Assembly: GCA_027371535.1 (NCBI GenBank)
Contig: DAHXMV010000001.1
Span: 32,879-96,878, forward strand
DNA from: Candidatus Amesbacteria bacterium
GTDB taxonomy: Bacteria; Patescibacteriota; Microgenomatia; CAZETR01; Amesbacteraceae
Reading direction: 5' to 3'
DNA: 64,000 nucleotides
In this document: piece after piece, positions 1 through 64,000 of the stretch
How the letters are laid out: every line of letters begins with the position of its first letter
Numbering within the stretch: position 1 is the first letter of the stretch
The notes under the pieces: model-generated
Seen by the model: the letters and a program-made list of their open reading frames with translations, nothing else
Told to the model about the DNA's origin: nothing
The model's database searches: none
Made by a program: the position numbers and the translations under genes

Positions 1-1
1 A

Positions 2-271
2 AGCAAGCTTTTTGATATCGGCAGAATGGTGGTGGACGGCAGAAATCCGGAGGATAAGAATAAATTCCTGCTGGAGTCGGACTGTGATTTTGTGATCTAT
101 GTGATAAAAGGCGAAGGAAAAGTTTATGCAGGTGACGAGACATTTGGGGTGAAGGTAAATGATGTGGTATATATACCCAAGGGGAACAAATTTGCCACGG
201 GAGGGAAGATGGAATACATCACGGTCGATGTGCCGGCTTACTACCCGGAGCAGTCCCGGGAGATTGAATGA
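2..271 (+). CDS. cupin domain protein, 5' partial (ORF open to window start)
   Basis: Frame is open from nt 2. C-terminal sequence has a cupin-like beta-barrel signature (GEGKVYAGDETFGVKVNDVVYIPKG). Stop at 269-271. Confidence 0.55.
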   Translation, partial: SKLFDIGRMVVDGRNPEDKNKFLLESDCDFVIYVIKGEGKVYAGDETFGVKVNDVVYIPKGNKFATGGKMEYITVDVPAYYPEQSREIE

Positions 272-424
272 GGATAACCGGCAGATGACTGAAGGGAGCC
301 GTGGGTTGTATCAGGATAACTGTGTGAATAAGCTTAAGGAGAGATTAATATCCGATGTGATGTAAATGAGATTTGCCTTTTCCGGAAAAGTCAGCCAGAT
401 TTACAAAAAACCATCCAGACAACT

Positions 425-664
425 TTGGACAAAGGACTGGGCGATTATGAAAAAATAAGGGCCGAATTTGAGATTTTTGCCCTGAGCAACCCGAATCCCT
501 CCGATGACAGAACTAAGTATGAAAAAACAGAGGTCCAGCTGTATATGGGCGACCAGTGGTATTGTACGGAAAAAGAAGCCATAAAAGCCGGATATGTAAA
601 GGCTACGGATTGCTTTGAGAAGAATTATCAGATCCAAACAGCGGCAGGGATGATCGGAGGATGA
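425..664 (+). CDS. hypothetical small protein (79 aa)
   Basis: ORF with plausible composition. 3' end overlaps the convergent MFS gene by about 60 nt. No recognisable domain. Confidence 0.3.
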   Translation: MDKGLGDYEKIRAEFEIFALSNPNPSDDRTKYEKTEVQLYMGDQWYCTEKEAIKAGYVKATDCFEKNYQIQTAAGMIGG

Positions 665-1841
665 GAAAAGAAACGAGAACAAGGACGGCTTCGGTCAGAT
701 AGGGCAGGCCATGCCAGAGATTATAGGCAAAAGCCGCCAATAGCGGCCCCAAGATCCGGGCGATGGACTGCAGGCCCTGGAAAGCCCCCTGTATCCTGCC
801 CTGACTTTGGTGATCGACGGAAACGGAAATCATGCCGGCAGCGGCAGGCTCATAAAAACCGTCACCGACATTTAAGACAATCAGACCCAGATAAAAGACC
901 AAATTGGAACGGACGAAAAAACCGGCGAAAGCCAAAGAAAATCCGATAACGGCAAGCAGAATACCCCAGTAGGTCAATTTAACGCCGCCGATTTTGGGTA
1001 ACAGAATCCTGACCAGATAGCCCTGGGTTATAATATCCAACAGCCCCACGCCAAAAAGAGCCAGACCGATCTCTTTCAGACTCCAGCCGAAAATATCCTT
1101 TAAGAAAACCGCATTATTGGCATACATGGTATTTAAGGCCAGAAAAAAGATAAACCCGATCAGAAACAGACGGACCAATTTGGGAAAACCGAAAAGGTGG
1201 CCAAATTGGGTAAAAGGGTTTAAGTGGGGCAAATGGACTTTGGCGATCCGGTGACGGGGGTGAAGGCTCTCAGGCAGGATAAAATAACCCCAGAAGACAT
1301 TTAACAGGGTAACACCGGCGGCGACAAATAACGGCAAAGTAAGAGAGAGATGGCCCAGCACACCGCCCAAAGCCGGCCCCAGCATAAAACCAAAACCGCC
1401 GGCGGCTCCCAACAGCCCGAAATAATGGCCGCGGGTCCGGGGAGCGGTAATATCGGCCATGTAGGCATAAACGCTGCTGATGTTGCCCCCTGTCAGTCCG
1501 TCAATAATGCGGCCGACAAAATATAACCCCAGGGTATGCCCCAAACCCAGAAATAAATAACCGACCACTGAACCCAGCAGGCTGATTAATAAAATCGGAC
1601 GGCGGCCGAAACGGTCGCTTAAAGTTCCCAGGCCGGGGGCCGAGATAAACTGACAGAGAGCATATACTGACAGCAGCAAACCCATATACAGGGCCGTAGA
1701 ATCGGTTCCGGTGGTGTATTTGGAAATTAAAAACGGCAGGATGGGAATAATGACTGAAAAACCGAGGAAATTTAAAAACATGGTCACCATGATAAAGACC
1801 AGCTGGGAACGGGTCGGGTGGGGTGATAGATCCGGATCCAT
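603..1841 (-). CDS. MFS transporter, DHA1/TetA-like drug:H+ antiporter
   Basis: About 12 predicted TM segments. MFS motif A (GTLSDRFGRRPILL) and GRIIDGLTGGNISSVYAYMADIT are TetA-like. Start placed at MDPDL (ATG 1839-1841) rather than at the upstream ORF-track Met. Confidence 0.85.
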   Translation of the reverse strand: MDPDLSPHPTRSQLVFIMVTMFLNFLGFSVIIPILPFLISKYTTGTDSTALYMGLLLSVYALCQFISAPGLGTLSDRFGRRPILLISLLGSVVGYLFLGLGHTLGLYFVGRIIDGLTGGNISSVYAYMADITAPRTRGHYFGLLGAAGGFGFMLGPALGGVLGHLSLTLPLFVAAGVTLLNVFWGYFILPESLHPRHRIAKVHLPHLNPFTQFGHLFGFPKLVRLFLIGFIFFLALNTMYANNAVFLKDIFGWSLKEIGLALFGVGLLDIITQGYLVRILLPKIGGVKLTYWGILLAVIGFSLAFAGFFVRSNLVFYLGLIVLNVGDGFYEPAAAGMISVSVDHQSQGRIQGAFQGLQSIARILGPLLAAFAYNLWHGLPYLTEAVLVLVSFLILRSSLPLFGSDNSSQSNP

Positions 1842-1862
1842 AGGGTTATAATTATAATTGAT

Positions 1863-2156
1863 ATGACTAAGTTTAAAGCGGCTTATGAGGAAATGATGCA
1901 AAAACACCGGGAGCAATTTGAAAAATTCAAAGAAGTACATGATCTTTACTTCAAAGACCAGAAAACCTGGGAGGCGAAGTTTAATGAACTGGGGAAGCCC
2001 TTGTTGCGAATAATCGAGGAGGCGGAAAACCGGCTGTGCAGCAAAATGGAGGGGTCCGGCAGGGGCAATTATTCAGCCAATCTGGCAGATAAATTCAGGG
2101 AAGAGATCAGAAAGGACCTGCCCCTCATTGACCTGGTAGGGGTTAAAATTTACTGA
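1863..2156 (+). CDS. hypothetical charged helical protein (97 aa)
   Basis: ORF with coding-like composition. Divergent from the MFS gene and separated from it only by a TATAATTATAAT stretch. No recognisable domain. Confidence 0.4.
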   Translation: MTKFKAAYEEMMQKHREQFEKFKEVHDLYFKDQKTWEAKFNELGKPLLRIIEEAENRLCSKMEGSGRGNYSANLADKFREEIRKDLPLIDLVGVKIY

Positions 2157-2168
2157 GCCGGGAGGGAG

Positions 2169-2222
2169 AATATCAAAAGATATTGAAACTTAAGTTTTAA
2201 ACTTTTTCTATCCCTCGCGAGG
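2169..2222. terminator. cluster of palindromes between convergent units; putative bidirectional terminator
   Basis: Three elements are visible: hairpin ATATCaaaaGATAT (2169-2184), the 12-bp perfect palindrome AAACTTAAGTTT (2186-2197), and the palindrome CCTCGCGAGG (2212-2221). They sit between the 3' end of ORF 1863-2156 (+) and the 3' end of tRNA-Thr (-). There is no clean U-tract. Confidence 0.25.
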
Positions 2223-2244
2223 CTCGTGATCGGACTCCCAACTG

Positions 2245-2316
2245 AGCCGGGAGCGGGATTTGAACCCGCGACCCGCGGTTTACGATACCGCCGCTCTACC
2301 ACTGAGCTACCCCGGC
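2245..2316 (-). tRNA. tRNA-Thr (anticodon CGT)
   Basis: Manual fold of the reverse complement gives acceptor GCCGGGG/TCCCGGC, D arm GCTC..GAGC, anticodon stem GCGGT/ACCGC with loop ATCGTAA (anticodon CGT), and T arm GCGGG-TTCAAAT-CCCGC. CCA is not encoded. Confidence 0.9.
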
Positions 2317-2380
2317 TAACATTCCCCGGCAATTACAGGTCAGACTGGTATATTTTAACGTAAAGTTTAAAATAATAGCT

Positions 2381-3100
2381 ATGGCCAGATCGTTTTCGAG
2401 GTTACAGAAACTGGAAGAAAGAAGAAACCTGATAAGAGCCGTGTGGCTTATTTTGGGATCGGTAGCCCTGGTAGCCCTGACAATCACCCTGGGTTTTAAT
2501 ATCCTGACCAAAATCTTTTTATTTTTGGGGAATGTGAATTCAACCAATAAACCGGTGGTGAATACGGATGTGATCCCGCCGGGACCACCGACATTCTTTA
2601 CTTCATTTGAGGCAACCAACAGCGCTGTCATTACATTATCCGGATATGCGGAACCCGGGGCAACAGTATACCTGACCCAAAACACTCAGGCTAAGGGGAA
2701 CGTGGTCAGCACCCAGGACGGGGTTTTCCAATTTCCGGGAATCAAACTGAACCCGGGATTAAATTCCTTTTCCGCGGTGGCGATGGATGCGGCCGGAAAC
2801 CGCAGCCAACCTTCGGTGACAGTCGAAATTACTTTTTCCGACAAGGGACCGGACCTGAAAATCACCGTTCCGACGGATAAACAGATAATTTCCGGCGGAG
2901 ACGGTACAATCCGGATTACCGGGAGTACGGACCCGGATGCCAGGCTGACAGTGAATGACCGGGTGGTGATAGTCAGTCCCAGCGGAAATTTTAATTATTC
3001 GCTGGTACTAAACCAGGGAGATAACAATCTGGTGATAACCGCCACCGATACGACCGGAAACCAAACCCAAAAATCTCTCACCGTAACTTATAATCCCTGA
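2381..3100 (+). CDS. membrane-anchored surface protein with two bacterial Ig-like domains
   Basis: N-terminal TM helix (LIRAVWLILGSVALVALTITLGF). Two repeats end in an ..AxDxAGN(R/Q)S..VTV / ..ATDTTGN.. motif typical of Big-type Ig folds. Confidence 0.65.
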   Translation: MARSFSRLQKLEERRNLIRAVWLILGSVALVALTITLGFNILTKIFLFLGNVNSTNKPVVNTDVIPPGPPTFFTSFEATNSAVITLSGYAEPGATVYLTQNTQAKGNVVSTQDGVFQFPGIKLNPGLNSFSAVAMDAAGNRSQPSVTVEITFSDKGPDLKITVPTDKQIISGGDGTIRITGSTDPDARLTVNDRVVIVSPSGNFNYSLVLNQGDNNLVITATDTTGNQTQKSLTVTYNP

Positions 3101-4247
3101 TTTCAAGAGCCGTGATTAAAGCCAGCCAGACAAGAACCCAGGGGTAGAACAGCGAATTCAGAAATAGGGAATGCACCAGAAGAGCCGCCAAAGACAGGCC
3201 CGGCAGGCTGCCGAATCCGAAAAAAGTCAAAAAAGCTTTCAGATAATTTAGATACAGCAGAAAACCAAACAATCCGGTCGTGGCCAGCACAAACAGCAGG
3301 GAAGAGTCGGCCCCGGCTCCGGCGTGGGAATGCAGCCAGGAATCCTGATTCAAATAACCCAAATCGCGCTGGGCATAGCGATAGGTGTTAAAACCGACAC
3401 CCAAAACCGGATACCGGATAAAGACGGTCAGAGAATTTTTCCAATTGATCAGCCTGGCCATAATGGTACTGGTGCGCTCCAGCTTAACGCCCTCACCTCC
3501 GGGACCCCTGGGCAGCAAAATCAAAGTCAGAGTTAAAATAACAGTACCGATAAAGAATAATTTCCAGGTTTTGCGAAAATAGGCAAATAAAGACAGGGCC
3601 ACAAAAGCAGCCAAAAAACCGGCCCGGGAATAAGTAAGAGCGAATAAGAGATATGCCAGGCCAAAAAGACAACGCTGTTGCCACAGTTTTTTCAGAGGGA
3701 AAAAGACCAAAAAAAGCATGACAAAAAGCAGCATGATGCCCATGAAGCCGGGATCCAGCAGGGAACCGACCACCCGGAAATAATGAGGATCCCAATCGCT
3801 GACAGCCAGTTTTCGGATGTCCGGAAAAAATAAGTACTGGAATAGCCCGGTGATAATGATAACCAGGGATAGAAATCTCAGCCCCCGTAAAATTTCCGTC
3901 CGGCTAAACTGTTTAAAAAATAAAAATAATAAGCCCAGAGAAAGAAATCTGAATAAATAGAGACTGCCGACTGTTACCGCCCGGGCACCCCAACTAAAAA
4001 AAGAAATCAGGAGAGAAAAAAACGCCCATAAAACAAAATTCAGAAAGGGTTTTGTAAACTTATTAACCCTATATATTGATATTAGTTTATTTTTGTGGAC
4101 ATATATTGTATACAAAATGCATAAGAACACCGAAATATCCAAAAGGGAAATTCTGATATCCGGTGAAAAGTATGAAAATTTATAAAGATTGCCCAGGGCG
4201 TATCCCAAAAACAACATTCCCGCAAGCGGATATTTAAGTCCGGTCAT
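3078..4247 (-). CDS. O-antigen ligase/polymerase family (Wzy_C) membrane protein
   Basis: Polytopic membrane protein with a Wzy_C-like periplasmic loop (NTYRYAQRDLGYLNQDSWLHSHAGAGADSS). The 3' end overlaps the convergent Ig-like gene by 23 nt. Confidence 0.7.
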   Translation of the reverse strand: MTGLKYPLAGMLFLGYALGNLYKFSYFSPDIRISLLDISVFLCILYTIYVHKNKLISIYRVNKFTKPFLNFVLWAFFSLLISFFSWGARAVTVGSLYLFRFLSLGLLFLFFKQFSRTEILRGLRFLSLVIIITGLFQYLFFPDIRKLAVSDWDPHYFRVVGSLLDPGFMGIMLLFVMLFLVFFPLKKLWQQRCLFGLAYLLFALTYSRAGFLAAFVALSLFAYFRKTWKLFFIGTVILTLTLILLPRGPGGEGVKLERTSTIMARLINWKNSLTVFIRYPVLGVGFNTYRYAQRDLGYLNQDSWLHSHAGAGADSSLLFVLATTGLFGFLLYLNYLKAFLTFFGFGSLPGLSLAALLVHSLFLNSLFYPWVLVWLALITALEIRDYKLR

Positions 4248-4999
4248 GACGCAGTGGACGGAATACCCCGATTTAGAAGATATAACTTACCCCGGACTAA
4301 AAAAGTATAAAAGGCCATAGTCATGGCGTGAATCAGACCGGGCATGCCGTCGAGAAAACCCAGTTTAACGAGCCACAGAAAAACAAATTTGGCCGGCGGA
4401 TAAACTATTACCTGCCAAATTGAAGCAGTTTTTTTGGCATCATACAATTCCCCGGCTCTGACAGATGAATAAAAATTAATTTTTTGTAAAAACTTTTCCA
4501 GAGTGGGGTGGGGCCGGTGGATCAAGGGGTGACTAAGCCGGCCGGCAGGACCGGAAATCTGCCATGTCTCATGAACCCGGCCCGACCATCTCCCCTGCCC
4601 CGCCTGCCCGAGACGCAAAAGATTTACAGTCCCGGTGTCACCATATTTTAATTGCCTGCCCCACATGAAGTCGATCCGGGGTAAAAAATAGCCGTGAATA
4701 CGGGGATTTTTGATAGCATTTACAATCTCCTGCGCCAGATCTGCCGGAACCGTTTCATCAGCATCAACAAATAGCACCCAGCCGGATTTAACCTGATCAA
4801 GGGCGAAGTTTCGCTCCATAGCAAAATCACCGGAAACGGCAAACTTTAAGACCCGGGCGTGCAGAGCAAGAGCGACTTTGGCAGTAGCGTCAGCAGACTG
4901 ATTATCGATGACCAGGATCCGGTCACAAAACTTTAAAGAGGCAAGACATTCGGGCAGGCTGGCAGCTTCATTTTTGGCGATGATTACGGCCGTAAGCAT
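4244..4999 (-). CDS. glycosyltransferase family 2
   Basis: N-terminal GT-A signature (AVIIAKNEAASL), then VIDNQSAD and a DADE (DxD) motif. Confidence 0.85.
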   Translation of the reverse strand: MLTAVIIAKNEAASLPECLASLKFCDRILVIDNQSADATAKVALALHARVLKFAVSGDFAMERNFALDQVKSGWVLFVDADETVPADLAQEIVNAIKNPRIHGYFLPRIDFMWGRQLKYGDTGTVNLLRLGQAGQGRWSGRVHETWQISGPAGRLSHPLIHRPHPTLEKFLQKINFYSSVRAGELYDAKKTASIWQVIVYPPAKFVFLWLVKLGFLDGMPGLIHAMTMAFYTFLVRGKLYLLNRGIPSTAS

Positions 5000-5008
5000 G
5001 ATTTATGA

Positions 5009-6109
5009 CTATTCTATCACCGATACCCGGGTACCGCTGTCGTTGACCTGAAAAACGGTGTGGGTGCCTGACGGCCCGACTCCGAGACGATTAAGCCACC
5101 AGATCAGATACAGATATGAGGCATTGTAATCCGTAATTCCGGCGATGCCTCCGGCCACCCGGATTTCGGGGTTTGAAATCCGGCTATTCACGAGAATTTG
5201 CCGGGTTTGGGAGATCTGATCCGAAAGCTCATGGCGACCAACCAGTACCGGCGGCAGGAAATTTTGGGAAAAGAGATAAAAACTATTTACCATCAGGAAG
5301 GCCAAACCCAAAACAAACAGGATTTTGCCTGACAAAAAGGATAAGAATTTAGCTGCCAGAATAACCGCAGGAACCAGGATGATCGCCAAATAAGAAATGG
5401 AAATGAAGCCGGCGGGAACGGGTTTGATGTGAATCAGGAACCTGGCCAGCCATAAAAGCACCCCGAAAGTCTGCAGGGGTCCGACAATAATAAAGGGCAA
5501 TACGGAGATGAATAAACCGGCGGAGAATTTCCAGGGAGAAAGCCGGTGCCGGAAAAGATAGAAATAGGCAAAAGGCCAGAGAATGATGCTTAAGAGATGC
5601 AACTGGTAAAGCCAGCCCAAGAACAAACCGCTGACAAATCCCATTTTTTTAACCAAACAGAGGGCAAAAACCAGGAAAAAGAGAATAATCGGTGAATTGT
5701 GATATGCCAGACGGGATAGGACTACCGGCAGGAAAAAACAGGATAATAAAAAAGCAGATATCAAAGCGGTCTTTTTGTCTGAAATAAGAACCGCCAAATA
5801 GTAGATGAGGGGAATGGAGACGATTCCCATAAGGGCGGTCAGAACCGCCCCGCCGACAGGATTAAAGCCGGAGAGGATGAGGGCCGGGATTAAGAGATAG
5901 ACCCAGACAGCGCCCTGATGCAGCCAGGAAATACTGGCGCCGATGGTCACCATGGGAAATGACCCGTGCAGAACACTGTCTCTTGAGAGCAAATAAAACC
6001 AGCTCAGGTCGCTGTAAAACGTCATGCCGGAAAACAGTTTCCAAAACCGCAGCAGGCTGCCGATGAAGATGAAGAGGAGCAGCCGGCCCCAAACGGAATT
6101 AAGCCTCAT
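5009..6109 (-). CDS. polytopic membrane protein, GT-C-like (PMT/ArnT-like) glycosyltransferase candidate
   Basis: Ten or more TM helices. Start chosen at MRLNSVW (6107-6109); the upstream alternative ATGs would overlap the flippase gene. Family assignment is weak. Confidence 0.5.
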   Translation of the reverse strand: MRLNSVWGRLLLFIFIGSLLRFWKLFSGMTFYSDLSWFYLLSRDSVLHGSFPMVTIGASISWLHQGAVWVYLLIPALILSGFNPVGGAVLTALMGIVSIPLIYYLAVLISDKKTALISAFLLSCFFLPVVLSRLAYHNSPIILFFLVFALCLVKKMGFVSGLFLGWLYQLHLLSIILWPFAYFYLFRHRLSPWKFSAGLFISVLPFIIVGPLQTFGVLLWLARFLIHIKPVPAGFISISYLAIILVPAVILAAKFLSFLSGKILFVLGLAFLMVNSFYLFSQNFLPPVLVGRHELSDQISQTRQILVNSRISNPEIRVAGGIAGITDYNASYLYLIWWLNRLGVGPSGTHTVFQVNDSGTRVSVIE

Positions 6110-7340
6110 GGTAAATTTGGGGATGGGAAAAAATCCGGTTGACATAATATAAGGATAGAGGCAGGGAGGCAAAGGAACCGATAATTGCCGCAATCCCGGC
6201 GCCTACAATTCCAAAAGCCATGACCAGCGGATAGATGGAAATTCCCAGGCCGAAAACGCTGACCAAAGTCACCCAGGACACATAATCATTGCGCCTGACG
6301 GCCAGGAGCAGGGGGTAGACGCAGCCGGTGACGGATTTGGCAATACCGCAAAGCGACAACACCTTCAGGGCAGGGATGGCCGGAGCCCATTTGGCACCCA
6401 AAACAATAAATACCACAGGATGGGCGAAAAAGAACAGTATCAAACCAAAAGCCACGGAGACCGCCGAGACGATGAGCGTGGTTTTAAAAAAGGCGCGTTT
6501 TAGCCTGGCCGGATCATGGTTTATCTGCACAAAAACCGGAAAAGAGACCCTGGCCACGACATCACTGACTTCGGAAACCGGGGAGGTGGAAATTTTATAA
6601 GCATAATCATAATAACCCAAACTGGTCTCCCCCAGCATTTTGCCGACAACCATATTGTCCCCGTTTAAGTACAAATACTGGAATATCCCGGCGGCGGTCA
6701 TCCATTTACCCTGCTCTAATATTTCGGCGGCTTTTCGGGCCGTGTAAACAAAACGGGGGCGGGGCGAAAACAGCCAAAAGGAAACGGCCACTTCAAAAAC
6801 CGCGCCGATTAACATGCCAAAACCCAGACTGAGCGGATTATGCAGGACGATGGCCAGAATTATGGCGGTGACTGAATCGGCCAGATAGAGAAAAGTGTTG
6901 ATATGAAATTCCCATTTGAAATGCAATTCTTTCTGCAGCTTGACGATTGAAGGATTGATAAAACCCCGGACAAAGGATACCAGGCAGACCAGATACAACA
7001 CCGGCAGAGAACCAGGGGAATGATAAAAAGAGGAAATCAGGGGGGCGCCGATTAACAAAATCAGACTGATAACCAGGCCCCTCAGTATGGAAATTACCCA
7101 GGCAGTATCAATATAAGAGTCGATATCGCCTTTTTTCTGGATTAAAAAGAAGTTGATGGCGGTTTCGGTAAACACTTCCAATAAACCGAGGGTGAGGGTG
7201 GCGATATTAAAAATTCCAAACTGGGCCGGAAGTAAGATCCGGGCCAAAATGGCCACTCTGACAAAAGTCAGGCCGCGATACAACCACCTCTCGGCGGCAG
7301 CCCAGGAGATGCTATGGACGGCAGTTTTAAAATAACCCAT
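6099..7340 (-). CDS. wzx: polysaccharide flippase, Wzx-like (MOP superfamily)
   Basis: N-terminus WLYRGLTFVRVAILARILLPAQFGIFNIATLTLGLLEVF, with about 12 TM helices. Typical of oligosaccharide flippases. Confidence 0.75.
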   Translation of the reverse strand: MGYFKTAVHSISWAAAERWLYRGLTFVRVAILARILLPAQFGIFNIATLTLGLLEVFTETAINFFLIQKKGDIDSYIDTAWVISILRGLVISLILLIGAPLISSFYHSPGSLPVLYLVCLVSFVRGFINPSIVKLQKELHFKWEFHINTFLYLADSVTAIILAIVLHNPLSLGFGMLIGAVFEVAVSFWLFSPRPRFVYTARKAAEILEQGKWMTAAGIFQYLYLNGDNMVVGKMLGETSLGYYDYAYKISTSPVSEVSDVVARVSFPVFVQINHDPARLKRAFFKTTLIVSAVSVAFGLILFFFAHPVVFIVLGAKWAPAIPALKVLSLCGIAKSVTGCVYPLLLAVRRNDYVSWVTLVSVFGLGISIYPLVMAFGIVGAGIAAIIGSFASLPLSLYYVNRIFSHPQIYHEA

Positions 7341-8277
7341 TGGCTTTGGCCAGATAACCCATCAGAGTACCGAAAATAACACTGATATCGGCAGTAATCT
7401 GAATCAGGGGAAGAAAGATAACGGCCAATATGTTTCTGACATAGCGGTAATTTTTGATGACGGCCCACAGCAGATAGAGCAGGACCAGCAAAGCCAGCGG
7501 GTAATAAAGCACATGAATCCGCTGGGCAAGAAAGAAGAAATATGCAAACGCCAGGTAGCGCAAAATCAGGAATTTGACTTTGGGGCGCAGGATGCCGGCC
7601 TGGATATCCCCGATGGCAAAACGCATAAACATCCAGGCCGACTGCTTTAGATTTTTCCGGGGCATCCAGCCGACTAAAGCCCGAGGGGCAAAGACAAATT
7701 TCACTCCCATGCGCGCCATCCAGACGGCAAAGGCGTAATCCTCGTTGTGATTTAATTTGGGATCGAAGCCGCCGGTCTTGTTCCAGAAGCTTTTGCGCAT
7801 GGCCATGGACCGGGTGGAGGGGAGAAAATACCCGGGATCCACCCTATCGGGCATCACCAGGACATAGGGAATCAGGCATTTTTGGAAAATATTTTCCGGT
7901 AAACCCCGGTAATACCCGCTGACCACCTGCGTCTGGGAGTCGTTAAACGGGGCCACAATTTCAGCCAGCCAGGTTTTTTCGGGAATACAGCCGGCGTCGG
8001 TAAAGACCAGAAGCGGAAAACGGGATTTTGAGACGGCAAAATTCCGGCCGACGGAACGGTTACCGGGAACCTGGAAAGGCCTCAAAACAGGCCAGTCTTT
8101 GGCCAGTTGCCCAAGTTTCTCAAAGGTGCCGTCTTTTGATCCCCCGTCGGTAATAATGACTTCGGTAGGCGGGAGAGTCTGGGCTTTCAGAGCCCTGATC
8201 AGGTCACTAATGGTGTCTGCTTCATTAAAAACAGTGATAAGGAGGGAGGTTTTAAAAAATGTCTTATGATTGGCCAT
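7327..8277 (-). CDS. glycosyltransferase family 2 with C-terminal TM segments
   Basis: SLLITVFNEADTISDLI, then ITDGGSKDGT and a DAG motif. Hydrophobic C-terminal tail. Confidence 0.85.
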   Translation of the reverse strand: MANHKTFFKTSLLITVFNEADTISDLIRALKAQTLPPTEVIITDGGSKDGTFEKLGQLAKDWPVLRPFQVPGNRSVGRNFAVSKSRFPLLVFTDAGCIPEKTWLAEIVAPFNDSQTQVVSGYYRGLPENIFQKCLIPYVLVMPDRVDPGYFLPSTRSMAMRKSFWNKTGGFDPKLNHNEDYAFAVWMARMGVKFVFAPRALVGWMPRKNLKQSAWMFMRFAIGDIQAGILRPKVKFLILRYLAFAYFFFLAQRIHVLYYPLALLVLLYLLWAVIKNYRYVRNILAVIFLPLIQITADISVIFGTLMGYLAKANGLF

Positions 8278-8384
8278 GATTTAACAATTATAACCTGGAT
8301 TTTGAGAGATCTAAATTATTTTACATCTTGGATTTTAATCTGACATAATTTTCTCTTATAATATGGCAGTTAAACTTAATAATT

Positions 8385-8846
8385 ATGATAAAAGCTATCG
8401 ATGATATTGTTTATAGAATAATAAATACATTTCTCGGACGATATATTATCCGTATAAATCTTTTTCGATACAGAATTTATGGTGATGAAAGCCGATTACA
8501 TTTATCTCAAGAAGCAAATGTTTTGAATGCTTTATTTAATGTAGTCTCCGGGAATATTAATATCGAAAAGGGAGTATTTTTTGGACATAATGTTTGTTTA
8601 TTAACTGGAACTCACAATTACCTAAGTTCGGGAGCCTCAAGAAGAAAAGATGTTCCATCTACTGGACGGGATATCACCGTCAAACAAGGTGCCTGGTTAG
8701 CATCAAATGTGACTGTGTTAGGACCTTGTATAATTGGTGAAAATGCCGTGGTAGCAGCCAATTCTCTGGTTATCCATAATGTACAAGCAAATACATTAGT
8801 AGCTGGAACACCTGCAAGAATAATTAAATATTTAAAAAATAGATAA
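8385..8846 (+). CDS. hexapeptide-repeat (left-handed beta-helix) O-acetyltransferase
   Basis: Hexapeptide repeats (VTVLGPCIIGENAVVAANSLVIHNV, AGTPARII) resembling maltose/galactoside or WbbJ-type sugar O-acetyltransferases. Confidence 0.8.
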   Translation: MIKAIDDIVYRIINTFLGRYIIRINLFRYRIYGDESRLHLSQEANVLNALFNVVSGNINIEKGVFFGHNVCLLTGTHNYLSSGASRRKDVPSTGRDITVKQGAWLASNVTVLGPCIIGENAVVAANSLVIHNVQANTLVAGTPARIIKYLKNR

Positions 8847-8847
8847 A

Positions 8848-9969
8848 TTAGTTAACCGTATCATCATTCATAGTTTTTTCATATATATGGTCTGTTAGTT
8901 CTATAGTATGATTCCAAGTATATTTTTCGGCTAAAACTCTCCCCTTGCCTACTCGAGAAGCATGCGACTCCGACACTGCAGTTATTATACTTTGAATTAA
9001 ACTTTCTGGTTGTTTAATATTAAAATATAAGGGTACATCATCGGCTACTTCGTGAAATACAGGTAGATTGCTTGCCACAATTGGTATTTTTTGAGACATA
9101 GCTTCGAGCACCGGAATTCCGAAACCTTCAGCTGATGATGGATATATAACAGCTTTTGCACCACATAAAAGATTAAATAATTGCGATTTTGTTAAACAAC
9201 CAGCAAAATTTATTCTATTATCTATGCCTAATGACCGACTTAGATAGGTTAGTTCGTCAATTTGATGACGATTATCTCCAGTAAAGATTATTTTTAAGTT
9301 TTTAAATATTATTGGATATTTTAATGATGCTTCAGCGAAACATCTGATTAGCATTGAATTGTTTTTGCGATCACCTAGTCCTCCATGACATAATAAATAA
9401 TTACTGAATACATTTGGTTTTGGGGTCCTTAGGTAGAGATTATCGATACCCATTGGTATTACAACTATTTTATTTTTAATTTGATGAAACTTTGAAATAA
9501 CTTCTTTTGAAGTATATTTAGAATTACAAATGATAACTTTTGCCTTATTAATTGAAGAATTTATTTCCCATCTATATAACATTTTGGATATAAATGGAAA
9601 TTTTGAATTTTGAAAGTAATTATGAACGGATAATGGTATCAGATCGTGAACTGTTAATATTGTTTTAAAAGGTGTTATAAATGGAATACCGTAATTCGCT
9701 GTAGCGTGATATAAATCAGGCTTGATTTTTTTCAACAATTCTTCAAGTTGAATCTGTTCCCAATAAAGACGATGGATTTTTAGCGGAATGGTAATATTTT
9801 CGACATTTTTTAAATATAATGGAAGAACAGAAATTACAAAAATACTGTATTTATCTTTATCCAAATAATTTATAATGGCATGAAGGTAATTAGCTATACC
9901 ACCATATGTATTCTCTAGATATCTGCCATCTAAAACCAATTTAATACGATTGAATTTTCTTAAAATCAT
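8848..9969 (-). CDS. glycosyltransferase family 4 (GT-B)
   Basis: KLVLDGRYL N-terminus and [11 protein letters not shown] nucleotide-sugar binding motif. Confidence 0.85.
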   Translation of the reverse strand: MILRKFNRIKLVLDGRYLENTYGGIANYLHAIINYLDKDKYSIFVISVLPLYLKNVENITIPLKIHRLYWEQIQLEELLKKIKPDLYHATANYGIPFITPFKTILTVHDLIPLSVHNYFQNSKFPFISKMLYRWEINSSINKAKVIICNSKYTSKEVISKFHQIKNKIVVIPMGIDNLYLRTPKPNVFSNYLLCHGGLGDRKNNSMLIRCFAEASLKYPIIFKNLKIIFTGDNRHQIDELTYLSRSLGIDNRINFAGCLTKSQLFNLLCGAKAVIYPSSAEGFGIPVLEAMSQKIPIVASNLPVFHEVADDVPLYFNIKQPESLIQSIITAVSESHASRVGKGRVLAEKYTWNHTIELTDHIYEKTMNDDTVN

Positions 9970-10747
9970 TTGTCTTTAAAGATTCGATAATTAGATTGTT
10001 AGTGTGTCCATAATTTAGTATTTTAGATAAAAATGATTTTAATGAATAGTAATTATGGTATGCATATAAATATTTCTTCTTATTTGTTTTAAAACCTGAA
10101 ATTAATAATTCTGTCCTAAGAATTTCCAAGGTATATTTTCTGACATGATTAATTGGATTTATCCCAATTTTCAGATAATTTTCCAAATTTTCGTTTAAAG
10201 GTACAGAAGCAATAAAAATACCACCTTTTTTAGTTATTCTGTTAACCTCCCTCAAGGTTCGAAATATACCACTCGGACTAATGTGCTCTAAAACTTCTGA
10301 TGCAATTACACAATCAAAATAGTTATTTGAATAATGGATATTATCAGATTTTAGACATGTAAATGTTGCATTATGAAACCTTTTATTAGCCTCACTAACG
10401 GATTCTTTAGCTATATCAATCCCATGCCATTCATAATTAGATTGATCTATTTGTAATAATTTTTCTAAATTACAAGATCCGAACCCAATATTTAAAATCT
10501 TTTTGATTTTTTTGTTACCTTTAATCCATTTGGCAATAATATTTAATTTATTCCAGGCCATAGGATATTTCTCTTTAGATGTATCGATTTCAAAGTTTTT
10601 CTTACTCCAATAAATATTTGTATTTCTGTTCTTAATTTCTGGTAATTTACTACTATACAATGCAATAAAAGATTTAAAGTCTCTACTCCTTGCATAACTA
10701 TCTCTTAGTACTTCGAGTTTCAAGGCTTTATTATTTAGATCTTGCAT
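9941..10747 (-). CDS. class I SAM-dependent methyltransferase
   Basis: Motif I (ILNIGFGSCN), then DCVIASEVLEHI (Methyltransf_11/23-like). Confidence 0.8.
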   Translation of the reverse strand: MQDLNNKALKLEVLRDSYARSRDFKSFIALYSSKLPEIKNRNTNIYWSKKNFEIDTSKEKYPMAWNKLNIIAKWIKGNKKIKKILNIGFGSCNLEKLLQIDQSNYEWHGIDIAKESVSEANKRFHNATFTCLKSDNIHYSNNYFDCVIASEVLEHISPSGIFRTLREVNRITKKGGIFIASVPLNENLENYLKIGINPINHVRKYTLEILRTELLISGFKTNKKKYLYAYHNYYSLKSFLSKILNYGHTNNLIIESLKTNDFKKIQSY

Positions 10748-10785
10748 ATTTAAAATATATTATTATACGATTAACTTAATATAAT

Positions 10786-13470
10786 ATGAAATATATATTA
10801 AAATATTGTTTCATTTTTATTATTTCTTTAATAAGTTTAAATTATATTACAAGGGTAACTTTAAAGGCTTACTTCAATATATGGAATCTCGAAAAGGAAT
10901 TATTACCTTATGCAATACACAATAATCAAGTTTATATATTCAACAAAGATATATATTCTTTTGGTGGAAGTTCGAACATAGTAAGTAATAAGCTTTTTAT
11001 TGGAAAATTAGGATTAGATGATTCAATTTTAAATTGGAGAATATCTGATTCTACACTCCCTTTCGAATTATTATGGCATAATTTAGCTTATCTAAATCAA
11101 AATGTATATATTTTGGGTGGAAGTATATTTCCGAATTACCAACCGTATTCTATAAATAATGTCAGTCTTGGCCATATAGACAATTCTGATATTTTACATT
11201 GGATTCAAGTAAACCCCTTACCTGCACCTTTATCATTAGGCTCATCACATACATTTAATGGTTATATTTATTATTCTGGAGGAGGTTTTTGGAATGGCTC
11301 AAATTACGACTTTCCTAAACTTAGTAATAAAGTATATAAAGCCTTAGTTAATATCGATGGGGTTTTGGGTGATTGGCAAGATGCTGGTTTCCTTCCTGAA
11401 CCTTTACTTGGTCATGAAATGACTTTCATTGGAGAGAAAATCTATATTTTTGGCGGTATAAGGAATATTTGCAATCTTCCAACAACGGAATGCTATCCCA
11501 CAACAGGAAATGTGTGGGTATCGTCATTAGATAGTAAGGGTAATATATCTAGCTGGGAGAAAGTTAGTGAACTAGGTGGTGGTCCATCATATCAATTTAT
11601 GCTTATCAATTCGGGTAATTATCTAATTAAACTAGGGGGAAGAGGTAATATACTCCATGGCTCAATTTTAACCGATAATATATTTTTCTCTGAGATCGCA
11701 AGTAATGGCTCAATAGGTCCTTGGAAAGAAAGTAATTATACTTTGCCTTTAAAGCTTTGTTGCTCCGGGGTAGCTCTGAGTGAGAATAGTATTTTCTTAT
11801 TTGGTGGGCATGATGGGAAGACATATTTTAATAATGTATGGAGAGCAAAAATAGCCGATATTGTCAGTGAACCTACTCCTACTCCTACTCCCAAGATTAC
11901 AAAACCTCTGGTGTTTATTCCGGGAATGGGCGGAAGCCTGAATATGAACGCCTTTTTATATAACCAGGATTTAGATCATTCTTACTGGAAATTAGTCAGT
12001 TATGTGTCGCCTTATGACGGATTAATCAAAACCTTTAAAAAAGCCGGTTATGAGATGAATAAAACCCTGTTTATTTATACTTATGACTGGAGAAAGGATA
12101 TTAAAGAACTCACTGTCGACTTTCAGCAGTACATCAGGGACCATGTTTTAACCGGAAAACCCGACGGTACCCAAATCGATGTGGTGGGACATTGTATGGG
12201 GGGATTAATTGCCAGATCAGCGGCAAAAGACGCCTATGCGACTTACATTGATAAAGTAATTACCGCCGGCAGCCCGGTGCTGGGCAGTGCCACTGTCTAC
12301 CCGGTTTGGGAGGGGGCGGAATTGTCAGATATGCCGGATATGCAACGAATTGCAATTCAGATATTATTGCGGATACATCAAAAAGATTACGATGACCAGG
12401 TAACTGAAATTCAGGATATGATACCATCCATTCAGAATTTTTTGCCTGTCTGGAGTTATCTGCAGACAAAAAACGGACAAACAAAGGATCTGTCGAAATT
12501 GACCTGGCAAAACAATTTTTTGGGCGAGCTAAACGGTAACTCAAACAACATGGTCGGCCGGATGAGTATTTTATACGGCAGCGGCTACAATACTCCGGAA
12601 ACGATTAAAGTGGCCGAACCGGAAAGGATCCAGAAGCTGTTAGGAAAATGGATTGACGGCCAACCGACCGGCAAAATATATTCCGACGGGGATGATACGG
12701 TAACCACAAGCAGTGCACATTTGGCGGGAGTGACTCAAATTTCTGAAATTACCAATACAAATCACGGTGAAATAGTATCAGCCATTCCCGGTCAAATGGA
12801 AATAATGAGATATCTGGGGGTTAAAGATGCTGTGGCTACAGAAAACAACAATACGGATGCTCAGAAGTCATTGGCGGTATTTGTAGGGTCGCCGGTGACC
12901 TTTACCGTGGAAAATGGTGAGAAGACTTGGAACCCCAAAGACGGATTGGTGGTAATTACCAATCCCGAAAATGGAAATTATAAGATTCACGTGACCAGCA
13001 TTCTACCGGGGGAATATACGCTATATTTCGGCAGGCTTTTTAAAGGAGATACAGCGTGGGAAGAGGAAACCGGAAATTTTACCGCAGGAGAACCGACAGA
13101 AAGAGAATATATTTATAATGTAAATTTCGACAATAAAAACCTGGGGGGCAATCCCCTCGAAGATGCCATTGAAAGAATGCAGATAATAACGGATACGCTT
13201 TCAAAAGCAGAAAATACCCAGGTTTACAGCCAGGCAGCCAAGGTTTATATGACGCATATCCAGCAGGATCTCAATAATTTAAAAAGCCTAAATACAAATA
13301 ACCCGGAAGCCGGGATAAATTCGATTTTAAAACAGATCAACTTCTCATTAACCAATCTTCATACCTGGAAAATAGTACCCGAAAAATTTGATTTCGGTTC
13401 GGCATTTATAACCCAACAGATGAGACTGGTAAAAGGTGATATGGATCAATATGCCGGTGATATATTGTAG
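10786..13470 (+). CDS. secreted multidomain protein: signal/TM, Kelch-type beta-propeller, TPTPTP linker, lipase-like alpha/beta hydrolase (GHCMGG) and a C-terminal beta-sandwich
   Basis: The N-terminus is hydrophobic. Six or more Kelch-like blades recur as YIFGG / YILGG / YYSGGG / YIFGG / IKLGG / FLFGG. After the linker comes PLVFIPGMGG ... DVVGHCMGGLIARSA ... ITAGSPVLG, which matches lipase class 2 / LCAT / PGAP1-like hydrolases but has Cys at the nucleophile position. Confidence 0.8.
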   Translation: MKYILKYCFIFIISLISLNYITRVTLKAYFNIWNLEKELLPYAIHNNQVYIFNKDIYSFGGSSNIVSNKLFIGKLGLDDSILNWRISDSTLPFELLWHNLAYLNQNVYILGGSIFPNYQPYSINNVSLGHIDNSDILHWIQVNPLPAPLSLGSSHTFNGYIYYSGGGFWNGSNYDFPKLSNKVYKALVNIDGVLGDWQDAGFLPEPLLGHEMTFIGEKIYIFGGIRNICNLPTTECYPTTGNVWVSSLDSKGNISSWEKVSELGGGPSYQFMLINSGNYLIKLGGRGNILHGSILTDNIFFSEIASNGSIGPWKESNYTLPLKLCCSGVALSENSIFLFGGHDGKTYFNNVWRAKIADIVSEPTPTPTPKITKPLVFIPGMGGSLNMNAFLYNQDLDHSYWKLVSYVSPYDGLIKTFKKAGYEMNKTLFIYTYDWRKDIKELTVDFQQYIRDHVLTGKPDGTQIDVVGHCMGGLIARSAAKDAYATYIDKVITAGSPVLGSATVYPVWEGAELSDMPDMQRIAIQILLRIHQKDYDDQVTEIQDMIPSIQNFLPVWSYLQTKNGQTKDLSKLTWQNNFLGELNGNSNNMVGRMSILYGSGYNTPETIKVAEPERIQKLLGKWIDGQPTGKIYSDGDDTVTTSSAHLAGVTQISEITNTNHGEIVSAIPGQMEIMRYLGVKDAVATENNNTDAQKSLAVFVGSPVTFTVENGEKTWNPKDGLVVITNPENGNYKIHVTSILPGEYTLYFGRLFKGDTAWEEETGNFTAGEPTEREYIYNVNFDNKNLGGNPLEDAIERMQIITDTLSKAENTQVYSQAAKVYMTHIQQDLNNLKSLNTNNPEAGINSILKQINFSLTNLHTWKIVPEKFDFGSAFITQQMRLVKGDMDQYAGDIL

Positions 13471-13475
13471 CGCTT

Positions 13476-14210
13476 TTACCTACTCACGATAATAGCAGAT
13501 TTGGACGATTCGTCGGTTATCGGGAGGTGGTCACCGGTGGGATAATCGCGGATGGCGAAGAAGAATTTTGAAGATGAATAGCGGAAATTTTCACCGTGGC
13601 GGGTACCGGCGTCATTCGTGATGAATTCATCAGTTTGCGGATCGTAACCGCGAATGACAATCATATGCCTTTGGGGCCCCGGAGGAGTATAAAAAGGATT
13701 TCCCAGCAGCTGGCCATTCATGGGAGTGACTACCAGGCTTCCGGCATCCAAATAATTGACAATCTGGCTGACTGCCGTTAACTTTGCCACGCGGATTTGA
13801 TTATATTTAAAATAACCTTTAAAAATCCTGTCGGCAGCATCCCCGGCAGAAGTGTCTACAGAAGTCCCGAATTCTTTGATTTCAAAATCGGAAATTTTCT
13901 GAATTTCATTCAGCATAATCCGGGGAGTAAGGATCTGATTTTTAGCCCAATAGACGGCGATGACAGCGGCGGCCTCCTCACAACCGTTCTGCTCCTGCGG
14001 ATCCTGCCAGTTACCAAAAGGCGCCTGAGCAGCAAAGGGGACATCCGAAATATAAATCAGTTTATGGGCGGGGAAAACTGTGGGTACAGGACGTATGATA
14101 GCAGGTGTCGGCAGAATAACCGAGACGATGGTTGACGGTAAACCGGACCTGAAGAAATAAACAATAATCAGGGTAAAAATTAATAGTATGTAGACCAGGA
14201 ACCATTTCAT
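13476..14210 (-). CDS. membrane-anchored papain-like cysteine peptidase, C39-like (Peptidase_C39_2) candidate
   Basis: N-terminal TM helix. Ordered Cys/His/Asp candidates: QNGCEEAAAV, HMIVIRGYD, NDAG. Start set at MKWFL (14208-14210) because the longer ORF-track N-terminus runs through tRNA-Val. Confidence 0.55.
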   Translation of the reverse strand: MKWFLVYILLIFTLIIVYFFRSGLPSTIVSVILPTPAIIRPVPTVFPAHKLIYISDVPFAAQAPFGNWQDPQEQNGCEEAAAVIAVYWAKNQILTPRIMLNEIQKISDFEIKEFGTSVDTSAGDAADRIFKGYFKYNQIRVAKLTAVSQIVNYLDAGSLVVTPMNGQLLGNPFYTPPGPQRHMIVIRGYDPQTDEFITNDAGTRHGENFRYSSSKFFFAIRDYPTGDHLPITDESSKSAIIVSR

Positions 14211-14218
14211 GTGGAGAG

Positions 14219-14290
14219 TGGGCACAGAGGGATTTGAACCCCCGGCATCTGCAATGTGAATGCAGCGCTCTACCGCTGAGCTATGTGCCC
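14219..14290 (-). tRNA. tRNA-Val (anticodon CAC)
   Basis: Manual fold gives acceptor GGGCACA/TGTGCCC, D arm GCTC-AGCGGTA-GAGC, anticodon stem CTGCA/TGCAG with loop TTCACAT (anticodon CAC), and T arm GGGGG-TTCAAAT-CCCTC. Confidence 0.9.
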
Positions 14291-14345
14291 CTAAAGCCCC
14301 CTTCAGATCTCGACAAATTTTAACATAGGCGCCATAATTAATAAC

Positions 14346-14918
14346 ATGTTTAAATTCCTGAACCAAAAAGCGGCGGTGGCCATTTTGGAAGCTATCCAGC
14401 CGGTAGTGATGGCATTTGCCATATTTATGATGATTTATTTGTTTGTGGCCCAGCCACACAAAGTTGACGGCAGTTCCATGTATCCCAATTTCCACGACAA
14501 GGAATTTATATTAACGGACAAAATAACTTACAGAAGATCAGATCCGCAAAGAGGCGATGTAATCATCTTTCACGCTCCGCCGCCGTTTGACAGCGATTTT
14601 ATTAAGAGAATCATCGGCCTTCCGGGCGAAACCGTGATGGTTAAAGACAATCATGTATATGTGAACAGTAAATTATTACCGGAGCCGTATTTACCCTCCG
14701 ATTTTGTAACCACCGAGAAATCATTTCTCAGAGAAGGAGTGCCTTATACAATACCACTAGGCTATTACATAGTTATGGGAGATAACCGCAGCTACAGTTC
14801 AGATTCGCGCGAATGGGGACCTATAGCCAGAAGTGCAATTGTAGGCAAAGCGTGGCTTAGGTACTGGCCTATAAACGAAATCGGTTTAATCAAACACCAA
14901 AGTTACAAAAATTTCTAA
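14346..14918 (+). CDS. lepB: signal peptidase I
   Basis: S26 family boxes: GSSMYPN (catalytic Ser), KRIIGLPGE, and GDNRSYSSDSREWGP. Confidence 0.9.
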   Translation: MFKFLNQKAAVAILEAIQPVVMAFAIFMMIYLFVAQPHKVDGSSMYPNFHDKEFILTDKITYRRSDPQRGDVIIFHAPPPFDSDFIKRIIGLPGETVMVKDNHVYVNSKLLPEPYLPSDFVTTEKSFLREGVPYTIPLGYYIVMGDNRSYSSDSREWGPIARSAIVGKAWLRYWPINEIGLIKHQSYKNF

Positions 14919-15739
14919 GCGGAGATAGCTTTGTAAATCTTCTGCAACCGTTCCTCTGTTTCGGCTTGGTTACCTTTTAAGATAATGGTCAGACGGGTTT
15001 CGGCCCGCGACCTGGACAACCTGACAATGGTACCGGGTTTGCCGCCCAGAGAGTCTTCCATACCTTTACGCATGAGGTCTATTTCTTCCGACAGCTCGTG
15101 GGCGGGACGGAAACCTACGGTTTTAGGTTTGTTTCCTGATTCGGTACGCATTTTTCGGGCCAGCTCTTCCGCTCTGCGGACCGAACCGGACTCCTTCAAA
15201 ATTATCTTGTATGCATCCACAATAAGCCGATTGTCCTCTATGGCTGCCAATGCCCGAGCATGACCTTCGGTAATCAATCCGGTCAATAAGCCGTCTTTTA
15301 AAGCATCGGGCAAGGTTAACAACCGGAGGGAGTTACTTACATATGCAGGACTTTTTCCTATTCTTTGCGAAATTTCCGAGTTGCTTAAGCCAAATTCGCT
15401 AATAAGTCTTTCAAAAGCTTTTGCCCGGTCGACAGCATTTAAGTCAGAGCGCTGGACGTTTTCTACGATAGCCATTTCGAGCATACCCTGCGGAGTGGTT
15501 TCTTTGATGATAGTAGGCACTACTTGTAATCCGGCCAGCTTAGCCGCCCGCCAACGTCTCTCACCGGCAATTATCTGAAAACCGGCAGGGGTTTTGGCTA
15601 CTACCAGGGGTTCTAAAATGCCGTGTTCTCTGATGGAATCGACTAAATCTACCAAGGATTCAGGAGTAATTATGCCCCTTGGCTGAAGCGGATTTGCCTG
15701 AAGTGAGTCTATTTCAATATCGACTACCTGCTGATTCAT
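14915..15739 (-). CDS. parB: ParB/Spo0J-like partition protein (no parA adjacent)
   Basis: ParB box GERRWRAAKLAGL and HTH region (LSNSEISQRIGKSPAYVSNSLRLL). Its stop overlaps the convergent lepB stop, and its start overlaps the rpmA stop by 4 nt. Confidence 0.85.
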   Translation of the reverse strand: MNQQVVDIEIDSLQANPLQPRGIITPESLVDLVDSIREHGILEPLVVAKTPAGFQIIAGERRWRAAKLAGLQVVPTIIKETTPQGMLEMAIVENVQRSDLNAVDRAKAFERLISEFGLSNSEISQRIGKSPAYVSNSLRLLTLPDALKDGLLTGLITEGHARALAAIEDNRLIVDAYKIILKESGSVRRAEELARKMRTESGNKPKTVGFRPAHELSEEIDLMRKGMEDSLGGKPGTIVRLSRSRAETRLTIILKGNQAETEERLQKIYKAISA

Positions 15740-15987
15740 GCTGTCTGGACCGAAACCATTTTTTTGCCTTCGTGGCGAGAAAATTTTACGGTCCCATCAT
15801 TAACCGCATATAAAGTAAAATCCTTACCCATAGCTACGCCTGTACCGGCATTAACCTGACTGCCTTTTTGCCGAACAATTATATTTCCGGACTTCACTGT
15901 CTGGCCGCCGAATAATTTAACCCCCAACCGCTTACCGCGACGATTGCCTTTTTGTCTGGTAGATCCGCCTGCTTTAGTATGAGCCAT
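15736..15987 (-). CDS. rpmA: 50S ribosomal protein L27
   Basis: MAHTKAGGSTRQKGNRRGKRLGVK... is a canonical L27 sequence. Confidence 0.95.
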   Translation of the reverse strand: MAHTKAGGSTRQKGNRRGKRLGVKLFGGQTVKSGNIIVRQKGSQVNAGTGVAMGKDFTLYAVNDGTVKFSRHEGKKMVSVQTA

Positions 15988-16018
15988 GGAAGTAATTTAA
16001 CTTAGTTTTTCACGAAAG

Positions 16019-16420
16019 TCAATGATTAGCTTTCACGGGAACCTTGGTCCTTCTGACACGCGGGGCAGCAGCAATTTTGACCTCTTCTTTGGGATTAATC
16101 TCCTGTTTTTGTGAAACGACATCGGTGATTTTCAGACGGGTATATTTAGCCCGAAAACCAATAAACTTATGGTAACGGCTTTTGGCTTTGAATTTACCCA
16201 CGCGGATCTTTTCACCCTGGGGATGGTCGATTACCTGGGCGTTGACTACCATCGGCGGGGTGACAAAAGGTTTACCGACCAAAAGTTGTTCTCCGTCTGC
16301 AACCAATAATACCTGATCAAAGACCACCTGCGATTTATTTTTGCCCAGGAAATCCACCTGAATGATATCATCGGGGCGGACAACGTACTGGGAGGAGCCA
16401 ATCTGAACTATTGCCAACAT
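16019..16420 (-). CDS. rplU: 50S ribosomal protein L21 with a Lys/Arg-rich C-terminal extension
   Basis: MLAIVQIGSSQYVV... is an L21 core. About 30 extra basic residues at the C-terminus. Confidence 0.9.
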   Translation of the reverse strand: MLAIVQIGSSQYVVRPDDIIQVDFLGKNKSQVVFDQVLLVADGEQLLVGKPFVTPPMVVNAQVIDHPQGEKIRVGKFKAKSRYHKFIGFRAKYTRLKITDVVSQKQEINPKEEVKIAAAPRVRRTKVPVKANH

Positions 16421-16450
16421 ACCGACAGATTATACAGGGAACAGCAGGTT

Positions 16451-17515
16451 TTATGCAATCCGCAGACCTTCAGTGTTTTTAAGATCCAGGGCAATCGAAT
16501 TAATAAGACCTAAATTTATAGCCACGGCAATCAAAGATGAACCGCCGGCTGAAAGGAGGGGCAAAGTGATTCCGGTAATCGGCGCTAAGCCCAAATTCAT
16601 GCCAATATTGATAAATGTCTGAAAACCCAAAAGAGCCAAGGATGACAGGCAAAATAATGAAGCTTTTGAATCTGAGGTGGTCTGAGAAATACGGTAAACA
16701 CGCCAAAAAATGATTCCGTAAAGTAAAATAACCGTAAATGCTCCTACAAAACCCAGTTCTTCGGAAATTGAAGCAAAAATAAAATCGGTGTGATGTTCCG
16801 GCAGAAATTTCAGCTGAGTTTGGGTACCCCGACCCAAGCCCCGGCCAAAAATCTGCCCTGAACCGACAGCTATGGTAGACTGAATCACATGATAACCGTT
16901 GTTAAGCGGGTCCTGATAGGGGTTTAAGAATGACATTATCCGGGTTTTTTGATAACCATGAAGGACAAATTTATATACAGGAACGGTCACTACGGCAAGA
17001 AGAAGTATTATCAAGGCGATCGTTTTTAAAGAGAATTTGGACAAAACGATACTGGCCCAGCCGATAAATATAACCAGGCTGGTGCCTAAATCAGGCTGAA
17101 GATAGATGACTATAACCGGAATAATTCCCGACAAAAATAACCAATAATTGCTATGTTTAATTTTGGAAACAGCCAAAGCCGAAAAAGAAATCAGCAGAAA
17201 CGGTTTAATCAATTCGGACGGCTGGAAAGTAAACTGACCGATTAACAACCAACGCTGCGAACCCCGGCTGAGGACACCAAAAAAGGCTGTTACCAGAGAT
17301 AAAAACAAAAATAGGAAATATCCGACCGGATGCAATGAAAAAAAGACTTCATAATCGACGGTAGCAAAAATAAAATACAAACCAATCGCTATCAAAACAA
17401 AGATCAATTGGTTGAAAACCAACCCCGGAGCCACACTTCTGATAATGGCAAGGCTGATCAAAATCAAAAGCAGGGAAGGTAATATTAAAAACCAATCCGG
17501 GCGGAATTTGAACAT
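16451..17515 (-). CDS. SEDS family peptidoglycan glycosyltransferase (RodA/FtsW-like), second copy
   Basis: SEDS motifs (GSGQIFGRGLGRGTQTQLKFLPEHHTDFIFASISEELGF) and about 10 TM helices. Lies outside the dcw cluster, so it is probably the elongation paralog. Confidence 0.85.
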   Translation of the reverse strand: MFKFRPDWFLILPSLLLILISLAIIRSVAPGLVFNQLIFVLIAIGLYFIFATVDYEVFFSLHPVGYFLFLFLSLVTAFFGVLSRGSQRWLLIGQFTFQPSELIKPFLLISFSALAVSKIKHSNYWLFLSGIIPVIVIYLQPDLGTSLVIFIGWASIVLSKFSLKTIALIILLLAVVTVPVYKFVLHGYQKTRIMSFLNPYQDPLNNGYHVIQSTIAVGSGQIFGRGLGRGTQTQLKFLPEHHTDFIFASISEELGFVGAFTVILLYGIIFWRVYRISQTTSDSKASLFCLSSLALLGFQTFINIGMNLGLAPITGITLPLLSAGGSSLIAVAINLGLINSIALDLKNTEGLRIA

Positions 17516-17519
17516 GGTT

Positions 17520-20393
17520 TTATATCAACCGGACCTTAATCTCATCGCCGGCGATTATTTCCTGAGCTAGAGTCCTGAATTTGAGCTCATCTATGAAATC
17601 GGCATCGGCGGGCAACGGGGCAGTCAGAATAATTTTCTGATCAAGCCTGGCTCCGGCGGTCTTGCGGGCTTCCTGAACCTGTCTGATTAATTCCCTTAAT
17701 TCCCCTTCAGCCTGAAGACGGGGGGTAATTTTAATATCAACGTCAATTCTGGTTTCACCATCCTGATTAATCCAATCAAGATGTTTCATATTTACCTCAT
17801 CCAGAATCAACCGGCAGACTGATTCAGAAACCTGTTTTTGAGAAGAATAAACCTGTAAAAGATCCAAGGGCTGACGGACTTTGATCTGATTGATTTTTCT
17901 GAAAGACAGAACCATCTCCACAATTTTTCTAGCGGCCCGCATTTCATTAACAAGATTCACTTCTTTATCAGTCAGGCGGCTTTTTTTTGGCCAGCTGCTC
18001 AAATGGACCGATTCCTCTCCCGTAAGATTTTTGAATATGGATTCAGTAATAAAAGGATTAAAAGGGGCCATAATCCGGCATAATACCACTAACACAGTAT
18101 AAAGGGTCTGATGGCAATCAAGCTTATCTGTTTGATTAATTGAAGCAGGACCCACCCTGTCCCGCGAACGGCGGATATACCACAGCGACAGATCGGAAAC
18201 AAAATCCTGAATGGATAAACTGGCCGAAGCTGCGTTATATTTATCCAAAGATCCGGATACAGTATTGATGGTTTCTTTTAATCTGGCAAGTATCCATTCG
18301 TCCAGAACATTCCGCTTCGACGAAGACTTTTGAGCCGGTTTGAAATCATCAATATTTGCATACGTGACAAAGAAATTGTAAATATTCCAGAGCATAAGGT
18401 GAAATTGGCGGCGGGTTTCGTCGGCTTTTTTGTAGCCGAAAAGCAGATTATTTTCCGGATTCTGAAGGGTGAACATCCAACGCATGACATCAGCACCGAT
18501 TTCATCCGCTCCCTCGGAAAATTCAATCATATTCCCGGCAGATTTGTGCATTACCTGGCCTTTTTCGTCCAAAAGGGACGCAAAACCCAGCACTGTATCG
18601 GCCGGATGCGACTTTTTCAAAACCGTACTCATGGCAATTAACGAATAAAACCAGTTTTTAAACTGGCCGGGAAAGGATTCGGTAATGAAATCAGCCGGGA
18701 ACCAGTCTGCGGGCAGAGTGGAAACTCCGACCACGCCGGCGTCCAGCCAGGGATTACCCACATCGGGAATCCGGGAGATAATTTCACCGCAGTTACGGCA
18801 TTTGATTTTGACTTCATCAATCCAGGGTTTGTGAGGAGTATTACCCGCGAATTTATCCCAGCCGGAAACAGCCCGGCTCTGCAGTTCCTCTTTACTGCCG
18901 ATAATTTCAAATTTGTGGCAGACCGGACACTCGTATATCGGAAGGGCCAGACCCCAGTAACGGTTCTTTTTGGAAATCAGCCAGTCATGCATATTTTTAA
19001 GCCAGTCCATTTCCCGCCCCCTGCCAAAACCGGGCAGCCATTTGATTTTGCCGGCATAGCGCATCATCTGTTTCCGGTAGGTAGCCTGCTTTATATCCGT
19101 GGGGTCGGGCTGATCCATGGAAATGTACCATTCATCGGCTACTTTCCAAACCAATTCGGAACGGCAACGCCAACAGGCCGGGTAACGGTGGGTGTAAGAA
19201 AGCAGCCGGAATAAATATTCCCCACCCCGGAAATTTTTAAGGTAGTCAATGATAATTTCAGGATGCTTTTTGGCATTTTGACCTGTAAATTGGCCAAAAC
19301 CATCGAGATAATCCGCACTGTCATTAATGGCCGGAATTACCGGTAACCCCAGCTTCTTTCCCAATTTATGATCTTCTTCACCGGTACTTGTGGAGGTATG
19401 GACCAACCCGGTCCCTTCTTCGACAGTAATGGGCATCAGCAAATTATCCGTGGCAATGGAGATATGAAAATTATCGGGGAATTTATCCAAAGCCGACCTG
19501 ATGATCGGTAAATCATCAAACGGAGACAGGTAGTGCAATCCTACCAACTTTTTTCCGGGCAGGGTTTTTTTAATTTCCGACCCGGGGGCCACGCGGTCCA
19601 GAGTGCCTTTGGCTATCCAAACCTGTTTACCGTTTTCCCAGTCGATTAAAACATAATCCAACTGTTGGTCGACTGCCACAGCAGTATTGGCTGGCAGAGT
19701 CCAGGGAGTGGTGGTCCAAATAAGCAAATATTCATTCGGCCGTTCTTTTATCGGTAACGCCAGAAATACGGAGTCATGGGTGAGTTCCTTGTAATCCTCG
19801 GTTAATATTTCGTGCTGGGATATGGCAGTTTCACACCGGGGACACCAGGGAACCACATCATGGCCTTTATAAATCCAGCCCCGCTGCCAGCATTCTTTCA
19901 AAAAACCCCATATGGCATAATTATTTTCATCAGACATGGTGTAATAAGAATTGTCCCAGTCCATGAAGTAGCCTAATCGCCGGCTTTGTCCGGTCTGAAT
20001 GGCCGAATATTTCCAGACCCGGTCTTTACATTTATTAACAAAATTAGCTACACCGTATGTTTCGATATCTTTTTTAGATTTAAATCCCAATTCTTTTTCC
20101 ACCTCAACTTCCACCCATAAACCCTGACAGTCAAATCCGTTCTGATAACGGCCGGCGTCTCCCTTCATTGTGTGATAACGCTGCCATAAATCTTTGTACG
20201 TCCGGCCCCAGGCATGATGAACACCCATGGGATTATTGGCTGTTATCGGGCCATCCAGAAAAGAAAAGCGTTTTTTTGAAGAATCATTTTTGTGAAGATA
20301 TTTCCGGATGACACCCGAGTCGTTCCACCATTTCAATATTTCTCTTTCCAAAGCCGGGAAATCTACCTGAGAGGAAACGGGTGAAAAAGCCAT
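17520..20393 (-). CDS. ileS: isoleucyl-tRNA synthetase (archaeal/eukaryote-like type)
   Basis: Class I aaRS: HIGH variant (PMGVHHAWGRT), KMSKS variant (VMHKSAGN), editing/CP1 region and Zn-knuckle-like CxxC pairs. The N-terminal pattern (FPALEREILKWW, GPITANN) fits IleRS better than Val/LeuRS. Assignment among Ile/Val is not certain. Confidence 0.75.
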   Translation of the reverse strand: MAFSPVSSQVDFPALEREILKWWNDSGVIRKYLHKNDSSKKRFSFLDGPITANNPMGVHHAWGRTYKDLWQRYHTMKGDAGRYQNGFDCQGLWVEVEVEKELGFKSKKDIETYGVANFVNKCKDRVWKYSAIQTGQSRRLGYFMDWDNSYYTMSDENNYAIWGFLKECWQRGWIYKGHDVVPWCPRCETAISQHEILTEDYKELTHDSVFLALPIKERPNEYLLIWTTTPWTLPANTAVAVDQQLDYVLIDWENGKQVWIAKGTLDRVAPGSEIKKTLPGKKLVGLHYLSPFDDLPIIRSALDKFPDNFHISIATDNLLMPITVEEGTGLVHTSTSTGEEDHKLGKKLGLPVIPAINDSADYLDGFGQFTGQNAKKHPEIIIDYLKNFRGGEYLFRLLSYTHRYPACWRCRSELVWKVADEWYISMDQPDPTDIKQATYRKQMMRYAGKIKWLPGFGRGREMDWLKNMHDWLISKKNRYWGLALPIYECPVCHKFEIIGSKEELQSRAVSGWDKFAGNTPHKPWIDEVKIKCRNCGEIISRIPDVGNPWLDAGVVGVSTLPADWFPADFITESFPGQFKNWFYSLIAMSTVLKKSHPADTVLGFASLLDEKGQVMHKSAGNMIEFSEGADEIGADVMRWMFTLQNPENNLLFGYKKADETRRQFHLMLWNIYNFFVTYANIDDFKPAQKSSSKRNVLDEWILARLKETINTVSGSLDKYNAASASLSIQDFVSDLSLWYIRRSRDRVGPASINQTDKLDCHQTLYTVLVVLCRIMAPFNPFITESIFKNLTGEESVHLSSWPKKSRLTDKEVNLVNEMRAARKIVEMVLSFRKINQIKVRQPLDLLQVYSSQKQVSESVCRLILDEVNMKHLDWINQDGETRIDVDIKITPRLQAEGELRELIRQVQEARKTAGARLDQKIILTAPLPADADFIDELKFRTLAQEIIAGDEIKVRLI

Positions 20394-20421
20394 GCAATTA
20401 TTTTACAACAAAATCAGCTAA

Positions 20422-21651
20422 TCACCTGCCCTGGCGCAGGAATGCGGGGATGTCCCAGTCATCTTCTTCAGAGGTGGCCGCAGGTTCAGTAGGTGATGAC
20501 ACTGCAGGAGGAGGATTTTGGTCGGCCGGGACAGCCGGTTGGACAGATGAGGGCTGAGTTGCGGGTTCTTCAGTCTGGCGGGTGGCAGAAATAGGCCGGC
20601 CGCTTCTGGGTTTTTCGCTTATGATACCGACTGAAATCTGATCTCCGGTATGGACCGGGCGGTTTCTGGTCATCATGCTGGCCAGCCGGGAACGGGTCTC
20701 ATCAAATCCTGTAGCTATGACCGTAATTTTCATCTGGTCAACCAGCTTATCATTGATGGCAGCTCCGAAAATAATATTAGCATCGGCATCGGCGGCCTCG
20801 GAAATAATCCTGGCAGCTTCATCAACCTCGATCATGGTCATGTCAGGACCACCGACAATGTTGAATAAGACCCCTTTGGCCCCTTCAATGGAAACTTCCA
20901 AGAGCGGCGAGGAGACTGCGGCTCTAGCCGCCATTTGGGACCTGTTTTCCCCAACCCCGGTACCGATTCCCATCAAGGCTGAACCGGCATCATTCATAAT
21001 GGCTTTGACATCCGCAAAATCGACATTTATCAGGCCCGGCATAGTAATGATGTCGGAAATACCCTGCACACCCTGAGTAAGGACGGAGTCGGCTACCCGG
21101 AAAGCCTCCAAAAGAGTCATTTTCCGGTCCACCACATCCATTAAGCGCTGGTTGGGAATCACAATCAGGGTGTCAACTTTTTCCTTAAGTTTATTGATTC
21201 CGTCCTCCGCATTAACCATCCGCCGGGCGCCTTCAAAAGCAAATGGCTTGGTGACTATTGCCACTGTCAGGGCCCCGATTTCTTTGGCGACTTCGGCAAT
21301 GATCGGGGCAGCCCCGGTGCCCGTTCCCCCACCCATTCCGGCAGTGATAAAAACCATATCCGAATCCACCAGAAATTCCTTTATTTTCTCCCGTGATTCT
21401 TCCGCGGCCTGAGAACCAATTTCCGGATTGCCGCCGGATCCCAAACCTTTAGTCAGATTTTCACCAATCTGTAATTTGCTCTCCGCCAGATTGGTCAATA
21501 ACACCTGGGCATCGGTATTGACCGCAATAAAATCCACTCCGTTTATAGCCCCAACGCTGATCATGGAATTTAAAGCATTACCACCACCACCACCCACTCC
21601 AATCACTTTTATTCTGGCTAAACGACCGACATCTGGTTTAACAAGCGCCAC
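20422..21651 (-). CDS. ftsZ: cell division GTPase FtsZ
   Basis: Tubulin signature GGGTGTG with N-terminal [12 protein letters not shown]-terminal peptide [10 protein letters not shown] is a typical FtsA/ZipA-binding tail. Confidence 0.95.
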
Positions 21652-21750
21652 GGTTTTTGACAGTTAAATATTATTCTAACTTCGAGGCAGGTCCCAACAT
21701 AACAGATAATCTCGGGCGAAGCAAGTTGGTCTTTATTCTACCAATGTAAT

Positions 21751-23019
21751 TCAAGGTAGTAAAGACTTAATCCAACCACCGACTTTACCTATAAATCCCT
21801 TTCCGGAAATTTTATCCATTCCGGGCAATGAAGGCAAACTGATCCCCGTACCCATATTCTGACCATCGTCGAACAGATTTTTAGCATTTTTGATTAAACC
21901 CACCGAAACGGCAAAGGAGGGATTATCAATTTCATCTACCAATCCGGACAAATCAGTCGGAACGCCGATCCTGACAGTACTACCCATAATGCGTTTGGCA
22001 GAATCAATCAATCCGACGGTCAAAGCGCCCCCCCCGGTGATTACCAAACCTGACGGGGTAAGACCTGCCAGACCACTTTTTTTCAGTTCACCGGCTACCA
22101 GCTGGAACATTTCGTTCAGGCGGGGACGGATAATACCCTCTACCAGGGTTTTTCGGGAAATGGTTTTTAATTCCTCAGGTAAATTGAGACCGGAAATATC
22201 AATTTCATCCTCCCTGGATTTATCTTTGCCCATAAACATTTTTAAAGCTTCGGCACTTTCCAAAGAGACTCTTAAACCGGCAGCCAAATCTTTGGTAACA
22301 TTGGCAGCACCCACCGGAATTACATGCGAATAAGACAAAGCCCCTTCGACGTAGATGGCCAGACTCATAGTACCCCCGCCAATATCCACTAAAATTACCC
22401 CCAATTCCCTTTCGGTGTCAGAGAGAACCGCTTCACCGGCTGCCAACCCGGAAAAAACCAATCCGGAGACATCACAACCGATTTCACTGACACATTTGGT
22501 CAGGTTCCTGATTACCGGAGCCGAACCGGTAATGATGTGGGTATCTACTTCCAGGCGAACCCCGGTCATACCTACGGGATCTTTGACGCCCTCCTGATTA
22601 TCAACGGTGTATTCCCGCGGCAGGACATGTATAATTTCCGAAGAAACCGGTAAAGATACGGCCCGGGCCGCCTCCAAAACGCGACGGCTGTCTTCGGCTG
22701 TAATTTCGCCCTGAGGCTGGGCAACAGCAACAACACCATGACTGTTTTGAGAACTGATATGCGCACCACCGACGGAAACCCAGGCCTTGGAAATGTTGTA
22801 GCCAGCCATCCTTTCGGCAGCTTCCACAGCTTCATTAATTGACGTGACGGCCTCTTCAATATTCACAATCTGACCTTTTCTGACACCCTTGGATTTGGCC
22901 GAAGCTGCTCCGACGATATGGATTTTTGAGGTTGATTCGTCGTCACGATATTGGGCAATCAGGACGGCTGTTTTGGAACTGCCAATGTCTATACTAGAAA
23001 TTACTTTGCTCTTGGCCAT
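21751..23019 (-). CDS. ftsA: cell division protein FtsA
   Basis: Actin-fold ATPase: SIDIGSSKTAVLIAQ, then DIGGGTM and ITGGGA motifs. Confidence 0.9.
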   Translation of the reverse strand: MAKSKVISSIDIGSSKTAVLIAQYRDDESTSKIHIVGAASAKSKGVRKGQIVNIEEAVTSINEAVEAAERMAGYNISKAWVSVGGAHISSQNSHGVVAVAQPQGEITAEDSRRVLEAARAVSLPVSSEIIHVLPREYTVDNQEGVKDPVGMTGVRLEVDTHIITGSAPVIRNLTKCVSEIGCDVSGLVFSGLAAGEAVLSDTERELGVILVDIGGGTMSLAIYVEGALSYSHVIPVGAANVTKDLAAGLRVSLESAEALKMFMGKDKSREDEIDISGLNLPEELKTISRKTLVEGIIRPRLNEMFQLVAGELKKSGLAGLTPSGLVITGGGALTVGLIDSAKRIMGSTVRIGVPTDLSGLVDEIDNPSFAVSVGLIKNAKNLFDDGQNMGTGISLPSLPGMDKISGKGFIGKVGGWIKSLLP

Positions 23020-23028
23020 TATGTATTT

Positions 23029-23745
23029 TTAAAAAGTGACGATAGGACTGTTAAATCTAAGATCGATAACCTTCGGCATTTTCGATTGTATTTTACTTCT
23101 GGTTAAAATGACTTGTAAAGTAGTATACCAGTTTGATGTCATTTGAGACAGATCCAGAAGAACGGTCACGTTTTGGGGAAAAAAAACTGACAAAATATGG
23201 TTATCTATTTTCCCGATTAACCGGTTATCCGGTAAGCCGCTCATCTGGTCCAGAATTTTAATGGCATTTATCTGGTCGGCATTTAAGACAGATCCGGGTT
23301 TTACGAGATCGGAAAATAAAAGCAGCGGCAAACCCGGATTTTCAGACTGATATAAAATAACTCCTTCATCATCAGCGGCAACATGAGCTCCTAAAACCCG
23401 GGGGCCGATCAGAACCGCCGGCTTTCTGATTTCCAGGCTTAAGACCAGAGTCCGGGGTAAACGCCGGTATAGATGAATTGTTTTAATCTCCGGAAACTGC
23501 CTGAGATCATTTTCCACCTCCTTTTGCGGCAGGGATTTTAAAAGGGGGGTATTTAATAGCCATTTTACCGAACCGATAATCCGGGGCGGACAAGAGCCAT
23601 ATTGGGTATAACATTCCAAATTCCGGGCGTAAAAAACCAAATTGGATTTAGACCATAAAAACCAGGTAAAAAATATCAAAATCAAAAACCTGCCGATTTT
23701 GAAGATAATTTTACTTTTTCTGTTGGAATACCGATGCGAATTCAT
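23029..23745 (-). CDS. ftsQ: FtsQ/DivIB-like cell division protein
   Basis: Single N-terminal TM helix followed by a POTRA-like domain. Position between murG and ftsA matches ftsQ in dcw clusters. Confidence 0.6.
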   Translation of the reverse strand: MNSHRYSNRKSKIIFKIGRFLILIFFTWFLWSKSNLVFYARNLECYTQYGSCPPRIIGSVKWLLNTPLLKSLPQKEVENDLRQFPEIKTIHLYRRLPRTLVLSLEIRKPAVLIGPRVLGAHVAADDEGVILYQSENPGLPLLLFSDLVKPGSVLNADQINAIKILDQMSGLPDNRLIGKIDNHILSVFFPQNVTVLLDLSQMTSNWYTTLQVILTRSKIQSKMPKVIDLRFNSPIVTF

Positions 23746-23748
23746 AAT

Positions 23749-24858
23749 TTATGCAAATGTTTGTTCAATTAATTGAAGCATGTTTTCCATTCCGTTCAGG
23801 TTCAGATGCATGGCCTCTGGTTTGAGTTGTTTGGCAGATGTTATGGCCTGCAGCAAGTTGCTCCCGGTAAGCTGTGATTGAGGTAAAATCACTGCCTGAT
23901 GATTTTGTACCAATAACCGGGCATTTTTGTTTTGCTCATCATGTGAAGACCAGGGAATGGGAATCAAAACACATTTACAACCAAACAGGGCCAATTCATG
24001 GATAATATGCGCGCCCGACCGGCTGACCACAACGTCGGCTTCAGTTAAAACCCCGGCCACCAGGGAAGAATCAAGATAATTATAAATCTGATAAGATGAT
24101 TTAAGATTGTCCGGTAATAATTTTTGCAGTCTGATGGCCTCCTGATAATCATTAAAGGCCGATGAAGACCCGGTCTGGTGAATGACAGTATAAATTCTGA
24201 GTAATTCGGTCAATACTGAGAAGACAGCTAAATTAATGACGTGAGAGCCCTGTTTACCTCCGGTGATATAGATCCTGGCCGGAATAATATGTCCGGCGTT
24301 TTTTGATTTTAAATTCTTAATTATCTCCGGGCGAATCGGCAAGCCGGTTACTACTGATTTTCGCCGGGGATAGTGATTTTGGCTTTGGGACCAGGTAAGG
24401 GCAATTTTTTTGGCAAATAAAGCAATAAATCTGTTGGCCCAACCGGCGGTTACGGTTTGTTCGTGAGCTATCACAGGTATCCCGAGAAGCCATCCGGAAA
24501 ATACAACCGGGACTCCCAGATAACCGCCAAAAGTGACTATACCTTTTAACCCCGTCCGGTATTTAATTTTCAGTCGTAACAGATAAATAAATGCCGATAT
24601 AAATCCGACAGGCAAACGGAAAAGTTTTAAGGGATGGTAGGTATGGTAAATTTTTCCGGCCTTAAGATCATAAAAATCTATATCTGCTGCCCTGACTTCC
24701 CTGAATTCAGCCGAGACTGATTTATCCTGCCATTGACTGAATTTGTGACCAATCCAAAAAATTCGCCAGCCGTCTGATTGTAATTTCTGAGCCAGGGCCA
24801 AAGCACTGGTGTGATGTCCGCCGGTAAAAACCAGGCAACGGGTGGGGTTATTGTTCAT
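23749..24858 (-). CDS. murG: UDP-GlcNAc:lipid I GlcNAc transferase MurG
   Basis: GT28: N-terminal LVFTGGHHTSALALAQ, C-terminal GAHIIHELALFG. Confidence 0.85.
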   Translation of the reverse strand: MNNNPTRCLVFTGGHHTSALALAQKLQSDGWRIFWIGHKFSQWQDKSVSAEFREVRAADIDFYDLKAGKIYHTYHPLKLFRLPVGFISAFIYLLRLKIKYRTGLKGIVTFGGYLGVPVVFSGWLLGIPVIAHEQTVTAGWANRFIALFAKKIALTWSQSQNHYPRRKSVVTGLPIRPEIIKNLKSKNAGHIIPARIYITGGKQGSHVINLAVFSVLTELLRIYTVIHQTGSSSAFNDYQEAIRLQKLLPDNLKSSYQIYNYLDSSLVAGVLTEADVVVSRSGAHIIHELALFGCKCVLIPIPWSSHDEQNKNARLLVQNHQAVILPQSQLTGSNLLQAITSAKQLKPEAMHLNLNGMENMLQLIEQTFA

Positions 24859-25915
24859 AACTTCTGGCTATATTTACCAGTATACCGGTTGCCACCAACA
24901 TTATCAGTAAAGAAGAACCGCCATAAGAAATGTAGGTCAACGGTATACCGGTTAAGGGAAATAGAGCGGTAATGGCTGAAATATTTATAAAGGCCTGAAT
25001 CCCGATCATCGAGGTCAGACAGACTGCCAGATTCTGAGAAAATCCCATAGCTGCTTCCCCGGCGGAGTTAAAACCGCGTAATATCAGAATTAAAAAGGCT
25101 AATAACAAGGCGGATGAACCTACCAAACCCAATTCTTCACCGATAATTGCAAAAATGGAATCAGTGGTAGCTTCCGGCAGAAAATTATATTTCTGACGGG
25201 ACTGGCCCAGTCCCAGACCAAACAGATTGCCTGAACCCAAAGCAATTAAGGCCTGGTGAATCTGGTAAGAAGACCCCAGAGGATCCTTCCTGGTATTAAA
25301 ATAAGATTCTAAACGACTGAGACGGTACGGAGAGACAATAACCATTAACATGACTGCCAACAAGCCGAGTACGGAAAAACCGGCCAAATACCGGATACGA
25401 CCTCCGCTGCCAAAATAAGTTAAAAACCCCATGCCAATAATGACCAGGGTCGTACCTAAATCCGGTTCCAATACAATCAAGAGACTGACCAAGCCCAAAG
25501 TGAAAAAGAACGGCAAATATTTTTTTTTCGTACTTAATAAAGTCGAAAAGTAGATGGCCATGGTTAATTTCGCCAATTCGCTGGGCTGAAGTAAAAAAAA
25601 TCCCAGATTAATCCAGCGGCGGGCCCCCTGGAGCTTCACCCCGATACCGGGTATTAATACCAATAGCAAGAGAAATACCGTAACGACAAAAAATGGAAAG
25701 GCATACTTTTTAAATATCTGGTGATTTATCCTGCTGAACAGGAAAAACAGTCCCAAACCCAGGATGGCCCATATACTCTGGAGTTTGAGATAATACCATT
25801 TATCCCCGAAATCCCTGGCAGCATCGACCACTGAAGCGCTGTCGATCATGATCAGGCCAAAAAAAGTCAGTCCTATTGTAATCAGAGTTAAAGTCCGGGA
25901 ATTGGGCATAACCAT
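24848..25915 (-). CDS. ftsW: SEDS protein FtsW (lipid II flippase/polymerase)
   Basis: SEDS motifs (GSGNLFGLGLGQSRQKYNFLPEATTDSIFAIIGEELG). Start chosen at MVMPN so the gene does not overlap the mraY stop. Lies in the dcw cluster between mraY and murG. Confidence 0.85.
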   Translation of the reverse strand: MVMPNSRTLTLITIGLTFFGLIMIDSASVVDAARDFGDKWYYLKLQSIWAILGLGLFFLFSRINHQIFKKYAFPFFVVTVFLLLLVLIPGIGVKLQGARRWINLGFFLLQPSELAKLTMAIYFSTLLSTKKKYLPFFFTLGLVSLLIVLEPDLGTTLVIIGMGFLTYFGSGGRIRYLAGFSVLGLLAVMLMVIVSPYRLSRLESYFNTRKDPLGSSYQIHQALIALGSGNLFGLGLGQSRQKYNFLPEATTDSIFAIIGEELGLVGSSALLLAFLILILRGFNSAGEAAMGFSQNLAVCLTSMIGIQAFINISAITALFPLTGIPLTYISYGGSSLLIMLVATGILVNIARSYEQ

Positions 25916-25919
25916 ATGA

Positions 25920-26969
25920 TCAGAAATTGGCAAACCACAAGCCAAGCATGGCAGTAAAAATTGCCAAAAGCCAAAGACGCATCACAATTTTCGGTTCGGG
26001 CCAGCCATGGTTTTCCAGCCAGTAATGTACCGGGGTGACGGAAAATAACTTCCGCCCAGTCACCCTGAGAAAGAGAATTTGCAGAATTTGAGAACCGCCT
26101 TCCAGCAAAAATACCGTTCCGACGATCAACAAAGGAAAAGATTTACCCAATATCAGGGCGATGACTGCCAAAGTAGCCCCAAAAGACAAACTGCCGGCGT
26201 TACCAAGCCAGATCCTGGCCGGGAAGACATTGAAATAAAGAAATGCGAGTAAACCGCCGATCCAAAGAGCAATAAAAACCGACAGAACCGTATCCAGCGC
26301 TGCCAGCGACAAGCCCCAAAAAGCCAGTAAACCAAAAAGCAAAACGCCTGTAGCCAGTCCATCCAGACCGTCCGTAATATCGTATGATTTACAAAATACG
26401 GAAACGATAATAGCGGCCAGAGGAATATAAGTCCAACCCAATTTAATGACACCAAATCCCGGAATATGCACCAGACTGATACCAACATTGAAGTACAATA
26501 TCGAAGCTACAACTACGGACAATATAAATATAAAAACAGTTTTACTGCCCGGCCAGACTGAAACCCGGCTGGTCTTTTTCGGCAGATTAAATATTTTCTT
26601 TATGTCGTCATATAAACCCAGCAGCCCAAAGGCAATAAAAGTGAAAAACAGCAGGTTTAATTCTTCTTTAAAATCAAATACGCTGGTAATAGTAATACCC
26701 AGCTTTCCCAAATAACCGTACAGCACCAGATAAAGAAACGACACCAGAAATATCAGCAGAATTCCACCACCTATAGGAGTACCGATTTTCCAACTTTGAT
26801 TTTGATTAATAACCTGAAACTCCTGACTTTCCTGAGGAGTCAGGGCCGGGATGGGCCGATGATAAGTCAGGTGAAGCTTATACAGGAGATCGATAAACGG
26901 AACGGTGGCGATGCTGGTAACAATAAAGGAGAAAATCAGGATACCAAGATATAAAGCAAGAGGATTCAT
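25920..26969 (-). CDS. mraY: phospho-N-acetylmuramoyl-pentapeptide transferase MraY
   Basis: Ten TM helices with GLDGLA and GLYDDI motifs. dcw context. Confidence 0.9.
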   Translation of the reverse strand: MNPLALYLGILIFSFIVTSIATVPFIDLLYKLHLTYHRPIPALTPQESQEFQVINQNQSWKIGTPIGGGILLIFLVSFLYLVLYGYLGKLGITITSVFDFKEELNLLFFTFIAFGLLGLYDDIKKIFNLPKKTSRVSVWPGSKTVFIFILSVVVASILYFNVGISLVHIPGFGVIKLGWTYIPLAAIIVSVFCKSYDITDGLDGLATGVLLFGLLAFWGLSLAALDTVLSVFIALWIGGLLAFLYFNVFPARIWLGNAGSLSFGATLAVIALILGKSFPLLIVGTVFLLEGGSQILQILFLRVTGRKLFSVTPVHYWLENHGWPEPKIVMRLWLLAIFTAMLGLWFANF

Positions 26970-26973
26970 GACT

Positions 26974-27324
26974 TTAAGGAAAAAGCCTGGGGAGAAAAAT
27001 CACGGCGGCGATTAAAACGGAAAAAACTGAAAATACCAACATCGCACCGGCCGAGGTGTCCTTGGCAAATTTAGCCAACAGGTTATATTCCTGCGTAAGC
27101 AGATCAACGGTAAATTCGATGGCTGTATTGATAAGTTCGATAGCCAGACCGGTGGCAATAACAAATAAAATCACCGCCCATTCCAATCCGGATATATGAA
27201 GCAGAAACCCCAGAATTACCGGAATTGATGATAAAACGAGATGTATTTTAAAATTCGGCTGGGTTCTGAAACCGGTGATAATTCCGTCCCAGGCGTGCCG
27301 GAAAGAAATATGGTGTTTTTTCAT
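26974..27324 (-). CDS. diacylglycerol/undecaprenol kinase family (DgkA-like) small membrane protein
   Basis: MKKHHISFRHAWDGI ... ELINTAIEFTVD matches the prokaryotic DAGK fold. Start moved to MKKHH (27322-27324). Confidence 0.7.
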   Translation of the reverse strand: MKKHHISFRHAWDGIITGFRTQPNFKIHLVLSSIPVILGFLLHISGLEWAVILFVIATGLAIELINTAIEFTVDLLTQEYNLLAKFAKDTSAGAMLVFSVFSVLIAAVIFLPRLFP

Positions 27325-27347
27325 AACGGGAACTATATAATTATATA

Positions 27348-29045
27348 TCAATGCAAGGCGGAAGAATCCGGCGGGATCTGAAAATATCTGAATAACTTTT
27401 CGGCGATCCCGAACCATAAGGGAGCGGCAGTAGTGCTTCCCCAGGGTGATGATTGAGGATGATTCAAAGTTACCAGCATCGTGAACTTGGGGTTGGCAGC
27501 CGGGGCAAAACCAATAAAGGAGGCAATGAATTTATCGGGGTCGTAGTGTCCGGCAATCGGTATCTGGGCGGTTCCGGTCTTTGCGGCGACAGAAAACCCG
27601 GGTACCCGATAATATCTGACCTCGCCGTGATTAACCGCATTGACCATCATCCGGGTCATAAGAGCGGCAGCTTCGGCAGAGATAACCTTTTTAGCTTTAA
27701 CCGGCGGAAAAAGCTTAATCTTACCGTCGACTTCCGTGCCTATAGCCACCCGTGGGGGAATCAGTTGGCCGCCGTTGGCTATGGCATTGACGGCGGTCAC
27801 CATTTGCAGGCGGGTAACGGCGATGCCCTGGCCGAAAGCGGCTGTAGCCCAATCAATGTCGTACCACTGGTTGTCAGGTCTTAATACCGGGGTGCTTTCT
27901 TCCTGCAAATCCACACCGGTGAGCTGTCCGAAGCCGAATTTTCTGATATAGGCAAGCATTTTTTCCTTTCCCAGTTTCCGGCTGACAAAAACCATGCCAA
28001 TATTGTCCGAATGCAAAATCACGTCACTCATATTACAGCCCGGGTAGTAAACATTATTGTAGCTTCTGAGATAGTCACCGGATATTTGTACCGGACCGGA
28101 ACAGATTTCACAGATAGTCTGGGGAGTAACCGCTCCGGCGTCCAACGCTGAGGACATGACAATCGTTTTAAAAGTCGATCCGGGTTCATAACCCTCGGAT
28201 ACGATGGGATTTTTATAGATATCGGGCGGGTAATCGGTGAAATGACCGGGATCATATCCGGGTAAACTGACCATGGCCAGTAAATGGCCGGTTTTGCTGT
28301 CCATAACCGTCACAGTACCGGATTTGGCCTGATATTTGACCAAACCAGCTTCAAGCTGTTTAAAAACGATGTATTCGACAGAGCGGTCGACGGAAGTGAT
28401 AAGATTTTGACCGGGCTGAGGAGGGATGATATTCTGATCACCGATTACAATGGGCCGGTTATATGCATCCAGCTGCTGGTTAAGCTTTCCCGGTTTTCCG
28501 GACAGGATCCGATCCCAATAGCCTTCCAGACCGAAATATCCCTGCATATCTCCCGTTTCGTTTTTACCTACAAAACCGGTAAAATAGGCACTCGGGCTGC
28601 CTTCCGGGTAAATCCGGTCCTGTTCTTCTTCAAAACCCAGGCCAGGAACCTGAAGTTGTTCAATCCTGGCTTTAGTATCAGGACTGAGGCCATGGGCAAT
28701 GGGGAGCCAGTTGAGAGGCAGACCCCGATTTTCGGTGATAATTTTCTGAGCACCTGATGTAGCCGGGAGCAGATCAAACAATTTTTTAGAAATATCCGCA
28801 TCAAGACGGAAAACGTGGGGATCGATAAAGGCTAAATATTTTTGGCTGTTAGTAACCAGAGGGAAGCCGTCCGCACTTCTGATTTCTCCCCTGGGGGCGG
28901 GGATAATATCCGAACTTCCGTACTGCGCCCGCGCATCTTTTTCCAATTCTGGATTTTTAATGACCTGCCAGTAAAAAAGCCTGATGACAAGAAACAGAAA
29001 CCAGCCTACAAACAACAGTTTTATCCACTGCAACCGACGGTTCAT
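27348..29045 (-). CDS. ftsI: class B penicillin-binding protein (FtsI/PBP2 transpeptidase)
   Basis: N-terminal TM helix and all three transpeptidase motifs: STFK (GSTFKTIV), SDN (HSDNIGM), KTG (AKTGTAQ). Confidence 0.9.
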   Translation of the reverse strand: MNRRLQWIKLLFVGWFLFLVIRLFYWQVIKNPELEKDARAQYGSSDIIPAPRGEIRSADGFPLVTNSQKYLAFIDPHVFRLDADISKKLFDLLPATSGAQKIITENRGLPLNWLPIAHGLSPDTKARIEQLQVPGLGFEEEQDRIYPEGSPSAYFTGFVGKNETGDMQGYFGLEGYWDRILSGKPGKLNQQLDAYNRPIVIGDQNIIPPQPGQNLITSVDRSVEYIVFKQLEAGLVKYQAKSGTVTVMDSKTGHLLAMVSLPGYDPGHFTDYPPDIYKNPIVSEGYEPGSTFKTIVMSSALDAGAVTPQTICEICSGPVQISGDYLRSYNNVYYPGCNMSDVILHSDNIGMVFVSRKLGKEKMLAYIRKFGFGQLTGVDLQEESTPVLRPDNQWYDIDWATAAFGQGIAVTRLQMVTAVNAIANGGQLIPPRVAIGTEVDGKIKLFPPVKAKKVISAEAAALMTRMMVNAVNHGEVRYYRVPGFSVAAKTGTAQIPIAGHYDPDKFIASFIGFAPAANPKFTMLVTLNHPQSSPWGSTTAAPLWFGIAEKLFRYFQIPPDSSALH

Positions 29046-29326
29046 GGCTTGGTAAACAATGAAGCGACCGTCACAGATCCCAAATTTTCAATGACAGCCG
29101 GAACCATATGCCGGGACTGGGCAAAATCCTGAATACTGGCAATAGAGGTATGAAGATAAATTTGGGCCTGCAGTTCCCGGTTTTGGGAATTCAACCGGTT
29201 TATTTTGGAATCCAGATCGGTTATACGATCACCATCCGACGACCGGATACTGGAAATATATACCTGCAATAAGAGCAGTACGGCGATGCCGATATAGGTA
29301 TATAAAGTGAGTTTATTTTTAAACAT
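29042..29326 (-). CDS. ftsL: FtsL-like small bitopic division protein
   Basis: About 95 aa with one TM helix (YTYIGIAVLLLLQVYI) then a coiled-coil-like segment (INRLNSQNRELQAQI). Sits between rsmH and ftsI. Start moved to MFKNK (29324-29326). Confidence 0.55.
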   Translation of the reverse strand: MFKNKLTLYTYIGIAVLLLLQVYISSIRSSDGDRITDLDSKINRLNSQNRELQAQIYLHTSIASIQDFAQSRHMVPAVIENLGSVTVASLFTKP

Positions 29327-30149
29327 ATTTTTTCTGAAAAACACGCAGTTTGGCACTTTGGGATTTGGGATTTTGACCAATTTCCAGCATATCCGGGATA
29401 ACCGGCCCGGATGTCAGATTTGTACCCAAATTCTGGAATTTCCATTTTTTAAAGGTTTGTTTTACCAGACGATCTTCGAGTGAATGAAAGCTGATCACCA
29501 ACAACCTGCCGCCGGGGCGTAAAAGTTCCAGAGCCTGCGGAAGAGCCGTTTCCAAAGCCCCCAATTCGTCATTGACGGCAATTCTTAACGCCTGGAACAC
29601 GCGGCGTCTGGACGGGGCCGGCAAAATCGCAGCCAACTCCAGGGTAGTGGACAGAGGCCGGTGTCTGGTAATTTGACCGGCAATCCGGCCAGCCTGCCGT
29701 TCCCCGCCAAAATCAGCAATAATTTTAGCCAGGTCTCTGGCCGGTAGTCCGTTTACCAAATCACCCGCGGTTACCGGAATTGTAGGATCCATACGCATAT
29801 CCAGAGGGCCGTCTACCTGAAAAGAAAAACCCCGCGAGGCGGTTGTCAGCTGGTGCCAGGAAACCCCCAGATCAAATAAGATACCGGATACCGGGGGCCA
29901 GTGATTTTTACCAGCCACTTCCAAAAGATGGATGAAATTGGACCGGACCTTGATCAAATGATCCGAATCAGGGCAGGCTGACAAAGCCTCCGGATCCTGG
30001 TCAAGGCCCAGCACCCAACCGCCACCGGCCAATATTGGGGCAGTATGTCCGCCTCCGCCCAAAGTGGCATCGATATAATAATTATCGGGTTTGACTTCCA
30101 TATAAGTGCCAACCGGTTGTAAAAGTACGGGAATGTGATATCCGTCCAT
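29319..30149 (-). CDS. rsmH: 16S rRNA (cytosine1402-N4)-methyltransferase RsmH (MraW)
   Basis: YIDATLGGGGHT SAM-binding motif and overall MraW pattern. Start set at MDGYHIPVL (30147-30149). Confidence 0.9.
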   Translation of the reverse strand: MDGYHIPVLLQPVGTYMEVKPDNYYIDATLGGGGHTAPILAGGGWVLGLDQDPEALSACPDSDHLIKVRSNFIHLLEVAGKNHWPPVSGILFDLGVSWHQLTTASRGFSFQVDGPLDMRMDPTIPVTAGDLVNGLPARDLAKIIADFGGERQAGRIAGQITRHRPLSTTLELAAILPAPSRRRVFQALRIAVNDELGALETALPQALELLRPGGRLLVISFHSLEDRLVKQTFKKWKFQNLGTNLTSGPVIPDMLEIGQNPKSQSAKLRVFQKKYV

Positions 30150-30150
30150 G

Positions 30151-30582
30151 TTAAATTCCGGTAGACGAGAGCTTTTCAGCGATCTCCTCCCTCTTGGAAT
30201 TAATCCGGGCGGAATATAAATCAAATCTCTGTTTGTCCCAGATTTCTATCCGGTCCAGGCTGCCGGCAACTACGCAATCTGTTTTCACCCCGGCGAAATT
30301 CTTTAAATAATCCGGGATCAAAATCCGGCCCAAATGATCAATTTCCACTTCCGTGGCGCCAAAGCTCAGACTCCGGGTGAAAGACCGGGCATCCGCCTGG
30401 GTAAGCGGCAACTGATTCAATTTGGCTACCAAACGATCCCAGACATCTTTGGGATATAAAAAAAGACAACCGTCCAGGCCCTGGCTTAAAACTGCCCCGT
30501 TCTCCAACTGGGACCGGAATTTCTTGGGGACGGATAGGCGCCCTTTTTCTTCAAGATGATGTTCATATTGACCTATAAACAT
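30151..30582 (-). CDS. mraZ: transcriptional regulator MraZ
   Basis: MFIGQYEHHLEEKGRLSVPKKFR and a duplicated SpoVT/AbrB-like half. First gene of the dcw cluster. Confidence 0.9.
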   Translation of the reverse strand: MFIGQYEHHLEEKGRLSVPKKFRSQLENGAVLSQGLDGCLFLYPKDVWDRLVAKLNQLPLTQADARSFTRSLSFGATEVEIDHLGRILIPDYLKNFAGVKTDCVVAGSLDRIEIWDKQRFDLYSARINSKREEIAEKLSSTGI

Positions 30583-30590
30583 AGAGATTT

Positions 30591-30642
30591 ACCACTTTAT
30601 ACCACTTTGTACCACTATTACTTATTTTCACGGACGTGTCAA
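30591..30642 (-). promoter_or_regulatory. predicted Pmra promoter (-35 TTGACA, -10 TAATAG) followed by three 10-bp-phased direct repeats (A/T)AAGTGGTA, the expected MraZ operator
   Basis: Read on the minus strand: cTTGACAcgtccgtgaaaataagTAATAGTGGTAcaAAGTGGTAtaAAGTGGTAaatctctATG. Periodic AAAGTG[GT] direct repeats are the reported MraZ binding site. Placement at the head of the dcw operon fits. Confidence 0.55.
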
Positions 30643-30702
30643 GACCAAGTTAATACGAAACATCGGGAATTCTTACTGTCGGGAAAACTTAAAAATTACA
30701 AA

Positions 30703-31200
30703 TTACTGCTGGGGAGTGAGGGAGACAGTCTTGCCCGGGGTGACGGTAAATGGATAGGTGGCGGTATAGATGGAATAACCGGCATCATTTCTCAAAGTTA
30801 ATTCCATGGTCGCGTTCTGTATATTGGTATGATAGGTAAAATGTCCGCTGCTCTCGCTGCCTAAAAGCTGTTTATAGGAATAGGTATCATTACCCCCGAG
30901 ACTGGATGAACCCGAAACACCGGTATTTATCTGATTATTTTTAACAGTTGCATCATAAACAATGTTGTATTCCAATTTGGCGGCGTGAATTTTGGTGATG
31001 TTTACAGTGACGTAATGACCATCAGAAGAAAAAGTCAGGGAAGCCGCCGGAGCCTGATTGGGAGGCAGCTGGGCCACCTGGGAGGGAGCCAAAGTCGGGG
31101 TGGGGGCAGTCGGGGCGGAGGCAGGATGCCGGGTGCCGACAAAAATACCGCCGGCGATAAGAACCAGTAAAACACCGACGACAATAAATTGTGTTTTCAT
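30703..31200 (-). CDS. hypothetical secreted/membrane-anchored protein (165 aa)
   Basis: N-terminal TM/signal (FIVVGVLLVLIAGGIFV), a Pro/Ala/Thr-rich linker, then a beta-rich domain. No recognisable family. Confidence 0.55.
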   Translation of the reverse strand: MKTQFIVVGVLLVLIAGGIFVGTRHPASAPTAPTPTLAPSQVAQLPPNQAPAASLTFSSDGHYVTVNITKIHAAKLEYNIVYDATVKNNQINTGVSGSSSLGGNDTYSYKQLLGSESSGHFTYHTNIQNATMELTLRNDAGYSIYTATYPFTVTPGKTVSLTPQQ

Positions 31201-31204
31201 AACT

Positions 31205-32464
31205 TTACTTTAACTTTTCTGTAAAATAACTGTCAAGCTCGGAAATTGGCATTCTGATCTGGCCGGCCGTATTCCGGTCCCTTACCGTCACAGTATTATC
31301 CTCCAAAGACTGAAAATCGACGGTGAGACACCAGGGGGTGCCGATTTCGTCCTGGGAATAATAACGCTTGCCGATATTGCCCCGGTCATCCCAGACCGTT
31401 TTAAACAAGGGCTTTAAATGTTCATATAGCCCTTTGGCTTTGATAACCAGATCGGGTTTATTGGCCAACAACGGGAAGACGGCAATTTTGTAAGGAGCGA
31501 TCCGGGGACTGAGTTTCAAAATTATCCTGTCACCGTCTTCGGTATAGGCGTCTGCGAGCAGGAACAGAAAAGTCCGGTCAACCCCGCCGGAAGTTTCCAC
31601 AATCCAGGGGATCAGACCCTCGAATGTCAAATCCTGGCCGCTGAACTGGCTATGCCTAGACAAATCCCAGTCCTGACGCCAGTGGATACCTTCCATTTCC
31701 TGCCCGCGGTACTGGATATCAAAGGCCTTTTTGGCGTAGAAAGCCAGTTTTTCGTGCTGATGAAAGCTCAAATTATCAGGATGAGTGAAGAGCCCGGAGT
31801 ACCAATCCATTCTGGCTTGTTTCCAGTAGTCATACCATTTGTCCATTTCTTCCGGTTTGGTAAACCACTGCAAATCCCATTGTTCAAACTCTCTTAAGCG
31901 GAAGAGAAAGTTGCCATATGTCACCTCGTTCCGGAAAGCCTTACCGATCTGGACGATACCAAACGGCAGTTTGACCCGGGTCGAATTGACTACATTTTTG
32001 AAGTTTAAATAGATAGTCTGGCAGGCCTCACCCCGGAGATAGGTTTTAACCTTTTCATCTTCGATAATTCCAAGTTCTGTGGGAACCAAAGTATTGAAGT
32101 TTTTGGGCTCGGTCAATTCGCCTCCGCAGTCAGGACAAAGCTGGCCCGTTACATCATCGGCCTTAAAGCGGTGATGGCATTTTTTGCATTCGGTCAGCGG
32201 ATCTACAAAACCCTTGACATGCCCGCTGGCTTCCCAGACTTTGGGATGGGTAATTATTGCCCCGTCAATACCAACGATGTTGTCATGCTCCACGGTCATC
32301 CACCTCCACCAGAGACTTTTTAAGTTGTTTTTCATCTCCACCCCGAGGGGTCCATAATCATATATTCCGCCCACTCCGCCGTAAATTTCACTCCCGGGGA
32401 AGACAAATCCCCGTCTTTTACACAGAGCTACCACTTTTTCCATTACATCCATATTAAAAGTCAT
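31205..32464 (-). CDS. glyQS: glycine--tRNA ligase, alpha2 (archaeal/eukaryote-like) type
   Basis: N-terminus MEKVVALCKRRGFVFPGSEIYGG..YDYGPLG and class II motifs. A Cys cluster (CKKCHH...CPDCGG) is present. Confidence 0.85.
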   Translation of the reverse strand: MTFNMDVMEKVVALCKRRGFVFPGSEIYGGVGGIYDYGPLGVEMKNNLKSLWWRWMTVEHDNIVGIDGAIITHPKVWEASGHVKGFVDPLTECKKCHHRFKADDVTGQLCPDCGGELTEPKNFNTLVPTELGIIEDEKVKTYLRGEACQTIYLNFKNVVNSTRVKLPFGIVQIGKAFRNEVTYGNFLFRLREFEQWDLQWFTKPEEMDKWYDYWKQARMDWYSGLFTHPDNLSFHQHEKLAFYAKKAFDIQYRGQEMEGIHWRQDWDLSRHSQFSGQDLTFEGLIPWIVETSGGVDRTFLFLLADAYTEDGDRIILKLSPRIAPYKIAVFPLLANKPDLVIKAKGLYEHLKPLFKTVWDDRGNIGKRYYSQDEIGTPWCLTVDFQSLEDNTVTVRDRNTAGQIRMPISELDSYFTEKLK

Positions 32465-32506
32465 TATATTCCATCCAATAATATATTGTGCTACAATGCG
32501 TAACTT

Positions 32507-32692
32507 GTGGACAAACGCGAAACAAAAAATAGGGCAGATCGCAAATTACCATTGCCTGAGCAAAAAGGCAGTTCAGGTTTGATTGATTACCTGAAATTTT
32601 TAACTTATAACATAATTGTCTGGCGGAGAATTCAACAATTCCGTCATGATAATCAAATCAGCGAAGAGGATCTGAAAGATGCCGACGAATAA
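32507..32692 (+). CDS. hypothetical small ORF (61 aa)
   Basis: ORF only, with no homology signal. Lies in the gap between divergent glyQS and the convergent giant gene. Confidence 0.2.
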   Translation: MDKRETKNRADRKLPLPEQKGSSGLIDYLKFLTYNIIVWRRIQQFRHDNQISEEDLKDADE

Positions 32693-32707
32693 AGCGAAGA
32701 ATCTGAA

Positions 32708-35700
32708 TCAGTATACCGGTTCGTAGACAATTTTACGGCGCAGACCGATATCCCGGAGGATTCTGATCAGACGCGGATTGTAGTGCACAAATTCCGCCGG
32801 ATACGGACCTTTGCTGGTACGGTTTAGGTTAATCCCCTGTCTGGCGGCAATTGCCCCGTCAAACTTGATCTGGCTGACGGAGGTATTGACTGTAAATGCC
32901 CCGTCGGTATACAGGATGGCCGAGATATCCGCCGGGTATGCGGCCTGGGTAATATCATACTGGGGCGGAATACCGGTGGGGGTGGGAGTAATGGCCACTC
33001 CATTGCCCAAAGTAATACTTCCCTTTGAAAAAATAGCCAGGAAACCATCCGTGGCCGGATTTGTTTCGGTCATAGTGATTGACCCGCCGATGGTTACCGA
33101 TCCCTGGTCCACCAAAATAATAGCTTTGTTTTGACTTGGAGTAAGACTGGAAATGTCTAACGGGGCTCCGGGGTCTCCGATCGTGGCTCCGCCGGGATCA
33201 TTTATTTCTATCACATACACATTAAACTTCCCTGCCCCGTAATTGAAAGTCATGTAATGATTCGCACTATTGGCAGCAGTGATTGCCGCCTGCAGATCCG
33301 CCGTAGTTGCCAGGGTATTACCGGGCAACATATATGCCCCGCCGCTTTTGGACCGGGATTTGGCTCTTTCCTTCATCGAATCATAGGTATTTTCCGGTTT
33401 GTTGTTCATGAGGGTCCAGGGATTGGACCCGGAGAAGATCCAGTTCATGTTGTTAATAAAATCCGGACGGTTGACATTCACGCCGGTTGATCCGAAAGCA
33501 ATCCCCGGCAGGGGGACCAGCCCGGCCGGAGTCAGAGGCACCTCACCCGGCATGATCACCCAGGGCTGGAATGTGAGGTAAGCCGGAGATATGTTTTCAG
33601 TCAGCGGTCCACCGGCGGCCGTCACATCCCCTCCCTGAACTTCAAAATATGAAGAGTAGGCAGCACACTTGGCCCACACTCCTCCGGGAGGTGTCCGGAT
33701 GCTCTCCTGACAACCCACAGGATTGGAGCTTTTCAAAGCGCTCACACTATAACCGTATTGTGTTCCGCAGACTGCCAAAGCATCGGTCCAGTTGAATACT
33801 GCCGGTCCGGTAGTCGTTTTTACTGCCGGTGGATTGGAAATATCCGATCTGTAAACGTTAAAACCGGAGAGTCCCGCATCCCCGTCCACCCAAGATACCA
33901 GAATATGATTATTGGGTATATTACCATCATCTACCGCGGTCGCCGAACCCGGCGGGTTGGGAGCACAGGGTACCGTAACGGTAGTCCCGCCGATGTTGGT
34001 AGTGCCGGGGGTAGAGCAGGTGCTGTAATCTTTAATTTGCACCAGGTGGCTGCCACAGGTAAGACTCAGGTTATTCACGTAGTTGGTGACGACACCGGAC
34101 TTCACCGTAGATCCGTCAACCAATAGGTCATACGATCCGGCTCCGGCCACCGCCGGCCAACTGACATTTACTCCCTGGTCTGTCTGGGTACACCATATAG
34201 TCGCAGTCGGGTTGGGCGGACCTACCTGGGAACAACACATCGCCGGTCCGCACCAATTACCGATGGCCTCCCCTGAGTCGTTATAAGCCCCGACTGTATA
34301 CATATACCAGGTATCCTGAACAGCTGAAGTGTCAGTATATGATGAGATATCGGGTCCGGTACTCGGCGTGCTAAAAAAACCAGGTGATCTGTACAAATGA
34401 AAACCGGTTTCATTATTGGAATTATCAGTCCAGGTGACATTCATGCTGCCCGTTGAACAGCTACATGAGACGTTACCGGGGGCAACAGGCGTACAGTTAT
34501 TTGCCGTTGTATATTCGGTGTTGCTATCGTGGGTTCCTTTACATGCGTTAGTAGATCTGATAAAGATCGAGTGGCTGCCAACTGCATATCCGGCATTATA
34601 TGCCGTAGTGTAGGGACTGACGGAGATAGCTCCCAAATCCATTCCATCGATCCATAAATGTGAAGCCCCCGAGGTATCCCCACTCCAGTTAATGGTAAAA
34701 GTCCCGCAGTTACCCGTCACATTAGAAATTGAGGGTGTGGAAACGTCATCATATACATCAACTTGTACCTGGTCATTGCTTCCGCAGTTTCCATATAATC
34801 CGTTCGGCCAAATTACCGTGGATGCCTGATTACCCGTGCACTTCCCCCCAGTTTTCGAAGCGGCATTCGATGTAAATAGGTAAGACCCGGCAGTATCAAG
34901 TGTTGTGGTCGCCGACAGACTATTTGAATTTGAATTACTTGCTAATGCCGGTGACCAGCTAGCTCCCTGGGTCAGGTCGGAGGTTGTGTTGGCATGGTAA
35001 ATACTTATAAACCCTATCCCCTCTGCAGCCGTTGAGCTGCCGTTTGCCATAACTGAACTTGCCCCTGTACAATTAGTTGTTGCTGTCACACTACTACCGG
35101 TGATAATGCATTTCTTGTCCACAGAAATAGAACATGTTGGCCATGGCGGATGACAGGACAACATTGGAGCCAAAGGGCCAGCACCGGGATAGCCTGTGTT
35201 CTGATCATTTGGCATTTGATAGAGAAGCGATCCACCATACATTGAACCATCGGGGGAGTTAAAAACCACATCAATCTGCTGAGGCGTAGGTCCGGTAGCG
35301 CCGTTATAACAATCATTGGTGTAATCCAGCTCAAAGTAATGCCAACCGGCTGTCACCTGAACATTAAATCTATGCTGGGCGCTAGTTTGACCATAACACC
35401 ATCCAGAACCCGAATGCTGCAAATTTATGACCGGAGCCGGGGTAGGATTAGTATTGGGGACCCGGTTGTCTATATAAACCTTCACTTCACCCCAACCGGA
35501 AAATTGGGGAGAAATCGCGAAGTTATAGTTGCCTGTTACATCAAAGTACATATACCCCTGCCATATTCCTCCGGTATTTCCACGACACATATACCTCGCA
35601 TCCGTCCCTTCATATAGCCATCCTGCTACATCTGTCGGGGTCCGGCAGTGATTCAGGCCGGGATTGGGACAGGTAAAATCATACCAGTTAAAAGCATTTG

Positions 35701-36241
35701 TAGCATTCCAGATTCCGGTCCACCTTAAAGTACAATAATGATAATCCGGCCCCACACACCCCTTACCGGATGAATCACCCCAGGTATAATAATTGTAATA
35801 AAGACCTTTGGGGTTGTCTTTCGGACAGGCGACTTTTTGGGTCAAATAGGAATTACACAAAAGCGGGTTACTGGAGCTGCCACCACCATTGGAGCTATTC
35901 GAGCAGCAACCTATAGTACCAGTATGTCGTGAACACACACCCCCGATATCGTCACAGCCATTATTATTGGTGGATCCCTGTGAAACTCCCTGGAAAGTTC
36001 CGTCACATGAAGTGGCTGTATTGTTACACGTAAACCAGCTATATTCGAGGTCGGTACAACCGCAAAAACCATTTTTATCGTATTGACAGTTCCAACAGGT
36101 GGATGCTCCATTCGTTCCTAAACAAGTATATGTGCCACATGGGCCGGCTTTAATTTTTTGAACAATTATTGCCGATGAAAGTATTAAAATCAAAAAAATA
36201 CCTAACCCTAACCAAAACTGTTTTCTAAAAGGCGACTTCAT
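32708..36241 (-). CDS. giant (about 1180 aa) secreted Cys-rich surface protein with PA14-like and fibronectin type III-like repeats
   Basis: Signal peptide (MKSPFRKQFWLGLGIFLILILSSAI). A Cys-dense N-terminal module (CGTYTCLGTNGASTCWNCQYDKNGFCGC...). PA14-like hallmarks (YMYFDVTGNYNFAI..VKVYIDN, ASHLWIDGMD). At least two FN3-like units (GFHLYRSP...WYMYTVGAYNDSGE, GFNVYRSD...YGYSVSALKSS). The C-terminal Gly/Thr-rich region may be beta-helical. Start set at the second Met to limit overlap with the upstream gene. Confidence 0.8.
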   Translation of the reverse strand: MKSPFRKQFWLGLGIFLILILSSAIIVQKIKAGPCGTYTCLGTNGASTCWNCQYDKNGFCGCTDLEYSWFTCNNTATSCDGTFQGVSQGSTNNNGCDDIGGVCSRHTGTIGCCSNSSNGGGSSSNPLLCNSYLTQKVACPKDNPKGLYYNYYTWGDSSGKGCVGPDYHYCTLRWTGIWNATNAFNWYDFTCPNPGLNHCRTPTDVAGWLYEGTDARYMCRGNTGGIWQGYMYFDVTGNYNFAISPQFSGWGEVKVYIDNRVPNTNPTPAPVINLQHSGSGWCYGQTSAQHRFNVQVTAGWHYFELDYTNDCYNGATGPTPQQIDVVFNSPDGSMYGGSLLYQMPNDQNTGYPGAGPLAPMLSCHPPWPTCSISVDKKCIITGSSVTATTNCTGASSVMANGSSTAAEGIGFISIYHANTTSDLTQGASWSPALASNSNSNSLSATTTLDTAGSYLFTSNAASKTGGKCTGNQASTVIWPNGLYGNCGSNDQVQVDVYDDVSTPSISNVTGNCGTFTINWSGDTSGASHLWIDGMDLGAISVSPYTTAYNAGYAVGSHSIFIRSTNACKGTHDSNTEYTTANNCTPVAPGNVSCSCSTGSMNVTWTDNSNNETGFHLYRSPGFFSTPSTGPDISSYTDTSAVQDTWYMYTVGAYNDSGEAIGNWCGPAMCCSQVGPPNPTATIWCTQTDQGVNVSWPAVAGAGSYDLLVDGSTVKSGVVTNYVNNLSLTCGSHLVQIKDYSTCSTPGTTNIGGTTVTVPCAPNPPGSATAVDDGNIPNNHILVSWVDGDAGLSGFNVYRSDISNPPAVKTTTGPAVFNWTDALAVCGTQYGYSVSALKSSNPVGCQESIRTPPGGVWAKCAAYSSYFEVQGGDVTAAGGPLTENISPAYLTFQPWVIMPGEVPLTPAGLVPLPGIAFGSTGVNVNRPDFINNMNWIFSGSNPWTLMNNKPENTYDSMKERAKSRSKSGGAYMLPGNTLATTADLQAAITAANSANHYMTFNYGAGKFNVYVIEINDPGGATIGDPGAPLDISSLTPSQNKAIILVDQGSVTIGGSITMTETNPATDGFLAIFSKGSITLGNGVAITPTPTGIPPQYDITQAAYPADISAILYTDGAFTVNTSVSQIKFDGAIAARQGINLNRTSKGPYPAEFVHYNPRLIRILRDIGLRRKIVYEPVY

Positions 36242-36926
36242 GGTTTTTACTCGAATCCGCAAAACTAATCGGTATAATTATGCCAATATCCGGGTTACCG
36301 GAATTTATAAACTTGTCCATTTCGTTTTTGAAGCTCTGGTTATATTTAATTACCAACTGATTAACCGCAGACCGTATTGTCTGCCCATCTCCCCCCGATG
36401 CGACTGAGATTGTAGGTAACAATAGACCAACTGTTATTTCCTGCCCTTTTTTAGCACCGAAAAAATCTGGGTTGCCAGAAATCTGATTTTCTATTTCCTT
36501 TTCATTCCAGGTTATTGCATTTTTATAAGCAATATGGAACATCCTACCATCCTTAAGCTTCATCAATACTGGTATCAAAACCGAGACTTTCTTTTGTTCA
36601 GCATCGTAGTAATAGCCTCTAAAAGTTGCAAGGGCTGTCACTAATCTTTCACCCTCTTTTGTTTTTATCGGTATCGGTTCTCTTATCACTTTGCCGTCTG
36701 ACACTATGCGTAAAAAGAACATGTCCTGAAATTTATCTATGCCATTAAATCCATAATCTGTCCAGTTTTTACCAATATCCGTCTCCATTGTTATCTGTAC
36801 TGGGGGTGGAACAATAACATTTGTCTCTTTATGACTTAATTTCTTAAGTTTAAAGAAAAAAAACAAAATACCGCATAACATTAATACAAGCACAATCAAC
36901 AACATCACAACCACATAATTGCGCAT
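36225..36926 (-). CDS. membrane-anchored protein of unknown function, paralog of the C-terminal domain of ORF 36989-38521
   Basis: N-terminal TM helix. The segment KTKEGERLVTALATFRGYYYDAEQ...IAYKNAITWNEKEIENQISGNPDFF aligns with ETKEGTKLATALAYAPAYFFDREG...ISNYKGAVPWNKQGWDNIALNNPKIY of the upstream gene. Confidence 0.7.
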   Translation of the reverse strand: MRNYVVVMLLIVLVLMLCGILFFFFKLKKLSHKETNVIVPPPVQITMETDIGKNWTDYGFNGIDKFQDMFFLRIVSDGKVIREPIPIKTKEGERLVTALATFRGYYYDAEQKKVSVLIPVLMKLKDGRMFHIAYKNAITWNEKEIENQISGNPDFFGAKKGQEITVGLLLPTISVASGGDGQTIRSAVNQLVIKYNQSFKNEMDKFINSGNPDIGIIIPISFADSSKNHEVAF

Positions 36927-36988
36927 ACAAGAGATAGTATTACAAATTTATCAATATGAGTCAACTTGATCAATCTTAAATATATCCC

Positions 36989-38521
36989 TTAATGCATTCC
37001 GTTATCTACATATACCTTAATTGAAGAATTATTTCCTCCAATTAACAGATCGCCAAGTTCTGTATGCCAACTATCATCGTACGGATATTCCATTTTATAT
37101 ATCCAATCCTTAAAGGCAGGATATGGTTCGTAAACCGGACTGGATTCTGGTAACCTTTTCCATCCATCCCAAGCAGCTGTAGCATAAGCTATCTGACCCG
37201 CATGTATACCAAATACCTGAGAATAAATTTTAGGATTATTTAAAGCTATATTATCCCAACCCTGCTTATTCCAAGGAACGGCACCTTTATAATTTGAAAT
37301 TTCAACTAACCCATCATCAAACTGTGCCGCTCTTATAACATAAATTTTTTCTGGATTGCCTTCTCTGTCGAAAAAATATGCAGGAGCATAAGCTAAAGCA
37401 GTAGCCAATTTAGTTCCTTCCTTTGTCTCAATATCGAACGGATCAGTAAAGACTCTCGAATCACCCCATATAGCAACAAATCCTATACATCCAGTAAAAT
37501 TTCCACTATAAACAATTTCTTTGTATTTTGAAGGTAGACGCGGTGTCGCTTTCATTATGGCCACAATATTATCTGGGATGGGGTAGTTCCAATGTTCATC
37601 GTTCATCGTCATGAGAAATTGTTCGGTAGTTTTATTGCCGATGAAGGTCAACTCAGTCCTTTTACCGGATATGATTTCTAGTCTGCCGGAGAGTTTACCG
37701 GTAGCTGTGGGTTCCATTTGGACAAACATGACATTACCAGCATCGAATCCATGCTCTTTGTTATATCCCCAGGTGGCTGCTATTTCTGATGGGTTTCTGA
37801 AAGCGGGAAAAACTGAACCCGTATCCAATTTATTTTCCCCGCCGACAACACCGGCCATAAGCGTGCCTTTGTCATTGGTAAACAATGCCGGGAAACCAAA
37901 AGGATAGGCAGTAATCATAATTTCCCCGTTGGCATTCATGTAAGTGTATGGCGCCACCTGGGTAATACTCTCCCCATTCCACTCGCCCTTGGTAATCCCG
38001 TTCTTGCCGGTTTCCAGCTTGAATAATCTTTTTGTAAATTCTTCCTTTACCGCACTGCCTTTATACGGGCTGACTTTATCGTTGGGATCCAAAAACTGGT
38101 CCAGTGTCAGTTCGGCGCCGTCATTTTCCGGCAAGGCCAGGGTCATTCCCGGATTGGCAGCGGCAAATTCCTCAGCTTTTATAGCCGGACTGATTGCCCG
38201 GGGGAAATACAATCCCTCAATCATGGTTTCGGTATCCGAAGATATCCCGATTTCATTAATGGTCTCTGATGCCACGGGGGTATTTGGCAGGGTGGCTGTC
38301 CGTGAGGGTACTGGGGTTTTAGTACTAGTTTTATTTATCGTTTCGGTAATTTTTTTCAATACGAAAGTAGCCGAAGCGGAAATAAGTTCAGTAGCTTTTT
38401 GCGTCTGTTCACAAGCCATATCTGATACCACAAAAATTGTGGCTAAAGTTATTAAACCGGCCGTTTTGAGAAATTCTTTTCTGGAAACTCTTTTATAAAG
38501 TGATTCGTTAAAATTTGGCAT
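36989..38521 (-). CDS. secreted protein of unknown function (510 aa) with a Tat-like S-R-K-E-F-L-K signal motif
   Basis: The N-terminus MPNFNESLYKRVSRKEFLKTAGLITLATIFVVSDMAC resembles a twin-arginine signal with RK in place of RR, followed by a Cys that could be a lipobox. The C-terminal domain is paralogous to the downstream gene. Confidence 0.7.
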   Translation of the reverse strand: MPNFNESLYKRVSRKEFLKTAGLITLATIFVVSDMACEQTQKATELISASATFVLKKITETINKTSTKTPVPSRTATLPNTPVASETINEIGISSDTETMIEGLYFPRAISPAIKAEEFAAANPGMTLALPENDGAELTLDQFLDPNDKVSPYKGSAVKEEFTKRLFKLETGKNGITKGEWNGESITQVAPYTYMNANGEIMITAYPFGFPALFTNDKGTLMAGVVGGENKLDTGSVFPAFRNPSEIAATWGYNKEHGFDAGNVMFVQMEPTATGKLSGRLEIISGKRTELTFIGNKTTEQFLMTMNDEHWNYPIPDNIVAIMKATPRLPSKYKEIVYSGNFTGCIGFVAIWGDSRVFTDPFDIETKEGTKLATALAYAPAYFFDREGNPEKIYVIRAAQFDDGLVEISNYKGAVPWNKQGWDNIALNNPKIYSQVFGIHAGQIAYATAAWDGWKRLPESSPVYEPYPAFKDWIYKMEYPYDDSWHTELGDLLIGGNNSSIKVYVDNGMH

Positions 38522-38657
38522 TCTTTATCAAAAAAATCCCGCTACAGGGACGGGATAATTAATCAGGGTTCAACCTACAATAATTGAATATAACTTACAC
38601 AGCAGAAACATCTGATTTGGCTTATTTTACCCCAAGTTTACTACAGGTCAACCTGAA

Positions 38658-39203
38658 TCATCGGAGTTTATCCAAAATTTTGGGAGAATACAGGGGACGG
38701 GAAATAATGTCTTCGATAAATTTGTATATATCACCCGTGAATTTCTTATCTTCCGGCCAGTAGCCCAGTTCAATTATCAGATTAATTAACCAATTTTCAA
38801 TTTTCAATTTCCAATTACTGTCCAAATTTTCAATATCCAAAAAGGCAGACAGAAGAAGAGTAAATATTTCAGGGTGAGATTGATTTTCCGGGGTAAGTTT
38901 GTCAACTGCTTCGGCCAACTGATATGCCAGATTCACCCGGCCCAAAAATTTCCGCCAGGAGGAAAAAGTATTGAGCAGGATGACTTCGGTTAAAAGATCG
39001 AGACTGCCCCGGCCTTTGACGACAAAAACCCTGACATGGTTAAACAGTTCCAGTGAACCTGCCCTTTTGGACTGCAGTTTCCTGACGCCTTTGACTTTAA
39101 GGACGACTTTGCCGGACTCTTTCGTAAACAAGGTGAGGATTTTATCCGCTTCACCGACGTTGACACGCTTTATTATTATGCCTTCGAGACAGTATGAACG
39201 CAT
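38658..39203 (-). CDS. recO: DNA repair protein RecO (short form)
   Basis: N-terminal OB fold (EGIIIKRVNVGEADKILTLFTKESGKVVLKVKGVRK) is RecO-like. At 181 aa it is shorter than typical RecO. The ATG overlaps the stop of the upstream gene. Confidence 0.65.
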   Translation of the reverse strand: MRSYCLEGIIIKRVNVGEADKILTLFTKESGKVVLKVKGVRKLQSKRAGSLELFNHVRVFVVKGRGSLDLLTEVILLNTFSSWRKFLGRVNLAYQLAEAVDKLTPENQSHPEIFTLLLSAFLDIENLDSNWKLKIENWLINLIIELGYWPEDKKFTGDIYKFIEDIISRPLYSPKILDKLR

Positions 39204-41149
39204 CAGTAAGAAACCAGAATATCTTTATCGCCGTCTAAAATAATTTCAGGCTGTTTCTGATTATTAACGGTTAACCGGTAGGAAAAGTTTTTTGAACCGC
39301 CCTGTTTTTGCAGCAACAGATGATACGGAGAACTTTTCACGGGGGTGGAATACTTTAAAGTAATAGTCCGGTTATTTTTAGGTGTCAATGTAAAGAAACC
39401 CTCGATCACAGTTTTCCCCAGGTCGTCGCTGACGTTTTGTCCGGTTTCAAAACCGTCTGCAGATACCAGTTTACTGCCCTTTGGCAGGTAGACCCGCAGC
39501 CAGTCCCGGAAAACCCCATTGAGCTTTAAATTGGTTTTGGGGTCGACGAAGTAACTTTGGGGATTCTGATATACCAATGTCAAAGTATTGGTTGTACCGC
39601 CGGGTCCGGCATTAACTTTCAGATCAGCATCATATTTGACCCAGGTATTGGTTTTAGCACCGGCAAAATTGGTATCCACAACCAGCAGATAATCACCATC
39701 GGAAGGCCGGATACGGCCGGCCATATTGAAAGCCTCGACAGCATTCTGGGCCTTCGGATCGGTATAATAAAACTGGATGTGCTTTTGGCTGATTAAGGTC
39801 AGTGCGGTATTAAACAGGTTAGCCATTTTAGATTTGGGCTGGGCCATGACATTTTGCAGAATGGAATACATCATCGGCCCGATGAAAGACTTTCTCTGAC
39901 CGTAATTGGCAGGCGCGGCAATAATCCGGCCGCTGACCGAGTCCCAAACCACCGGGCCCTCTACGTCGGCATACAACTCCAAGGCATAAAATGCCTGAGG
40001 GCAATTGCAGGTCGGATCGATATTGGCTGAAAAATTGCCGTAACCCGGGACCCCTATCTGGCCGGTAATTGACAGAGCGCTGACTAAAACCTGGGTATCC
40101 ATGGAAATAATACCGTCAACTTTATATGCCCCGGTAGTTAAATAATTTGGATAAAAAGTGTCCATGGAAACCTTGAAATCCGGAGACAGATTCATATCCC
40201 GGAGATTCCAATAAGGGACTTTGGGCAGATATTTCAAAATCGGCGACGGGGCGGTAATTTTCTTGGTGAACCGTTTGTCCAGAGAATACATATCTCCCGA
40301 TTCCAAAGTACTGATCTTACCCTTATTAACCTGGATCACCGCATAGGCGGTCATAAATCCCCCGGTCGGCCGTAATTCGGCGTCATTCTGGAATATCACC
40401 AAATATCTCCGGGGGGCATCCATACCCAGCATATACGGAGCGGCTTCCAAAAGCGGCCGGGCCTCATTGGTCAGGACGGCGGCTTCATCCAACAAGATTT
40501 TGCCTTTTTCCAACTCAGATCTGACCGGTTGGCCCTGAAACGTTTCTGGATAACGGGAGGGGTCGATATCGGCCACTTCGTTTTTGGCATTTTCCAAATG
40601 AGTACCGATCTGGGCCAGCTGGGGCTGGAGTTTTTCCAGGGTATTGAGAATGAAGTTGATCCTGTCCTGGGCAGTTTTGGTCCCGTCGGCTGCGGCAGAC
40701 ATATTTTTTAAACCAATAATGTCGGCGTATGGGGTAATACCCGTAATCGCCAGATTTCCGGCAGCCAAAACTTCGCCGGCAGCATTGAGACCGTGGACAC
40801 CATCCGCATAATAATTTTTGACATATGGCAAATTCCCCAGCCATTTCATTTTTTCCAGATTTGCACCGACGGAATCCAGGTCACTTTTAACCACCCCCAG
40901 CTGATTTTTCATACCTCCCAAATCCTGGTTTTTCAGATAAACACTTACCTGACCGGCTGAAGACTGAAGCTTTTTGACGGAAGCCAAGACCACCCCGGCC
41001 GGCCCAACTACAAAAAGGTAGACAAAAATTCCAACCAATACCACCAAACCCAGGAAACCTGTCAGTACGGATAAGAGAATTTTCACCCCCCGGGGGGATT
41101 TTGATTCAGGCAGGCTCGAATTATCCAGAGAATGAAAAAGAGTGGACAT
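39203..41149 (-). CDS. DUF4012 domain membrane-anchored protein (envelope polysaccharide-associated)
   Basis: N-terminal TM helix. YLVIFQNDAELRPTGGFMTAYAVIQVNKGKI is the DUF4012 core. Commonly encoded next to polyprenyl-P sugar transferases. Confidence 0.7.
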   Translation of the reverse strand: MSTLFHSLDNSSLPESKSPRGVKILLSVLTGFLGLVVLVGIFVYLFVVGPAGVVLASVKKLQSSAGQVSVYLKNQDLGGMKNQLGVVKSDLDSVGANLEKMKWLGNLPYVKNYYADGVHGLNAAGEVLAAGNLAITGITPYADIIGLKNMSAAADGTKTAQDRINFILNTLEKLQPQLAQIGTHLENAKNEVADIDPSRYPETFQGQPVRSELEKGKILLDEAAVLTNEARPLLEAAPYMLGMDAPRRYLVIFQNDAELRPTGGFMTAYAVIQVNKGKISTLESGDMYSLDKRFTKKITAPSPILKYLPKVPYWNLRDMNLSPDFKVSMDTFYPNYLTTGAYKVDGIISMDTQVLVSALSITGQIGVPGYGNFSANIDPTCNCPQAFYALELYADVEGPVVWDSVSGRIIAAPANYGQRKSFIGPMMYSILQNVMAQPKSKMANLFNTALTLISQKHIQFYYTDPKAQNAVEAFNMAGRIRPSDGDYLLVVDTNFAGAKTNTWVKYDADLKVNAGPGGTTNTLTLVYQNPQSYFVDPKTNLKLNGVFRDWLRVYLPKGSKLVSADGFETGQNVSDDLGKTVIEGFFTLTPKNNRTITLKYSTPVKSSPYHLLLQKQGGSKNFSYRLTVNNQKQPEIILDGDKDILVSY

Positions 41150-41151
41150 AG

Positions 41152-41793
41152 TTAATAAGCTCCTTCTCCTGAGAGCATTGCCAAAGGAGTCTTAATCAGG
41201 ATTTTCAGATCATACCACAAGGAAATGTGACTGGCATAGTGAGCATCCATTTCGATCCTCTTATCGAAATTGATCTTGCTGCGGCCGGAGACCTGCCATT
41301 GACCGGTAATCCCGGGCCTGACAGAAAGGGCTAATTTAACCAGCTCCCTGGTCCGGGGATATTTTTTCTGCTGATTTTTTAATTCCTCATCATAATACGG
41401 CCGGGGGCCGATAAGGCTCATATCTCCCATAAAAACGTTTAAGAGCTGGGGAATTTCATCGATGGAATATTTGCGGATAAATTTACCTACCCGGGTAATC
41501 CGCGGATCGGCAAATAATTTAAAACTGTTCTGCCGCAACTGCCGGTATAATTTGCGGTACTTCGGGTCGGTGCGCAAAATATGGTGGGCGTTGGGAATCA
41601 TGGACCGGAATTTAAAGGCATAGAAAAGGCGGCCATTTTTACCTACCCTTTTGGGCGTGTCGGCAAAAACCGGCCCCTTCGGAGATTCGATTTTTATAGC
41701 CAATGCCGTTAACAGGCAAACCGGAGAAAAAAGGGTACCCAATGCCAGTGCCAGGAAAACATCCATGATACGTTTTAATCGGCTGTATGACAT
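41152..41793 (-). CDS. polyprenyl-phosphate sugar phosphotransferase (bacterial sugar transferase, PglC/WbaP C-domain type); initiating glycosyltransferase
   Basis: Single re-entrant N-terminal helix then Bac_transf motifs: [27 protein letters not shown]. Start set at MSYSRL (41791-41793). Confidence 0.85.
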
Positions 41794-41816
41794 GACTGGG
41801 ATCAATTTTACCAGGA

Positions 41817-42920
41817 TTACAAATATTCGGTCAAATTGCTGTCTTTTAATGCCTGGACCACCTGCTTGACACCCTGGGCTTCTTCTTTGGGACAAATTAA
41901 AAGCGCATCCGGAGTGTCGATAATCAACATGTCCTCAAGGCCAACGGTGGCGACAATTTTTTTATCCAGAAACAGCAGGTTGTTACGCGAATTTATACCG
42001 ATATATTTTCCCTGGCCATGCGGCCCTTCGATGACATTGCCCTCCCTGTCCCTGGACAAGTTGTTATAAACCTCTTTCCAGTCACCGATATCTGTCCAAT
42101 TAAAATCCGCCGGAACACAAATGAATTTATGCAATTTTTCCGCTACCGCATAATCAATGGCCATGCCCGGAGACATCTGATAGACGAGATTTAAAGTTTC
42201 ATTTTCCTTTTCGGTACCGATGTCCCCCATGAGTTTGGGCAGCAAAGAATAGATCTTTGGTTCAAATTTTTGCAGCAAATTCAATAAAAGCGAAGCTTTG
42301 AAAACGAAAAGGTTGGTATTCCAGTAATAATGACCGCTTCGGGTATACTTTTGGGCCAGAGGCAGCGGGGGTTTTTCGACGAATTTCTCACCGATTAAGT
42401 ATTTTCCATCCGAATCCGGCCAGGTTTTCACGGCTTTGATGTGACCCATGCCCGGGTGGGGAAACCGGGGTTTAATACCGATAGTTACCAGATAGGGAAA
42501 ATCCATAGCCAATTGAGCGGCAAAATGCACCTGGCGGACGAAAACATTCAGAGGTGAAATCAGATGATCCGAAGCCATATTTACTACCACGGCCTGAGGG
42601 TCATATTTATAGGCATAGGCAGTGGCCACCCCGATAGCCAGGGCGGTGTCCCGGCGCATCGGTTCACCGATAATATTTTCCGTAGGGATTTTCCGGGCCA
42701 GTTTTCTGACTAATGACAGGTAGCGATGCGAAGTAGAAATAATAATCCGGCGGGAATCCGTAACTTTCAGGGCCCGGTCCAGGGTAATTTCAAACAGAGA
42801 TTTACCCCCGAATAATTTGGCAAATTGCTTGGGGGTCTCTTCACGGGACTGGGGCCAGAGGCGGGTACCGCCTCCGCCGGCGATGATTAAAACGAATAAG
42901 TGGTCCGATATTTGTGCCAT
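41817..42920 (-). CDS. manC: mannose-1-phosphate guanylyltransferase
   Basis: N-terminal nucleotidyltransferase motif LIIAGGGGTRLWP, then QFAKL and a left-handed helix C-region. ManC/GMP-like. Confidence 0.8.
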   Translation of the reverse strand: MAQISDHLFVLIIAGGGGTRLWPQSREETPKQFAKLFGGKSLFEITLDRALKVTDSRRIIISTSHRYLSLVRKLARKIPTENIIGEPMRRDTALAIGVATAYAYKYDPQAVVVNMASDHLISPLNVFVRQVHFAAQLAMDFPYLVTIGIKPRFPHPGMGHIKAVKTWPDSDGKYLIGEKFVEKPPLPLAQKYTRSGHYYWNTNLFVFKASLLLNLLQKFEPKIYSLLPKLMGDIGTEKENETLNLVYQMSPGMAIDYAVAEKLHKFICVPADFNWTDIGDWKEVYNNLSRDREGNVIEGPHGQGKYIGINSRNNLLFLDKKIVATVGLEDMLIIDTPDALLICPKEEAQGVKQVVQALKDSNLTEYL

Positions 42921-44011
42921 AAAGGCGAGTATACTTTAACAAATTCCGATAAAAAACGCTCGCGGGAATATTTCCGGGCATAATCTGAAATTTGCCGGGG
43001 TTTAAATTTGCCCTCTTCAAAAGCATTAACCAGATCAACCAGACCATTAACTGACGGATCATCGGAAAGCATGCCGGTTACGCCCGGGATTACTGTTTCG
43101 GCTGCCCCGCCGAGATTTAGTGCAATCACCGGCGTACCGGCGGCCATGGCTTCTACCGGAGTAATGCCAAAATCCTCCTCATGATAATAGATTAGGGCTT
43201 TGGCATGACGATAGTAATTTCGCATCTCCGAATCATCAACAAATCCCCGGAATTCAATATTCGGTCCGGCAATTTGTTTTAAATATCCTTCCATGGAACC
43301 AGTGCCCACGACGATAAGGGGTTTTTTCAACCGGTTAAAAGCATTGATAACCAATTCGGGTCTTTTATAGGCCACCAACCGGCTGACCCAGAGAAAATAA
43401 TCATTCTTCCGAAAGTTTTGGCTGCCGGTAAAAAATGCCGTATCCACCGGGGGAAAGACCACCGGACTATCCCGGTGATAATATTTTTTTACCCGGGACC
43501 GGACAGTGCCGGAGATAGAAATATAAGAGTCCGGCCGCGAGGAAGCGATGGTATCCCATTCCTTTAGATAATTAAAAACGGGCCAGGAAATTATTTTAGC
43601 CGGCAGGGACATGCCCCGGCGATAATCATCATAATGGCTCCATAAATATCGGGTGGGGGTCAGGCAATAGCATAGATGAAAGGTGGCGGGCTGGGTGATA
43701 ATACCTTTGGCATCCGCACTGGTTACGGAAATAACGGCATCGTAACCGGCAAAATTAAAGGATTCAAAAGCCAGCGGGGTTAAAAAAGGAATTTTTTCGT
43801 GATGACTTTTTATGCCGGGCAACCGATTAAGGAAGGAAGGGATGACCAGGGGGAAGACTTTGGCCCAACCGGCTTTTTTTTCATCATAGACGGCAGTAAA
43901 CAAGGGCGCCCGGGGAAAAATTTCATGGAGGGCTAAAAGCACCCTTTCCGCCCCGCCCCATTTATTAACCCGGTCGTAGACTAGGGCAACTCTTGCAGGT
44001 AAATCTGCCAT
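42887..44011 (-). CDS. glycosyltransferase family 4
   Basis: GT-B: RVALVYDRVNKWGGAERV N-terminus and ..TPVEAMAAGTPVIA.. C-terminus. Confidence 0.85.
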   Translation of the reverse strand: MADLPARVALVYDRVNKWGGAERVLLALHEIFPRAPLFTAVYDEKKAGWAKVFPLVIPSFLNRLPGIKSHHEKIPFLTPLAFESFNFAGYDAVISVTSADAKGIITQPATFHLCYCLTPTRYLWSHYDDYRRGMSLPAKIISWPVFNYLKEWDTIASSRPDSYISISGTVRSRVKKYYHRDSPVVFPPVDTAFFTGSQNFRKNDYFLWVSRLVAYKRPELVINAFNRLKKPLIVVGTGSMEGYLKQIAGPNIEFRGFVDDSEMRNYYRHAKALIYYHEEDFGITPVEAMAAGTPVIALNLGGAAETVIPGVTGMLSDDPSVNGLVDLVNAFEEGKFKPRQISDYARKYSRERFLSEFVKVYSPLWHKYRTTYSF

Positions 44012-45078
44012 GTTTTTTCGGCCATCTCTGACCAGGAATATGATTTAACTTTCTCCAGCCCTTTCATGCGAAACAGCTTATTTAAACGACGATCAGAGAC
44101 AAGCCGGATAATTTTTTGGGACAGGTCCACGGGGTTTGCCGGATCAAAATAAACCGCTGCATGGCCGTATATTTCAGGCAAACAGGATGCGTTGGCGGCT
44201 ATCACCGGCAATCCGACAGCCATAGCTTCCAAACCGGTCAAACCAAAACCTTCAATCAGGGAAGGAAAGACAAAGGCAGAGGCTTTGGCATAAAGTTGGG
44301 ACAATTCCTCATCCGTTAACTTTCCCAACAGATGCACCTGTCTGCTGACACCGAGACGGCTGATCATTTCCTTGGCTTTTTCCGTAAAAGCGGATCTGGC
44401 ACCGACAAGCGCCAGACTGACCCGGCCGTTTAATAAGCGGATGGCATTTAAGAGAACCGGAATATTTTTATGGGGGTAGAGATTTCCGGTATAGACCACA
44501 AAGGGTTTGGGCATCCCGAAGGATTTTCCATGCCCGGTGATTTTGATATGCCTGTCAACGCCCTCGTAAGTAACCTGAATTTTTGACCGGGAAATTCCGA
44601 ACCGGTGAATGATTTCGTTGGCCCAAAATTCGGCGGGGACAAGAATTTTTTTGGCCCTTATCAGAGCGATACGGTCGACTAACAGATATCCAATATATTT
44701 TATCTTATAAAAAGAATAATTTTTTGTGGTGGAGTCACGGCCATGGGAAAGATGACGAATCAGGTCATGAAAAGTAACGACCATCCTGCCGGGCCAGAGG
44801 ACGGGGATGCTGGAATGGGTGGCATGAAACAATTCAGGCCTGATCTGAAACCACAACTTCAACATTTCCAATTGCGACATCAAAGTATACGGATGATATC
44901 CGGCCACGAATTTTTTAAACCCCGCAAGTTTGGGCTCGTTAACGTCTGCCGGAGAAACAATCAGGACTACCCTGACCTTTGGATCTTCGGGCAGAAAGTC
45001 TATCAGATTCTCCACATAACGGCCGATACCGGTATGCGAAATGCCCCAGAGACGGGCATCGATACAGATGGTTTTCAT
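43981..45078 (-). CDS. glycosyltransferase family 4
   Basis: GT-B: EGFGLTGLEAMAVGLPVIAAN. Confidence 0.85.
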   Translation of the reverse strand: MKTICIDARLWGISHTGIGRYVENLIDFLPEDPKVRVVLIVSPADVNEPKLAGFKKFVAGYHPYTLMSQLEMLKLWFQIRPELFHATHSSIPVLWPGRMVVTFHDLIRHLSHGRDSTTKNYSFYKIKYIGYLLVDRIALIRAKKILVPAEFWANEIIHRFGISRSKIQVTYEGVDRHIKITGHGKSFGMPKPFVVYTGNLYPHKNIPVLLNAIRLLNGRVSLALVGARSAFTEKAKEMISRLGVSRQVHLLGKLTDEELSQLYAKASAFVFPSLIEGFGLTGLEAMAVGLPVIAANASCLPEIYGHAAVYFDPANPVDLSQKIIRLVSDRRLNKLFRMKGLEKVKSYSWSEMAEKTWQIYLQELP

Positions 45079-45971
45079 ACCTGTGAATTTAAATATTTAA
45101 TTTTAAAGGTCCTGACAATTTTTAAAAGAGACATCCCGGTGTAGACAATGAAATTAAAAATTGCCGGATAACCGGATTTGTAGTGTTTATCGTAAAAAAT
45201 CCGCATGGCACTGATTCCGGCCTGCATCGACCTGATCCGGGTAGAAATACCTGCCGAACCGCGTCCGGTGGCCTGCAGTCCGGATGAGGAGCCTTTGAAA
45301 TGCGTAATTTTAACCTGGGGAATAAAGACGATTTTCCAATTGGCACGCTTTAATCTGAAACACAGATCCAGATCCTCGCCGTTCCACCAAAAATCTTCAT
45401 CAAACCAGCCCAATTTTTTTCCCGCGGAAGTCTTAAACATGGCAAAAGCCCCGCACAACGCATCTATTTCATGAACTGTTTGCGGAATCAGGTTATCGGA
45501 ATATCCGGAAAACTTTCTGAAATAACCGGTAAAAAAATAAATAAAAGCATTGGCAGGATTGGGGAAACGCCGGTGACAGGAATAATCAAGGCGGCCATCG
45601 GGCAGTTCCACCCGGCAGGTAGCGGCCCCCACGTCGGGATGAGACTTTAAATATTCCAGGACAGTGCTGATTACTTCCGGGTAAACAATGGTGTCCGGAT
45701 TCAGCAATAGCGTAAAAGGGCCGGATACCTGTTTTAGAACCAAATTATTGGCTGCCCCGAAACCTATATTCTCTTTATTGGCAACCACCCTCACCCGGGG
45801 AAATTTATTCCGGACCATCCGGACGGAATTGTCGACGGAAGCATTATCAATGACAACTATTTTCCATTTATCGGTCTTTTTTTGAGATCTGATGACCGAA
45901 TCGAGACAACCGGAAAGAAGATTCTCCACATTGTAACTTAAAATCACGATGGTCAGTTCATCCGCGGCCAT
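45075..45971 (-). CDS. glycosyltransferase family 2
   Basis: TIVILSYNVENLL, VIDNASVDNS, and DxD motifs. Confidence 0.85.
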   Translation of the reverse strand: MAADELTIVILSYNVENLLSGCLDSVIRSQKKTDKWKIVVIDNASVDNSVRMVRNKFPRVRVVANKENIGFGAANNLVLKQVSGPFTLLLNPDTIVYPEVISTVLEYLKSHPDVGAATCRVELPDGRLDYSCHRRFPNPANAFIYFFTGYFRKFSGYSDNLIPQTVHEIDALCGAFAMFKTSAGKKLGWFDEDFWWNGEDLDLCFRLKRANWKIVFIPQVKITHFKGSSSGLQATGRGSAGISTRIRSMQAGISAMRIFYDKHYKSGYPAIFNFIVYTGMSLLKIVRTFKIKYLNSQV

Positions 45972-47160
45972 GGCCCACCTCCTGATAGATCAGATTTAAC
46001 GTCTGGGAAATTCTTTTCCAGTCATAACGGCCGGAGACAAATTTACGCCCATTTAAAGCCAGCTTATGCTGCAATCTCTTATCCATAAACAATCGCGTCA
46101 CTGCATCGGCCATCTCACTTTCGGTATTGGCTACAAGGGCTTCTTTTCCGGGAGTTATGCCAAAGCCCTCCAGGGCAATACCGGTACCGACGGCAGGAGT
46201 TCCGGTAGCCATGGCTTCCAAAATTTTATAGCGCGTACCCTTTCCGGAAAAGACGGGGGCCAATAAGATGTGTGACCGGTAATAAGCATCCCGGATATCG
46301 GGAATACCTCCGGTGACTTTGATTGAATCATCCCGCTTTTCATAAGCATAAACCTGAGGCGTAGGATGATTACCCACAATCCACAACCTGACACCGGGGA
46401 CCTGTTTTTTAATCAGCGGCCAGACTTTTTCCACGAGAAATTCCACGGCTTCGGAATTCGGCAGCCATTTGAAAGTCCCGACAAACAACACCGTCGGATG
46501 CGAGGGCAGCTGCTTCTTTTTCTCTTTAAACCAATCCATATCCACGCCGTTGGCGACCACATCGATATTTTTAACAGTCGGGGCGATGGATTTAATAAAT
46601 TGCTTATCTTCTTCACTCATGGTGATCAAACGGTTACAGGATCTCCAGTAATGTTTTTCCCAGAATTTGATTTTATTAATATCGATATAAAGCAGAGGTT
46701 TTAAAGGCCATAATTTACTTTTGGAAGCATAACTCTGGTAGCCCAGGTATTCGATGGTCTGCTCCACCAAAATTACGGGAATATCGGTTTGGGGAATATT
46801 GGGCATCATATAGAATGTTTCGGCGTGAATCAGATCATAGTGGGACCTGGCTATCTCCATCTCCACAGCGGTTTTGGTGTCAACCACAAGATTTCTGGTA
46901 ACCAAAAACGGGTAGGGAGAAAAGCCGGCCCGCAGGATATTCTTTAAAGCCCAGGGCGAAAAGGTCCGTTTGAATACCTCTATTTTATGACAAAAAGGCT
47001 GAAGATCGGCCAAATATTGCTTTTCTTTTTCATCTTTAATTAACGAGAACAGGGTAATCTGATGTTTGGGGCTCAAATTTTTGAGCAGATTATAGGTGCG
47101 GATCTGGCCACCGGATACCAGGGGGTAGGGCAGATACGGCGTCAGCATGAGGATTTTCAT
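45958..47160 (-). CDS. glycosyltransferase family 4
   Basis: MKILMLTPYLPYPLVSGGQIRTYNL N-terminus. GT-B C-terminal domain (ILEAMATGTPAVGT). Confidence 0.85.
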   Translation of the reverse strand: MKILMLTPYLPYPLVSGGQIRTYNLLKNLSPKHQITLFSLIKDEKEKQYLADLQPFCHKIEVFKRTFSPWALKNILRAGFSPYPFLVTRNLVVDTKTAVEMEIARSHYDLIHAETFYMMPNIPQTDIPVILVEQTIEYLGYQSYASKSKLWPLKPLLYIDINKIKFWEKHYWRSCNRLITMSEEDKQFIKSIAPTVKNIDVVANGVDMDWFKEKKKQLPSHPTVLFVGTFKWLPNSEAVEFLVEKVWPLIKKQVPGVRLWIVGNHPTPQVYAYEKRDDSIKVTGGIPDIRDAYYRSHILLAPVFSGKGTRYKILEAMATGTPAVGTGIALEGFGITPGKEALVANTESEMADAVTRLFMDKRLQHKLALNGRKFVSGRYDWKRISQTLNLIYQEVGHGRG

Positions 47161-48593
47161 TTGGCCGGTTTTTTGGGTTCGATTAATTTCACAATGACAA
47201 ACCGGGGATTTTGCTCTATAACGGTGTATTTTTTCATAATGGCATTAGTCTGTTCATCGTAATTGACGGAGACGTAGTAGGTAACGTGCATCCGGTCAAT
47301 CAAATCTTTTACGGGGAAAGGGATATAAGCAAAACCGGCCCGGTTGGTCTGATACAAAAAGGCCGTATCCCCGTCGTAAGGCGCCACCACAATAGCGTCT
47401 TTGGGGGTAATTTTGTCCACCTCCTTACCGGCGGCCACGATTTCCCAATGGTTAACCTGATAATCGCCTTTGATATCGTACCAGGAAAAAGCCAGCATGA
47501 AACCGGTGCAGACCAGGGCCAAAATACGTTTGGTCCAGGTTTCACGAAAATCCCGGGATTTTCTGACTAAATATGCCACCCCCAGAGCCAGCAGAACGGA
47601 AATTGCCGGAATTATGGGTATCTGGTAATAATCGTGCCGGACATTGCCGGTAGCAAATACCGATAAATAAGTCAGGGCAGCCAACATCCAGGCCGCAAAA
47701 TAACCGGAACCGAAAATCAGTCCCATTCCCAGCAACAACACACCCCAGGCTCCGAGAATCAGTTTGCCGATACGTTCGCCAAAAATCCACCTGAAGAAAG
47801 CCCCTTTAAACCTGATATGGTCCCCGTTTAACAGCCAGGCACTGGCGGGGACACCTTCGGGATGGAGATATGACCAGAGACGCCAGGCCAGAAAAGGGAA
47901 GACTATGGCGAAGCCTAAAATCCATAACATTTTTTGTTTAAAAAATGACCAGCCGTATTTCTGATAAACCTGCCAAAGCATAGGCAGAAAAAAGAATACC
48001 GCCACCGGTTTAACCAAAACCGCAAGGGCTCCCGAGATGCCGGTAAGTATGACTAAGAATGATTTTTGTTTAATGAGCCAGAGGTCAAAAAAGTTTAAGG
48101 CAGCCAGAAAAAACGTCACCATTAAGGGATCCGGAAGGATGACCCGGGTAAAATAGATATTGTAGGGCAAAAACAGATAAAAGAAGGCAGCTAAAAGACC
48201 GGTGAGGCTCTTGGTTTTGCGGCGGACCAGCAAGAATAAAATCACTGCCGAAACCAGAGAACTCAGGATGGCAGCCATCCGTCCCCAAAACTCCAGCGGT
48301 TTAAAGGGAAATACCTTAGCTAAAAAGTAATGAACGAGATTAAAAACCGGAAACTCAACAAACCTGTAACCCCGGGGGTTTAATAAACCTTTACCGGAAA
48401 CATCGGATAAATCATCATATCTGGGATAGAAGAGACTGATGCCGTATTTGAAATAATTTCTGGTAACTGCCGATGTGTCCGCCTGACGCCAGGAATGCCA
48501 GTCGGCCACGGGATTATCAATTTTGTATAACCGGACGGCAAAGCCGCCGGCCAGTAAGACCGCCAATAGCAACCATTGGAATTTTTTAAACAT
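47157..48593 (-). CDS. GT-C fold membrane glycosyltransferase (PMT_2/ArnT-like, GT39/83-like)
   Basis: First periplasmic loop after TM1 reads VRLYKIDNPVADWHSWRQADTSAVTRNY. About 11 TM helices and a C-terminal soluble domain. Confidence 0.65.
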   Translation of the reverse strand: MFKKFQWLLLAVLLAGGFAVRLYKIDNPVADWHSWRQADTSAVTRNYFKYGISLFYPRYDDLSDVSGKGLLNPRGYRFVEFPVFNLVHYFLAKVFPFKPLEFWGRMAAILSSLVSAVILFLLVRRKTKSLTGLLAAFFYLFLPYNIYFTRVILPDPLMVTFFLAALNFFDLWLIKQKSFLVILTGISGALAVLVKPVAVFFFLPMLWQVYQKYGWSFFKQKMLWILGFAIVFPFLAWRLWSYLHPEGVPASAWLLNGDHIRFKGAFFRWIFGERIGKLILGAWGVLLLGMGLIFGSGYFAAWMLAALTYLSVFATGNVRHDYYQIPIIPAISVLLALGVAYLVRKSRDFRETWTKRILALVCTGFMLAFSWYDIKGDYQVNHWEIVAAGKEVDKITPKDAIVVAPYDGDTAFLYQTNRAGFAYIPFPVKDLIDRMHVTYYVSVNYDEQTNAIMKKYTVIEQNPRFVIVKLIEPKKPAK

Positions 48594-49908
48594 GGTCGGC
48601 AGGAAAATTTTTGGCTTTGTGAGCCAGCCCGATTATAATCCAGAAAATCATAGCAATTTTGGAGGCTTCAAAATAATCAATAAAAACCGAACCGATTAAC
48701 AGACTGAATAAGGCACAGCTTGTTGCGACGATAAAGGCCGAATTAAACGAAGGCGTATAAGACCTGAGAAAAAAGGGCAGGCTGGTTTTGAAAAACCGTA
48801 AATGGATCAAAGCGAAAGCCATCAGGCCCAGAAGACCGGTTTCGGCCAAAATCCTGAGATATTCGTTATCGGCAGCCAAACCGATGGAAGAAAAACCGCT
48901 GCCTAAAACGGGATCTTTGACAAAAGCTCTGATGGCAGTCGGCCATTCGGCATTCAAACGGATGCTAAAAGACCGGTCTTCAGCTACCGGGGGGCTTTTG
49001 AGAGCATCCGGGATAGTGTCGGTGGCTTTACTGCCGGAGGCAGTGGCTGCGCCCTGGGCATGGACGGGAGTGACCAGGGCAATTTTAAATCCGGTCGTTA
49101 ACAGCTCCAGGTAACGCCCCCGCAGTTGGGGAGAAGCAAAAAAACCGGCTATGGCCAGAACAGCCAAGGGTATCAACCAGGTTCTTTTCCGAATTAAAAC
49201 TACCAGTAATCCGGCGCTGATAAACAGGCTGAAAAAAGCAATCCGGGAGGCTGATAACAGGACAGTCACATACATCAGAAATCCGCCGGCCAACAGCAGC
49301 CTTTTGTGGGCAGATACCGGCAGCAGCGCCAAAATCAACAACAGCGGCAGCACCATAAAGGCGGCCAGATCGTAGTGGCCGGCAAATGTAGAATTTATCC
49401 TGGCTCCGGGACCCAGAGTCAGGGCCAAACCCTTGGAAAATTCACTGTTGTTCGTGGAAATTATCGGAGCCTGGGCAAACTGCTGGAAAATACCGTAGAC
49501 GGCGACCAAAAGAGAAACAAACAGCAGAGTACGGACAATAAACTTCAGCTGCCGGGTATCCGACAGCCAATCGTAAGCCACAAAGAACAAGGACATATAT
49601 TCAAACCGTCTGAGCGTGTGCAAAATACCAAGATTCAGAATGGCCGTTTTGGTAATAAAGATACCCGCAAATGTGGCAGACACGCCAACCAGCAAATAAA
49701 GCAGGATAGACCGGGAGATGGGCAGCCTGAGAGTGTCAAACTTACGGATTATCAGATCGCATGCATAAATGCCCACGATAAGGGCTACCAAAATATCTTC
49801 CAGTCTGATTGAGACAAAAGTTCCGGTAACATCCAGCAATGGAAACTTCGGATACAGAGGGATGACTACTAGCACCAATATTAATAGATAATGTTTATAT
49901 TTTGACAT
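48586..49908 (-). CDS. O-antigen ligase/polymerase family (Wzy_C) membrane protein
   Basis: Polytopic, with a large loop containing ADNEYLRILAETGLLGLMAFALI (Wzy_C-type). Confidence 0.7.
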   Translation of the reverse strand: MSKYKHYLLILVLVVIPLYPKFPLLDVTGTFVSIRLEDILVALIVGIYACDLIIRKFDTLRLPISRSILLYLLVGVSATFAGIFITKTAILNLGILHTLRRFEYMSLFFVAYDWLSDTRQLKFIVRTLLFVSLLVAVYGIFQQFAQAPIISTNNSEFSKGLALTLGPGARINSTFAGHYDLAAFMVLPLLLILALLPVSAHKRLLLAGGFLMYVTVLLSASRIAFFSLFISAGLLVVLIRKRTWLIPLAVLAIAGFFASPQLRGRYLELLTTGFKIALVTPVHAQGAATASGSKATDTIPDALKSPPVAEDRSFSIRLNAEWPTAIRAFVKDPVLGSGFSSIGLAADNEYLRILAETGLLGLMAFALIHLRFFKTSLPFFLRSYTPSFNSAFIVATSCALFSLLIGSVFIDYFEASKIAMIFWIIIGLAHKAKNFPADHV

Positions 49909-50395
49909 ATTCCCGGTATAACCAATAACAGCAGACGGAGATCAACAGCAGGACTTCCAGACGTGTGACCGGGTTTGAAGGGATATACCTGACCGTGATT
50001 TTATTCAGATAATGAACCCCGGCAATATATATCTGTTCGGTAGGTTTGGTGGGATAAAAACCGTTTATATAAATGGATTCCCTCAGGGGATGGACAATTT
50101 CCTGCAACCAGGAAGACTTGGTCTGGTCGCGGATTAAACTATAGGCATTTTCCGGAGGGTAATTTAACAGATATTGAACACCCCATATTCGGAAAGCCTG
50201 CGAGTAATAGGCCAGAATTCCGCTCCGGGAATAATTGGTATAATAAGCATAGCGATAAGGGCTTTCCAAATCACCGGGTTCATTAGACCGGAGGGCTCCC
50301 GGGGGGGGTTTAGGGAATTGCGGAGCAGGCAGCAGCAAATAAATTACTGAAATGATAAGAACCAGAGAGATGATTATTTGTGATACCAACTTCAT
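49895..50395 (-). CDS. hypothetical bitopic membrane protein
   Basis: Start set at MKLVSQIIISLVLIISVIYLLL (50393-50395) to avoid a 143-nt overlap with the acetyltransferase gene. No known domain. Confidence 0.45.
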   Translation of the reverse strand: MKLVSQIIISLVLIISVIYLLLPAPQFPKPPPGALRSNEPGDLESPYRYAYYTNYSRSGILAYYSQAFRIWGVQYLLNYPPENAYSLIRDQTKSSWLQEIVHPLRESIYINGFYPTKPTEQIYIAGVHYLNKITVRYIPSNPVTRLEVLLLISVCCYWLYREYVKI

Positions 50396-50396
50396 G

Positions 50397-51005
50397 TTAC
50401 TGAAACAACCTGGCCCGGCCCAACCGGTAATGGAGATCCCTAATCCGCCTTTCGGAAATAATTCTGGCCGGGACACCGCCGACAACCGCATAATCGGGTA
50501 CATCTTTGGTGACGACCGCTCCGGCCCCGACCACCGCACCCCGGCCCAAATTTACACCGGGTAAAATAATGGCCCTGGGACCGATAAATACGTAATTACC
50601 TATACTTACCGGGGCGGTGGTGGCGTGAAAATCGGGGGAATGGATATCATGCTCGGAGTTGTAAATCTGGACTTCGGAGGCAATATCCACATGATTACCG
50701 ATACTGACTTTGTCCCGGCCGTCAATAAAAATACCCCATCCCAGCAGACTGTCTTCACCCACCGAGATGCCCCGCGGATCAAAAAAGCGCGCCTGCATAT
50801 GAATAACCGAACCTTTGCCCAACCTGCCTCCGGCAAGCTGAAAAACCAATTTTCTGACAAAATGCACGGGGATAAGACTGAATGCCAGGTGAATCCACAG
50901 CAGGGCAAAATCCTGCAGCCAGCTGCAGAGCCGATTTTTAATTTTAGTTACGGTTTCCGATGAACTTAATAAGCGCCCGTTTTTGTCACGAAATTCCATT
51001 CCCAT
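50397..51005 (-). CDS. hexapeptide-repeat acetyltransferase (WcaF/colanic-acid-type sugar O-acetyltransferase-like)
   Basis: Left-handed beta-helix repeats ([35 protein letters not shown]). Start at MGMEF. Confidence 0.8.
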
Positions 51006-51012
51006 ATTCACA

Positions 51013-52101
51013 TTATATAGCCGATTCCAGGACAGAGATAGTCCGGGAAGCCGTCTTTGACCAATCAAATTTGGCTGCCTGCTCCCCACCCTTCCGGATA
51101 TAAAAGTCCCGGTCCGGGCCCATGGCCCGATGCAGCCCCCCGGCAATGGAGTCGATATCATCCGGACGGACGTAAATACCCGCATCACCTGCAACTTCCG
51201 GCAAACTGGCGACATCAGAAACGACAACCGGGACGTGGCAGGCCATAGCTTCCAGGACCGGAATTCCGAAACCTTCATGAAAACTGGGCATGGCAAAAGC
51301 TATGGCCCGGGACATAAGCACGGGTACTTCCCGATCTTTGACAAAACCGGTAAAAATTACCCTGTCCTGCAGTTTCAGATCTGCGACCAAACCGAAGATC
51401 CGTTCATATAACCAGGCCCGCTTGCCGGCGATCACCAACGTCAGCCCGGGGATTTCCAGACGGGAAAAAGCGGTAATCAAACCCTCAAGATTTTTACTGG
51501 GTTTTAAACTGCCGATATACAATATGTAAGGCCTGTGAATATGATATTTTTCCAGGACCGCGGGGTTATCCCGGGGAAAGAAAACCTGATTATCGTAGCC
51601 GGGGTAGGTGACGATTACATCTTCAGCCTGACGGTGATAGGTTTTTACCACGGCATTTTTGGTGAATTCGGAGATGACGATTATTTTAGAGGCTTTTTTG
51701 GCTGAATAGGCAGTCCAGCTCTTCAACTGATTAAAATCTTTGGCATTAAACTGATCCCGGGCGGTTAAAAAACCGAGATCCATAACGGCAATCACCGTCG
51801 GCACGGGAGAATAACGGGGAGCATAATGGCTGGGGCTGAAAAAGACATCCGGGCGCGGGCGGTGGGTGAAGAGGTCCCAGGGCAGCCGGGTTTGCGTCCA
51901 AAGTCCGGGAAAAGGGATATAGCGGTAATCCCAGTGCAGGCTGACGGGGGGCAGATCGGGTAATAATCCGTCCCGGTGATAGATAACAAAATCGTGTTTG
52001 GTTTTTAACCGGCTCAAAGCCTGCAGTAAATTAAAAGCATACTGGTTAACCCCGACGCGGCGGTGGATATTGGCTTCGTTGGCATCTATTCCGATTAACA
52101 T
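51013..52101 (-). CDS. glycosyltransferase family 4
   Basis: [28 protein letters not shown]. Confidence 0.85.
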
Positions 52102-53186
52102 AGACTGCTATAGACCATTAATGTTTCCCGGGCCGTTTGCTCCCAGGAATATTGCTTTAATCTCTCCAAACCGGCCCTGATCAGGGCAGATTTATCCTTT
52201 ATGGCCCGGGCGAGTCCGTAAGCGATGGCTTCCCCATTTTTGGGATCCACCAGGACGGCGCCGTCTCCGGCAACTTCGGGCATAGACGACAGATCGGAGG
52301 TCAAAACCGGTATCTGGTGAAAAAAGGCCATCAATATGGGCAAACCAAAACCTTCATATAATGAAGGGTAAGCCAAAACCTGAGCCCCCTTTAAAAGGGC
52401 AGCCAACTCCAAATCAGGCAGAAAACCGGTGAAAATGATTCGGGGATCATCGGGGATATCGGTAATCCCCCACCCCCGGCCGCCGACGATGACCAGCTTT
52501 TCAGGCAGACGCAAGATTTTTTGAAAATGTAAAAAACTATTTACCAACAGCGGAATATTTTTCCGGGGCTGCGGGGTGCCGATGGAAATAATGTAATCAT
52601 GAAGACCGAAACGGGTTTTTTGACGGATAATTTCCGATGCCGCGGGGCGGAGATGAAATCTGGCCGGCATGGCTTCCGGGATGACCGCGATCCGGCCGGG
52701 ATTGACCCGAAACAATTTCATTAAATCGTCAGCTGTACTTCGGGAAACACAGATGATTTTGGCGCACTCCCTGACCACCCAATTCATCCTGGCCTGATGG
52801 ACTGAAGAGATGTTTCTGAAGGCGCCGCTGGCCATTTCATCAGGAAAAAGAAACGGCGACAAATCATGGACCGTGGTCACTTTGGGAGCCGCAGCCGGCG
52901 GTTCGGCCCAATCGGATGAATGAAAAACGTCTACATCACCTATAAAATTTTCGATGTTAATGATATGAAAGTAATTCCACAGGTAATACAGCAGCATGGG
53001 GGGAAGACGGAATAGTCTGGCGTTGCGGAACAGTTTTTTCAAGTCATTATGCCGTCTGAGGGAAGTTCCGAATAACACGTATCGATTAGTGGGATCAACC
53101 GTTTTTAAGGCACGAACCAAATCGATAGTGTAATCCGAGACTCCGGTACCATAAACCGCCTGCGATACATCGATGCCGATTTTCAT
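52095..53186 (-). CDS. glycosyltransferase family 4
   Basis: EGFGLPILMAFFHQIPVLTSDLSSMPEV. Confidence 0.85.
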   Translation of the reverse strand: MKIGIDVSQAVYGTGVSDYTIDLVRALKTVDPTNRYVLFGTSLRRHNDLKKLFRNARLFRLPPMLLYYLWNYFHIINIENFIGDVDVFHSSDWAEPPAAAPKVTTVHDLSPFLFPDEMASGAFRNISSVHQARMNWVVRECAKIICVSRSTADDLMKLFRVNPGRIAVIPEAMPARFHLRPAASEIIRQKTRFGLHDYIISIGTPQPRKNIPLLVNSFLHFQKILRLPEKLVIVGGRGWGITDIPDDPRIIFTGFLPDLELAALLKGAQVLAYPSLYEGFGLPILMAFFHQIPVLTSDLSSMPEVAGDGAVLVDPKNGEAIAYGLARAIKDKSALIRAGLERLKQYSWEQTARETLMVYSSLC

Positions 53187-53398
53187 AGATTAAGCTGATA
53201 AATTATATCCGAACCCGCCTCTAAAACCTGCCGGTAACGGGTCTCTGTATATTTTAACAGTACCGGGGCAAACTGATCCAAAGTCTGCCCGTCTACCCGG
53301 CCGGCTTTACCCACCATCACCGGTCCGGGAGGATATAAAAGGAGATTTTTTTAAAATCAGATACCGGTTTTGAGAAAAATACCACGGCAGGGGAATGA

Positions 53399-54817
53399 TC
53401 ATATCCGCTGATAGTGTCTGATAAAACCGACTCCGGGAAAATCCCTGGTATTGGTCAGGGTAAAACCCAGACTGCCAAGGACATTTTCCACATTCCGACG
53501 GGGATCCGTTATGTCCGTAAGATAGTCGAGCAAGTAAACATTTTTAATTGTGACATTATCGGACAAATAGGCTAATTTAGAGGCCACCTGGGGAGTTTGG
53601 GCCGGAAAAACCGGCACGGCAGCGACTACCCCAAGGGCTGGGTCATACCAATAAAAGGGAGAAAATTTGTCACTGAATTTAACCACAATACCGGTATCCA
53701 ACCCTGCTTTTTCCTTAAGATAAACAATTGCCTGGCGCCACTGTTCCCGCTGTAACCGGGGCCGGGTAAAATACATCACATTGCCAAAAACGGCAATGTA
53801 AATAAACAAAGTGCTGAATAATCTGGGATATCGCAAACAGCTCTGGGTAAATATCACCGTTAAGGCCGGAATTACGAAGATGACACGGAACGGCTGGCTC
53901 TGGGGAACAAAAAATGAGGTAATAATCATCAGAATAATAGGGACAAAAGACCAGGTAAATAAAAGGCGGCGTTTTTGATCGGCGACCCGGAAAGCCGAAA
54001 ATACCACCAGAAAGACAAAACCGATATATAACGAATAAAGCAGGGGAGACTGCAGATTAATCCGGCCGGCAACCAGCTTAAAAAGGGTGACCGGAAGCGT
54101 TTTCATGGCCGAGAGACTGAGAAGACTGCGCCAACCCGGCAGATAGGTGTCGATATTAGTGCCGGAGATCAGTTGGCGGGTAAGCTGGGGTAGCCAGGGC
54201 AGATAAAAAAGAGCCGAAATCAGACATGAAAGCAGAAACTTCGGCAATTGGCGGCGATGGTATACAAACAAATAAATCAACTGGGTGACCAGCAAAAAAA
54301 GACTTGAATAATGGGTATAAATAAGTAAAGTGTTGATAAGGGTCAGACTCCGAAAGCGATTTTTTATCAAATAGTACATGGACAGGGTGCCTAACAGGCA
54401 GAGAAGGATATAAGACCTGAGTTCCTGGGAATAATAGATATGATACGGATTAATAGCCAATAAAATAGCGGCTACGGTTTCCGGGCGGAAAGTAAAATGA
54501 TGAATCACCAGTCCCGGAACCAAACGCAATTCCCGGACCAATAAATACAGAACCAGGATATTGGCCACCCCGAAAAATACTGATGGCAACCGAAGCCATA
54601 CTTCAGACCGGCCAAAAATCATCCAGAAATGGATGAGAAGGTAATATAGCGGCGGATGAAAATCATTCCCCCGGGAAAACCAGATCCAGGAGGGAGAATG
54701 CGAGGACATAACCGCCTGGGAAGCTTCATCCAGCCAGAAACTCTGACCCAAATTAATTAATCTTAACAGCAGACCCAGAACCAGGATCAGGATGAGGCTT
54801 TTTGGGATTTTTGCCAC
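53399..54817 (-). CDS. GT-C fold membrane glycosyltransferase (PMT/ArnT-like)
   Basis: LRLINLGQSFWLDEASQA (DE motif in the first loop after TM1). Twelve or more TM helices. Confidence 0.65.
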   Translation of the reverse strand: MAKIPKSLILILVLGLLLRLINLGQSFWLDEASQAVMSSHSPSWIWFSRGNDFHPPLYYLLIHFWMIFGRSEVWLRLPSVFFGVANILVLYLLVRELRLVPGLVIHHFTFRPETVAAILLAINPYHIYYSQELRSYILLCLLGTLSMYYLIKNRFRSLTLINTLLIYTHYSSLFLLVTQLIYLFVYHRRQLPKFLLSCLISALFYLPWLPQLTRQLISGTNIDTYLPGWRSLLSLSAMKTLPVTLFKLVAGRINLQSPLLYSLYIGFVFLVVFSAFRVADQKRRLLFTWSFVPIILMIITSFFVPQSQPFRVIFVIPALTVIFTQSCLRYPRLFSTLFIYIAVFGNVMYFTRPRLQREQWRQAIVYLKEKAGLDTGIVVKFSDKFSPFYWYDPALGVVAAVPVFPAQTPQVASKLAYLSDNVTIKNVYLLDYLTDITDPRRNVENVLGSLGFTLTNTRDFPGVGFIRHYQRI

Positions 54818-55539
54818 AGTTTAACCCATACTGAAAGATGGTATACAGCCATTAAGTAACTGAGGAATAAACCGTGAAATCCATCCAAAAAACCGGCGTG
54901 CAGAATGTAACGCCGGGTAAAATCCAAAAGCGGCTGGGCGATAAACTGGCCCCAGGAAAACGGGATTCCGGCGGCATACAACCTGTCGGCTTCCAGGGTG
55001 GAATAAATATCCTGCTTGGCCATAAATTCATTGACCGTGGCGTAATTTTCATGGTAAATGCAGTCGTAGAATCGGCCGACTGTTTTGTCGGTGACAATCT
55101 GCTCGTGAACCACACCTTCCCATTGGCAATATTCCCGGTTAAAAAAACGAACCAGGCCATTGGGATCCCAATTGGAATGTTCGATATACTTGCCGAAAAT
55201 TTTATTTTTGCGGGGGATGCTGTAAGCCTGAAACAACTGGTGCTCCGGCAGATCCCGGATGGCTTTAATCAAGCCCGGGGAGGCGGTCTCGTCGGCATCC
55301 AAAGATAAAATCCAACCATATTTAGCCTGTGAATCGGCATAATTTTTTTGGCCGGAAAAGGAATCAAAGACCCGGATCATAACCCTAGCACCGGCATTTT
55401 TGGCCAGATCGGCAGTATTATCAACCGACCGGCTATCCACAACTACCAGCAGGTCATCGGACAGGTTTTTGAGGCTTTCCAAACAGGGTAAAATAAATTT
55501 TGCGGAATCTCTGGCAATGACTACGGCTGAAGCGTTCAT
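54787..55539 (-). CDS. glycosyltransferase family 2
   Basis: AVVIARDSAKFILPCL, VVDSRSVDNT, and SLDADE (DxD). Confidence 0.85.
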   Translation of the reverse strand: MNASAVVIARDSAKFILPCLESLKNLSDDLLVVVDSRSVDNTADLAKNAGARVMIRVFDSFSGQKNYADSQAKYGWILSLDADETASPGLIKAIRDLPEHQLFQAYSIPRKNKIFGKYIEHSNWDPNGLVRFFNREYCQWEGVVHEQIVTDKTVGRFYDCIYHENYATVNEFMAKQDIYSTLEADRLYAAGIPFSWGQFIAQPLLDFTRRYILHAGFLDGFHGLFLSYLMAVYHLSVWVKLWQKSQKASS

Positions 55540-56516
55540 ACTAAGGTGAGAAACAATTTTTGGTAGCTGTTAATTATTTTATCCCATTCAAAATTTTTTG
55601 CTTGATCCTGAGGTTTGTGCCCCAAATTTGCGTGCAGGGTTTTTTCCAAAACCCGGGAGAATCCGGCAATATTTTCCGGTTCAACCAGATTTCCCGCCCG
55701 GCCTACAATTTCTTCACGGATAGGGTCACTGGTAGCTACAACCGGCAAACCACTGGCCATAGCCTCCAAAAGCACAATGCCAAACGATTCCCAGGGAGAA
55801 GTCGGGTAGGCAAAAAGGTCACAGGCGGTAAAAATTGAAGGCATCGATTGCCGGCTGATTTGGGGATAGAGTAAAAATCTCCCCGGTAATAACCTATCAG
55901 CCAGTTCAGTAAGCGACGACTGCAGGCTGCCCCGTCCCACAATTAATAACGACGCCCGGGTCCGGGCGACGGCGGCGATTAAAAGGTCTAAACGTTTAAT
56001 CGGCTCCAAGGCAGCCACGCACAGGACTATCGGGTGCGGGAGCGGCAAATTCCGGGGTTTAACCCCCGGGTGAAAAACGCCGGTATCAACCCCGTTGGGA
56101 ATTTTGACGACGGAAATAAAAGGATTGACTTTTTTGGCCCAGGCACACTGGAAATCCGTCAAACCGACAAAGGCGTCGGGAAAACTATACAGGTTGAGGC
56201 GGTCGTCCAAACCGGGGCCGGACTGGCCCGAAATGACGATTTTTTTATGATTTTTTAAGGCCCAGATTTTTGATAAATAACTCTGCCACCGGCCGTTGGT
56301 GGGAAAAACGATGTCGGGAACGGGATTAAAGCCCGGTAAAACCCTGACCGAAGAAAGATATGCCGTCTGATAGGGCAAGGTCCGGTCGGGACCGGCATGA
56401 CGATAAACCGTGACCTGATGGCCCGATTTAACCAGTCCCCTGCCCAGGACATCAACAAAAGTTTCCACACCCCGGTAATTTAAACCACTAAAGAAGCTTA
56501 AAAATGCAATTTTCAT
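55536..56516 (-). CDS. glycosyltransferase family 4
   Basis: GT-B: ESFGIVLLEAMASGLPVVATS. Confidence 0.85.
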   Translation of the reverse strand: MKIAFLSFFSGLNYRGVETFVDVLGRGLVKSGHQVTVYRHAGPDRTLPYQTAYLSSVRVLPGFNPVPDIVFPTNGRWQSYLSKIWALKNHKKIVISGQSGPGLDDRLNLYSFPDAFVGLTDFQCAWAKKVNPFISVVKIPNGVDTGVFHPGVKPRNLPLPHPIVLCVAALEPIKRLDLLIAAVARTRASLLIVGRGSLQSSLTELADRLLPGRFLLYPQISRQSMPSIFTACDLFAYPTSPWESFGIVLLEAMASGLPVVATSDPIREEIVGRAGNLVEPENIAGFSRVLEKTLHANLGHKPQDQAKNFEWDKIINSYQKLFLTLV

Positions 56517-56582
56517 GCACGATTATTGTACCGCAAATGTGCGAAACTGTATGGTTTGAGAGATTTTTCCGGTGAGATAAAA

Positions 56583-57422
56583 TCAGTAACCGTCAGGGGG
56601 CGGATGGGCAAATAACTTCTTGACCCGACGGGCAGGTTCATATAAGAGACACCTGGAGAGATAATCCATACTCCGGCGGGTCCACGGATCGGGAACCATA
56701 TCCGGTTGCGGTAAATACAGTACCTCCGGGTAAATAAAATCCCGGCCAAAACTCCTGCCGAATTCAAACCTGTATTTAAAACCGCGTTTCAGGGTATTTT
56801 TATCCATAAATCTGGTGACCGAGCGGGATAAATGGGTGGTGTGTAAATACGTCTTATTTACCAGATGCAATTTTCGGGGCGGAAAATACTGCAGGGCAGT
56901 ATCATGGTCATCCCGATATTCCTGACGGCCATGGGGATTGGAAATATGTAAACCGGGAATCCGGCGATTTATAAAGCGGATATTAAATGCCCCTCTGTAT
57001 TCACCAATATGATAATGACTGGCTACCGGGCCTTCCTGATGGTATATATCCCCTACCAGATTTATGACGGGAGATATTAATGCCGACAAGTCCCGATGTT
57101 CCCGGATGGCCTGCAGATGCGCGGCCAGTGAATCATGCCACCAGATCTCATCGCCGTCCAAAATCATGATCCAGTCCGCATCGGTCGCCTCCAGCATCCG
57201 CTGGCGGGCTGCGGTGTGGCCTGCCGGATCAACCGGACCGACTTCTCTGAATTTTATTTTCGGGGAATTTATACATTTCACGACTTCGGGAGTTTTGTCA
57301 GTCGAACCCGTATCCCAAACCAGAATTTCATCGACCTGGTCTATGACCGACATGAGAGCATACCACAGCCAGCGCTGTTCATTCTTTACAAGGGTATGAA
57401 CGACAACTTTGGGTTTGGGCAT
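56583..57422 (-). CDS. glycosyltransferase family 2
   Basis: VVVHTLVKNEQRWL, DTGSTDKT, and ILDGDE (DxD). Confidence 0.8.
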   Translation of the reverse strand: MPKPKVVVHTLVKNEQRWLWYALMSVIDQVDEILVWDTGSTDKTPEVVKCINSPKIKFREVGPVDPAGHTAARQRMLEATDADWIMILDGDEIWWHDSLAAHLQAIREHRDLSALISPVINLVGDIYHQEGPVASHYHIGEYRGAFNIRFINRRIPGLHISNPHGRQEYRDDHDTALQYFPPRKLHLVNKTYLHTTHLSRSVTRFMDKNTLKRGFKYRFEFGRSFGRDFIYPEVLYLPQPDMVPDPWTRRSMDYLSRCLLYEPARRVKKLFAHPPPDGY

Positions 57423-57450
57423 ATTGGTTTTTTGATTATCTCATGGACAA

Positions 57451-58653
57451 CTAAGGTTTTGCCTTTTCCAACAAACCAGCTGCAAACCAGATAACAGGCA
57501 GATTAATAAAAATAGTCATACGACGGACGGCATCCGGAATCCCCTGATAATACCCGGGTATCTGGCGGGAAAAAATGTAAGTTCCAATTAATAACACCAG
57601 GCTGCAGCCGGTATAAAATAACGGCCAGTACCAGTCGGCACGCCGGTTAAACAAGCCGTAAATAAATAAACCGGCAAAAATAACGGTGTATGGTAAATAA
57701 TATTGATAGACTGCCCATTTCAGGTAACCGGCTACCGGGCGGATTGCGGGAATAAAGCAAATTACAAAAAACATGATAAAGGCTAAGACGGCCAGGATCT
57801 TAGCGTTTTTACGGATGAGCGGTAATGCCAGCAACATGAGGGTCAGACTGACCAGGGCAAAAGGAAAAAGCCTGACCCAGAAAGTGGCCAGGGAGAAAAT
57901 CAAACCCATTAATAAATCGGGAAAATATTTTGTCCGCGTCCAAAAAAATATATATACCGCCCCGAGAATTAAAAATACCGCATAGGGCAGGTTGGTATAA
58001 GCAATAAAGGAATTTTCAAATACCTTCGGCGCCAAAATACAGGCCAGGGAAACCAAGGCGGAAATCCCGGGCCGGTTAAATCTGCGGAACAGGAAATAGA
58101 TACCGGCAGCCAGGGAGAAAGTGAACAAGGGATATACCGGCATAGCCGTCCAAAGTCCGTTTGCATAAACCCAGTAATGGAGCAACGAGGTATACATGGG
58201 ATAACCCGGCATATTTACCCAAGCCAGAGCCGTTTTGATATCACCGGTATGCAGCATGATCCGGGCGCGGAAATCATATAAAGTCACTGCGTCCCAGTCC
58301 GTGACCGGATAAAAACAACTGGTAATTTCCCCGATTAATATGAATGAAAGGATAAGCACCAGAAACCGGTGCCGCTTAAATGAAAAATCGGGCAGCCCGA
58401 ATTCCCAATGCCGGTTCAGGAAAAATAAAACCAGGGCGGAAACCGAATATATTCCCCAGATAACGGCCAAGTTCAGCGCCCCGCCCAAATAATAGTTATA
58501 GAAATAAATCAGGAGGGTCATGAGGAGGCTGCCGGAAAGCCAGGATAAGGCCAAGGCCACGGAGACAGGCCGCCGGCCCATTATGAGACGGTTTAAAAGA
58601 AAGCCGGGCAGAGCCAGGGAAATTAAGGCGATAAATCCGAACAGGTTTAACAT
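57451..58653 (-). CDS. polytopic membrane protein of unknown function (about 11 TM helices)
   Basis: Highly hydrophobic ORF tightly coupled to the upstream ORF with a 4-nt gap. No motif recognised. Confidence 0.55.
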   Translation of the reverse strand: MLNLFGFIALISLALPGFLLNRLIMGRRPVSVALALSWLSGSLLMTLLIYFYNYYLGGALNLAVIWGIYSVSALVLFFLNRHWEFGLPDFSFKRHRFLVLILSFILIGEITSCFYPVTDWDAVTLYDFRARIMLHTGDIKTALAWVNMPGYPMYTSLLHYWVYANGLWTAMPVYPLFTFSLAAGIYFLFRRFNRPGISALVSLACILAPKVFENSFIAYTNLPYAVFLILGAVYIFFWTRTKYFPDLLMGLIFSLATFWVRLFPFALVSLTLMLLALPLIRKNAKILAVLAFIMFFVICFIPAIRPVAGYLKWAVYQYYLPYTVIFAGLFIYGLFNRRADWYWPLFYTGCSLVLLIGTYIFSRQIPGYYQGIPDAVRRMTIFINLPVIWFAAGLLEKAKP

Positions 58654-58657
58654 ATTT

Positions 58658-59362
58658 TCAGGTTCGGGGGATGATTAAGCCCCAGGGATGCCGGGCCTGC
58701 CATTCGCCGGGGTTCCAATTCCGGCCCGGATACTCCACTCCCCTGCCGGAGACCCAGTCATAAATAATGATTTTTTTGGCCGGCAGGGAAAAATCCGGCC
58801 AGAGGCGATACCCGGCTCCGTCGGCTTCAGAAGAAATCATAATAAACGCCGAACCGGTCGCCATATGGGTAACCACAGCCGGATAAAGGAAACTGGCAGC
58901 CATATAGGTATCGCCGGTGTGGCGCCAGGGAAGTGACATCGGAGGAATGGCAACTTTTACCCCCGGCGGGTTTTTAATATAACTTTGGACAAAATCCAGG
59001 AATTTATAGTCACTGCCATAGGCGGTATCCATAGCTTTGGCAGTGATATAACCCGGACCACGGGCAGCTAAAGCGGTTCTGGCCAATACGTTACCCATGG
59101 CTGACAAGCCGGAAGGAATAGAAACCAGACAGAATAACAACAGCAGAATAACAACCGGGGTTTTGAGCCCGGCTGCCCGGGTGCGGAAAAATACGTAAAT
59201 CGCCGTAATAAGCCCGGGTATAACGGCAGTCCTGTAAGGGTCCAGGTGAAAACGGGCAAAAACATAATTGGGATAATTGAAAAATTCCAGATAAAAGGCG
59301 TAGATCCAAAATATGGAGGTAAAAACAGCCGGAAGTAAAAAGTACCAATTTCTCCTCACCAA
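58658..59362 (-). CDS. membrane protein of unknown function (N-terminal TM helices plus an extracytoplasmic domain)
   Basis: Three or four TM helices, then a soluble segment rich in Trp/Tyr/Pro. Its stop lies 4 nt before the start of ORF 57451-58653. Confidence 0.5.
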   Translation of the reverse strand: MVRRNWYFLLPAVFTSIFWIYAFYLEFFNYPNYVFARFHLDPYRTAVIPGLITAIYVFFRTRAAGLKTPVVILLLLFCLVSIPSGLSAMGNVLARTALAARGPGYITAKAMDTAYGSDYKFLDFVQSYIKNPPGVKVAIPPMSLPWRHTGDTYMAASFLYPAVVTHMATGSAFIMISSEADGAGYRLWPDFSLPAKKIIIYDWVSGRGVEYPGRNWNPGEWQARHPWGLIIPRT

Positions 59363-59396
59363 CCTATTTTAGCCTGAAAACTGGTAAAATTAACAT

Positions 59397-60170
59397 GTGA
59401 AGTTTTCCATTATCACACCTTCTTTTAATCAGGGGCCATTCTTAGGGGAAACTATTGACAGCGTGATAGGACAAACAGGTAGTTTTCGGATTGAATACTT
59501 TGTCATGGACGGGGGGTCGACAGACAATACGGTTGAGATACTAAAACAGACTGAAAAAGCCCTGAAAAATAATCCCCGGATCAAATTTTACTGGCAGAGC
59601 AGGAAAGACAAAGGCCAGGTTGATGCCATTAACCAGGGTCTAAAAAAAACTACCGGCGATATAGTGGCTTACATTAATTCTGATGATTATTATCTTCCAG
59701 GTGCTTTTTCCCAAATCAAAGAATACTTTGATTTGCATCCTGATAAATTGTGGGTGGCTGGTGACTGTAAAGTGACAGACAGAAGGCTTACCTGGACATT
59801 TTTCTTAAAACATATCTGGCCCGTGGATAAATTCGGTTGGGCTTTACCCGTATTTAACACAATTAATCAACCGGCAGTATTTCTACGCAGCTGCCTGACA
59901 GAGAAAACGGGTGTATTTAATATCACCTACACATATGCATTTGATTATGACTACTGGCTAAGGTGCTGCCGATCCGGTTTACCGGGGAGAATTAACACTG
60001 AACTGGCAGTTTTCCGGATTCATCCGGAATCCAAGGGCAATACCGGTTACATTAAGCAGTTTGGCGAAGATACGGAAGTTGTAAATAAATATACCCAAAA
60101 CCGACTGATAAAGATTGTGCATAAATTTGGCAGATTACTGGTTAACCTCAGTTATAGATACCTGAAGTGA
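59397..60170 (+). CDS. glycosyltransferase family 2
   Basis: FSIITPSFNQGPFL, MDGGSTDNT, and NSDD (DxD). Confidence 0.85.
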   Translation: MKFSIITPSFNQGPFLGETIDSVIGQTGSFRIEYFVMDGGSTDNTVEILKQTEKALKNNPRIKFYWQSRKDKGQVDAINQGLKKTTGDIVAYINSDDYYLPGAFSQIKEYFDLHPDKLWVAGDCKVTDRRLTWTFFLKHIWPVDKFGWALPVFNTINQPAVFLRSCLTEKTGVFNITYTYAFDYDYWLRCCRSGLPGRINTELAVFRIHPESKGNTGYIKQFGEDTEVVNKYTQNRLIKIVHKFGRLLVNLSYRYLK

Positions 60171-61318
60171 ATCAAAAAACAATCATATTTCTCCATCCCC
60201 ATTTTATGAAGCCCGGGGGGGCTTCGAGAGTTGTATTGGAACAAGCATCCGGATTGACTCGGAGGGGGTTGGATTGTGTAATTATTACTACAAAAGCAAG
60301 TCAGGAAGTTATTAAAGGTTATCCTCTGGTTAAAATTAAACAATTATCTAAATTTATTACCGGAGATATTACTTTTTGGCTCCTGTTTGTCGGATTTTAT
60401 AGAAAAATGAAAAAGGAACTGGGATTAATGGAAAACAAGATACTTTACTGCCATTCACTGGCAATATATTGGGGCTGGATTTACAAAGTTTTTAACCCCG
60501 GAGTGGCCTCAGTTTATTACATCCACGATTTAGGTTTACCATTTACCGATTCAGACGCAGAGTTATCAAGTCTGAGGTTAATCCCAAGAAAAATTGCAGA
60601 AATACTCCGGCCGGTTTTCAGGCTGATTAATAGCTCTGTAATTAAATCGGCCGACTATATTGTGGCGAACAGCCAAGCATCAGCAAATTATTTATTTAGC
60701 CACTACCGACGAAAAGCCGATGTTTTGGTTACCCCCGGGGTGAATACAAATACATTCACTACCGGTAAAAGTAAGCGTGACCAAATAATTTCCGTCGGAA
60801 GATTGGACAAGATTAAAAATACCGATGTGGCTATTAAAGCCTTTGCAATATTTACCCTGCGTAATCCCGAAAATAAAACCCAGCTGATTCTGGCGGGAGA
60901 AGGCAAAGAAAAGGAGTCTTTAATCGGGCTGGCAAAAAACTTATCTATACGGGACAGAGTGACTTTCGCAGGCCAAATAAGCCTGAAAGATATACCCCGG
61001 TATTATTCCCAAAGCAAACTGTGTCTGGCAATGTGTCCGGTTGAAGCATTTGGATTATCGGCAGCCGAGTCCATCTGCAGCGGTACCCCAGTCATCGGCA
61101 TAAATCAAAACGGAATTAAAGAGATAGTTAAAAATAATATTGACGGTGTATTAGCAGATAACACTGTGGAAAACGTAGCCGAGGCGATCGAAAAATGTTT
61201 ATCAAAAACCAATTTCCTCAATAAATTAACGCGTAATATATCCCAAAAAATCCGTATGGAATTGGATACAGAAATACAATTAAAGAAGCTGTATAGCTTC
61301 TTTCTCGCGATTAAATAA
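60167..61318 (+). CDS. glycosyltransferase family 4
   Basis: GT-B: EAFGLSAAESICSGTPVIGIN. Confidence 0.85.
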   Translation: MNQKTIIFLHPHFMKPGGASRVVLEQASGLTRRGLDCVIITTKASQEVIKGYPLVKIKQLSKFITGDITFWLLFVGFYRKMKKELGLMENKILYCHSLAIYWGWIYKVFNPGVASVYYIHDLGLPFTDSDAELSSLRLIPRKIAEILRPVFRLINSSVIKSADYIVANSQASANYLFSHYRRKADVLVTPGVNTNTFTTGKSKRDQIISVGRLDKIKNTDVAIKAFAIFTLRNPENKTQLILAGEGKEKESLIGLAKNLSIRDRVTFAGQISLKDIPRYYSQSKLCLAMCPVEAFGLSAAESICSGTPVIGINQNGIKEIVKNNIDGVLADNTVENVAEAIEKCLSKTNFLNKLTRNISQKIRMELDTEIQLKKLYSFFLAIK

Positions 61319-61335
61319 ATATTTATCAGAATATT

Positions 61336-63519
61336 ATGGACATGCTGATTTCATTATCCATTTTATCCGGACTCCTGCTTTTCGCTTTCCCACTGTTCCT
61401 TTTGATAAATAAATATTCCGGAATGGACTATTTACATTGCTTGTCTACCGCTTTACTTTGTTCACCCCTGGTACTTTCCCTGATACTATACAGCCTTTAT
61501 TATGTATTTCCGGGATTTCCCCCTCATTTTTATTTAACAGTATTGTTTTTAACCGCGTTTATACTACCGGTATTTTTGATATATAAAGCTGAATTTACAC
61601 TGCCTGCATTTAAGCCTTCTCTTTTATTAAATAAATTTGAATCCCTGTCATTATTATCAAAGACCGTTTTGTTATTTACCTTTTTGATTTTTATCCTATG
61701 CGGGTTAAGGATATTATTCTGGCCGATAAACTGGGATGACCAAATCTACTATATAGAGCAATCCTACGCTTTTGGCAGCCAGAGATCTGTAAGCGAGTTC
61801 TTTAACTGGGGTTTTTTTGATAACGGGGTGCTTAAATACCAATACAACCCGGCAATCAGACCGGCCATTCCCATATTGTATTCCATAGCGTCCTTATTTT
61901 CCCGAAATTTATCGGCCAACATCTTATTGTCCAAGGTCATAACCGGTTATTTTACCTTGGTGTTCATTATGGTGATATGGGTTATGGCTAAACGGATACA
62001 AAAGGATGCAAATCCGGATACTTTGCTAGTTGGCCTTTTTCTGATATTCACCACTTATCTATTCGTCAATTTAACCGTACTGGGGTTTAAGGAGCTGCCA
62101 TTGTTATGCCTGGCTTTACTGATAATAGACAAAATTACTTCCAGTGATAAAGGCAGCCGTTATAGTTACGGAATATATATCGGAATTCTGCTCGGATTGA
62201 TGTCATTTATTAATTTAAGCGGGACCGTTTTGGCTTCGATTTTAATTTTAATGACATTTTTTTCCCGAAAATTAAATAAAAAACTCCTGATTTCACAATA
62301 TCCGTTAATGTTAATTTCCATTTTAATCAGCAGCGGAATGGAATTTAGTTACTTTTTCGCCTGGGTACTATCAGGCGGTTCAAAAGAAACCAATGTAATA
62401 TCATTATTAATCGGAAAATTTTCCACTGCAACCAATTTAGCTTCATTTGAACAAACATTTTTAAGCGTATCCAGCCCAACCCAGGCAAATATGCAGGAGT
62501 ATGCCAGTTACAATATCAATTCAGCAATCGACGCCTACACAAAAGGGAAATTACAGGGATTCTTTCAGTTGGAGTACTACGGAATTATATTTTTAGTGTT
62601 TTTAATAGTTCTGGTCTTCAGATATAAATATCTTATAACAAACACCATAACAAAATATCTACTTATTTTTCTGGGATTGTATTATCTGATTATTTTAGAT
62701 ATTTTTGGGATTAACAGAAATAAATTCGCTTATGTCATGACTGTCAGCCATAAGTATACGGTTTTAATCGTGCCGATTATCGCCCTGATAATTGTCAGCC
62801 AGTGGGCATGGCTGAAGAATAAATTTGCCGGTATTAATCTTAAAATATTTTCAATCCTGAATTTACTGACCTTGCTGTTAATTATTCTCCTGAAGTTCTC
62901 AAACTATACACCGGTAATGTTATTTGTTAACCATCTAATTCCCGTTCATAATTCACCCCTATATTATTACCAGCTCGTAGAAAAGACTTTTTCTTCTCTT
63001 GCCTTCAGTTGTGGTATCCTCGTTCTACTTATTGGTATTAGTGTTGTAGTCTTTAAAGAAAAAGTCAGTAATTATTGGAAAACCAATAATTTATCGGGGA
63101 TTTTTATAATCCTAATTGCGTTTATGTTTCCATTTCTGATTTTATTTAATTCAAATTTCGGCATCAAAGTGACTTTATTAAATTCATTCTCGGACAACGA
63201 ATATAAATTGGCTCATATTATAGGCTGGGAAGATAGGTATACAATGATAAATTTTATGAACAAACTGCCAAAGAAGTCGAAGATTTTGTTTTATAACCAA
63301 AATTATGAATTATACGAAATCCATCTTAATATCCCGTCTAAGAACATTTACGCGGTAAGTACTGACAAACAAAACGCCGATATATTAATTAAAATCGATA
63401 ATGCCATCAAAGAAGCTAATATTAAATATTTGCTCATTAATACCGGCCAAAACATATTTCCGAAAAAGACACCTATTTACGGGAATAAAACGCTCAGTCT
63501 TTTTTCCATCGGCGAATAA
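61336..63519 (+). CDS. large AT-rich polytopic membrane protein (727 aa); candidate glycan polymerase or GT-C enzyme
   Basis: Twenty or more hydrophobic segments. Codon usage is markedly AT-rich relative to its neighbours. No conserved motif recognised. Confidence 0.6.
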   Translation: MDMLISLSILSGLLLFAFPLFLLINKYSGMDYLHCLSTALLCSPLVLSLILYSLYYVFPGFPPHFYLTVLFLTAFILPVFLIYKAEFTLPAFKPSLLLNKFESLSLLSKTVLLFTFLIFILCGLRILFWPINWDDQIYYIEQSYAFGSQRSVSEFFNWGFFDNGVLKYQYNPAIRPAIPILYSIASLFSRNLSANILLSKVITGYFTLVFIMVIWVMAKRIQKDANPDTLLVGLFLIFTTYLFVNLTVLGFKELPLLCLALLIIDKITSSDKGSRYSYGIYIGILLGLMSFINLSGTVLASILILMTFFSRKLNKKLLISQYPLMLISILISSGMEFSYFFAWVLSGGSKETNVISLLIGKFSTATNLASFEQTFLSVSSPTQANMQEYASYNINSAIDAYTKGKLQGFFQLEYYGIIFLVFLIVLVFRYKYLITNTITKYLLIFLGLYYLIILDIFGINRNKFAYVMTVSHKYTVLIVPIIALIIVSQWAWLKNKFAGINLKIFSILNLLTLLLIILLKFSNYTPVMLFVNHLIPVHNSPLYYYQLVEKTFSSLAFSCGILVLLIGISVVVFKEKVSNYWKTNNLSGIFIILIAFMFPFLILFNSNFGIKVTLLNSFSDNEYKLAHIIGWEDRYTMINFMNKLPKKSKILFYNQNYELYEIHLNIPSKNIYAVSTDKQNADILIKIDNAIKEANIKYLLINTGQNIFPKKTPIYGNKTLSLFSIGE

Positions 63520-64000
63520 AATACATGGCTAACTCTTTCCAGAGCACATAATTATTCCTTTGGGTAAAATCATCAGCTACCCGGTTCCGAAAAATATTTT
63601 TTGGGTGCACTAACGGAAAATCAATTTTTTTTACCTCCAAATTTGAGAATATACTCCTGAATTTAGTATGCGTGGCATCCGGCCTGCCAAAGCCGATGTT
63701 TTCGACCAAATTATCATTCGGAATTATCCCCAGCATTATATTTTTCCACATCATCCAGTTCCACTGGTAATCCCAGGCGGTACTATTCTTACCGGAACGG
63801 ATACCGTTAAATATCAGTTTCCAATAAAACCTTTCCGGCCAATTTTTGAATACCACACCCAAAACCCGGTCAGATTTTTCCTGATAATCGGTAATGTTTA
63901 TGTTGTAGAGTTTCCAGGCCCGTCTCCAGGTAGCCCAGCCGCAGGAATGGCTGTATCGGGAAAAATAGTAACTCCCCTCCCCCCGCTTCCGGCCAAACTG
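63494..64000 (-). CDS. hypothetical protein, 5'-partial (frame open to window end)
   Basis: The reading frame continues without a stop from 64000 down to the stop at 63494. It is Trp-rich (GWATWRRAW, WDYQWNWMMW). Convergent with the membrane protein and overlaps it by 26 nt. Confidence 0.45.
   Translation of the reverse strand, partial: QFGRKRGEGSYYFSRYSHSCGWATWRRAWKLYNINITDYQEKSDRVLGVVFKNWPERFYWKLIFNGIRSGKNSTAWDYQWNWMMWKNIMLGIIPNDNLVENIGFGRPDATHTKFRSIFSNLEVKKIDFPLVHPKNIFRNRVADDFTQRNNYVLWKELAMYFIRRWKKD

Follow-up and report, generated by a model that had tools for sequence, protein, structure and literature searches.

A probable recombination tract in a conserved surface-glycan locus ends at the linker of a Kelch–hydrolase gene

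An AT-rich block within a conserved glycan locus

Why should a block of AT-rich DNA end inside an intact reading frame, between two domains of the encoded protein? The block lies at ~8.22–11.89 kb of a 64-kb window (the whole stretch of DNA analysed here) and is its biggest compositional outlier, with GC at third codon positions (GC3) of 0.19–0.23, compared to 0.50 ± 0.054 (minimum 0.38) for the 42 other genes. Its composition-normalised tetranucleotide usage correlates with that of the rest of the window at r = 0.56, about 9 SD off controls of the same length (n = 107; r = 0.91 ± 0.04, minimum 0.78). Both measures confirm the first-pass annotation, which had described the DNA from 8278 to ~11.88 kb as much more AT-rich than its flanks. 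That annotation had the block start where a GT2 gene ends, at 8277; the sequence is indeed AT-rich from there, but the edge itself lies inside this gene (GT2b, 7327–8277, minus strand), with a base-level change point at nt 8221 (support 8196–8253, LLR 55), within the first ~20 codons. GC3 of GT2b rises from 0.35 over codons 1–20 to 0.62 from codon 41 onward. The host is an uncultured Microgenomates-group CPR bacterium, and the closest genome with a name is a Candidatus Amesbacteria MAG.

The left arm of the glycan locus consists of genes for a Wzy/O-antigen-ligase-like protein (3078–4247), GT2a (4244–4999), a GT-C/PMT_2-like protein (5009–6193), and a Wzx flippase (6099–7340), all assigned by Pfam and all on the minus strand. 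Their order is kept in L001, L008, L009, L011, and L016 at 35–63% amino acid identity, and their GC3 is 0.49–0.60. GT2b (Pfam Glycos_transf_2), the conserved left flank of the block, is 62% identical to its L001 ortholog. On the right, the Kelch–hydrolase gene (10786–13470, plus strand) is flanked by a conserved Peptidase_C39_2-like gene (Pfam; 13476–14210, minus strand, 244 aa), which is 52% identical to that of L001 and also present in L008, L009, L011, and L014. The next gene, tRNA-Val(cac) (14218–14290, minus strand, found by ARAGORN), had been proposed as an island landmark, but it sits at the matching place in L001, L008, L009, L011, and L016, and by this synteny belongs to the conserved backbone and is no island landmark. 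The conserved order runs from tRNA-Thr through Wzy, GT2, GT-C-like, Wzx, GT2, GT4, and the methyltransferase to the divergent Kelch–hydrolase gene, and continues with the C39-like peptidase, tRNA-Val, S26 signal peptidase, and ParB.

Three genes lie wholly within the block. The first encodes a hexapeptide-repeat acyl/acetyltransferase (AcT; 8385–8846, plus strand, Pfam Hexapep, GC3 0.19), the only one in the block with no counterpart in the orthologous loci L001 and L008–L017; its best database matches, at 53–61% identity, come from unrelated phyla. The second is a GT4 glycosyltransferase (8848–9969, minus strand, Pfam Glycos_transf_1/Glyco_transf_4, GC3 0.20), conserved in position but very divergent in sequence: it is 36% identical to the GT4 part of a fusion protein in L001, its best non-self match among 5.8 billion proteins is also at 36%, and the same slot is filled by a GT4 in L008, L009, L016, and L017. 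The third is a type A SAM-dependent methyltransferase (MT; 9941–10747, minus strand, Pfam Methyltransf_11/25, GC3 0.21, FYMINK fraction 0.45), transcribed divergently from the Kelch–hydrolase gene; the two MT types of these loci share 26–33% identity. Of the three, only AcT is specific to the window; GT4 and MT were rejected as inserted genes because they are conserved locus members in every relative. A repeat search found no direct repeats flanking the block, and no integrase domain was found among the Pfam-scanned ORFs between 3078 and 14495.

The composition step coincides with the interdomain linker

The Kelch–hydrolase protein is predicted to begin with a signal-anchor helix (aa 2–20), followed by a six-bladed Kelch β-propeller (aa ~33–355; Pfam Kelch, AlphaFold pLDDT 63–89) that matches six-bladed Kelch domains in Foldseek at TMt 0.7–0.8. 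The AT-rich part of the ORF that matches Pfam Kelch families (10786–11868, GC3 0.22) is separated by a Pro/Thr linker, EPTPTPTPK (aa 362–370, nt 11869–11895, GAA CCT ACT CCT ACT CCT ACT CCC AAG), from an LCAT/PGAP1-like α/β hydrolase part of host-like composition (11896–13470; LCAT 59.7 bits, PGAP1 34 bits). Residues 363–370 of the linker are modelled as disordered (pLDDT < 50), and a P/T/S-rich linker is found at the matching place in every ortholog whose linker was located. The nucleophile elbow, GHCMGG at 12187–12204, carries Cys470 (codon TGT) where the orthologs have Ser. The hydrolase domain is followed by a β-sandwich (aa ~695–779) and a helical tail.

The ORF has a single GC3 change point, which coincides with the linker: it falls at codon 368 (nt 11890), and its support interval (2 log-likelihood units) spans codons 363–381 (nt 11875–11929). 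The step is highly significant (LLR 25.0; in 2000 permutations the 99.9th percentile was 8.6 and the highest value 8.9); GC3 rises from 0.22 to 0.46 and GC at fourfold-degenerate sites from 0.23 to 0.59 (LLR 21.7). The same change-point test detected no further significant step in either the Kelch half or the hydrolase half. In relative synonymous codon usage, the Kelch half follows the three AT-rich genes (r = 0.80) and not the background (r = 0.02), whereas for the hydrolase half the correlation with the background is r = 0.54 and tetranucleotide usage is ordinary (r = 0.87 with the background). The recovery of composition right after the linker (~11870–11896), as first described, is therefore correct for GC3 but not for raw GC, which shows no step at 11.88 kb and instead rises gradually from 0.22 at 10.8 kb through 0.36–0.39 at 11.2–12.1 kb to 0.45–0.49 beyond. 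Similarly, the base-level maximum-likelihood right boundary is drawn leftward to ~11355 by the strong AT bias that the signal anchor and first blades also show at codon positions 1 and 2. The FYMINK/GARP ratio of the Kelch half, 1.84, is the highest among nine orthologs; it exceeds that of the protein's own hydrolase half only in the window and L001, with the reverse in the other seven. This amino acid bias suggests that the Kelch half has spent a long time under AT pressure.

Alleles are swapped within the same gene in near-identical relatives

Two pairs of near-identical relatives carry different alleles at this position. The flanks of L009 and L011 are 99.4% identical over 8.4 kb and 99.9% over 12.1 kb, but the 1.2–1.3 kb between them, comprising MT and the first ~153 Kelch codons, cannot be aligned. 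In L015 and L016, with flanks of 99.9–100% identity, the unalignable gap covers MT and 140–153 codons. The junctions in both pairs are abrupt, in frame and within the Kelch–hydrolase gene, with SNP clusters beside both junctions in L009/L011; within the pairs, identity is 37% and 46% over Kelch aa 31–145, compared to 99–100% over aa 160–362. Intragenic swaps thus happen in this gene in two other lineages, where the junction lies between blades 2 and 3 and not at the linker. L011 has a GC3 change point at codon 130 (LLR 9.2), close to the swap junction at codon ~153, while L015 and L016 have steps that, taken singly, fall short of significance (LLR 4.0 and 2.7).

In these relatives the swappable module is built around MT. 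The MT tree agrees with that of Kelch aa 31–145 and both disagree with the hydrolase tree, and the module of MT and the Kelch N-terminus thus crosses species boundaries. The end of the AT-rich trough varies by lineage, at codon ~130–150, ~222–249 or, in the window, 368, as expected of tracts of different length. A module swap at the linker, one of the two origins first proposed, is supported by these data, for the window indirectly, through the position of its break on the linker and the swaps in the two pairs of relatives.

Origin of the AT-rich block

Taken together, the observation is real and its first interpretation is partly supported. Our reading is that the block probably represents a tract imported by recombination, at the hypervariable centre of an otherwise conserved surface-glycan locus of the Wzx/Wzy type, and that this centre behaves as a replacement-type flexible island. 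Central alleles at a fixed position would be exchanged by homologous recombination, with crossovers in conserved sequence on both sides. For the window, the tract would comprise AcT, GT4, MT, and the entire Kelch propeller, and would most likely derive from an unsampled, much more AT-rich relative with the same locus. The left crossover may be placed near the start of GT2b, within its first ~20 codons, and the right one in the Pro/Thr linker, so that the chimeric protein would join an imported propeller to the resident hydrolase; the AT-rich block most likely ends exactly at the linker because the linker was the recombination junction. Such swaps could alter methylation or acetylation of the surface glycan and, at the same time, the propeller with which an anchored lipase/acyltransferase-like enzyme would recognise its ligand, and may be driven by diversifying selection from phage or host/episymbiont contact. 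In the window's own species no alternative allele was found (both additional contigs are 100% identical to the window), and searches for the donor gave best non-self matches of 37% for the Kelch–hydrolase protein, 36% for GT4 and 53–61% for AcT. For these reasons, we infer the window's own swap, with its composition break as the putative junction and an AT-rich donor.

A less probable explanation, though one with a real claim, is that composition diverged in situ without discrete import and that the GT4–MT–Kelch core was inherited vertically. Hyperdivergent allele classes would cease to recombine with the rest of the population and either escape GC-biased gene conversion or drift to an AT mutational equilibrium, and the linker would be where the non-recombining segment has ended over the long term, not the site of a single crossover. 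Regardless of host GC, every orthologous locus has depressed GC in MT and the first ~150 Kelch codons, which show the lowest GC3 in all eight tabulated loci (seven with a measured background GC3 of 0.35–0.51); part of the trough thus belongs to the locus itself and is not due to a single import. Moreover, the MT, Kelch, and hydrolase segments of the window are all nearest to the sister lineage L001, which shows a weaker trough at the matching place, and the searches with the Kelch–hydrolase protein, GT4, and AcT found no donor. However, among the tabulated loci GT4 and Kelch codons 151–370 are depressed only in the window, where the contrast is far bigger than elsewhere (0.20 versus 0.51). In situ divergence also has to accommodate a trough end that differs among lineages, a tetranucleotide signature that is foreign even after normalisation for base composition, and true replacements of the segment in two other species, and a sharp step within one transcript would still need a recombination boundary at the linker.

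Discussions of low GC in variable glycan genes often turn to selection on expression. AT-rich rare codons might lower translation or shape the divergent MT/Kelch promoter region without recombination, and the trough is centred on this intergenic region in every locus. We regard this as unlikely for the window, since it predicts a gradient near the start codon, while a plateau of 368 codons with a step 9 codons wide at the linker was observed; it also leaves the amino acid bias, the tetranucleotide shift, and the allele replacements in the strain pairs unexplained.

The fusion of Kelch and hydrolase domains is ancestral

The other origin first proposed was the insertion of a foreign glycan-modification cassette beside a stand-alone hydrolase, creating a new in-frame fusion, with tRNA-Val as the landmark. 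The composition break does coincide with the domain boundary, and L005, L006, and L018, from other genomes, have hydrolase modules that lack a Kelch domain. However, the architecture of Kelch, PT linker, and LCAT-like hydrolase is conserved in at least eight distinct syntenic relatives at 30–37% identity, and the fusion is present in P0002–P0004 and L008–L017 with a matching gene neighbourhood. Fusion and synteny are therefore ancestral, and cassette insertion was discarded as the maker of the fusion: this level of identity and the different host backbones exclude that the orthologs descend from such an event. GT4, MT, and tRNA-Val are conserved in place, and the lack of direct repeats and of an integrase domain in the scanned ORFs also speaks against insertion, which we consider very improbable. 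Composition is not uniform in the orthologs that share the fusion, several of which show a weaker 5′ GC3 depression in this gene. Both halves of the protein are closest to the L001 ortholog (Kelch ~41–42%, hydrolase 39%), so there is no phylogenetic incongruence between them at the resolution available, which speaks against a newly made fusion but also against the swap.

Among the 150 best representatives of the hydrolase family (clustered at 50% identity), ~45 match the profile over its full length, including the Kelch part, while in ~70 the match starts only at profile position ~330–392, most at 345–362. Those of the latter that were examined carry other N-terminal modules (RCC1, LVIVD, or with no Pfam match). 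Across the family, the linker is thus a point where one N-terminal module or another has repeatedly been joined to the hydrolase, which also backs the module swap.

Although the window comes from what is apparently a metagenome-assembled genome and strain-variable regions mis-assemble readily, a chimera with the contig of an AT-rich organism is hardly credible, since two assemblies of different samples by different assemblers, a k141 contig of ENA ERZ27233560 (22.7 kb compared) and a Logan contig of SRR13170412 (13.5 kb compared), are 100% identical to the window across both boundaries, the ORF is intact and in frame, and the genes of the block have homologs in the corresponding slots of related loci.

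Comparison with known systems

In aquatic prokaryotes, replacement flexible genomic islands (rfGI), or 'glycotype' islands, change hands through homologous recombination within their conserved flanks (Lopez-Perez, Martin-Cuadrado and Rodriguez-Valera 2014, PMC4033161). Like these, the locus occupies a fixed chromosomal position in all relatives, contains exposed-glycan genes (Wzx, Wzy, glycosyltransferases, and modifying enzymes), and has unalignable alleles in near-identical strains, with sharp boundaries and, in L009/L011, SNP clusters beside them; it likewise has no integrase in the Pfam-scanned ORFs, no tRNA attachment site and no repeats. It differs in its host, a CPR/Microgenomates lineage, and in the very small unit seen replaced (~1.2 kb, one methyltransferase and ~150 codons of the neighbouring gene). 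In the window, one boundary would lie inside a coding gene at a structural module boundary and give a chimeric protein, and the replacement is deduced from composition and not observed in a strain pair.

In O-antigen (rfb) and capsule (cps) switching of Enterobacteria and pneumococci, a low-GC centre is exchanged and parts of flanking genes are co-transferred (gnd, pbp2x/pbp1a). The present locus resembles these in a centre of lower GC than the genome, in the Wzx/Wzy pathway, and in breakpoints in or beyond conserved flank genes, which become mosaic. However, the mosaic gene here is not a housekeeping hitch-hiker but encodes a locus-specific, predicted secreted or anchored two-domain protein, whose propeller would travel with the variable genes.

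Multidomain carbohydrate-active and surface enzymes have modules joined by Pro/Thr-rich linkers and shuffled there. The catalytic module in this locus is of the LCAT/PGAP1 (lipase/acyltransferase) type and not a glycoside hydrolase, and the window copy has Cys for the nucleophile Ser. As in such enzymes, the linker parts a putative binding module from the catalytic α/β hydrolase, and the same hydrolase follows Kelch, RCC1, LVIVD, or unannotated modules, with matches that begin at the linker.

Gene order of the glycan locus

As judged from its Pfam annotation (Wzy_C, Polysacc_synt_3 (Wzx), two GT2, PMT_2-like, GT4, methyltransferase and Hexapep acyltransferase), the locus is probably a Wzx/Wzy-type surface-glycan cluster, whose genes would serve an exposed cell-surface structure. 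They run in the order Wzy_C protein, GT2, PMT_2-like GT-C protein, Wzx flippase, second GT2 (GT2b, 7327–8277), hexapeptide acetyltransferase (AcT, 8385–8846), GT4 glycosyltransferase (8848–9969), SAM-dependent methyltransferase (MT, 9941–10747) and the Kelch–hydrolase protein KelchHyd (10786–13470, 894 aa), which is transcribed divergently from MT. A C39-like peptidase, tRNA-Val, signal peptidase S26, ParB, L27/L21, FtsW and IleRS lie downstream of KelchHyd.

Among named genomes, the nearest is a Candidatus Amesbacteria MAG (loci L001, the nearest ortholog locus, and L004), whose housekeeping proteins are 63–88% identical to those of the window. The order GT2b–GT4–MT–KelchHyd–C39–tRNA-Val–S26–ParB is kept in L001 and in four further loci from metagenomes (L008, L009, L011 and L016), and partly kept in L012, L014, L015 and L017. 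The locus occupies a fixed position between conserved flanks in all relatives, with GT4 and MT at the same positions in every one; AcT alone is peculiar to the window.

Some variation was also seen around this core. In the Amesbacteria MAG (L001 7323–9155), the GT4 beside MT is itself fused to an extra methyltransferase domain (610 aa), and in L009 (7492–8410) and L016 (7215–8245) GT4 is split into two ORFs of ~160–175 aa each, through a frameshift or a genuine split. The first 112 codons of the Wzy-like gene (3078–4247, − strand) have a lower GC at third codon positions (GC3) than the rest (0.37 versus 0.55, log-likelihood ratio (LLR) of the change point 5.7), and 31 SNPs fall within 73 bp of its ortholog in the L009/L011 pair (L009 1319–1391), a pattern that resembles a second, small mosaic patch of the glycan locus. 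Finally, the IleRS of the L009 (15850–18651)/L011 (16577–19378) lineage is 39% identical to that of the window, compared to 52–73% for L001, L012 and L016, and its type appears to have been replaced.

A sharp compositional boundary at the Kelch/hydrolase linker

The AT-rich block described in the first-pass annotation is real: GC drops from a window mean of 45% to 22–36% at ~8.2–11.2 kb, and AcT, GT4 and MT have GC3 values of 0.19, 0.20 and 0.21, compared to 0.50 ± 0.054 (minimum 0.38) for the 42 other genes of the window. The base-level change point at the left edge is nt 8221 (support 8196–8253), ~20 codons inside GT2b and not precisely on its start codon.

Within the ORF of KelchHyd, a maximum-likelihood scan located one GC3 change point, and one only, at codon 368 (nt 11890; 2-unit support interval codons 363–381, nt 11875–11929). 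Its LLR is 25.0, compared to a maximum of 8.9 over 2000 permutations. GC3 rises from 0.22 to 0.46 across this step, and from 0.23 to 0.59 at fourfold-degenerate sites alone, with no further significant GC3 step within either half. Since the linker EPTPTPTPK between the Kelch and hydrolase halves is encoded by nt 11869–11895, the break had been placed correctly by the first-pass annotation. Raw GC does not step at this place as GC3 does; it ramps up, since the signal anchor and first blades are AT-rich at codon positions 1 and 2 too.

Other measures follow the same division. In codon usage, the Kelch half follows AcT, GT4 and MT (r = 0.80), not the genome (r = 0.02). For composition-normalised tetranucleotides, the correlation between the block and the remainder of the window is r = 0.56, compared to 0.91 ± 0.04 for same-length controls, and the signature of the hydrolase half is ordinary (r = 0.87). 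The FYMINK/GARP ratio of the window's Kelch half (1.84) is the highest among all orthologs, and it exceeds that of the protein's own hydrolase half only in the window and L001, the reverse being found in the other seven; this bias in the window indicates long evolution under AT pressure. A two-step model with an extra blade 2/3 junction was rejected for the window, as a step within codons 1–370 is not significant (LLR 2.3). A promoter and terminator scan of the block gave counts no different from those in shuffled sequence.

Elsewhere in the window, the second-strongest tetranucleotide outlier is at 33–36 kb (r = 0.72), where GC is normal and where a 1184-aa ORF without Pfam match is located (32708–36262, − strand). 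A second, milder low-GC stretch at 59397–63519 (36–40% GC, GC3 0.39–0.43) has a GT2 and a GT4 of its own plus a 727-aa protein without Pfam match, all encoded on the + strand, in contrast to all other long ORFs listed from 13.5 to 59 kb (− strand). This stretch may be another variable glycan cluster.

Module swapping in strain pairs

Relatives show swapping of a module at this locus. In the pair L009/L011, the left flank (8.4 kb) is 99.4% identical and the right flank (12.1 kb) 99.9% identical, whereas a middle segment of 1.2–1.3 kb (L009 8437–9713 versus L011 9221–10440) has no DNA similarity; this segment comprises MT, the intergenic region between the two divergent genes, and KelchHyd up to codon ~153. 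In an independent replacement, MT and 140–153 codons of KelchHyd differ between L016 (8272–9477) and L015 (124–1401), the flanks being 99.9–100% identical. In both pairs, sequence identity is lost over a few bases at each junction, and the reading frames of both ORFs are preserved. The L009/L011 pair has seven SNPs no more than 33 nt from the left junction and two no more than 7 nt from the right one; SNP clusters and abrupt junctions like these characterise replacement flexible genomic islands as described in PMC4033161. The right junctions are at the homologous place in both pairs, just before the blade-3 strand that precedes a conserved YYSGGG motif, and within pairs Kelch aa 31–145 are 37% and 46% identical, compared to 99–100% for aa 160–362.

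The MT proteins fall into type A (window, L001, L008, L009, L014, L016, L017 and L020) and type B (L011, L012 and L015), which are 26–33% identical to each other and 46–49% identical within one type across species. The dimorphism appears to be common to more than one species. Each strain pair combines one type A and one type B MT. The MT tree agrees with that of Kelch aa 31–145 and both conflict with the hydrolase/backbone tree, so the module moves or persists across species as a unit.

The sole DNA-level match between the Kelch genes of the window and L001 is a 45-nt stretch of 91% identity (11266–11310 versus L001 10487–10531), which encodes IYYSGGGxWNGSNYD of blade 3 directly downstream of the strain-pair junction position and may be a recombination anchor.

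A probable longer tract in the window

MT and Kelch codons 1–150 are AT-depressed relative to the host in every locus (MT GC3 0.20–0.31, backgrounds 0.35–0.51), and the window alone extends this depression to GT4 and to Kelch codons 151–370, with by far the largest contrast. The depression ends at codon ~130–150 in L011, L015 and L016, at codon ~222–249 in L001, L008 and L012, and at codon 368 in the window. L011 has a significant change point at codon 130 (LLR 9.2), close to its demonstrated junction; those of L015 and L016 (codons 142 and 137) are also near the junction and are not significant individually. As a single transcript would hardly acquire a sharp synonymous-site step unless a recombination boundary ran through it, we read nt ~11875–11929 as the right-hand junction of a longer tract, which would contain AcT, GT4, MT and the whole propeller and whose left junction would lie in the first codons of GT2b.

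The AT-richness could instead have been kept partly in place, one conceivable cause being that hyperdivergent alleles which do not recombine drift to the AT mutational equilibrium. The trough in MT and the 5′ part of Kelch is universal across the loci, which is consistent with this account; we nevertheless consider it unlikely, and even then the linker is still a recombination boundary, not necessarily that of a single recent import.

For the longer tract, no conspecific alternative allele was found: DNA of two other contigs, of the three that encode the identical KelchHyd protein, is 100% identical to the window, and the database contains no protein 50–99% identical to KelchHyd. The donor search gave best non-self matches of 37% for full KelchHyd, 36% for GT4 and 53–61% for AcT, the latter scattered over unrelated phyla, and no donor lineage. 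A split phylogeny of the two KelchHyd halves was rejected for the window, as both are closest to L001; tree incongruence was found only for L009/L011 and L015/L016. A shared ACTCCT repeat as crossover substrate found no support, the linkers of the orthologs being P/T/S-rich but different in codons and length.

The first-pass annotation had also suggested that an inserted cassette created the fusion. The same Kelch–PT linker–hydrolase arrangement is found at 30–37% identity in the related proteins P0002–P0004 and in metagenome loci L008–L017, and relatives carry it in the same gene order, so it is neither the product of such an insertion nor new to the window; its Kelch and hydrolase halves are 41% and 39% identical to the nearest ortholog. 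In relatives the site is occupied by homologous genes and is not empty. The tRNA-Val(cac) taken as an island landmark lies 2.3 kb off, beyond two conserved genes, and keeps its position in relatives, and a search for direct and inverted repeats over 7.8–12.6 kb gave only short AT-rich chance matches, with none above chance flanking 8.28 or 11.88 kb. With no integrase domain in the Pfam-scanned ORFs of 3078–14495 either, a classical integrative island (integrase, att repeats, insertion at the tRNA 3′ end, empty site) is rejected. An assembly chimera is ruled out by two other assemblies from different samples, which are 100% identical to the window over both block edges.

Architecture of the Kelch–hydrolase protein

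KelchHyd consists of an N-terminal hydrophobic helix, a six-bladed Kelch propeller (aa ~33–355), a disordered Pro/Thr linker, an LCAT/PGAP1-like α/β hydrolase, a β-sandwich and a helical tail. Membership of the LCAT/PGAP1-like family is given by Pfam scores of 59.7 bits for LCAT and 34.0 bits for PGAP1 (curated cut-offs 21 and 24.3). The architecture, from signal anchor to helical tail, is collinear over the full length in alignments with P0002–P0004 and with L008–L016, and the structure model, fold matches and profile search agree. Among the best 150 cluster representatives (50% identity), ~45 match the profile over the full length and ~70 only from position ~330–392, most of them at 345–362; in those of the latter that we examined, the place of Kelch is taken by an RCC1, LVIVD or unannotated N-terminal module. 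These profile matches indicate that the linker is a recurrent seam across the wider hydrolase family.

The hydrolase/β-sandwich/helical-tail module is also found in L005 (9380–11890), L006 (2–2503) and L018 (1847–4426) behind other N-terminal domains of 230–330 aa without Pfam match, with a long PT linker in L018, and behind RCC1 and LVIVD propellers in the related proteins P0005 and P0008. The module with its varied N-termini makes up a large modular family.

The nucleophile elbow departs from G-x-S-x-G, with GHCMGG in the window (12187–12204) compared to GHSMGG in P0002–P0004; the Cys470 codon is TGT (12193–12195), and the sequence is the same in contigs from two further assemblies. Asp636 and His660 are invariant in the four-sequence alignment (window and P0002–P0004) and are candidates for the remaining triad residues. 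The Cys470 elbow could be a putative thiol-nucleophile variant or mark an inactivated enzyme. A PDB sequence search with KelchHyd matched Kelch domains only and gave no match for the hydrolase part, and as residues 493–693 of the structure model are of low confidence, we drew no fold-based hydrolase function.

Discussion

CPR/Patescibacteria have tiny genomes and are often attached to other cells, and to our knowledge almost nothing is known about how they vary their surfaces; no specific publication came up in a literature search that paired them with Kelch or with hypervariable glycosyltransferase loci. The locus described here suggests that they use the same strategy as well-studied bacteria, a glycan island at a fixed position that is exchanged by recombination. 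With the island boundary running through a surface enzyme, a putative recognition domain would travel with the glycan-modifying genes. The propeller may recognise the glycan that MT and AcT, transferred along with it, have modified, and may position the lipase/acyltransferase-like domain; phage or contact with a host may drive the diversification.

A more specific proposal, to which we assign a low probability, is that MT and the first blades (all blades in the window) form a matched ‘writer–reader’ cassette of at least two or three ancient types exchanged between Microgenomates species, in which the blades recognise the modified glycan and target the lipase/acyltransferase-like domain, and only crossovers at structural boundaries survive. 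If true, each type would pair a particular glycan methylation (plus acetylation in the window) with the blades recognising it, surviving crossovers would fall at blade 2/3 or the PT linker, and bacteria that rely on cell-to-cell contact with hosts would have, in this locus, a compact system for switching their surface at the strain level. The MT type (A or B) and the Kelch N-terminus offer a marker for strain typing and population genomics, and KelchHyd provides a worked case in which a GC3 step can place a recombination junction to within ~10 codons.

O-antigen and capsule loci are known to switch with mosaic flank genes, and the window locus would work in the same way. It also resembles replacement flexible genomic islands, the testable features of which are found in the relatives. 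Less usual compared to known islands are the CPR host, the very small exchanged unit, and a boundary that cuts a conserved two-domain surface enzyme at its structural seams.

Follow-up and report, generated by a model that had tools for sequence, protein, structure and literature searches.

Within the window (the whole stretch of DNA analysed here, 64,000 nucleotides), we identified a gene whose product carries a Cys, Cys470, at the nucleophile elbow of an LCAT/LPLA2-type alpha/beta-hydrolase domain. This Cys is real and inherited, not an error. From the sequence and the structure models we infer, as the most likely interpretation, that Cys470 belongs to a working Cys-His-Asp triad, and the protein can be regarded as a candidate natural "cysteine lipase". 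Ser/Cys switches are already known in other alpha/beta hydrolases and occur naturally within families of that fold (PMC9825947); Cys in an LCAT/LPLA2-like enzyme is what is unusual here, and for the LCAT/lipase group our literature search uncovered no natural enzyme with a Cys nucleophile.

Gene and domain architecture

The 894-aa open reading frame is present as first described (Table 1), and the predicted order of propeller, TP linker, hydrolase and following beta-sandwich is borne out by Pfam and by AlphaFold models (pLDDT 86 and 88). At the N-terminus, aa 2–29 are modelled as a lone helix, with K2 and K6 preceding a hydrophobic stretch. The sole candidate cleavage site, judged by eye, is ...TLKA/Y, and the helix could be an uncleaved anchor; the N-termini of the orthologs are classic signal peptides with A-x-A sites, ending in ASA or ILA. 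The propeller is recognized by Kelch_1 (40.9 bits, cut-off 20.1) and Kelch_6 (29.7 bits, cut-off 25.3), and is modelled as six four-stranded blades built of 23 strands together with a closing strand from the N-terminus, mostly at pLDDT >85. Its PDB matches are Kelch proteins, LZTR1 among them. The linker, with TPTPTP at aa 364, is modelled as disordered (pLDDT <50 at aa 364–368); the pTM is 0.61 for the full-length protein vs 0.86 for the C-terminal part alone, and the orthologs share a PTPTPTP consensus.

The hydrolase half contains the motifs PLVFIPGMGG and AGSPVLG (aa 494). Downstream, the beta-sandwich has a weak Pfam match to PPC (pre-peptidase C-terminal; E = 0.0014), and a homologous region is found in 93 of the 150 best family representatives. 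The C-terminal four-helix bundle, which was absent from the original prediction, has no Pfam match and is partly conserved among close relatives. An NCBIfam search with the protein gave no match. A promoter and terminator scan performed no better than shuffled sequence (15 vs 12.6 ± 4.1), and no obvious Shine-Dalgarno sequence precedes the ATG.

Table 1. Features of the Kelch-hydrolase gene and its neighbours, in window coordinates
Feature	Position	Strand	Basis
SAM-methyltransferase, divergent neighbour, at the end of the glycan-synthesis cluster	9941..10747	-	Pfam Methyltransf_11/25
Whole gene: Kelch propeller, LCAT-like hydrolase, beta-sandwich and helical bundle	10786..13470	+	ORF, Pfam domains
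Putative signal peptide or membrane anchor, N-terminal (aa 1–29, MKYILKYCFIFIISLISLNYITRVTLKAY)	10786..10872	+	Lys-rich start, then hydrophobic stretch
Kelch beta-propeller, six-bladed (aa 33–355)	10882..11850	+	Pfam Kelch_1 and related; AF2 model
Thr/Pro-rich flexible linker (…SEPTPTPTPKIT…)	11863..11901	+	pLDDT, pTM, ortholog consensus
LCAT/LPLA2/PGAP1-type alpha/beta-hydrolase with helical cap (aa 373–680)	11902..12825	+	Pfam, profile vs PDB, Foldseek
Cys470 codon TGT, elbow G-H-C-M-G-G (aa 468–473)	12193..12195	+	Sequence, column alignment, ortholog codons
Asp636, predicted triad acid (G-D-x-T-V motif)	12691..12693	+	Asp in 149/150 best relatives; end of strand 626–635
His660, predicted triad base	12763..12765	+	His in 146/150 best relatives; topology
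Beta-sandwich domain (aa ~694–779)	12865..13122	+	Seven strands in AF2 models
C-terminal four-helix bundle (aa 790–893)	13153..13464	+	Helices 790–807, 813–834, 840–860 and 870–893 in AF2 model
Peptidase_C39_2-like gene, convergent conserved neighbour	13476..14210	-	Pfam, 2.7e-10

Family affinity of the hydrolase

The predicted affinity to LCAT, PGAP1 and lipase class 2 holds, since all three Pfam matches exceed their curated cut-offs: LCAT with 59.7 bits (cut-off 21; E = 3.9e-16; aa 408–551), PGAP1 with 34.0 bits (cut-off 24.3; E = 3.3e-8; aa 374–501) and Lipase_2 with 21.1 bits (cut-off 20.3). The LCAT and PGAP1 matches overlap and are the same domain seen through related families. A family profile searched against the PDB placed Tle4 at the top (2.8e-11), followed by LPLA2 (4.1e-9) and LCAT (~1e-7), and also matched Burkholderia and Bacillus lipases and Bst1/PGAP1. 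With the model of pLDDT 86, the top 11 Foldseek matches are all LPLA2 or LCAT (E = 5.6e-12 to 1.8e-10; target TM-score 0.45–0.53), the best for each being 5.6e-12 and 2.5e-11, respectively. One LPLA2 structure entry among these matches names S165A in its title.

Cys470 and its origin

The G-H-C-M-G-G elbow and its TGT codon are as originally reported. Homologs were gathered by an exhaustive HMMER search (~2,930 at E ≤ 1e-3), and among the best 150 family representatives compared, 148 have Ser in the Cys470 column. The identical 894-aa protein occurs on three separately assembled contigs (a MEGAHIT-type ENA assembly, Logan and the NCBI MAG). Only one other Cys-bearing sequence was found, a syntenic ortholog (P0002, at locus L003) obtained from another sample, of river-reservoir sediment (bioRxiv 10.1101/2022.03.14.484253). 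Its elbow is also GHCMGG, with TGC as the Cys codon, and its flanks are ~70% identical to the query at the DNA level. The P0002 gene is 5'-truncated at the contig end, and the two Cys proteins are 46% identical to each other.

Among the sampled genomes, the one carrying P0002 is most closely related to the window (FtsW 76% vs ≤61% for others; ParB 91% vs ≤88%). The two Cys proteins group as sisters and branch from among Kelch fusions that have Ser. Since the elbow Ser of the positional orthologs is encoded by AGT or AGC, the Ser-to-Cys change was likely a single A-to-T step. The suggestion that TGT lies one transversion from Ser thus stands, but the proposed TCT starting point does not, the likely ancestor being AGT/AGC.

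Other searches for Cys-bearing relatives were negative. A scan of the genome collection with the peptide pattern ID[VL]VGHCM returned only distant Ser-bearing relatives, and a first metagenome scan returned nothing. A second metagenome scan, with a degenerate DNA pattern for [IV]GHCMGGL[IV], gave 11 loci, each of which was either a chance ORF or an unrelated alpha/beta hydrolase, but this negative is weak because the known P0002 contig was not recovered, the collection being incomplete. A search with the alignment of the query and P0002 yielded 16 proteins, P0002 not among them.

The rest of the active site

The Asp and His partners of the predicted triad could both be located, at D636 (within DGDDTV, aa 634) and H660 (within NHGEIV, aa 659), and both residues are conserved in nearly all of the best relatives (Table 1). 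In the models (pLDDT 86–88), the three residues are each placed after a strand, as is canonical: Cys470 lies between strand 464–469 and helix 471–479, and the loop that holds His660 joins the last core strand (651–655) to helix 662–665. The assignment of His660 rests on topology and conservation, as sequence alignment to the LPLA2 His is unreliable; HMMER aligned the family His motif to a neighbouring LPLA2 His (chain 348), the alignment ending just before the catalytic one.

Of 40 positions conserved at ≥85%, 38 are kept in both Cys proteins, and the family median is 2 deviations. Asp636, His660 and both elbow Gly residues are among the features retained in both lineages. Divergence of the hydrolase scales with housekeeping divergence as it does in Ser-Ser pairs, with no excess. 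One residue common to two 46%-identical sequences is weak on its own, and the argument depends on conservation of all the motifs together.

The two proteins also share changes near the catalytic motifs (H498 to V or N, L640 to T, D551N, L552F and F556W), and the His of the GSPHxG motif, 81% conserved, is lost in both. In the query alone, a 91%-conserved Trp adjoining the PG-x-G-x-S loop is replaced (W385L), which could affect the oxyanion region.

Genomic context and ancestry of the fusion

The gene stands at the end of a glycan-synthesis cluster that encodes Wzy, a flippase, GT2 and GT4 glycosyltransferases, a hexapeptide acyltransferase and the divergent methyltransferase. Other genes of the locus encode the C39-like peptidase, a signal peptidase, ParB, ribosomal proteins and FtsW. 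The Peptidase_C39_2-like gene keeps its position in three other loci (L003, L019 and L020), and the divergent pairing of methyltransferase and hydrolase recurs in L018, L019/L020 and L023 and is seen in at least four genomes. The adjacency is nevertheless loose: the hydrolase gene is absent in L024, displaced in L021 and beside an ABC transporter in L023. The IleRS is closest to Ca. Amesbacteria within the Microgenomates group, in agreement with the original suggestion of a CPR-type organism.

Ser-bearing positional orthologs (for example P0011, P0003 and P0009, with GHSMGG and an AGT codon) are found in Microgenomates; the contig of P0011 (166,067 bp) also encodes an IleRS that bears the name Ca. 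Amesbacteria bacterium RIFOXYB1_FULL_44_23. They share the four-part architecture, with 35–39% identity to the query in the hydrolase domain, and the locus, with the glycan cluster and methyltransferase on one side and C39-S26-ParB-L27-L21-FtsW-IleRS on the other. The Kelch half is homologous in 25 of the 150 best family representatives. Given these 25 representatives and the identical architecture of a Ser positional ortholog, the fusion is not a special feature. Both the fusion architecture and the genomic position are ancestral, and only the Cys is unusual. Other family members replace the Kelch half by DUF1080/3-keto-disaccharide-hydrolase (lectin-like), BNR/Sortilin or GH32/43/130-like propeller modules. 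We found nothing relevant in the literature on the Kelch-hydrolase family in Microgenomates.

In the window, the upstream genes and the first half of the Kelch region lie in a low-GC segment, the gene content of which is non-orthologous to that of the Ser positional orthologs. A novel fusion, or one made recently by insertion of this low-GC DNA, was considered and rejected, because the fusion is ancestral and widespread.

Proposed function and alternatives

We propose that the gene product is an exported modular enzyme of a bacterium of the Microgenomates group (CPR/Patescibacteria). The six-bladed propeller would most likely serve as a ligand- or target-binding module, tethered by the Thr/Pro linker to the LCAT/LPLA2-type hydrolase, with the beta-sandwich and helical bundle following. 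The AGT-to-TGT change would have occurred once, in an ancestor that this organism shares with one related lineage, and would have been kept since. The Cys470-His660-Asp636 triad would attack an acyl ester, which is probably a lipid or resembles one, forming an acyl-thioester intermediate instead of an acyl-oxyester. This could be resolved by water, in the manner of an esterase or lipase, or by an acceptor, resulting in acyl transfer. What we infer here is that the enzyme is catalytically competent and exported, which class its substrate belongs to and that the propeller serves in targeting; the account as a whole, of an exported, propeller-tethered Cys-triad acyl-ester enzyme of LCAT/LPLA2 type that still works, seems to us reasonably probable.

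A sequencing or assembly error at a true Ser codon, one of the options in the original prediction, would require a single substitution, as TGT is one step from AGT or TCT. However, it is excluded for practical purposes, because the ORF is identical in the ENA, Logan and NCBI MAG assemblies and the independent ortholog from another sample encodes its Cys as TGC. It is also possible that the change to Cys crippled catalysis and that the surface protein now keeps the domain only for structure or to bind a lipid or ligand. This would fit with the loss of the conserved Trp in the query and of the GSPHxG His from both Cys proteins, as well as with the finding in PMC6642262 that engineered Ser-to-Cys swaps generally break serine-hydrolase activity. 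Dead hydrolases, however, typically lack several triad residues, and a single mutation would restore Ser, yet the Cys persists through a synonymous codon change. A decayed pseudoenzyme, also raised in the original prediction as an inactivated module, is therefore unlikely, because Asp636, His660 and the 38 of 40 conserved positions are kept and divergence is no faster than among the Ser orthologs; a genuine Cys-nucleophile enzyme is favoured.

An active Cys enzyme need not act on lipids. It might instead be a de-O-acylase or O-acyl transferase of surface glycans, working on the polysaccharide of its own cell or of a host, with the propeller as a carbohydrate-binding module. The location at the end of the glycan-synthesis cluster and the recurrent methyltransferase pairing argue for this, as do the lectin-like, BNR/Sortilin and GH-type modules that stand in for Kelch in other family members. 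There is also the example of TviD, a Cys-His O-acetyltransferase of hydrolase fold in Vi-antigen synthesis (PMC8760489), although its fold is SGNH, unlike that of the query. On the other hand, the nearest folds and profiles all belong to lipid-ester enzymes (LPLA2, LCAT, Tle4, family I lipases, PlaB and PGAP1), and the adjacency to the cluster is not strict. We consider an exclusively glycan-directed enzyme rather improbable, about on a par with the loss of catalysis. Under the preferred reading of a working acyl-ester enzyme, the glycan cluster and the lectin- and propeller-type modules would be equally compatible with a membrane lipid and with an acyl ester linked to a glycan.

Swapping Ser for Cys in serine hydrolases is the textbook case of a change that usually wrecks activity. 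Since engineered swaps of this kind usually cut activity sharply, according to Cen et al. (PMC6642262), reduced or altered function is possible in the query. In the same paper, the engineered CALB S105C lipase kept activity, which was improved by extra mutations adjoining the nucleophile, and the existence of natural cysteine-lipases is left open. The present protein offers enzymologists a natural Cys test case with built-in Ser controls in the positional orthologs: two diverged lineages keep the swap with an otherwise intact active site and few shared accompanying substitutions.

Few large, exported, lipase-like proteins are conserved in Microgenomates, and this family is one of them. Because mechanisms of lipid uptake and breakdown in Patescibacteria are still to be identified (PMC11665869), it is the whole family, more so than the Cys itself, that merits study on the question of lipids. 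The originally suggested acquisition of lipids from a host agrees with what has been speculated for Patescibacteria (PMC11665869, PMC8080830) and is kept here as a hypothesis. In a more daring form of it, which we regard as a long shot, the protein would be a natural cysteine-LCAT surface transacylase whose thioester favours transfer over hydrolysis. A lipid-auxotrophic CPR bacterium of anoxic sediment would use it to strip acyl chains or lysolipids from a host envelope, on which the Kelch propeller would dock, and to build its own membrane from them. If true, this would be the first natural cysteine lipase/acyltransferase of the family, and a concrete mechanism of lipid acquisition for Patescibacteria.

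Comparison with known systems

The closest likeness is to LCAT and LPLA2 (group XV PLA2, PF02450), with which the query shares an alpha/beta core with an inserted cap at a sequence identity of only ~16%. In alignment with LPLA2, the elbow column falls on Ser165 and the G-D-x-T-V motif on the Asp motif, GDGDGTV. The nucleophile is Ser there and Cys470 here, but the strand-residue-helix geometry of the elbow is kept in the models. From this likeness, acyl-enzyme chemistry on lipid esters would be the expected mechanism. The query differs in being bacterial (CPR), predicted to be exported and fused to the Kelch, beta-sandwich and helical-bundle domains, and the sterol or lysosomal biology of LCAT and LPLA2 has no counterpart in the evidence for it.

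Tle4 and the bacterial secreted lipases and phospholipases are exported, and their targets are membranes or lipids. Those compared were Tle4 (PDB 4R1D), the family I.1/I.2 lipases of Pseudomonas and Burkholderia, B. subtilis LipA, BlEst2 and Legionella PlaB. The bacterial lipases match the profile over the elbow and the GxPHxG motif (1e-8 to 1e-6) and the model in structure (1e-10 to 1e-5). All of them use Ser and carry other accessory domains, and both Cys proteins have another residue in place of the His in the shared G-[ST]-P-H-x-G motif. The genomic context is not that of Tle4, as no T6SS genes or immunity gene could be found at the query locus. For PGAP1/Bst1 (PF07819), the profile matches Bst1 structures (8k9q and 8k9r) around the elbow, but this is a Ser enzyme of the eukaryotic ER membrane, and the likeness is limited to the N-terminal half of the fold.

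Natural alpha/beta hydrolases with a Cys-His-Asp triad include dienelactone hydrolase, Cys-containing thioesterases and N-acyltransferases. The query is not a member of the dienelactone hydrolase family (PF01738; 11.8 bits vs a cut-off of 21, E = 0.18), and the likeness to it is one of triad chemistry only. In these natural Cys enzymes, the Cys sits at the elbow with His and Asp in their standard places, as is predicted for the query.

Domain architecture

The Kelch-hydrolase protein is encoded by an intact ORF of 894 aa (10786-13470, +), and the Kelch domain, the hydrolase domain and the G-H-C-M-G-G elbow (aa 468-473; Cys470 codon TGT at 12193-12195) were all recovered where the original prediction had placed them. 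Its suggested kinship with LCAT, PGAP1 and class 2 lipases was borne out by Pfam, where all three models matched aa ~374-551 above their cut-offs (LCAT, 59.7 bits, cut-off 21; PGAP1, 34.0, cut-off 24.3; Lipase_2, 21.1, cut-off 20.3). Pfam Kelch families matched aa ~40-360, and an NCBIfam search of the protein returned no matching model. AlphaFold2 was run with homolog alignments on aa 364-894 (pLDDT 86, pTM 0.86) and on the full-length protein (pLDDT 88, pTM 0.61). The lower pTM of the latter, together with the disordered linker, suggests that the propeller is flexibly tethered to the remainder of the predicted structure. Orthologs carry classic signal peptides (…SFPLSASA/Q, …GQILA/V), and the protein is probably exported.

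Features of the protein and its neighborhood (nucleotide positions are those of the window)
Feature	Position	Strand	Remark
Hydrophobic helix, N-terminal	aa 2-29		AlphaFold2; taken as signal peptide or anchor
Kelch propeller, six-bladed	aa 33-355		AlphaFold2
Thr/Pro linker, disordered	aa 364-368		AlphaFold2; pLDDT <50
Alpha/beta hydrolase with helical cap	aa ~373-680		AlphaFold2
Beta-sandwich, seven-stranded	aa ~694-779		AlphaFold2
Four-helix bundle	aa 790-893		AlphaFold2; absent from the original prediction
Hexapeptide acyltransferase	8385-8846		Within low-GC segment; unique to the window
GT4	8848-9969		Within low-GC segment
Methyltransferase	9941-10747		Within low-GC segment
Peptidase_C39_2-like gene, 244 aa	13476-14210	-	True gene, as called in public assemblies
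tRNA-Val (CAC)	14218-14290	-	Inside 5' part of 339-aa ORF

A Cys-Cys pair lies in Kelch blade 6 (window 11758-11763, aa 325-326, …LPLKLCCSGVAL…). C325 is almost invariant among Kelch-bearing family members, and the pair may have a structural role in the propeller or belong to a ligand site.

Authenticity and origin of Cys470

Cys470 is real and not a sequencing error. Three contigs, each from a different assembly (ENA ERZ27233560, Logan SRR13170412 and a 320 kb NCBI MAG contig), encode the identical 894-aa protein, and the two loci that were retrieved have the same DNA as the window, base for base, across the whole ORF. An exhaustive HMMER search with the hydrolase domain against 1.84 billion cluster representatives gave 2,930 homologs. 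Of the top 150 of these, 148 carry Ser at the elbow position, and the two with Cys are our protein and its best match, P0002 (46% identity). P0002 comes from a JGI contig of a separate sample, St. Maurice River reservoir sediment (bioRxiv 10.1101/2022.03.14.484253), and occupies the same position, upstream of genes for a C39-like peptidase, S26 signal peptidase, ParB, L27, L21, FtsW and IleRS. Its Cys codon is TGC, synonymous with the window's TGT, and the housekeeping DNA flanking it is only ~70.6% identical to the window. P0002 seems to have no Kelch domain only because its contig breaks off within the linker: its reading frame stays open up to that point and includes VW-MATIDDI…, which matches VW-RAKIADI where blade 6 of our protein ends.

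Neighbor-joining on the hydrolase domain groups the two Cys proteins as sisters inside a Ser-bearing, Kelch-carrying clade. A comparison of six linked markers makes the P0002 genome the closest sampled relative of the window (for example, FtsW 76% vs ≤61% for others, ParB 91% vs ≤88%, S26 79% vs ≤74%). More distant positional orthologs have Ser: P0003 (locus L018), the copies in loci L023 and L021, and P0011 (L019/L020), which lies on a 166,067-bp contig with fully conserved synteny and an IleRS named Ca. Amesbacteria RIFOXYB1_FULL_44_23. Their Ser codon is AGT or AGC, and not the TCT that had been proposed as ancestral. The simplest history would be a single AGT to TGT transversion in an ancestor shared by both Cys lineages, with a silent change between TGT and TGC afterwards. 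Cys-directed searches of a genome collection and metagenomes gave no further Cys members, although one of them also missed the known P0002. Cys elbows do recur sporadically in other hydrolase families of metagenomes; G-H-C-M-G-G was seen at an elbow-like position in unrelated alpha/beta hydrolases (L010 3811-4743, L012, L014 and L017; e.g. VVGHCMGGFIAQEMA, LMGHCMGGFVARAA).

Probable catalytic competence

The predicted triad partners of the Cys are D636 and H660, which correspond to the family Asp (of the G-D-x-T-V motif; 149/150) and His (146/150), as counted in the best 150 of the 2,930 homologs. In the structure models, strand 464-469 leads into Cys470 and helix 471-479 follows it, a canonical nucleophile elbow; D636 closes strand 626-635, and H660 lies in the loop past the last core strand. 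The family profile aligns the elbow to LPLA2 Ser165, which is replaced in PDB entry 4x92 ("S165A"), and the Asp motif to LPLA2 GDGDGTV; around the His this alignment is unreliable, and that part of it was left out of the triad assignment.

The main rival explanation is that the protein is a pseudoenzyme. Several otherwise conserved sites near the catalytic motifs are substituted in both Cys proteins: the His of G-S-P-H-x-G is V/N, the Leu after G-D-x-T-V is T, and D551N, L552F and F556W are common to the two. These are candidate accompanying changes of the Cys switch. Our protein alone also has W385L (window 11938-11940), within the P-G-x-G-x-S-W loop adjoining the predicted oxyanion region, at a Trp that is 91% conserved and retained in P0002. 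Each Cys protein retains 38 of the 40 columns that are ≥85% conserved among Ser members, and its two deviations equal the family median (2). Hydrolase identity in the Cys pair (46% at 76% FtsW identity) scales with housekeeping identity in the same way as in Ser-Ser and Ser-Cys pairs (27-39% at 50-60%), with no sign of accelerated decay. A pseudoenzyme is therefore unlikely, and on balance we infer a catalytically competent protein, a functional Cys-His-Asp triad being the best reading and a reasonably probable one.

Locus and glycan context

The gene closes a glycan-synthesis cluster (Ig-like/glucodextranase-B protein, Wzy, GT2, flippase, GT2, hexapeptide acyltransferase, GT4, methyltransferase) and is divergently paired with the methyltransferase gene in at least four genomes. 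The two start codons are separated by 38 very AT-rich bases (10748-10785), whereas in L019 the gap is a single base. The Kelch-hydrolase ATG has no Shine-Dalgarno-like sequence in front of it, and a promoter scan gave no more than chance. On the other side, the mechanical 339-aa ORF (13476-14495, -) is over-extended.

The locus is evolutionarily fluid among close relatives, since the gene is absent from L024, where the C39 peptidase abuts the methyltransferase (16302-17927), is displaced by ~5 kb in L021 (17001-18942), and has an ABC transporter beside it in place of C39 in L023 (16165-21139). A sharp low-GC segment spans 8250-11300 (20-37% GC vs ~45-50% in the flanks) and takes in the first half of the Kelch domain. 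GC3 is 0.23 in the Kelch half vs 0.47 in the hydrolase, the N-terminal part of the Kelch domain is more diverged (aa 1-180, 28%, vs aa 181-363, 40%), and no similarity was detectable between the window's GT4 and the GT4 at the same position of the Amesbacteria ortholog locus. The segment looks like a swapped glycan-modification cassette with a junction inside the Kelch-hydrolase gene.

The Kelch-hydrolase fusion itself is ordinary for the family, occurring in 25 of the best 150 of the 2,930 homologs, and a Ser ortholog occupies the same locus. Other family members have, in place of Kelch, a lectin-like DUF1080/3-keto-disaccharide-hydrolase module, a BNR/Sortilin propeller or a GH32/43/130-like propeller (varied modules are sampled by P0014, P0028, P0040, P0057, P0025, P0060, P0151, P0152 and P0159), indicating that a putative targeting module has been shuffled across the family. 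Such modules are typical carbohydrate-facing folds. Given these replacements and the glycan cluster, the N-terminal part looks like an interchangeable targeting domain.

Likely chemistry and relation to known enzymes

Tle4, a T6SS lipase effector of P. aeruginosa (4R1D; PMC4832377), is the best sequence-profile match, ahead of LPLA2, family I lipases, LCAT, B. subtilis LipA and Bst1/PGAP1. With Foldseek, LPLA2 and LCAT are the closest solved structures (E = 5.6e-12 to 1e-10), and BlEst2, Pseudomonas/Burkholderia lipases, Tle4 and PlaB rank next. Since all of these enzymes have lipid esters as substrates and form an acyl-enzyme intermediate, an acyl-thioester mechanism on a lipid-like ester would be the default expectation; a glycan-decorated surface could be a second possible target. 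The substrate and the role of the propeller are thus both putative.

The organism can be placed in the CPR with confidence: the nearest matches of its IleRS (62-66%) bear the names Ca. Amesbacteria, Microgenomates group or Patescibacteria, and hydrolase relatives are named Ca. Shapirobacteria. Patescibacteria are described in reviews as having no lipid synthesis and unidentified mechanisms of lipid uptake and breakdown, and surface phospholipases have been proposed for their attack on hosts (PMC11665869; PMC8080830). The proposal of host-lipid scavenging would fit this published framework.

In the literature we found no paper on the Microgenomates Kelch-hydrolase family and no report of a natural Cys-nucleophile enzyme in the LCAT/lipase group. 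For lipase-type enzymes, Cen et al. (PMC6642262) produced a cysteine-CALB by engineering and explicitly raised the question of whether nature has cysteine-lipases. The present case is best classed as a natural, lineage-fixed Ser to Cys switch in a probably exported hydrolase of the LCAT/LPLA2-like type. It is a clean natural experiment for which Ser-bearing relatives can serve as controls, and its phylogenetic footprint is narrow (two sequences found). Cys nucleophiles are established in alpha/beta hydrolases, with dienelactone hydrolase (DLH) as the classic case, and Ser/Cys switching is documented within thioesterases, N-acyltransferases and DLHs (PMC9825947); by sequence, our protein falls outside the DLH family.

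Follow-up and report, generated by a model that had tools for sequence, protein, structure and literature searches.

A recurrent three-gene module of exported proteins in Patescibacteria, tentatively a new attachment system

Introduction

What do three adjacent genes encoding putative exported proteins of unnamed families contribute to the surface of an ultrasmall bacterium? How CPR bacteria (Patescibacteria) recognize and hold other cells is largely obscure outside a few cultivated Saccharibacteria, and such genes are therefore of interest. The locus studied here lies within a 64,000-nucleotide stretch of a Candidatus Amesbacteria contig (DAHXMV010000001.1; herein the window). An earlier note on this DNA had described a Tat-like exported protein, its membrane-anchored paralog, and a giant Cys-rich protein with PA14 and FN3 features and had proposed an adhesin or host-attachment fiber with accessory proteins. 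We used profile searches, structure prediction, and comparison of gene neighborhoods to ask which parts of this proposal hold and where else the arrangement is found.

Results

Layout and genomic context of the locus

The three ORFs are co-directional on the minus strand and encode proteins of 510, 233, and 1177 aa (genes 1, 2, and 3). Their boundaries, and those of the leader that precedes them, are as follows.

36989..38521, minus strand: gene 1, 510 aa; predicted exported, probably lipid-anchored, two-domain protein (from the ORF list)
36225..36926, minus strand: gene 2, 233 aa; predicted signal-anchor helix (residues 1-31) and C-domain (residues ~60-233)
32708..36241, minus strand: gene 3, 1177 aa; predicted secreted multidomain giant protein
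38536..38651, minus strand: leader between recO and gene 1; promoter-like site and terminator-like hairpin (consensus scan)

Coordinates and strand confirm the tight, co-directional spacing noted previously, including a 17-nt overlap between the start of gene 3 and the stop of gene 2; the gap between genes 1 and 2 measures 62 nt rather than the 63 nt first given. The length of gene 3 is counted from an ATG, and an alternative TTG at 36262 would yield 1184 aa. In the leader, the consensus scan places a promoter-like site at 38651-38624, followed by a terminator-like hairpin with a T-run at 38556-38536; the ATG of gene 1 comes 15 nt later. An Rfam scan of the region returned no family, its only match, in this leader, being sub-threshold. 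Within the module GC3 is heterogeneous (0.24 to 0.58), and no flanking direct or inverted repeats pointing to an integration site were found.

The module occupies the recO-glyS junction and adjoins a glycosyltransferase/DUF4012 envelope cluster. In the closest Amesbacteria genomes it is absent from the same slot; the junction carries different cargo in each relative, and the flanking glycan cluster is kept in relatives that lack the module. Phage or plasmid cargo was considered and rejected: IMG/VR contained no loci for the module, tblastn against plasmids and phages gave no match, and a BFVD fold search with the gene 1 model produced no meaningful match. A known defence system was likewise rejected; PADLOC returned zero matches for the module.

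None of the three proteins had been assignable to a family by eye, and this was borne out by the searches: nothing passed threshold in Pfam, NCBIfam, or PDB sequence and profile searches, and PHROGs gave Ig-like matches only. In a word-indexed search of 5.8 billion proteins, genes 1 and 2 retrieved only themselves, and gene 3 only itself and FN3 proteins.

Genes 1 and 2 share a C-domain of an unnamed family

Gene 1 can be divided into three regions.

38411..38521, minus strand: signal region, residues 1-37; Tat-like (S-R-K-E-F-L-K), ending at Cys37 (read from sequence)
37637..38224, minus strand: N-domain, residues ~100-295; beta-rich, no named family (pLDDT 84-97)
36992..37519, minus strand: C-domain, residues ~335-510; common to gene 2 (BLASTP 3e-13; HMMER family)

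BLASTP aligns residues 348-443 of gene 1 with residues 71-162 of gene 2 (E 3e-13, 33% identity), by which measure the two genes are true paralogs. The homology proposed in the earlier note thus stands, but the domain in common measures about 170 aa rather than 90; in family alignments it reaches both C termini, spans ~165-175 aa, and includes a second motif, Y-x-x-S-W-x-x-E...G-(D/N)-P. A local HMM recognizes the gene 1 C-domain with an E value of 5e-56. Exhaustive HMMER profile searching of 1.84 billion proteins defined a family of 33 representatives, which is detectable only in this way and not by word-indexed searches; the sole member that bears a source name is assigned to Patescibacteria. 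The nearest relatives of gene 2 (P0007, P0011, P0013, and P0020) are 32-42% identical to it. Because a TM anchor at the N terminus or a lipobox Cys is present in most of the 33 representatives, the C-domain is predicted to be extracytoplasmic. In gene 2 the anchor would be the hydrophobic segment of residues 1-31 (KD 3.38). The earlier note had allowed that the domain might fall within a well-characterized enzyme family; profile, PDB, and Foldseek searches placed it in none, and by these comparisons the C-domain is previously unnamed, with no enzyme or other family assigned.

Gene 1 is a putative lipoprotein with a beta-rich N-domain

The N terminus of gene 1 reads ...VSRKEFLKTAGLITLATIFVVSDMAC... 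and has the described order of S-R-K-E-F-L-K, hydrophobic stretch, and Cys. As in Tat signals, the motif is followed by a short, weakly hydrophobic h-region (TAGLITLATIFVV; Kyte-Doolittle ≤1.6 in every 19-mer). The second Arg of S/T-R-R-x-F-L-K is replaced by Lys, however, and Tat profiles (Pfam PF10518 and NCBIfam models) gave no match at E ≤ 1. The homolog P0017 has a canonical Tat and lipobox signal at the equivalent position (RRDFLR), matches Pfam TAT_signal (E 0.0016), and is named by NCBI as Tat-signal-containing. The Tat assignment fits the h-region and this homolog but lacks the twin arginine and the profile match. Against the lipobox pattern [LVI][ASTVI][GAS]C, gene 1 reads D-M-A-C, with an atypical D at -3; the corresponding Cys of its homologs ends a canonical lipobox (LGAC, LTGC, LAAC, LTAC, ISAC). 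In our reading, gene 1 encodes a probable lipoprotein with a Tat-like or Sec export signal.

An AlphaFold2 model of gene 1 based on the family alignment (pLDDT 77.7) contains two well-predicted domains, for which Foldseek found no significant match in the PDB (TM about 0.1). The N-domain also occurs in P0012, P0017, P0028, P0029, P0032, and P0036. In P0028 and P0029 it is fused to a GH10 catalytic domain (Pfam E 1e-50), and both fusions sit inside glycan-synthesis loci.

Gene 3 combines a Cys-rich head, a predicted modular stalk, and a conserved C-terminal domain

Four regions were delineated in gene 3.

35867..36145, minus strand: Cys-rich head with 12 conserved Cys, residues ~33-125; a Gly/Ser linker comes next
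35207..35794, minus strand: PA14-like region, residues ~150-345; sub-threshold Pfam PA14 and weak GLEYA matches
33692..34753, minus strand: four FN3-like modules (A-B-A'-B'), residues ~497-850; alignment to P0002
32711..33664, minus strand: C-terminal domain, residues ~860-1177; conserved, predicted short beta-strands

The Cys-dense N-terminal module described before is present: of 42 Cys in the protein, 12 fall within residues 35-113. An AXA-like site (IKA|G) immediately borders the head on its N-terminal side, as it does in all Cys-headed proteins; signal cleavage is predicted at this point. The Cys framework is invariant across three proteins, and the head HMM also matches the downstream ORF of contig L037 (E 5.5e-4).

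PA14 (PF07691) scores 14.3 bits against gene 3 and 16.5 bits against the excised segment (cut-off 24), the match covering residues 189-260 and only positions 14-79 of the 147 in the profile; GLEYA and CBM60 matches are weak. Of the two PA14 signatures cited earlier, VYIDN lies within this region but LWIDG belongs to an FN3-like module. A PA14 resemblance is thus plausible, with membership below threshold. The proposed FN3-like repeats were recovered through homologs: residues 514-839 align with four FN3 repeats of P0002 (E 4e-13), and PDB entry 3mpc (Fn3-like) matches at E 0.038; Pfam FN3 (PF00041) gave no match at E ≤ 1. Self-BLAST found no repeats, but shuffle-tested local alignment did detect them (B/B', z = 13.7; A/A', z = 2.9).

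What had been read as a Gly/Thr-rich C-terminal region proved instead to be a conserved domain that starts near YFEVQGGDV and ends with GLRRKIVYE. It has no Pfam or PDB match, is homologous to the C-terminal part of 384-aa proteins from contigs L036 and L038 (BLASTP 2e-12), and matches the giant protein of contig L041 (HMM E 1.4e-7). For gene 3, AlphaFold modelling from the single sequence reached a pLDDT of 35, too low for use.

The gene order recurs in independent contigs

The arrangement recurs in at least four independent Patescibacteria-type contigs (L037, L036, L038, and L041). L037 has two tandem C-domain genes, and the TAA stop is directly followed by the ATG of an ORF with a signal and a Cys head; tandem paralogs of the small partner are also present in the window and L040. 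In both L036 and L038 a C-domain gene precedes a minimal 384-aa version of gene 3, in which the head is joined to the C-terminal domain without any carbohydrate-binding-like stalk. In L041, a Tat-lipoprotein containing the N-domain of gene 1 comes first, then a small TM protein, and last a Cys-rich giant that shares the gene 3 C-terminal domain; hhalign found no similarity between its 188-aa middle gene and the C-domain profile, and only a weak hint of one between that profile and the N-domain of P0017 (E 0.005, probability 7%). In three further contigs, a gene 2-type gene overlaps (11 or 17 nt) or directly abuts a long downstream gene. Members of the C-domain family in L035, L039, and L046 have no adjacent Cys-headed gene. 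Scanning metagenomes with the alignment of the C-terminal domain returned one locus (L038), and with the gene 2-type alignment none. The arrangement is conserved elsewhere, and both this recurrence and the lack of any family match uphold the earlier view of a real module of exported proteins from unnamed families.

Head and C-domain gene are jointly replaced in one pair of contigs

L036 and L038 share a 2034-bp stretch of 100% identity that starts exactly where the Cys head ends. At this point DNA identity jumps sharply from ~50% to 100%; upstream of it the heads are 31% and the C-domains 48% identical. The variable module and the neighboring partner gene have been exchanged together in this single pair of contigs, where the exchange could also be hitchhiking within a variable island. 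Could the variation arise from a DGR? The divergence goes far beyond adenine-directed mutagenesis and spans two genes, and a DGR target was rejected by this reasoning.

The co-replacement suggests that C-domain protein and Cys head form a cognate pair.

Discussion

In our working model, genes 1 and 2 both expose the C-domain of ~170 aa that they share at the exterior of the cytoplasmic membrane, gene 2 as a signal-anchored protein and gene 1 with the addition of its beta-rich N-domain. Gene 3, translationally coupled to gene 2, would be exported by a Sec-type signal, so that the mature N terminus is the disulfide-rich 12-Cys head; a stalk of PA14-like, Ig-like, and four FN3-like modules and the beta-rich C-terminal domain would follow. 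The Cys head would serve as cognate partner to the tethered C-domain proteins, whose binding would hold the fiber on the cell, or mature and assemble it; glycans or the surface of another cell would be contacted by the stalk and distal domains. By inference, the module may act in adhesion or host attachment. That the module is a lineage-restricted cell-surface system of Patescibacteria and a candidate new means of attachment is a reading we hold tentatively, at slightly below even confidence. We regard as unlikely the more specific proposal that tethered C-domain proteins and 12-Cys heads are a new class of holder-head cognate pairs, swapped between strains as cassettes that alter what the surface fiber binds.

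Joint replacement of head and adjacent C-domain gene in otherwise identical DNA is also a hallmark of toxin/immunity loci. The module could accordingly be a polymorphic cassette in which the head acts, once secreted, as an effector rich in disulfides (toxin or inhibitor), the C-domain proteins are membrane-tethered immunity partners, and the remainder of gene 3 serves delivery. Tandem small-partner paralogs (window, L037, L040) would fit, as would the integrases, IS elements, AbiEii, and HEPN/NTase genes found near some C-domain family members. Yet Pfam, NCBIfam, and PADLOC matched no toxin or immunity family, the N-terminal variable module with its upstream partner reverses the order of known polymorphic toxin loci, the Cys framework is conserved in the manner of a structural scaffold, and no killing activity has been reported; we consider this explanation unlikely too. 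Somewhat less probable still is a surface complex, of a minimal Sus- or cellulosome type, that binds or processes glycans to acquire nutrients or remodel the envelope and is not a cell-cell adhesin; the gene 1 N-domain and PA14-like region would then bind polysaccharide. The GH10 fusions in glycan-synthesis loci, the weak PA14, GLEYA, and CBM60 matches, and the adjoining envelope cluster speak for it. Against these stand the lack of a catalytic domain in all three window genes (Pfam, NCBIfam), the sub-threshold PA14 score, the conservation of the flanking cluster in module-less relatives, and the stalkless minimal versions in L036 and L038.

That the genes are functionally unrelated exported proteins in a variable slot, recurring through hitchhiking in hypervariable islands, seems improbable to us. 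The changing cargo of the recO-glyS junction, the uneven GC3, and the other neighbors of several family members are in keeping with chance assembly, but the same order with 0- to 17-nt junctions in at least four sequence-divergent contigs is not, nor is a recombination breakpoint that falls precisely on a domain boundary (L036/L038). A chaperone-usher, sortase, or type IV pilus-like fiber with dedicated assembly proteins shares only the general picture of a large fiber gene with small accessory genes, and we regard it as very improbable. The chaperone/usher-like accessory role suggested in the earlier note was not sustained, and assembly by any of these routes was rejected: Pfam and NCBIfam detected no PapD/usher, sortase, or pilin domains; the three proteins contain no [LIV]Px[TSA]G (LPXTG-type) motif or C-terminal hydrophobic segment, and no prepilin-type N terminus. 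Patescibacteria are not known to possess an outer membrane, which an usher requires.

Returning to the tentative reading as an attachment module, the locus supplies four unnamed domain families (C-domain, gene 1 N-domain, 12-Cys head, and C-terminal domain). Its gene order is conserved, and there is a slight sign that it diversifies by exchange of cassettes. Should the tethered proteins prove to be specific partners of the head, the locus would offer a compact model of surface display and of switches in specificity for organisms without sortase-, usher-, or outer-membrane-based systems; if not, the genes would be an ordinary lineage-specific set of exported proteins. Were the holder-head proposal true, episymbiotic ultrasmall bacteria would possess a modular means of setting their host or partner specificity, built entirely from unnamed folds.

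The module resembles several known systems in part. Gene 3 is like Gram-positive multidomain adhesins, which combine FN3/Ig stalks with a PA14- or lectin-like binding module, in its export signal, four FN3-like modules, PA14-like stretch, and large beta-rich modular build; unlike them, it has no LPXTG/sortase signal or other known anchor, its head and C-terminal domain belong to no family, and two tethered proteins from a novel family accompany it. Gene 1 shares the S-R-x-x-F-L-K pattern, short weak h-region, and terminal Cys of Tat-exported lipoproteins but differs in its R-K in place of R-R, the D at lipobox -3, and the lack of a profile match. As in CdiA-CT/CdiI, Rhs, and LXG loci, a variable module and an adjacent small gene were exchanged as one cassette beside invariant sequence (L036/L038); here, in contrast, the variable part is N-terminal, the partner lies upstream, and no toxin, immunity, or trafficking domain is recognized. 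Cohesin-dockerin docking has no sequence similarity to the module, and dockerins bind Ca, whereas the head is rich in disulfides; the likeness is one of proposed logic, in which an anchored partner is predicted to hold a secreted modular protein via a small, specific module.

A Three-Gene Module in a Variable recO-glyS Slot

The module comprises three ORFs:

36989-38521, minus: gene 1, ORF of 510 aa
36225-36926, minus: gene 2, ORF of 233 aa
32708-36241, minus: gene 3, ORF of 1177 aa

These coordinates bear out an earlier description of three co-directional, closely spaced genes; the 17-nt overlap between genes 2 and 3 stands, while the gap between genes 1 and 2 is 62 nt rather than the 63 nt given. 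Pfam and NCBIfam return nothing above threshold for genes 1, 2, and 3 (the sole near-miss being PA14 in gene 3), in agreement with the earlier note, which could name no family for them.

The RecO encoded beside gene 1 shares 57-59% identity with its counterparts in Candidatus Amesbacteria MAGs, in which the flank order DUF4012-recO-slot-glyS-165-aa gene-mraZ-rsmH is kept.

Cargo of the recO-glyS slot in the window and in Amesbacteria relatives
Window, 32465-38657: module of genes 1-3
L002, 10547-11909: 295-aa gene and 134-aa gene
L003, 2902-2905: empty
L004, 10547-11638: two small reverse-strand genes
L005, 10726-11391: murI

The cargo varies from genome to genome, both flanks are syntenic in the window and L002 through L005, and the module is not in the slot of these nearest genomes. 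Because the cargo differs in each relative and the flanks are conserved, the 5.9-kb module is a lineage-specific insertion at a variable junction; a search for repeats bordering it was negative. The 165-aa protein between glyS and mraZ (30703-31200, minus) is TM-anchored, has no Pfam match, occupies the same position in L002, L003, and L004, and carries the motif LEYNLIYDATVK...QLLGSESSGKFTYH. Elsewhere in the window, low-GC islands (0.30-0.39) at 8001-12000 and 60001-64000 hold glycosyltransferase, hexapeptide-transferase, and methyltransferase genes; an 894-aa protein with Kelch repeats and an LCAT/PGAP1-like lipase domain is encoded at 10786-13470 (plus), and a 727-aa ORF without a Pfam match at 61336-63519 (plus).

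Composition is uneven inside the module (overall GC of the window, 0.45). GC3 is 0.46 in the N-part of gene 1 and climbs from 0.40 to 0.58 along gene 3; the segments of genes 1 and 2 coding for their common C-domain (36228-37561), at 0.24 and 0.38, lie far below the module remainder (0.40-0.58), which may point to another origin or another constraint. A promoter-like site, then a terminator-like hairpin with a T-run, lies 15 nt ahead of the gene 1 start (38529-38651, minus); an Rfam match to NsiR1 in this leader is sub-threshold (25.5 bits vs. 39), and the hairpin may be a recO terminator or a regulatory leader.

Genes 1 and 2 Belong to a Rare Family of Putatively Tethered Proteins

Genes 1 and 2 are homologous (BLASTP E = 3e-13; 33% identity between residues 348-443 and 71-162, respectively), as had been noticed from the sequence, although their common C-domain extends over about 170 aa and not some 90 aa. 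A word-indexed search of 5.8 billion proteins retrieves only the two queries themselves; exhaustive HMMER with a gene 1 and gene 2 profile recovers 33 proteins (E≤1e-3) from 1.84 billion representatives. About 25 of the 33 have the C-domain, with the motifs TK(D/E)GE-LAT, YY-D, L-DG, and a C-terminal Y-N-x-S-W-x-x-E...G-D-P-x-x-G. The majority of these are of the gene 2 type (200-250 aa, N-terminal TM helix), and others are of the gene 1 type, with a lipobox Cys and a Pro/Thr linker. Since most of its members bear one anchor or the other, the C-domain is predicted to be extracytoplasmic; and since genes 1 and 2 belong to these two old subtypes, they did not arise by a recent duplication.

The translated start of gene 1 reads ...VSRKEFLKTAGLITLATIFVVSDMAC, confirming the near-Tat N terminus reported earlier: R-K stands in place of R-R, and the lipobox, D-M-A-C, is atypical. 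The Tat profile gives no match for gene 1, and its h-region is short and weak, resembling a cleavable signal. Its homologs make both Tat export and lipidation plausible. The N-domain (about residues 100-295) is found again in other lipoproteins, among them P0017, which has a canonical RRDFLR...LGAC signal and a Pfam TAT_signal match and is named by NCBI as a Tat-signal protein of a Patescibacteria bacterium. In P0028 and P0029 the N-domain has a GH10 glycoside hydrolase as fusion partner (Pfam E = 1e-50). The P0028 fusion (L043, 3156-5273) sits in a surface-glycan locus with Wzy_C, GT4, PMT_2, and carbamoyltransferase genes, pointing to an association of the N-domain with polysaccharide or the cell envelope. 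Two tandem lipoproteins in L046 (2154-5843), one with a KRRQVL Tat-like signal, have a further unnamed C-terminal domain in common; as one of the pair, P0032, also carries the gene 1 N-domain, the latter is a promiscuous module of Patescibacteria-type lipoproteins.

An AlphaFold2 model of gene 1 from a 31-sequence alignment reaches a mean pLDDT of 77.7; most of each domain scores 80-97. Foldseek against the PDB gives no significant match (TM about 0.1) and BFVD nothing meaningful; the known enzyme family that the earlier note had set against a surface role thus does not emerge.

Architecture of Gene 3

The giant protein begins with a hydrophobic stretch (residues 7-33, ending IKA|G). Twelve of its 42 Cys fall within residues 35-113, the Cys-dense N-terminal module described previously (herein the head), which is followed by a Gly/Ser linker. 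The PA14-like stretch scores below the Pfam cut-off of 24 (14.3 bits full-length, 16.5 bits excised) and also gives a weak GLEYA match; the "LWIDG" previously read as a PA14-like signature is located in an FN3-like module instead. The FN3-like repeats themselves are substantiated, with four modules in A-B-A'-B' order (z = 13.7 for B/B' and 2.9 for A/A'), and residues 514-839 are collinear with four annotated FN3 repeats of the protein P0002 (E = 4e-13). Two further regions were delimited:

About residues 363-495: Cys-containing region, no domain assigned
About residues 860-1177: C-terminal domain

Single-sequence AlphaFold gives a pLDDT of 35, too low for the model to be usable; the best part, residues 1010-1140 (pLDDT 44-74), consists of short strands in succession, hinting at a β-solenoid.

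The Gene Order Recurs in Other Contigs

In L036, a 384-aa protein is encoded 22 nt downstream of the C-domain protein P0015. It comprises a signal, a head with the 12-Cys framework of gene 3, a Gly/Pro linker, and, at the C terminus, a domain with homology to residues 945-1174 of gene 3 (BLASTP 2e-12), the two ending in GLRRKIVQE and GLRRKIVYE, respectively. From this "mini gene 3" it follows that the conserved core consists of the head and C-terminal domain, the PA14/FN3 stalk being an insertion. L038 repeats the order of C-domain gene (P0014) and mini gene 3. In L037, P0018, of gene 2 type, comes after the end of another gene 2-type gene; immediately after the P0018 stop codon stands the ATG of a signal and Cys-head ORF (head HMM E = 5.5e-4), an order of two paralogs and a head as in the window. 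In L041, a Patescibacteria MAG, P0017 (a Tat lipoprotein bearing the gene 1 N-domain) precedes a 188-aa TM protein and then a protein of >719 aa with a signal, a different Cys-rich head, two PKD-like repeats, and a C-terminal domain as in gene 3 (HMM E = 1.4e-7). With three further contigs in which a gene 2-type gene overlaps (11 or 17 nt) or abuts a long downstream gene, the neighborhood is conserved, the lack of which the earlier note would have counted against the module.

Family members in L035, L039, L040, and L046 have other neighbors, often integrases or IS elements. Mobile or conflict genes are frequent beside family members (L041, 6274-6962; L040, 575-2539; L039, 323-3232; L046, 224-1351) and include a HEPN/nucleotidyltransferase pair, AbiEii with an IS3 transposase, and phage-type integrases. 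An aminoacyl-tRNA synthetase gene adjoins the module twice, glyS in the window and ileS in L036/L038 (window 17520-20393; L036 3891-6656), probably by coincidence.

Apparent Co-replacement of Head and C-Domain Gene

L036 and L038, from different samples, share 2034 bp at 100% identity. The identity starts exactly at residue 113 of the mini-protein, the FGCC closing the head, spans the C-terminal domain, and reaches ileS. Upstream of this breakpoint, identity drops to 31% for signal and head and to 48% for the C-domain proteins; at the nucleotide positions concerned (L036 3052 onward vs. L038 996 onward), upstream identity falls sharply to about 50-70%. The breakpoint indicates either that a cassette was replaced at strain level or that the assembly is chimeric. 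In this single contig pair, the C-domain gene and head behave as one exchangeable unit, an exchange that could reflect hitchhiking or mis-assembly.

Possible Roles of the Module

It is mainly because both are replaced together in L036/L038 that we propose an interaction between C-domain proteins and the head. In the reading we tentatively prefer, at somewhat under even odds, the C-domain proteins, tethered to the membrane and facing outward, would be cognate partners of the Cys head; they would retain or mature the secreted fibre, gene 3, whose stalk and distal domains may bind glycans or another cell. An effector/immunity-like cassette is an unlikely reading of the same module. The fusion of the N-domain to GH10 speaks for a glycan-binding or glycan-processing complex, which we nevertheless consider slightly less probable again, and that the three genes are unrelated neighbors in a common variable slot is more doubtful still.

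Assembly by a chaperone-usher, sortase, or pilus pathway is very improbable and was set aside: no such domains were found, nor LPXTG or a prepilin N terminus, and the chaperone/usher-like role once suggested for genes 1 and 2 falls with it. Searches gave no support for a phage, plasmid, or defense-system origin.

The three genes form a genuine, recurrent module of exported proteins; its function we infer, and the family is rare. Its four domain families are without Pfam, NCBIfam, or PDB assignment, and a full-text literature search found no description of the module. In kind it amounts to a surface protein of modular build with accessory proteins as partners.
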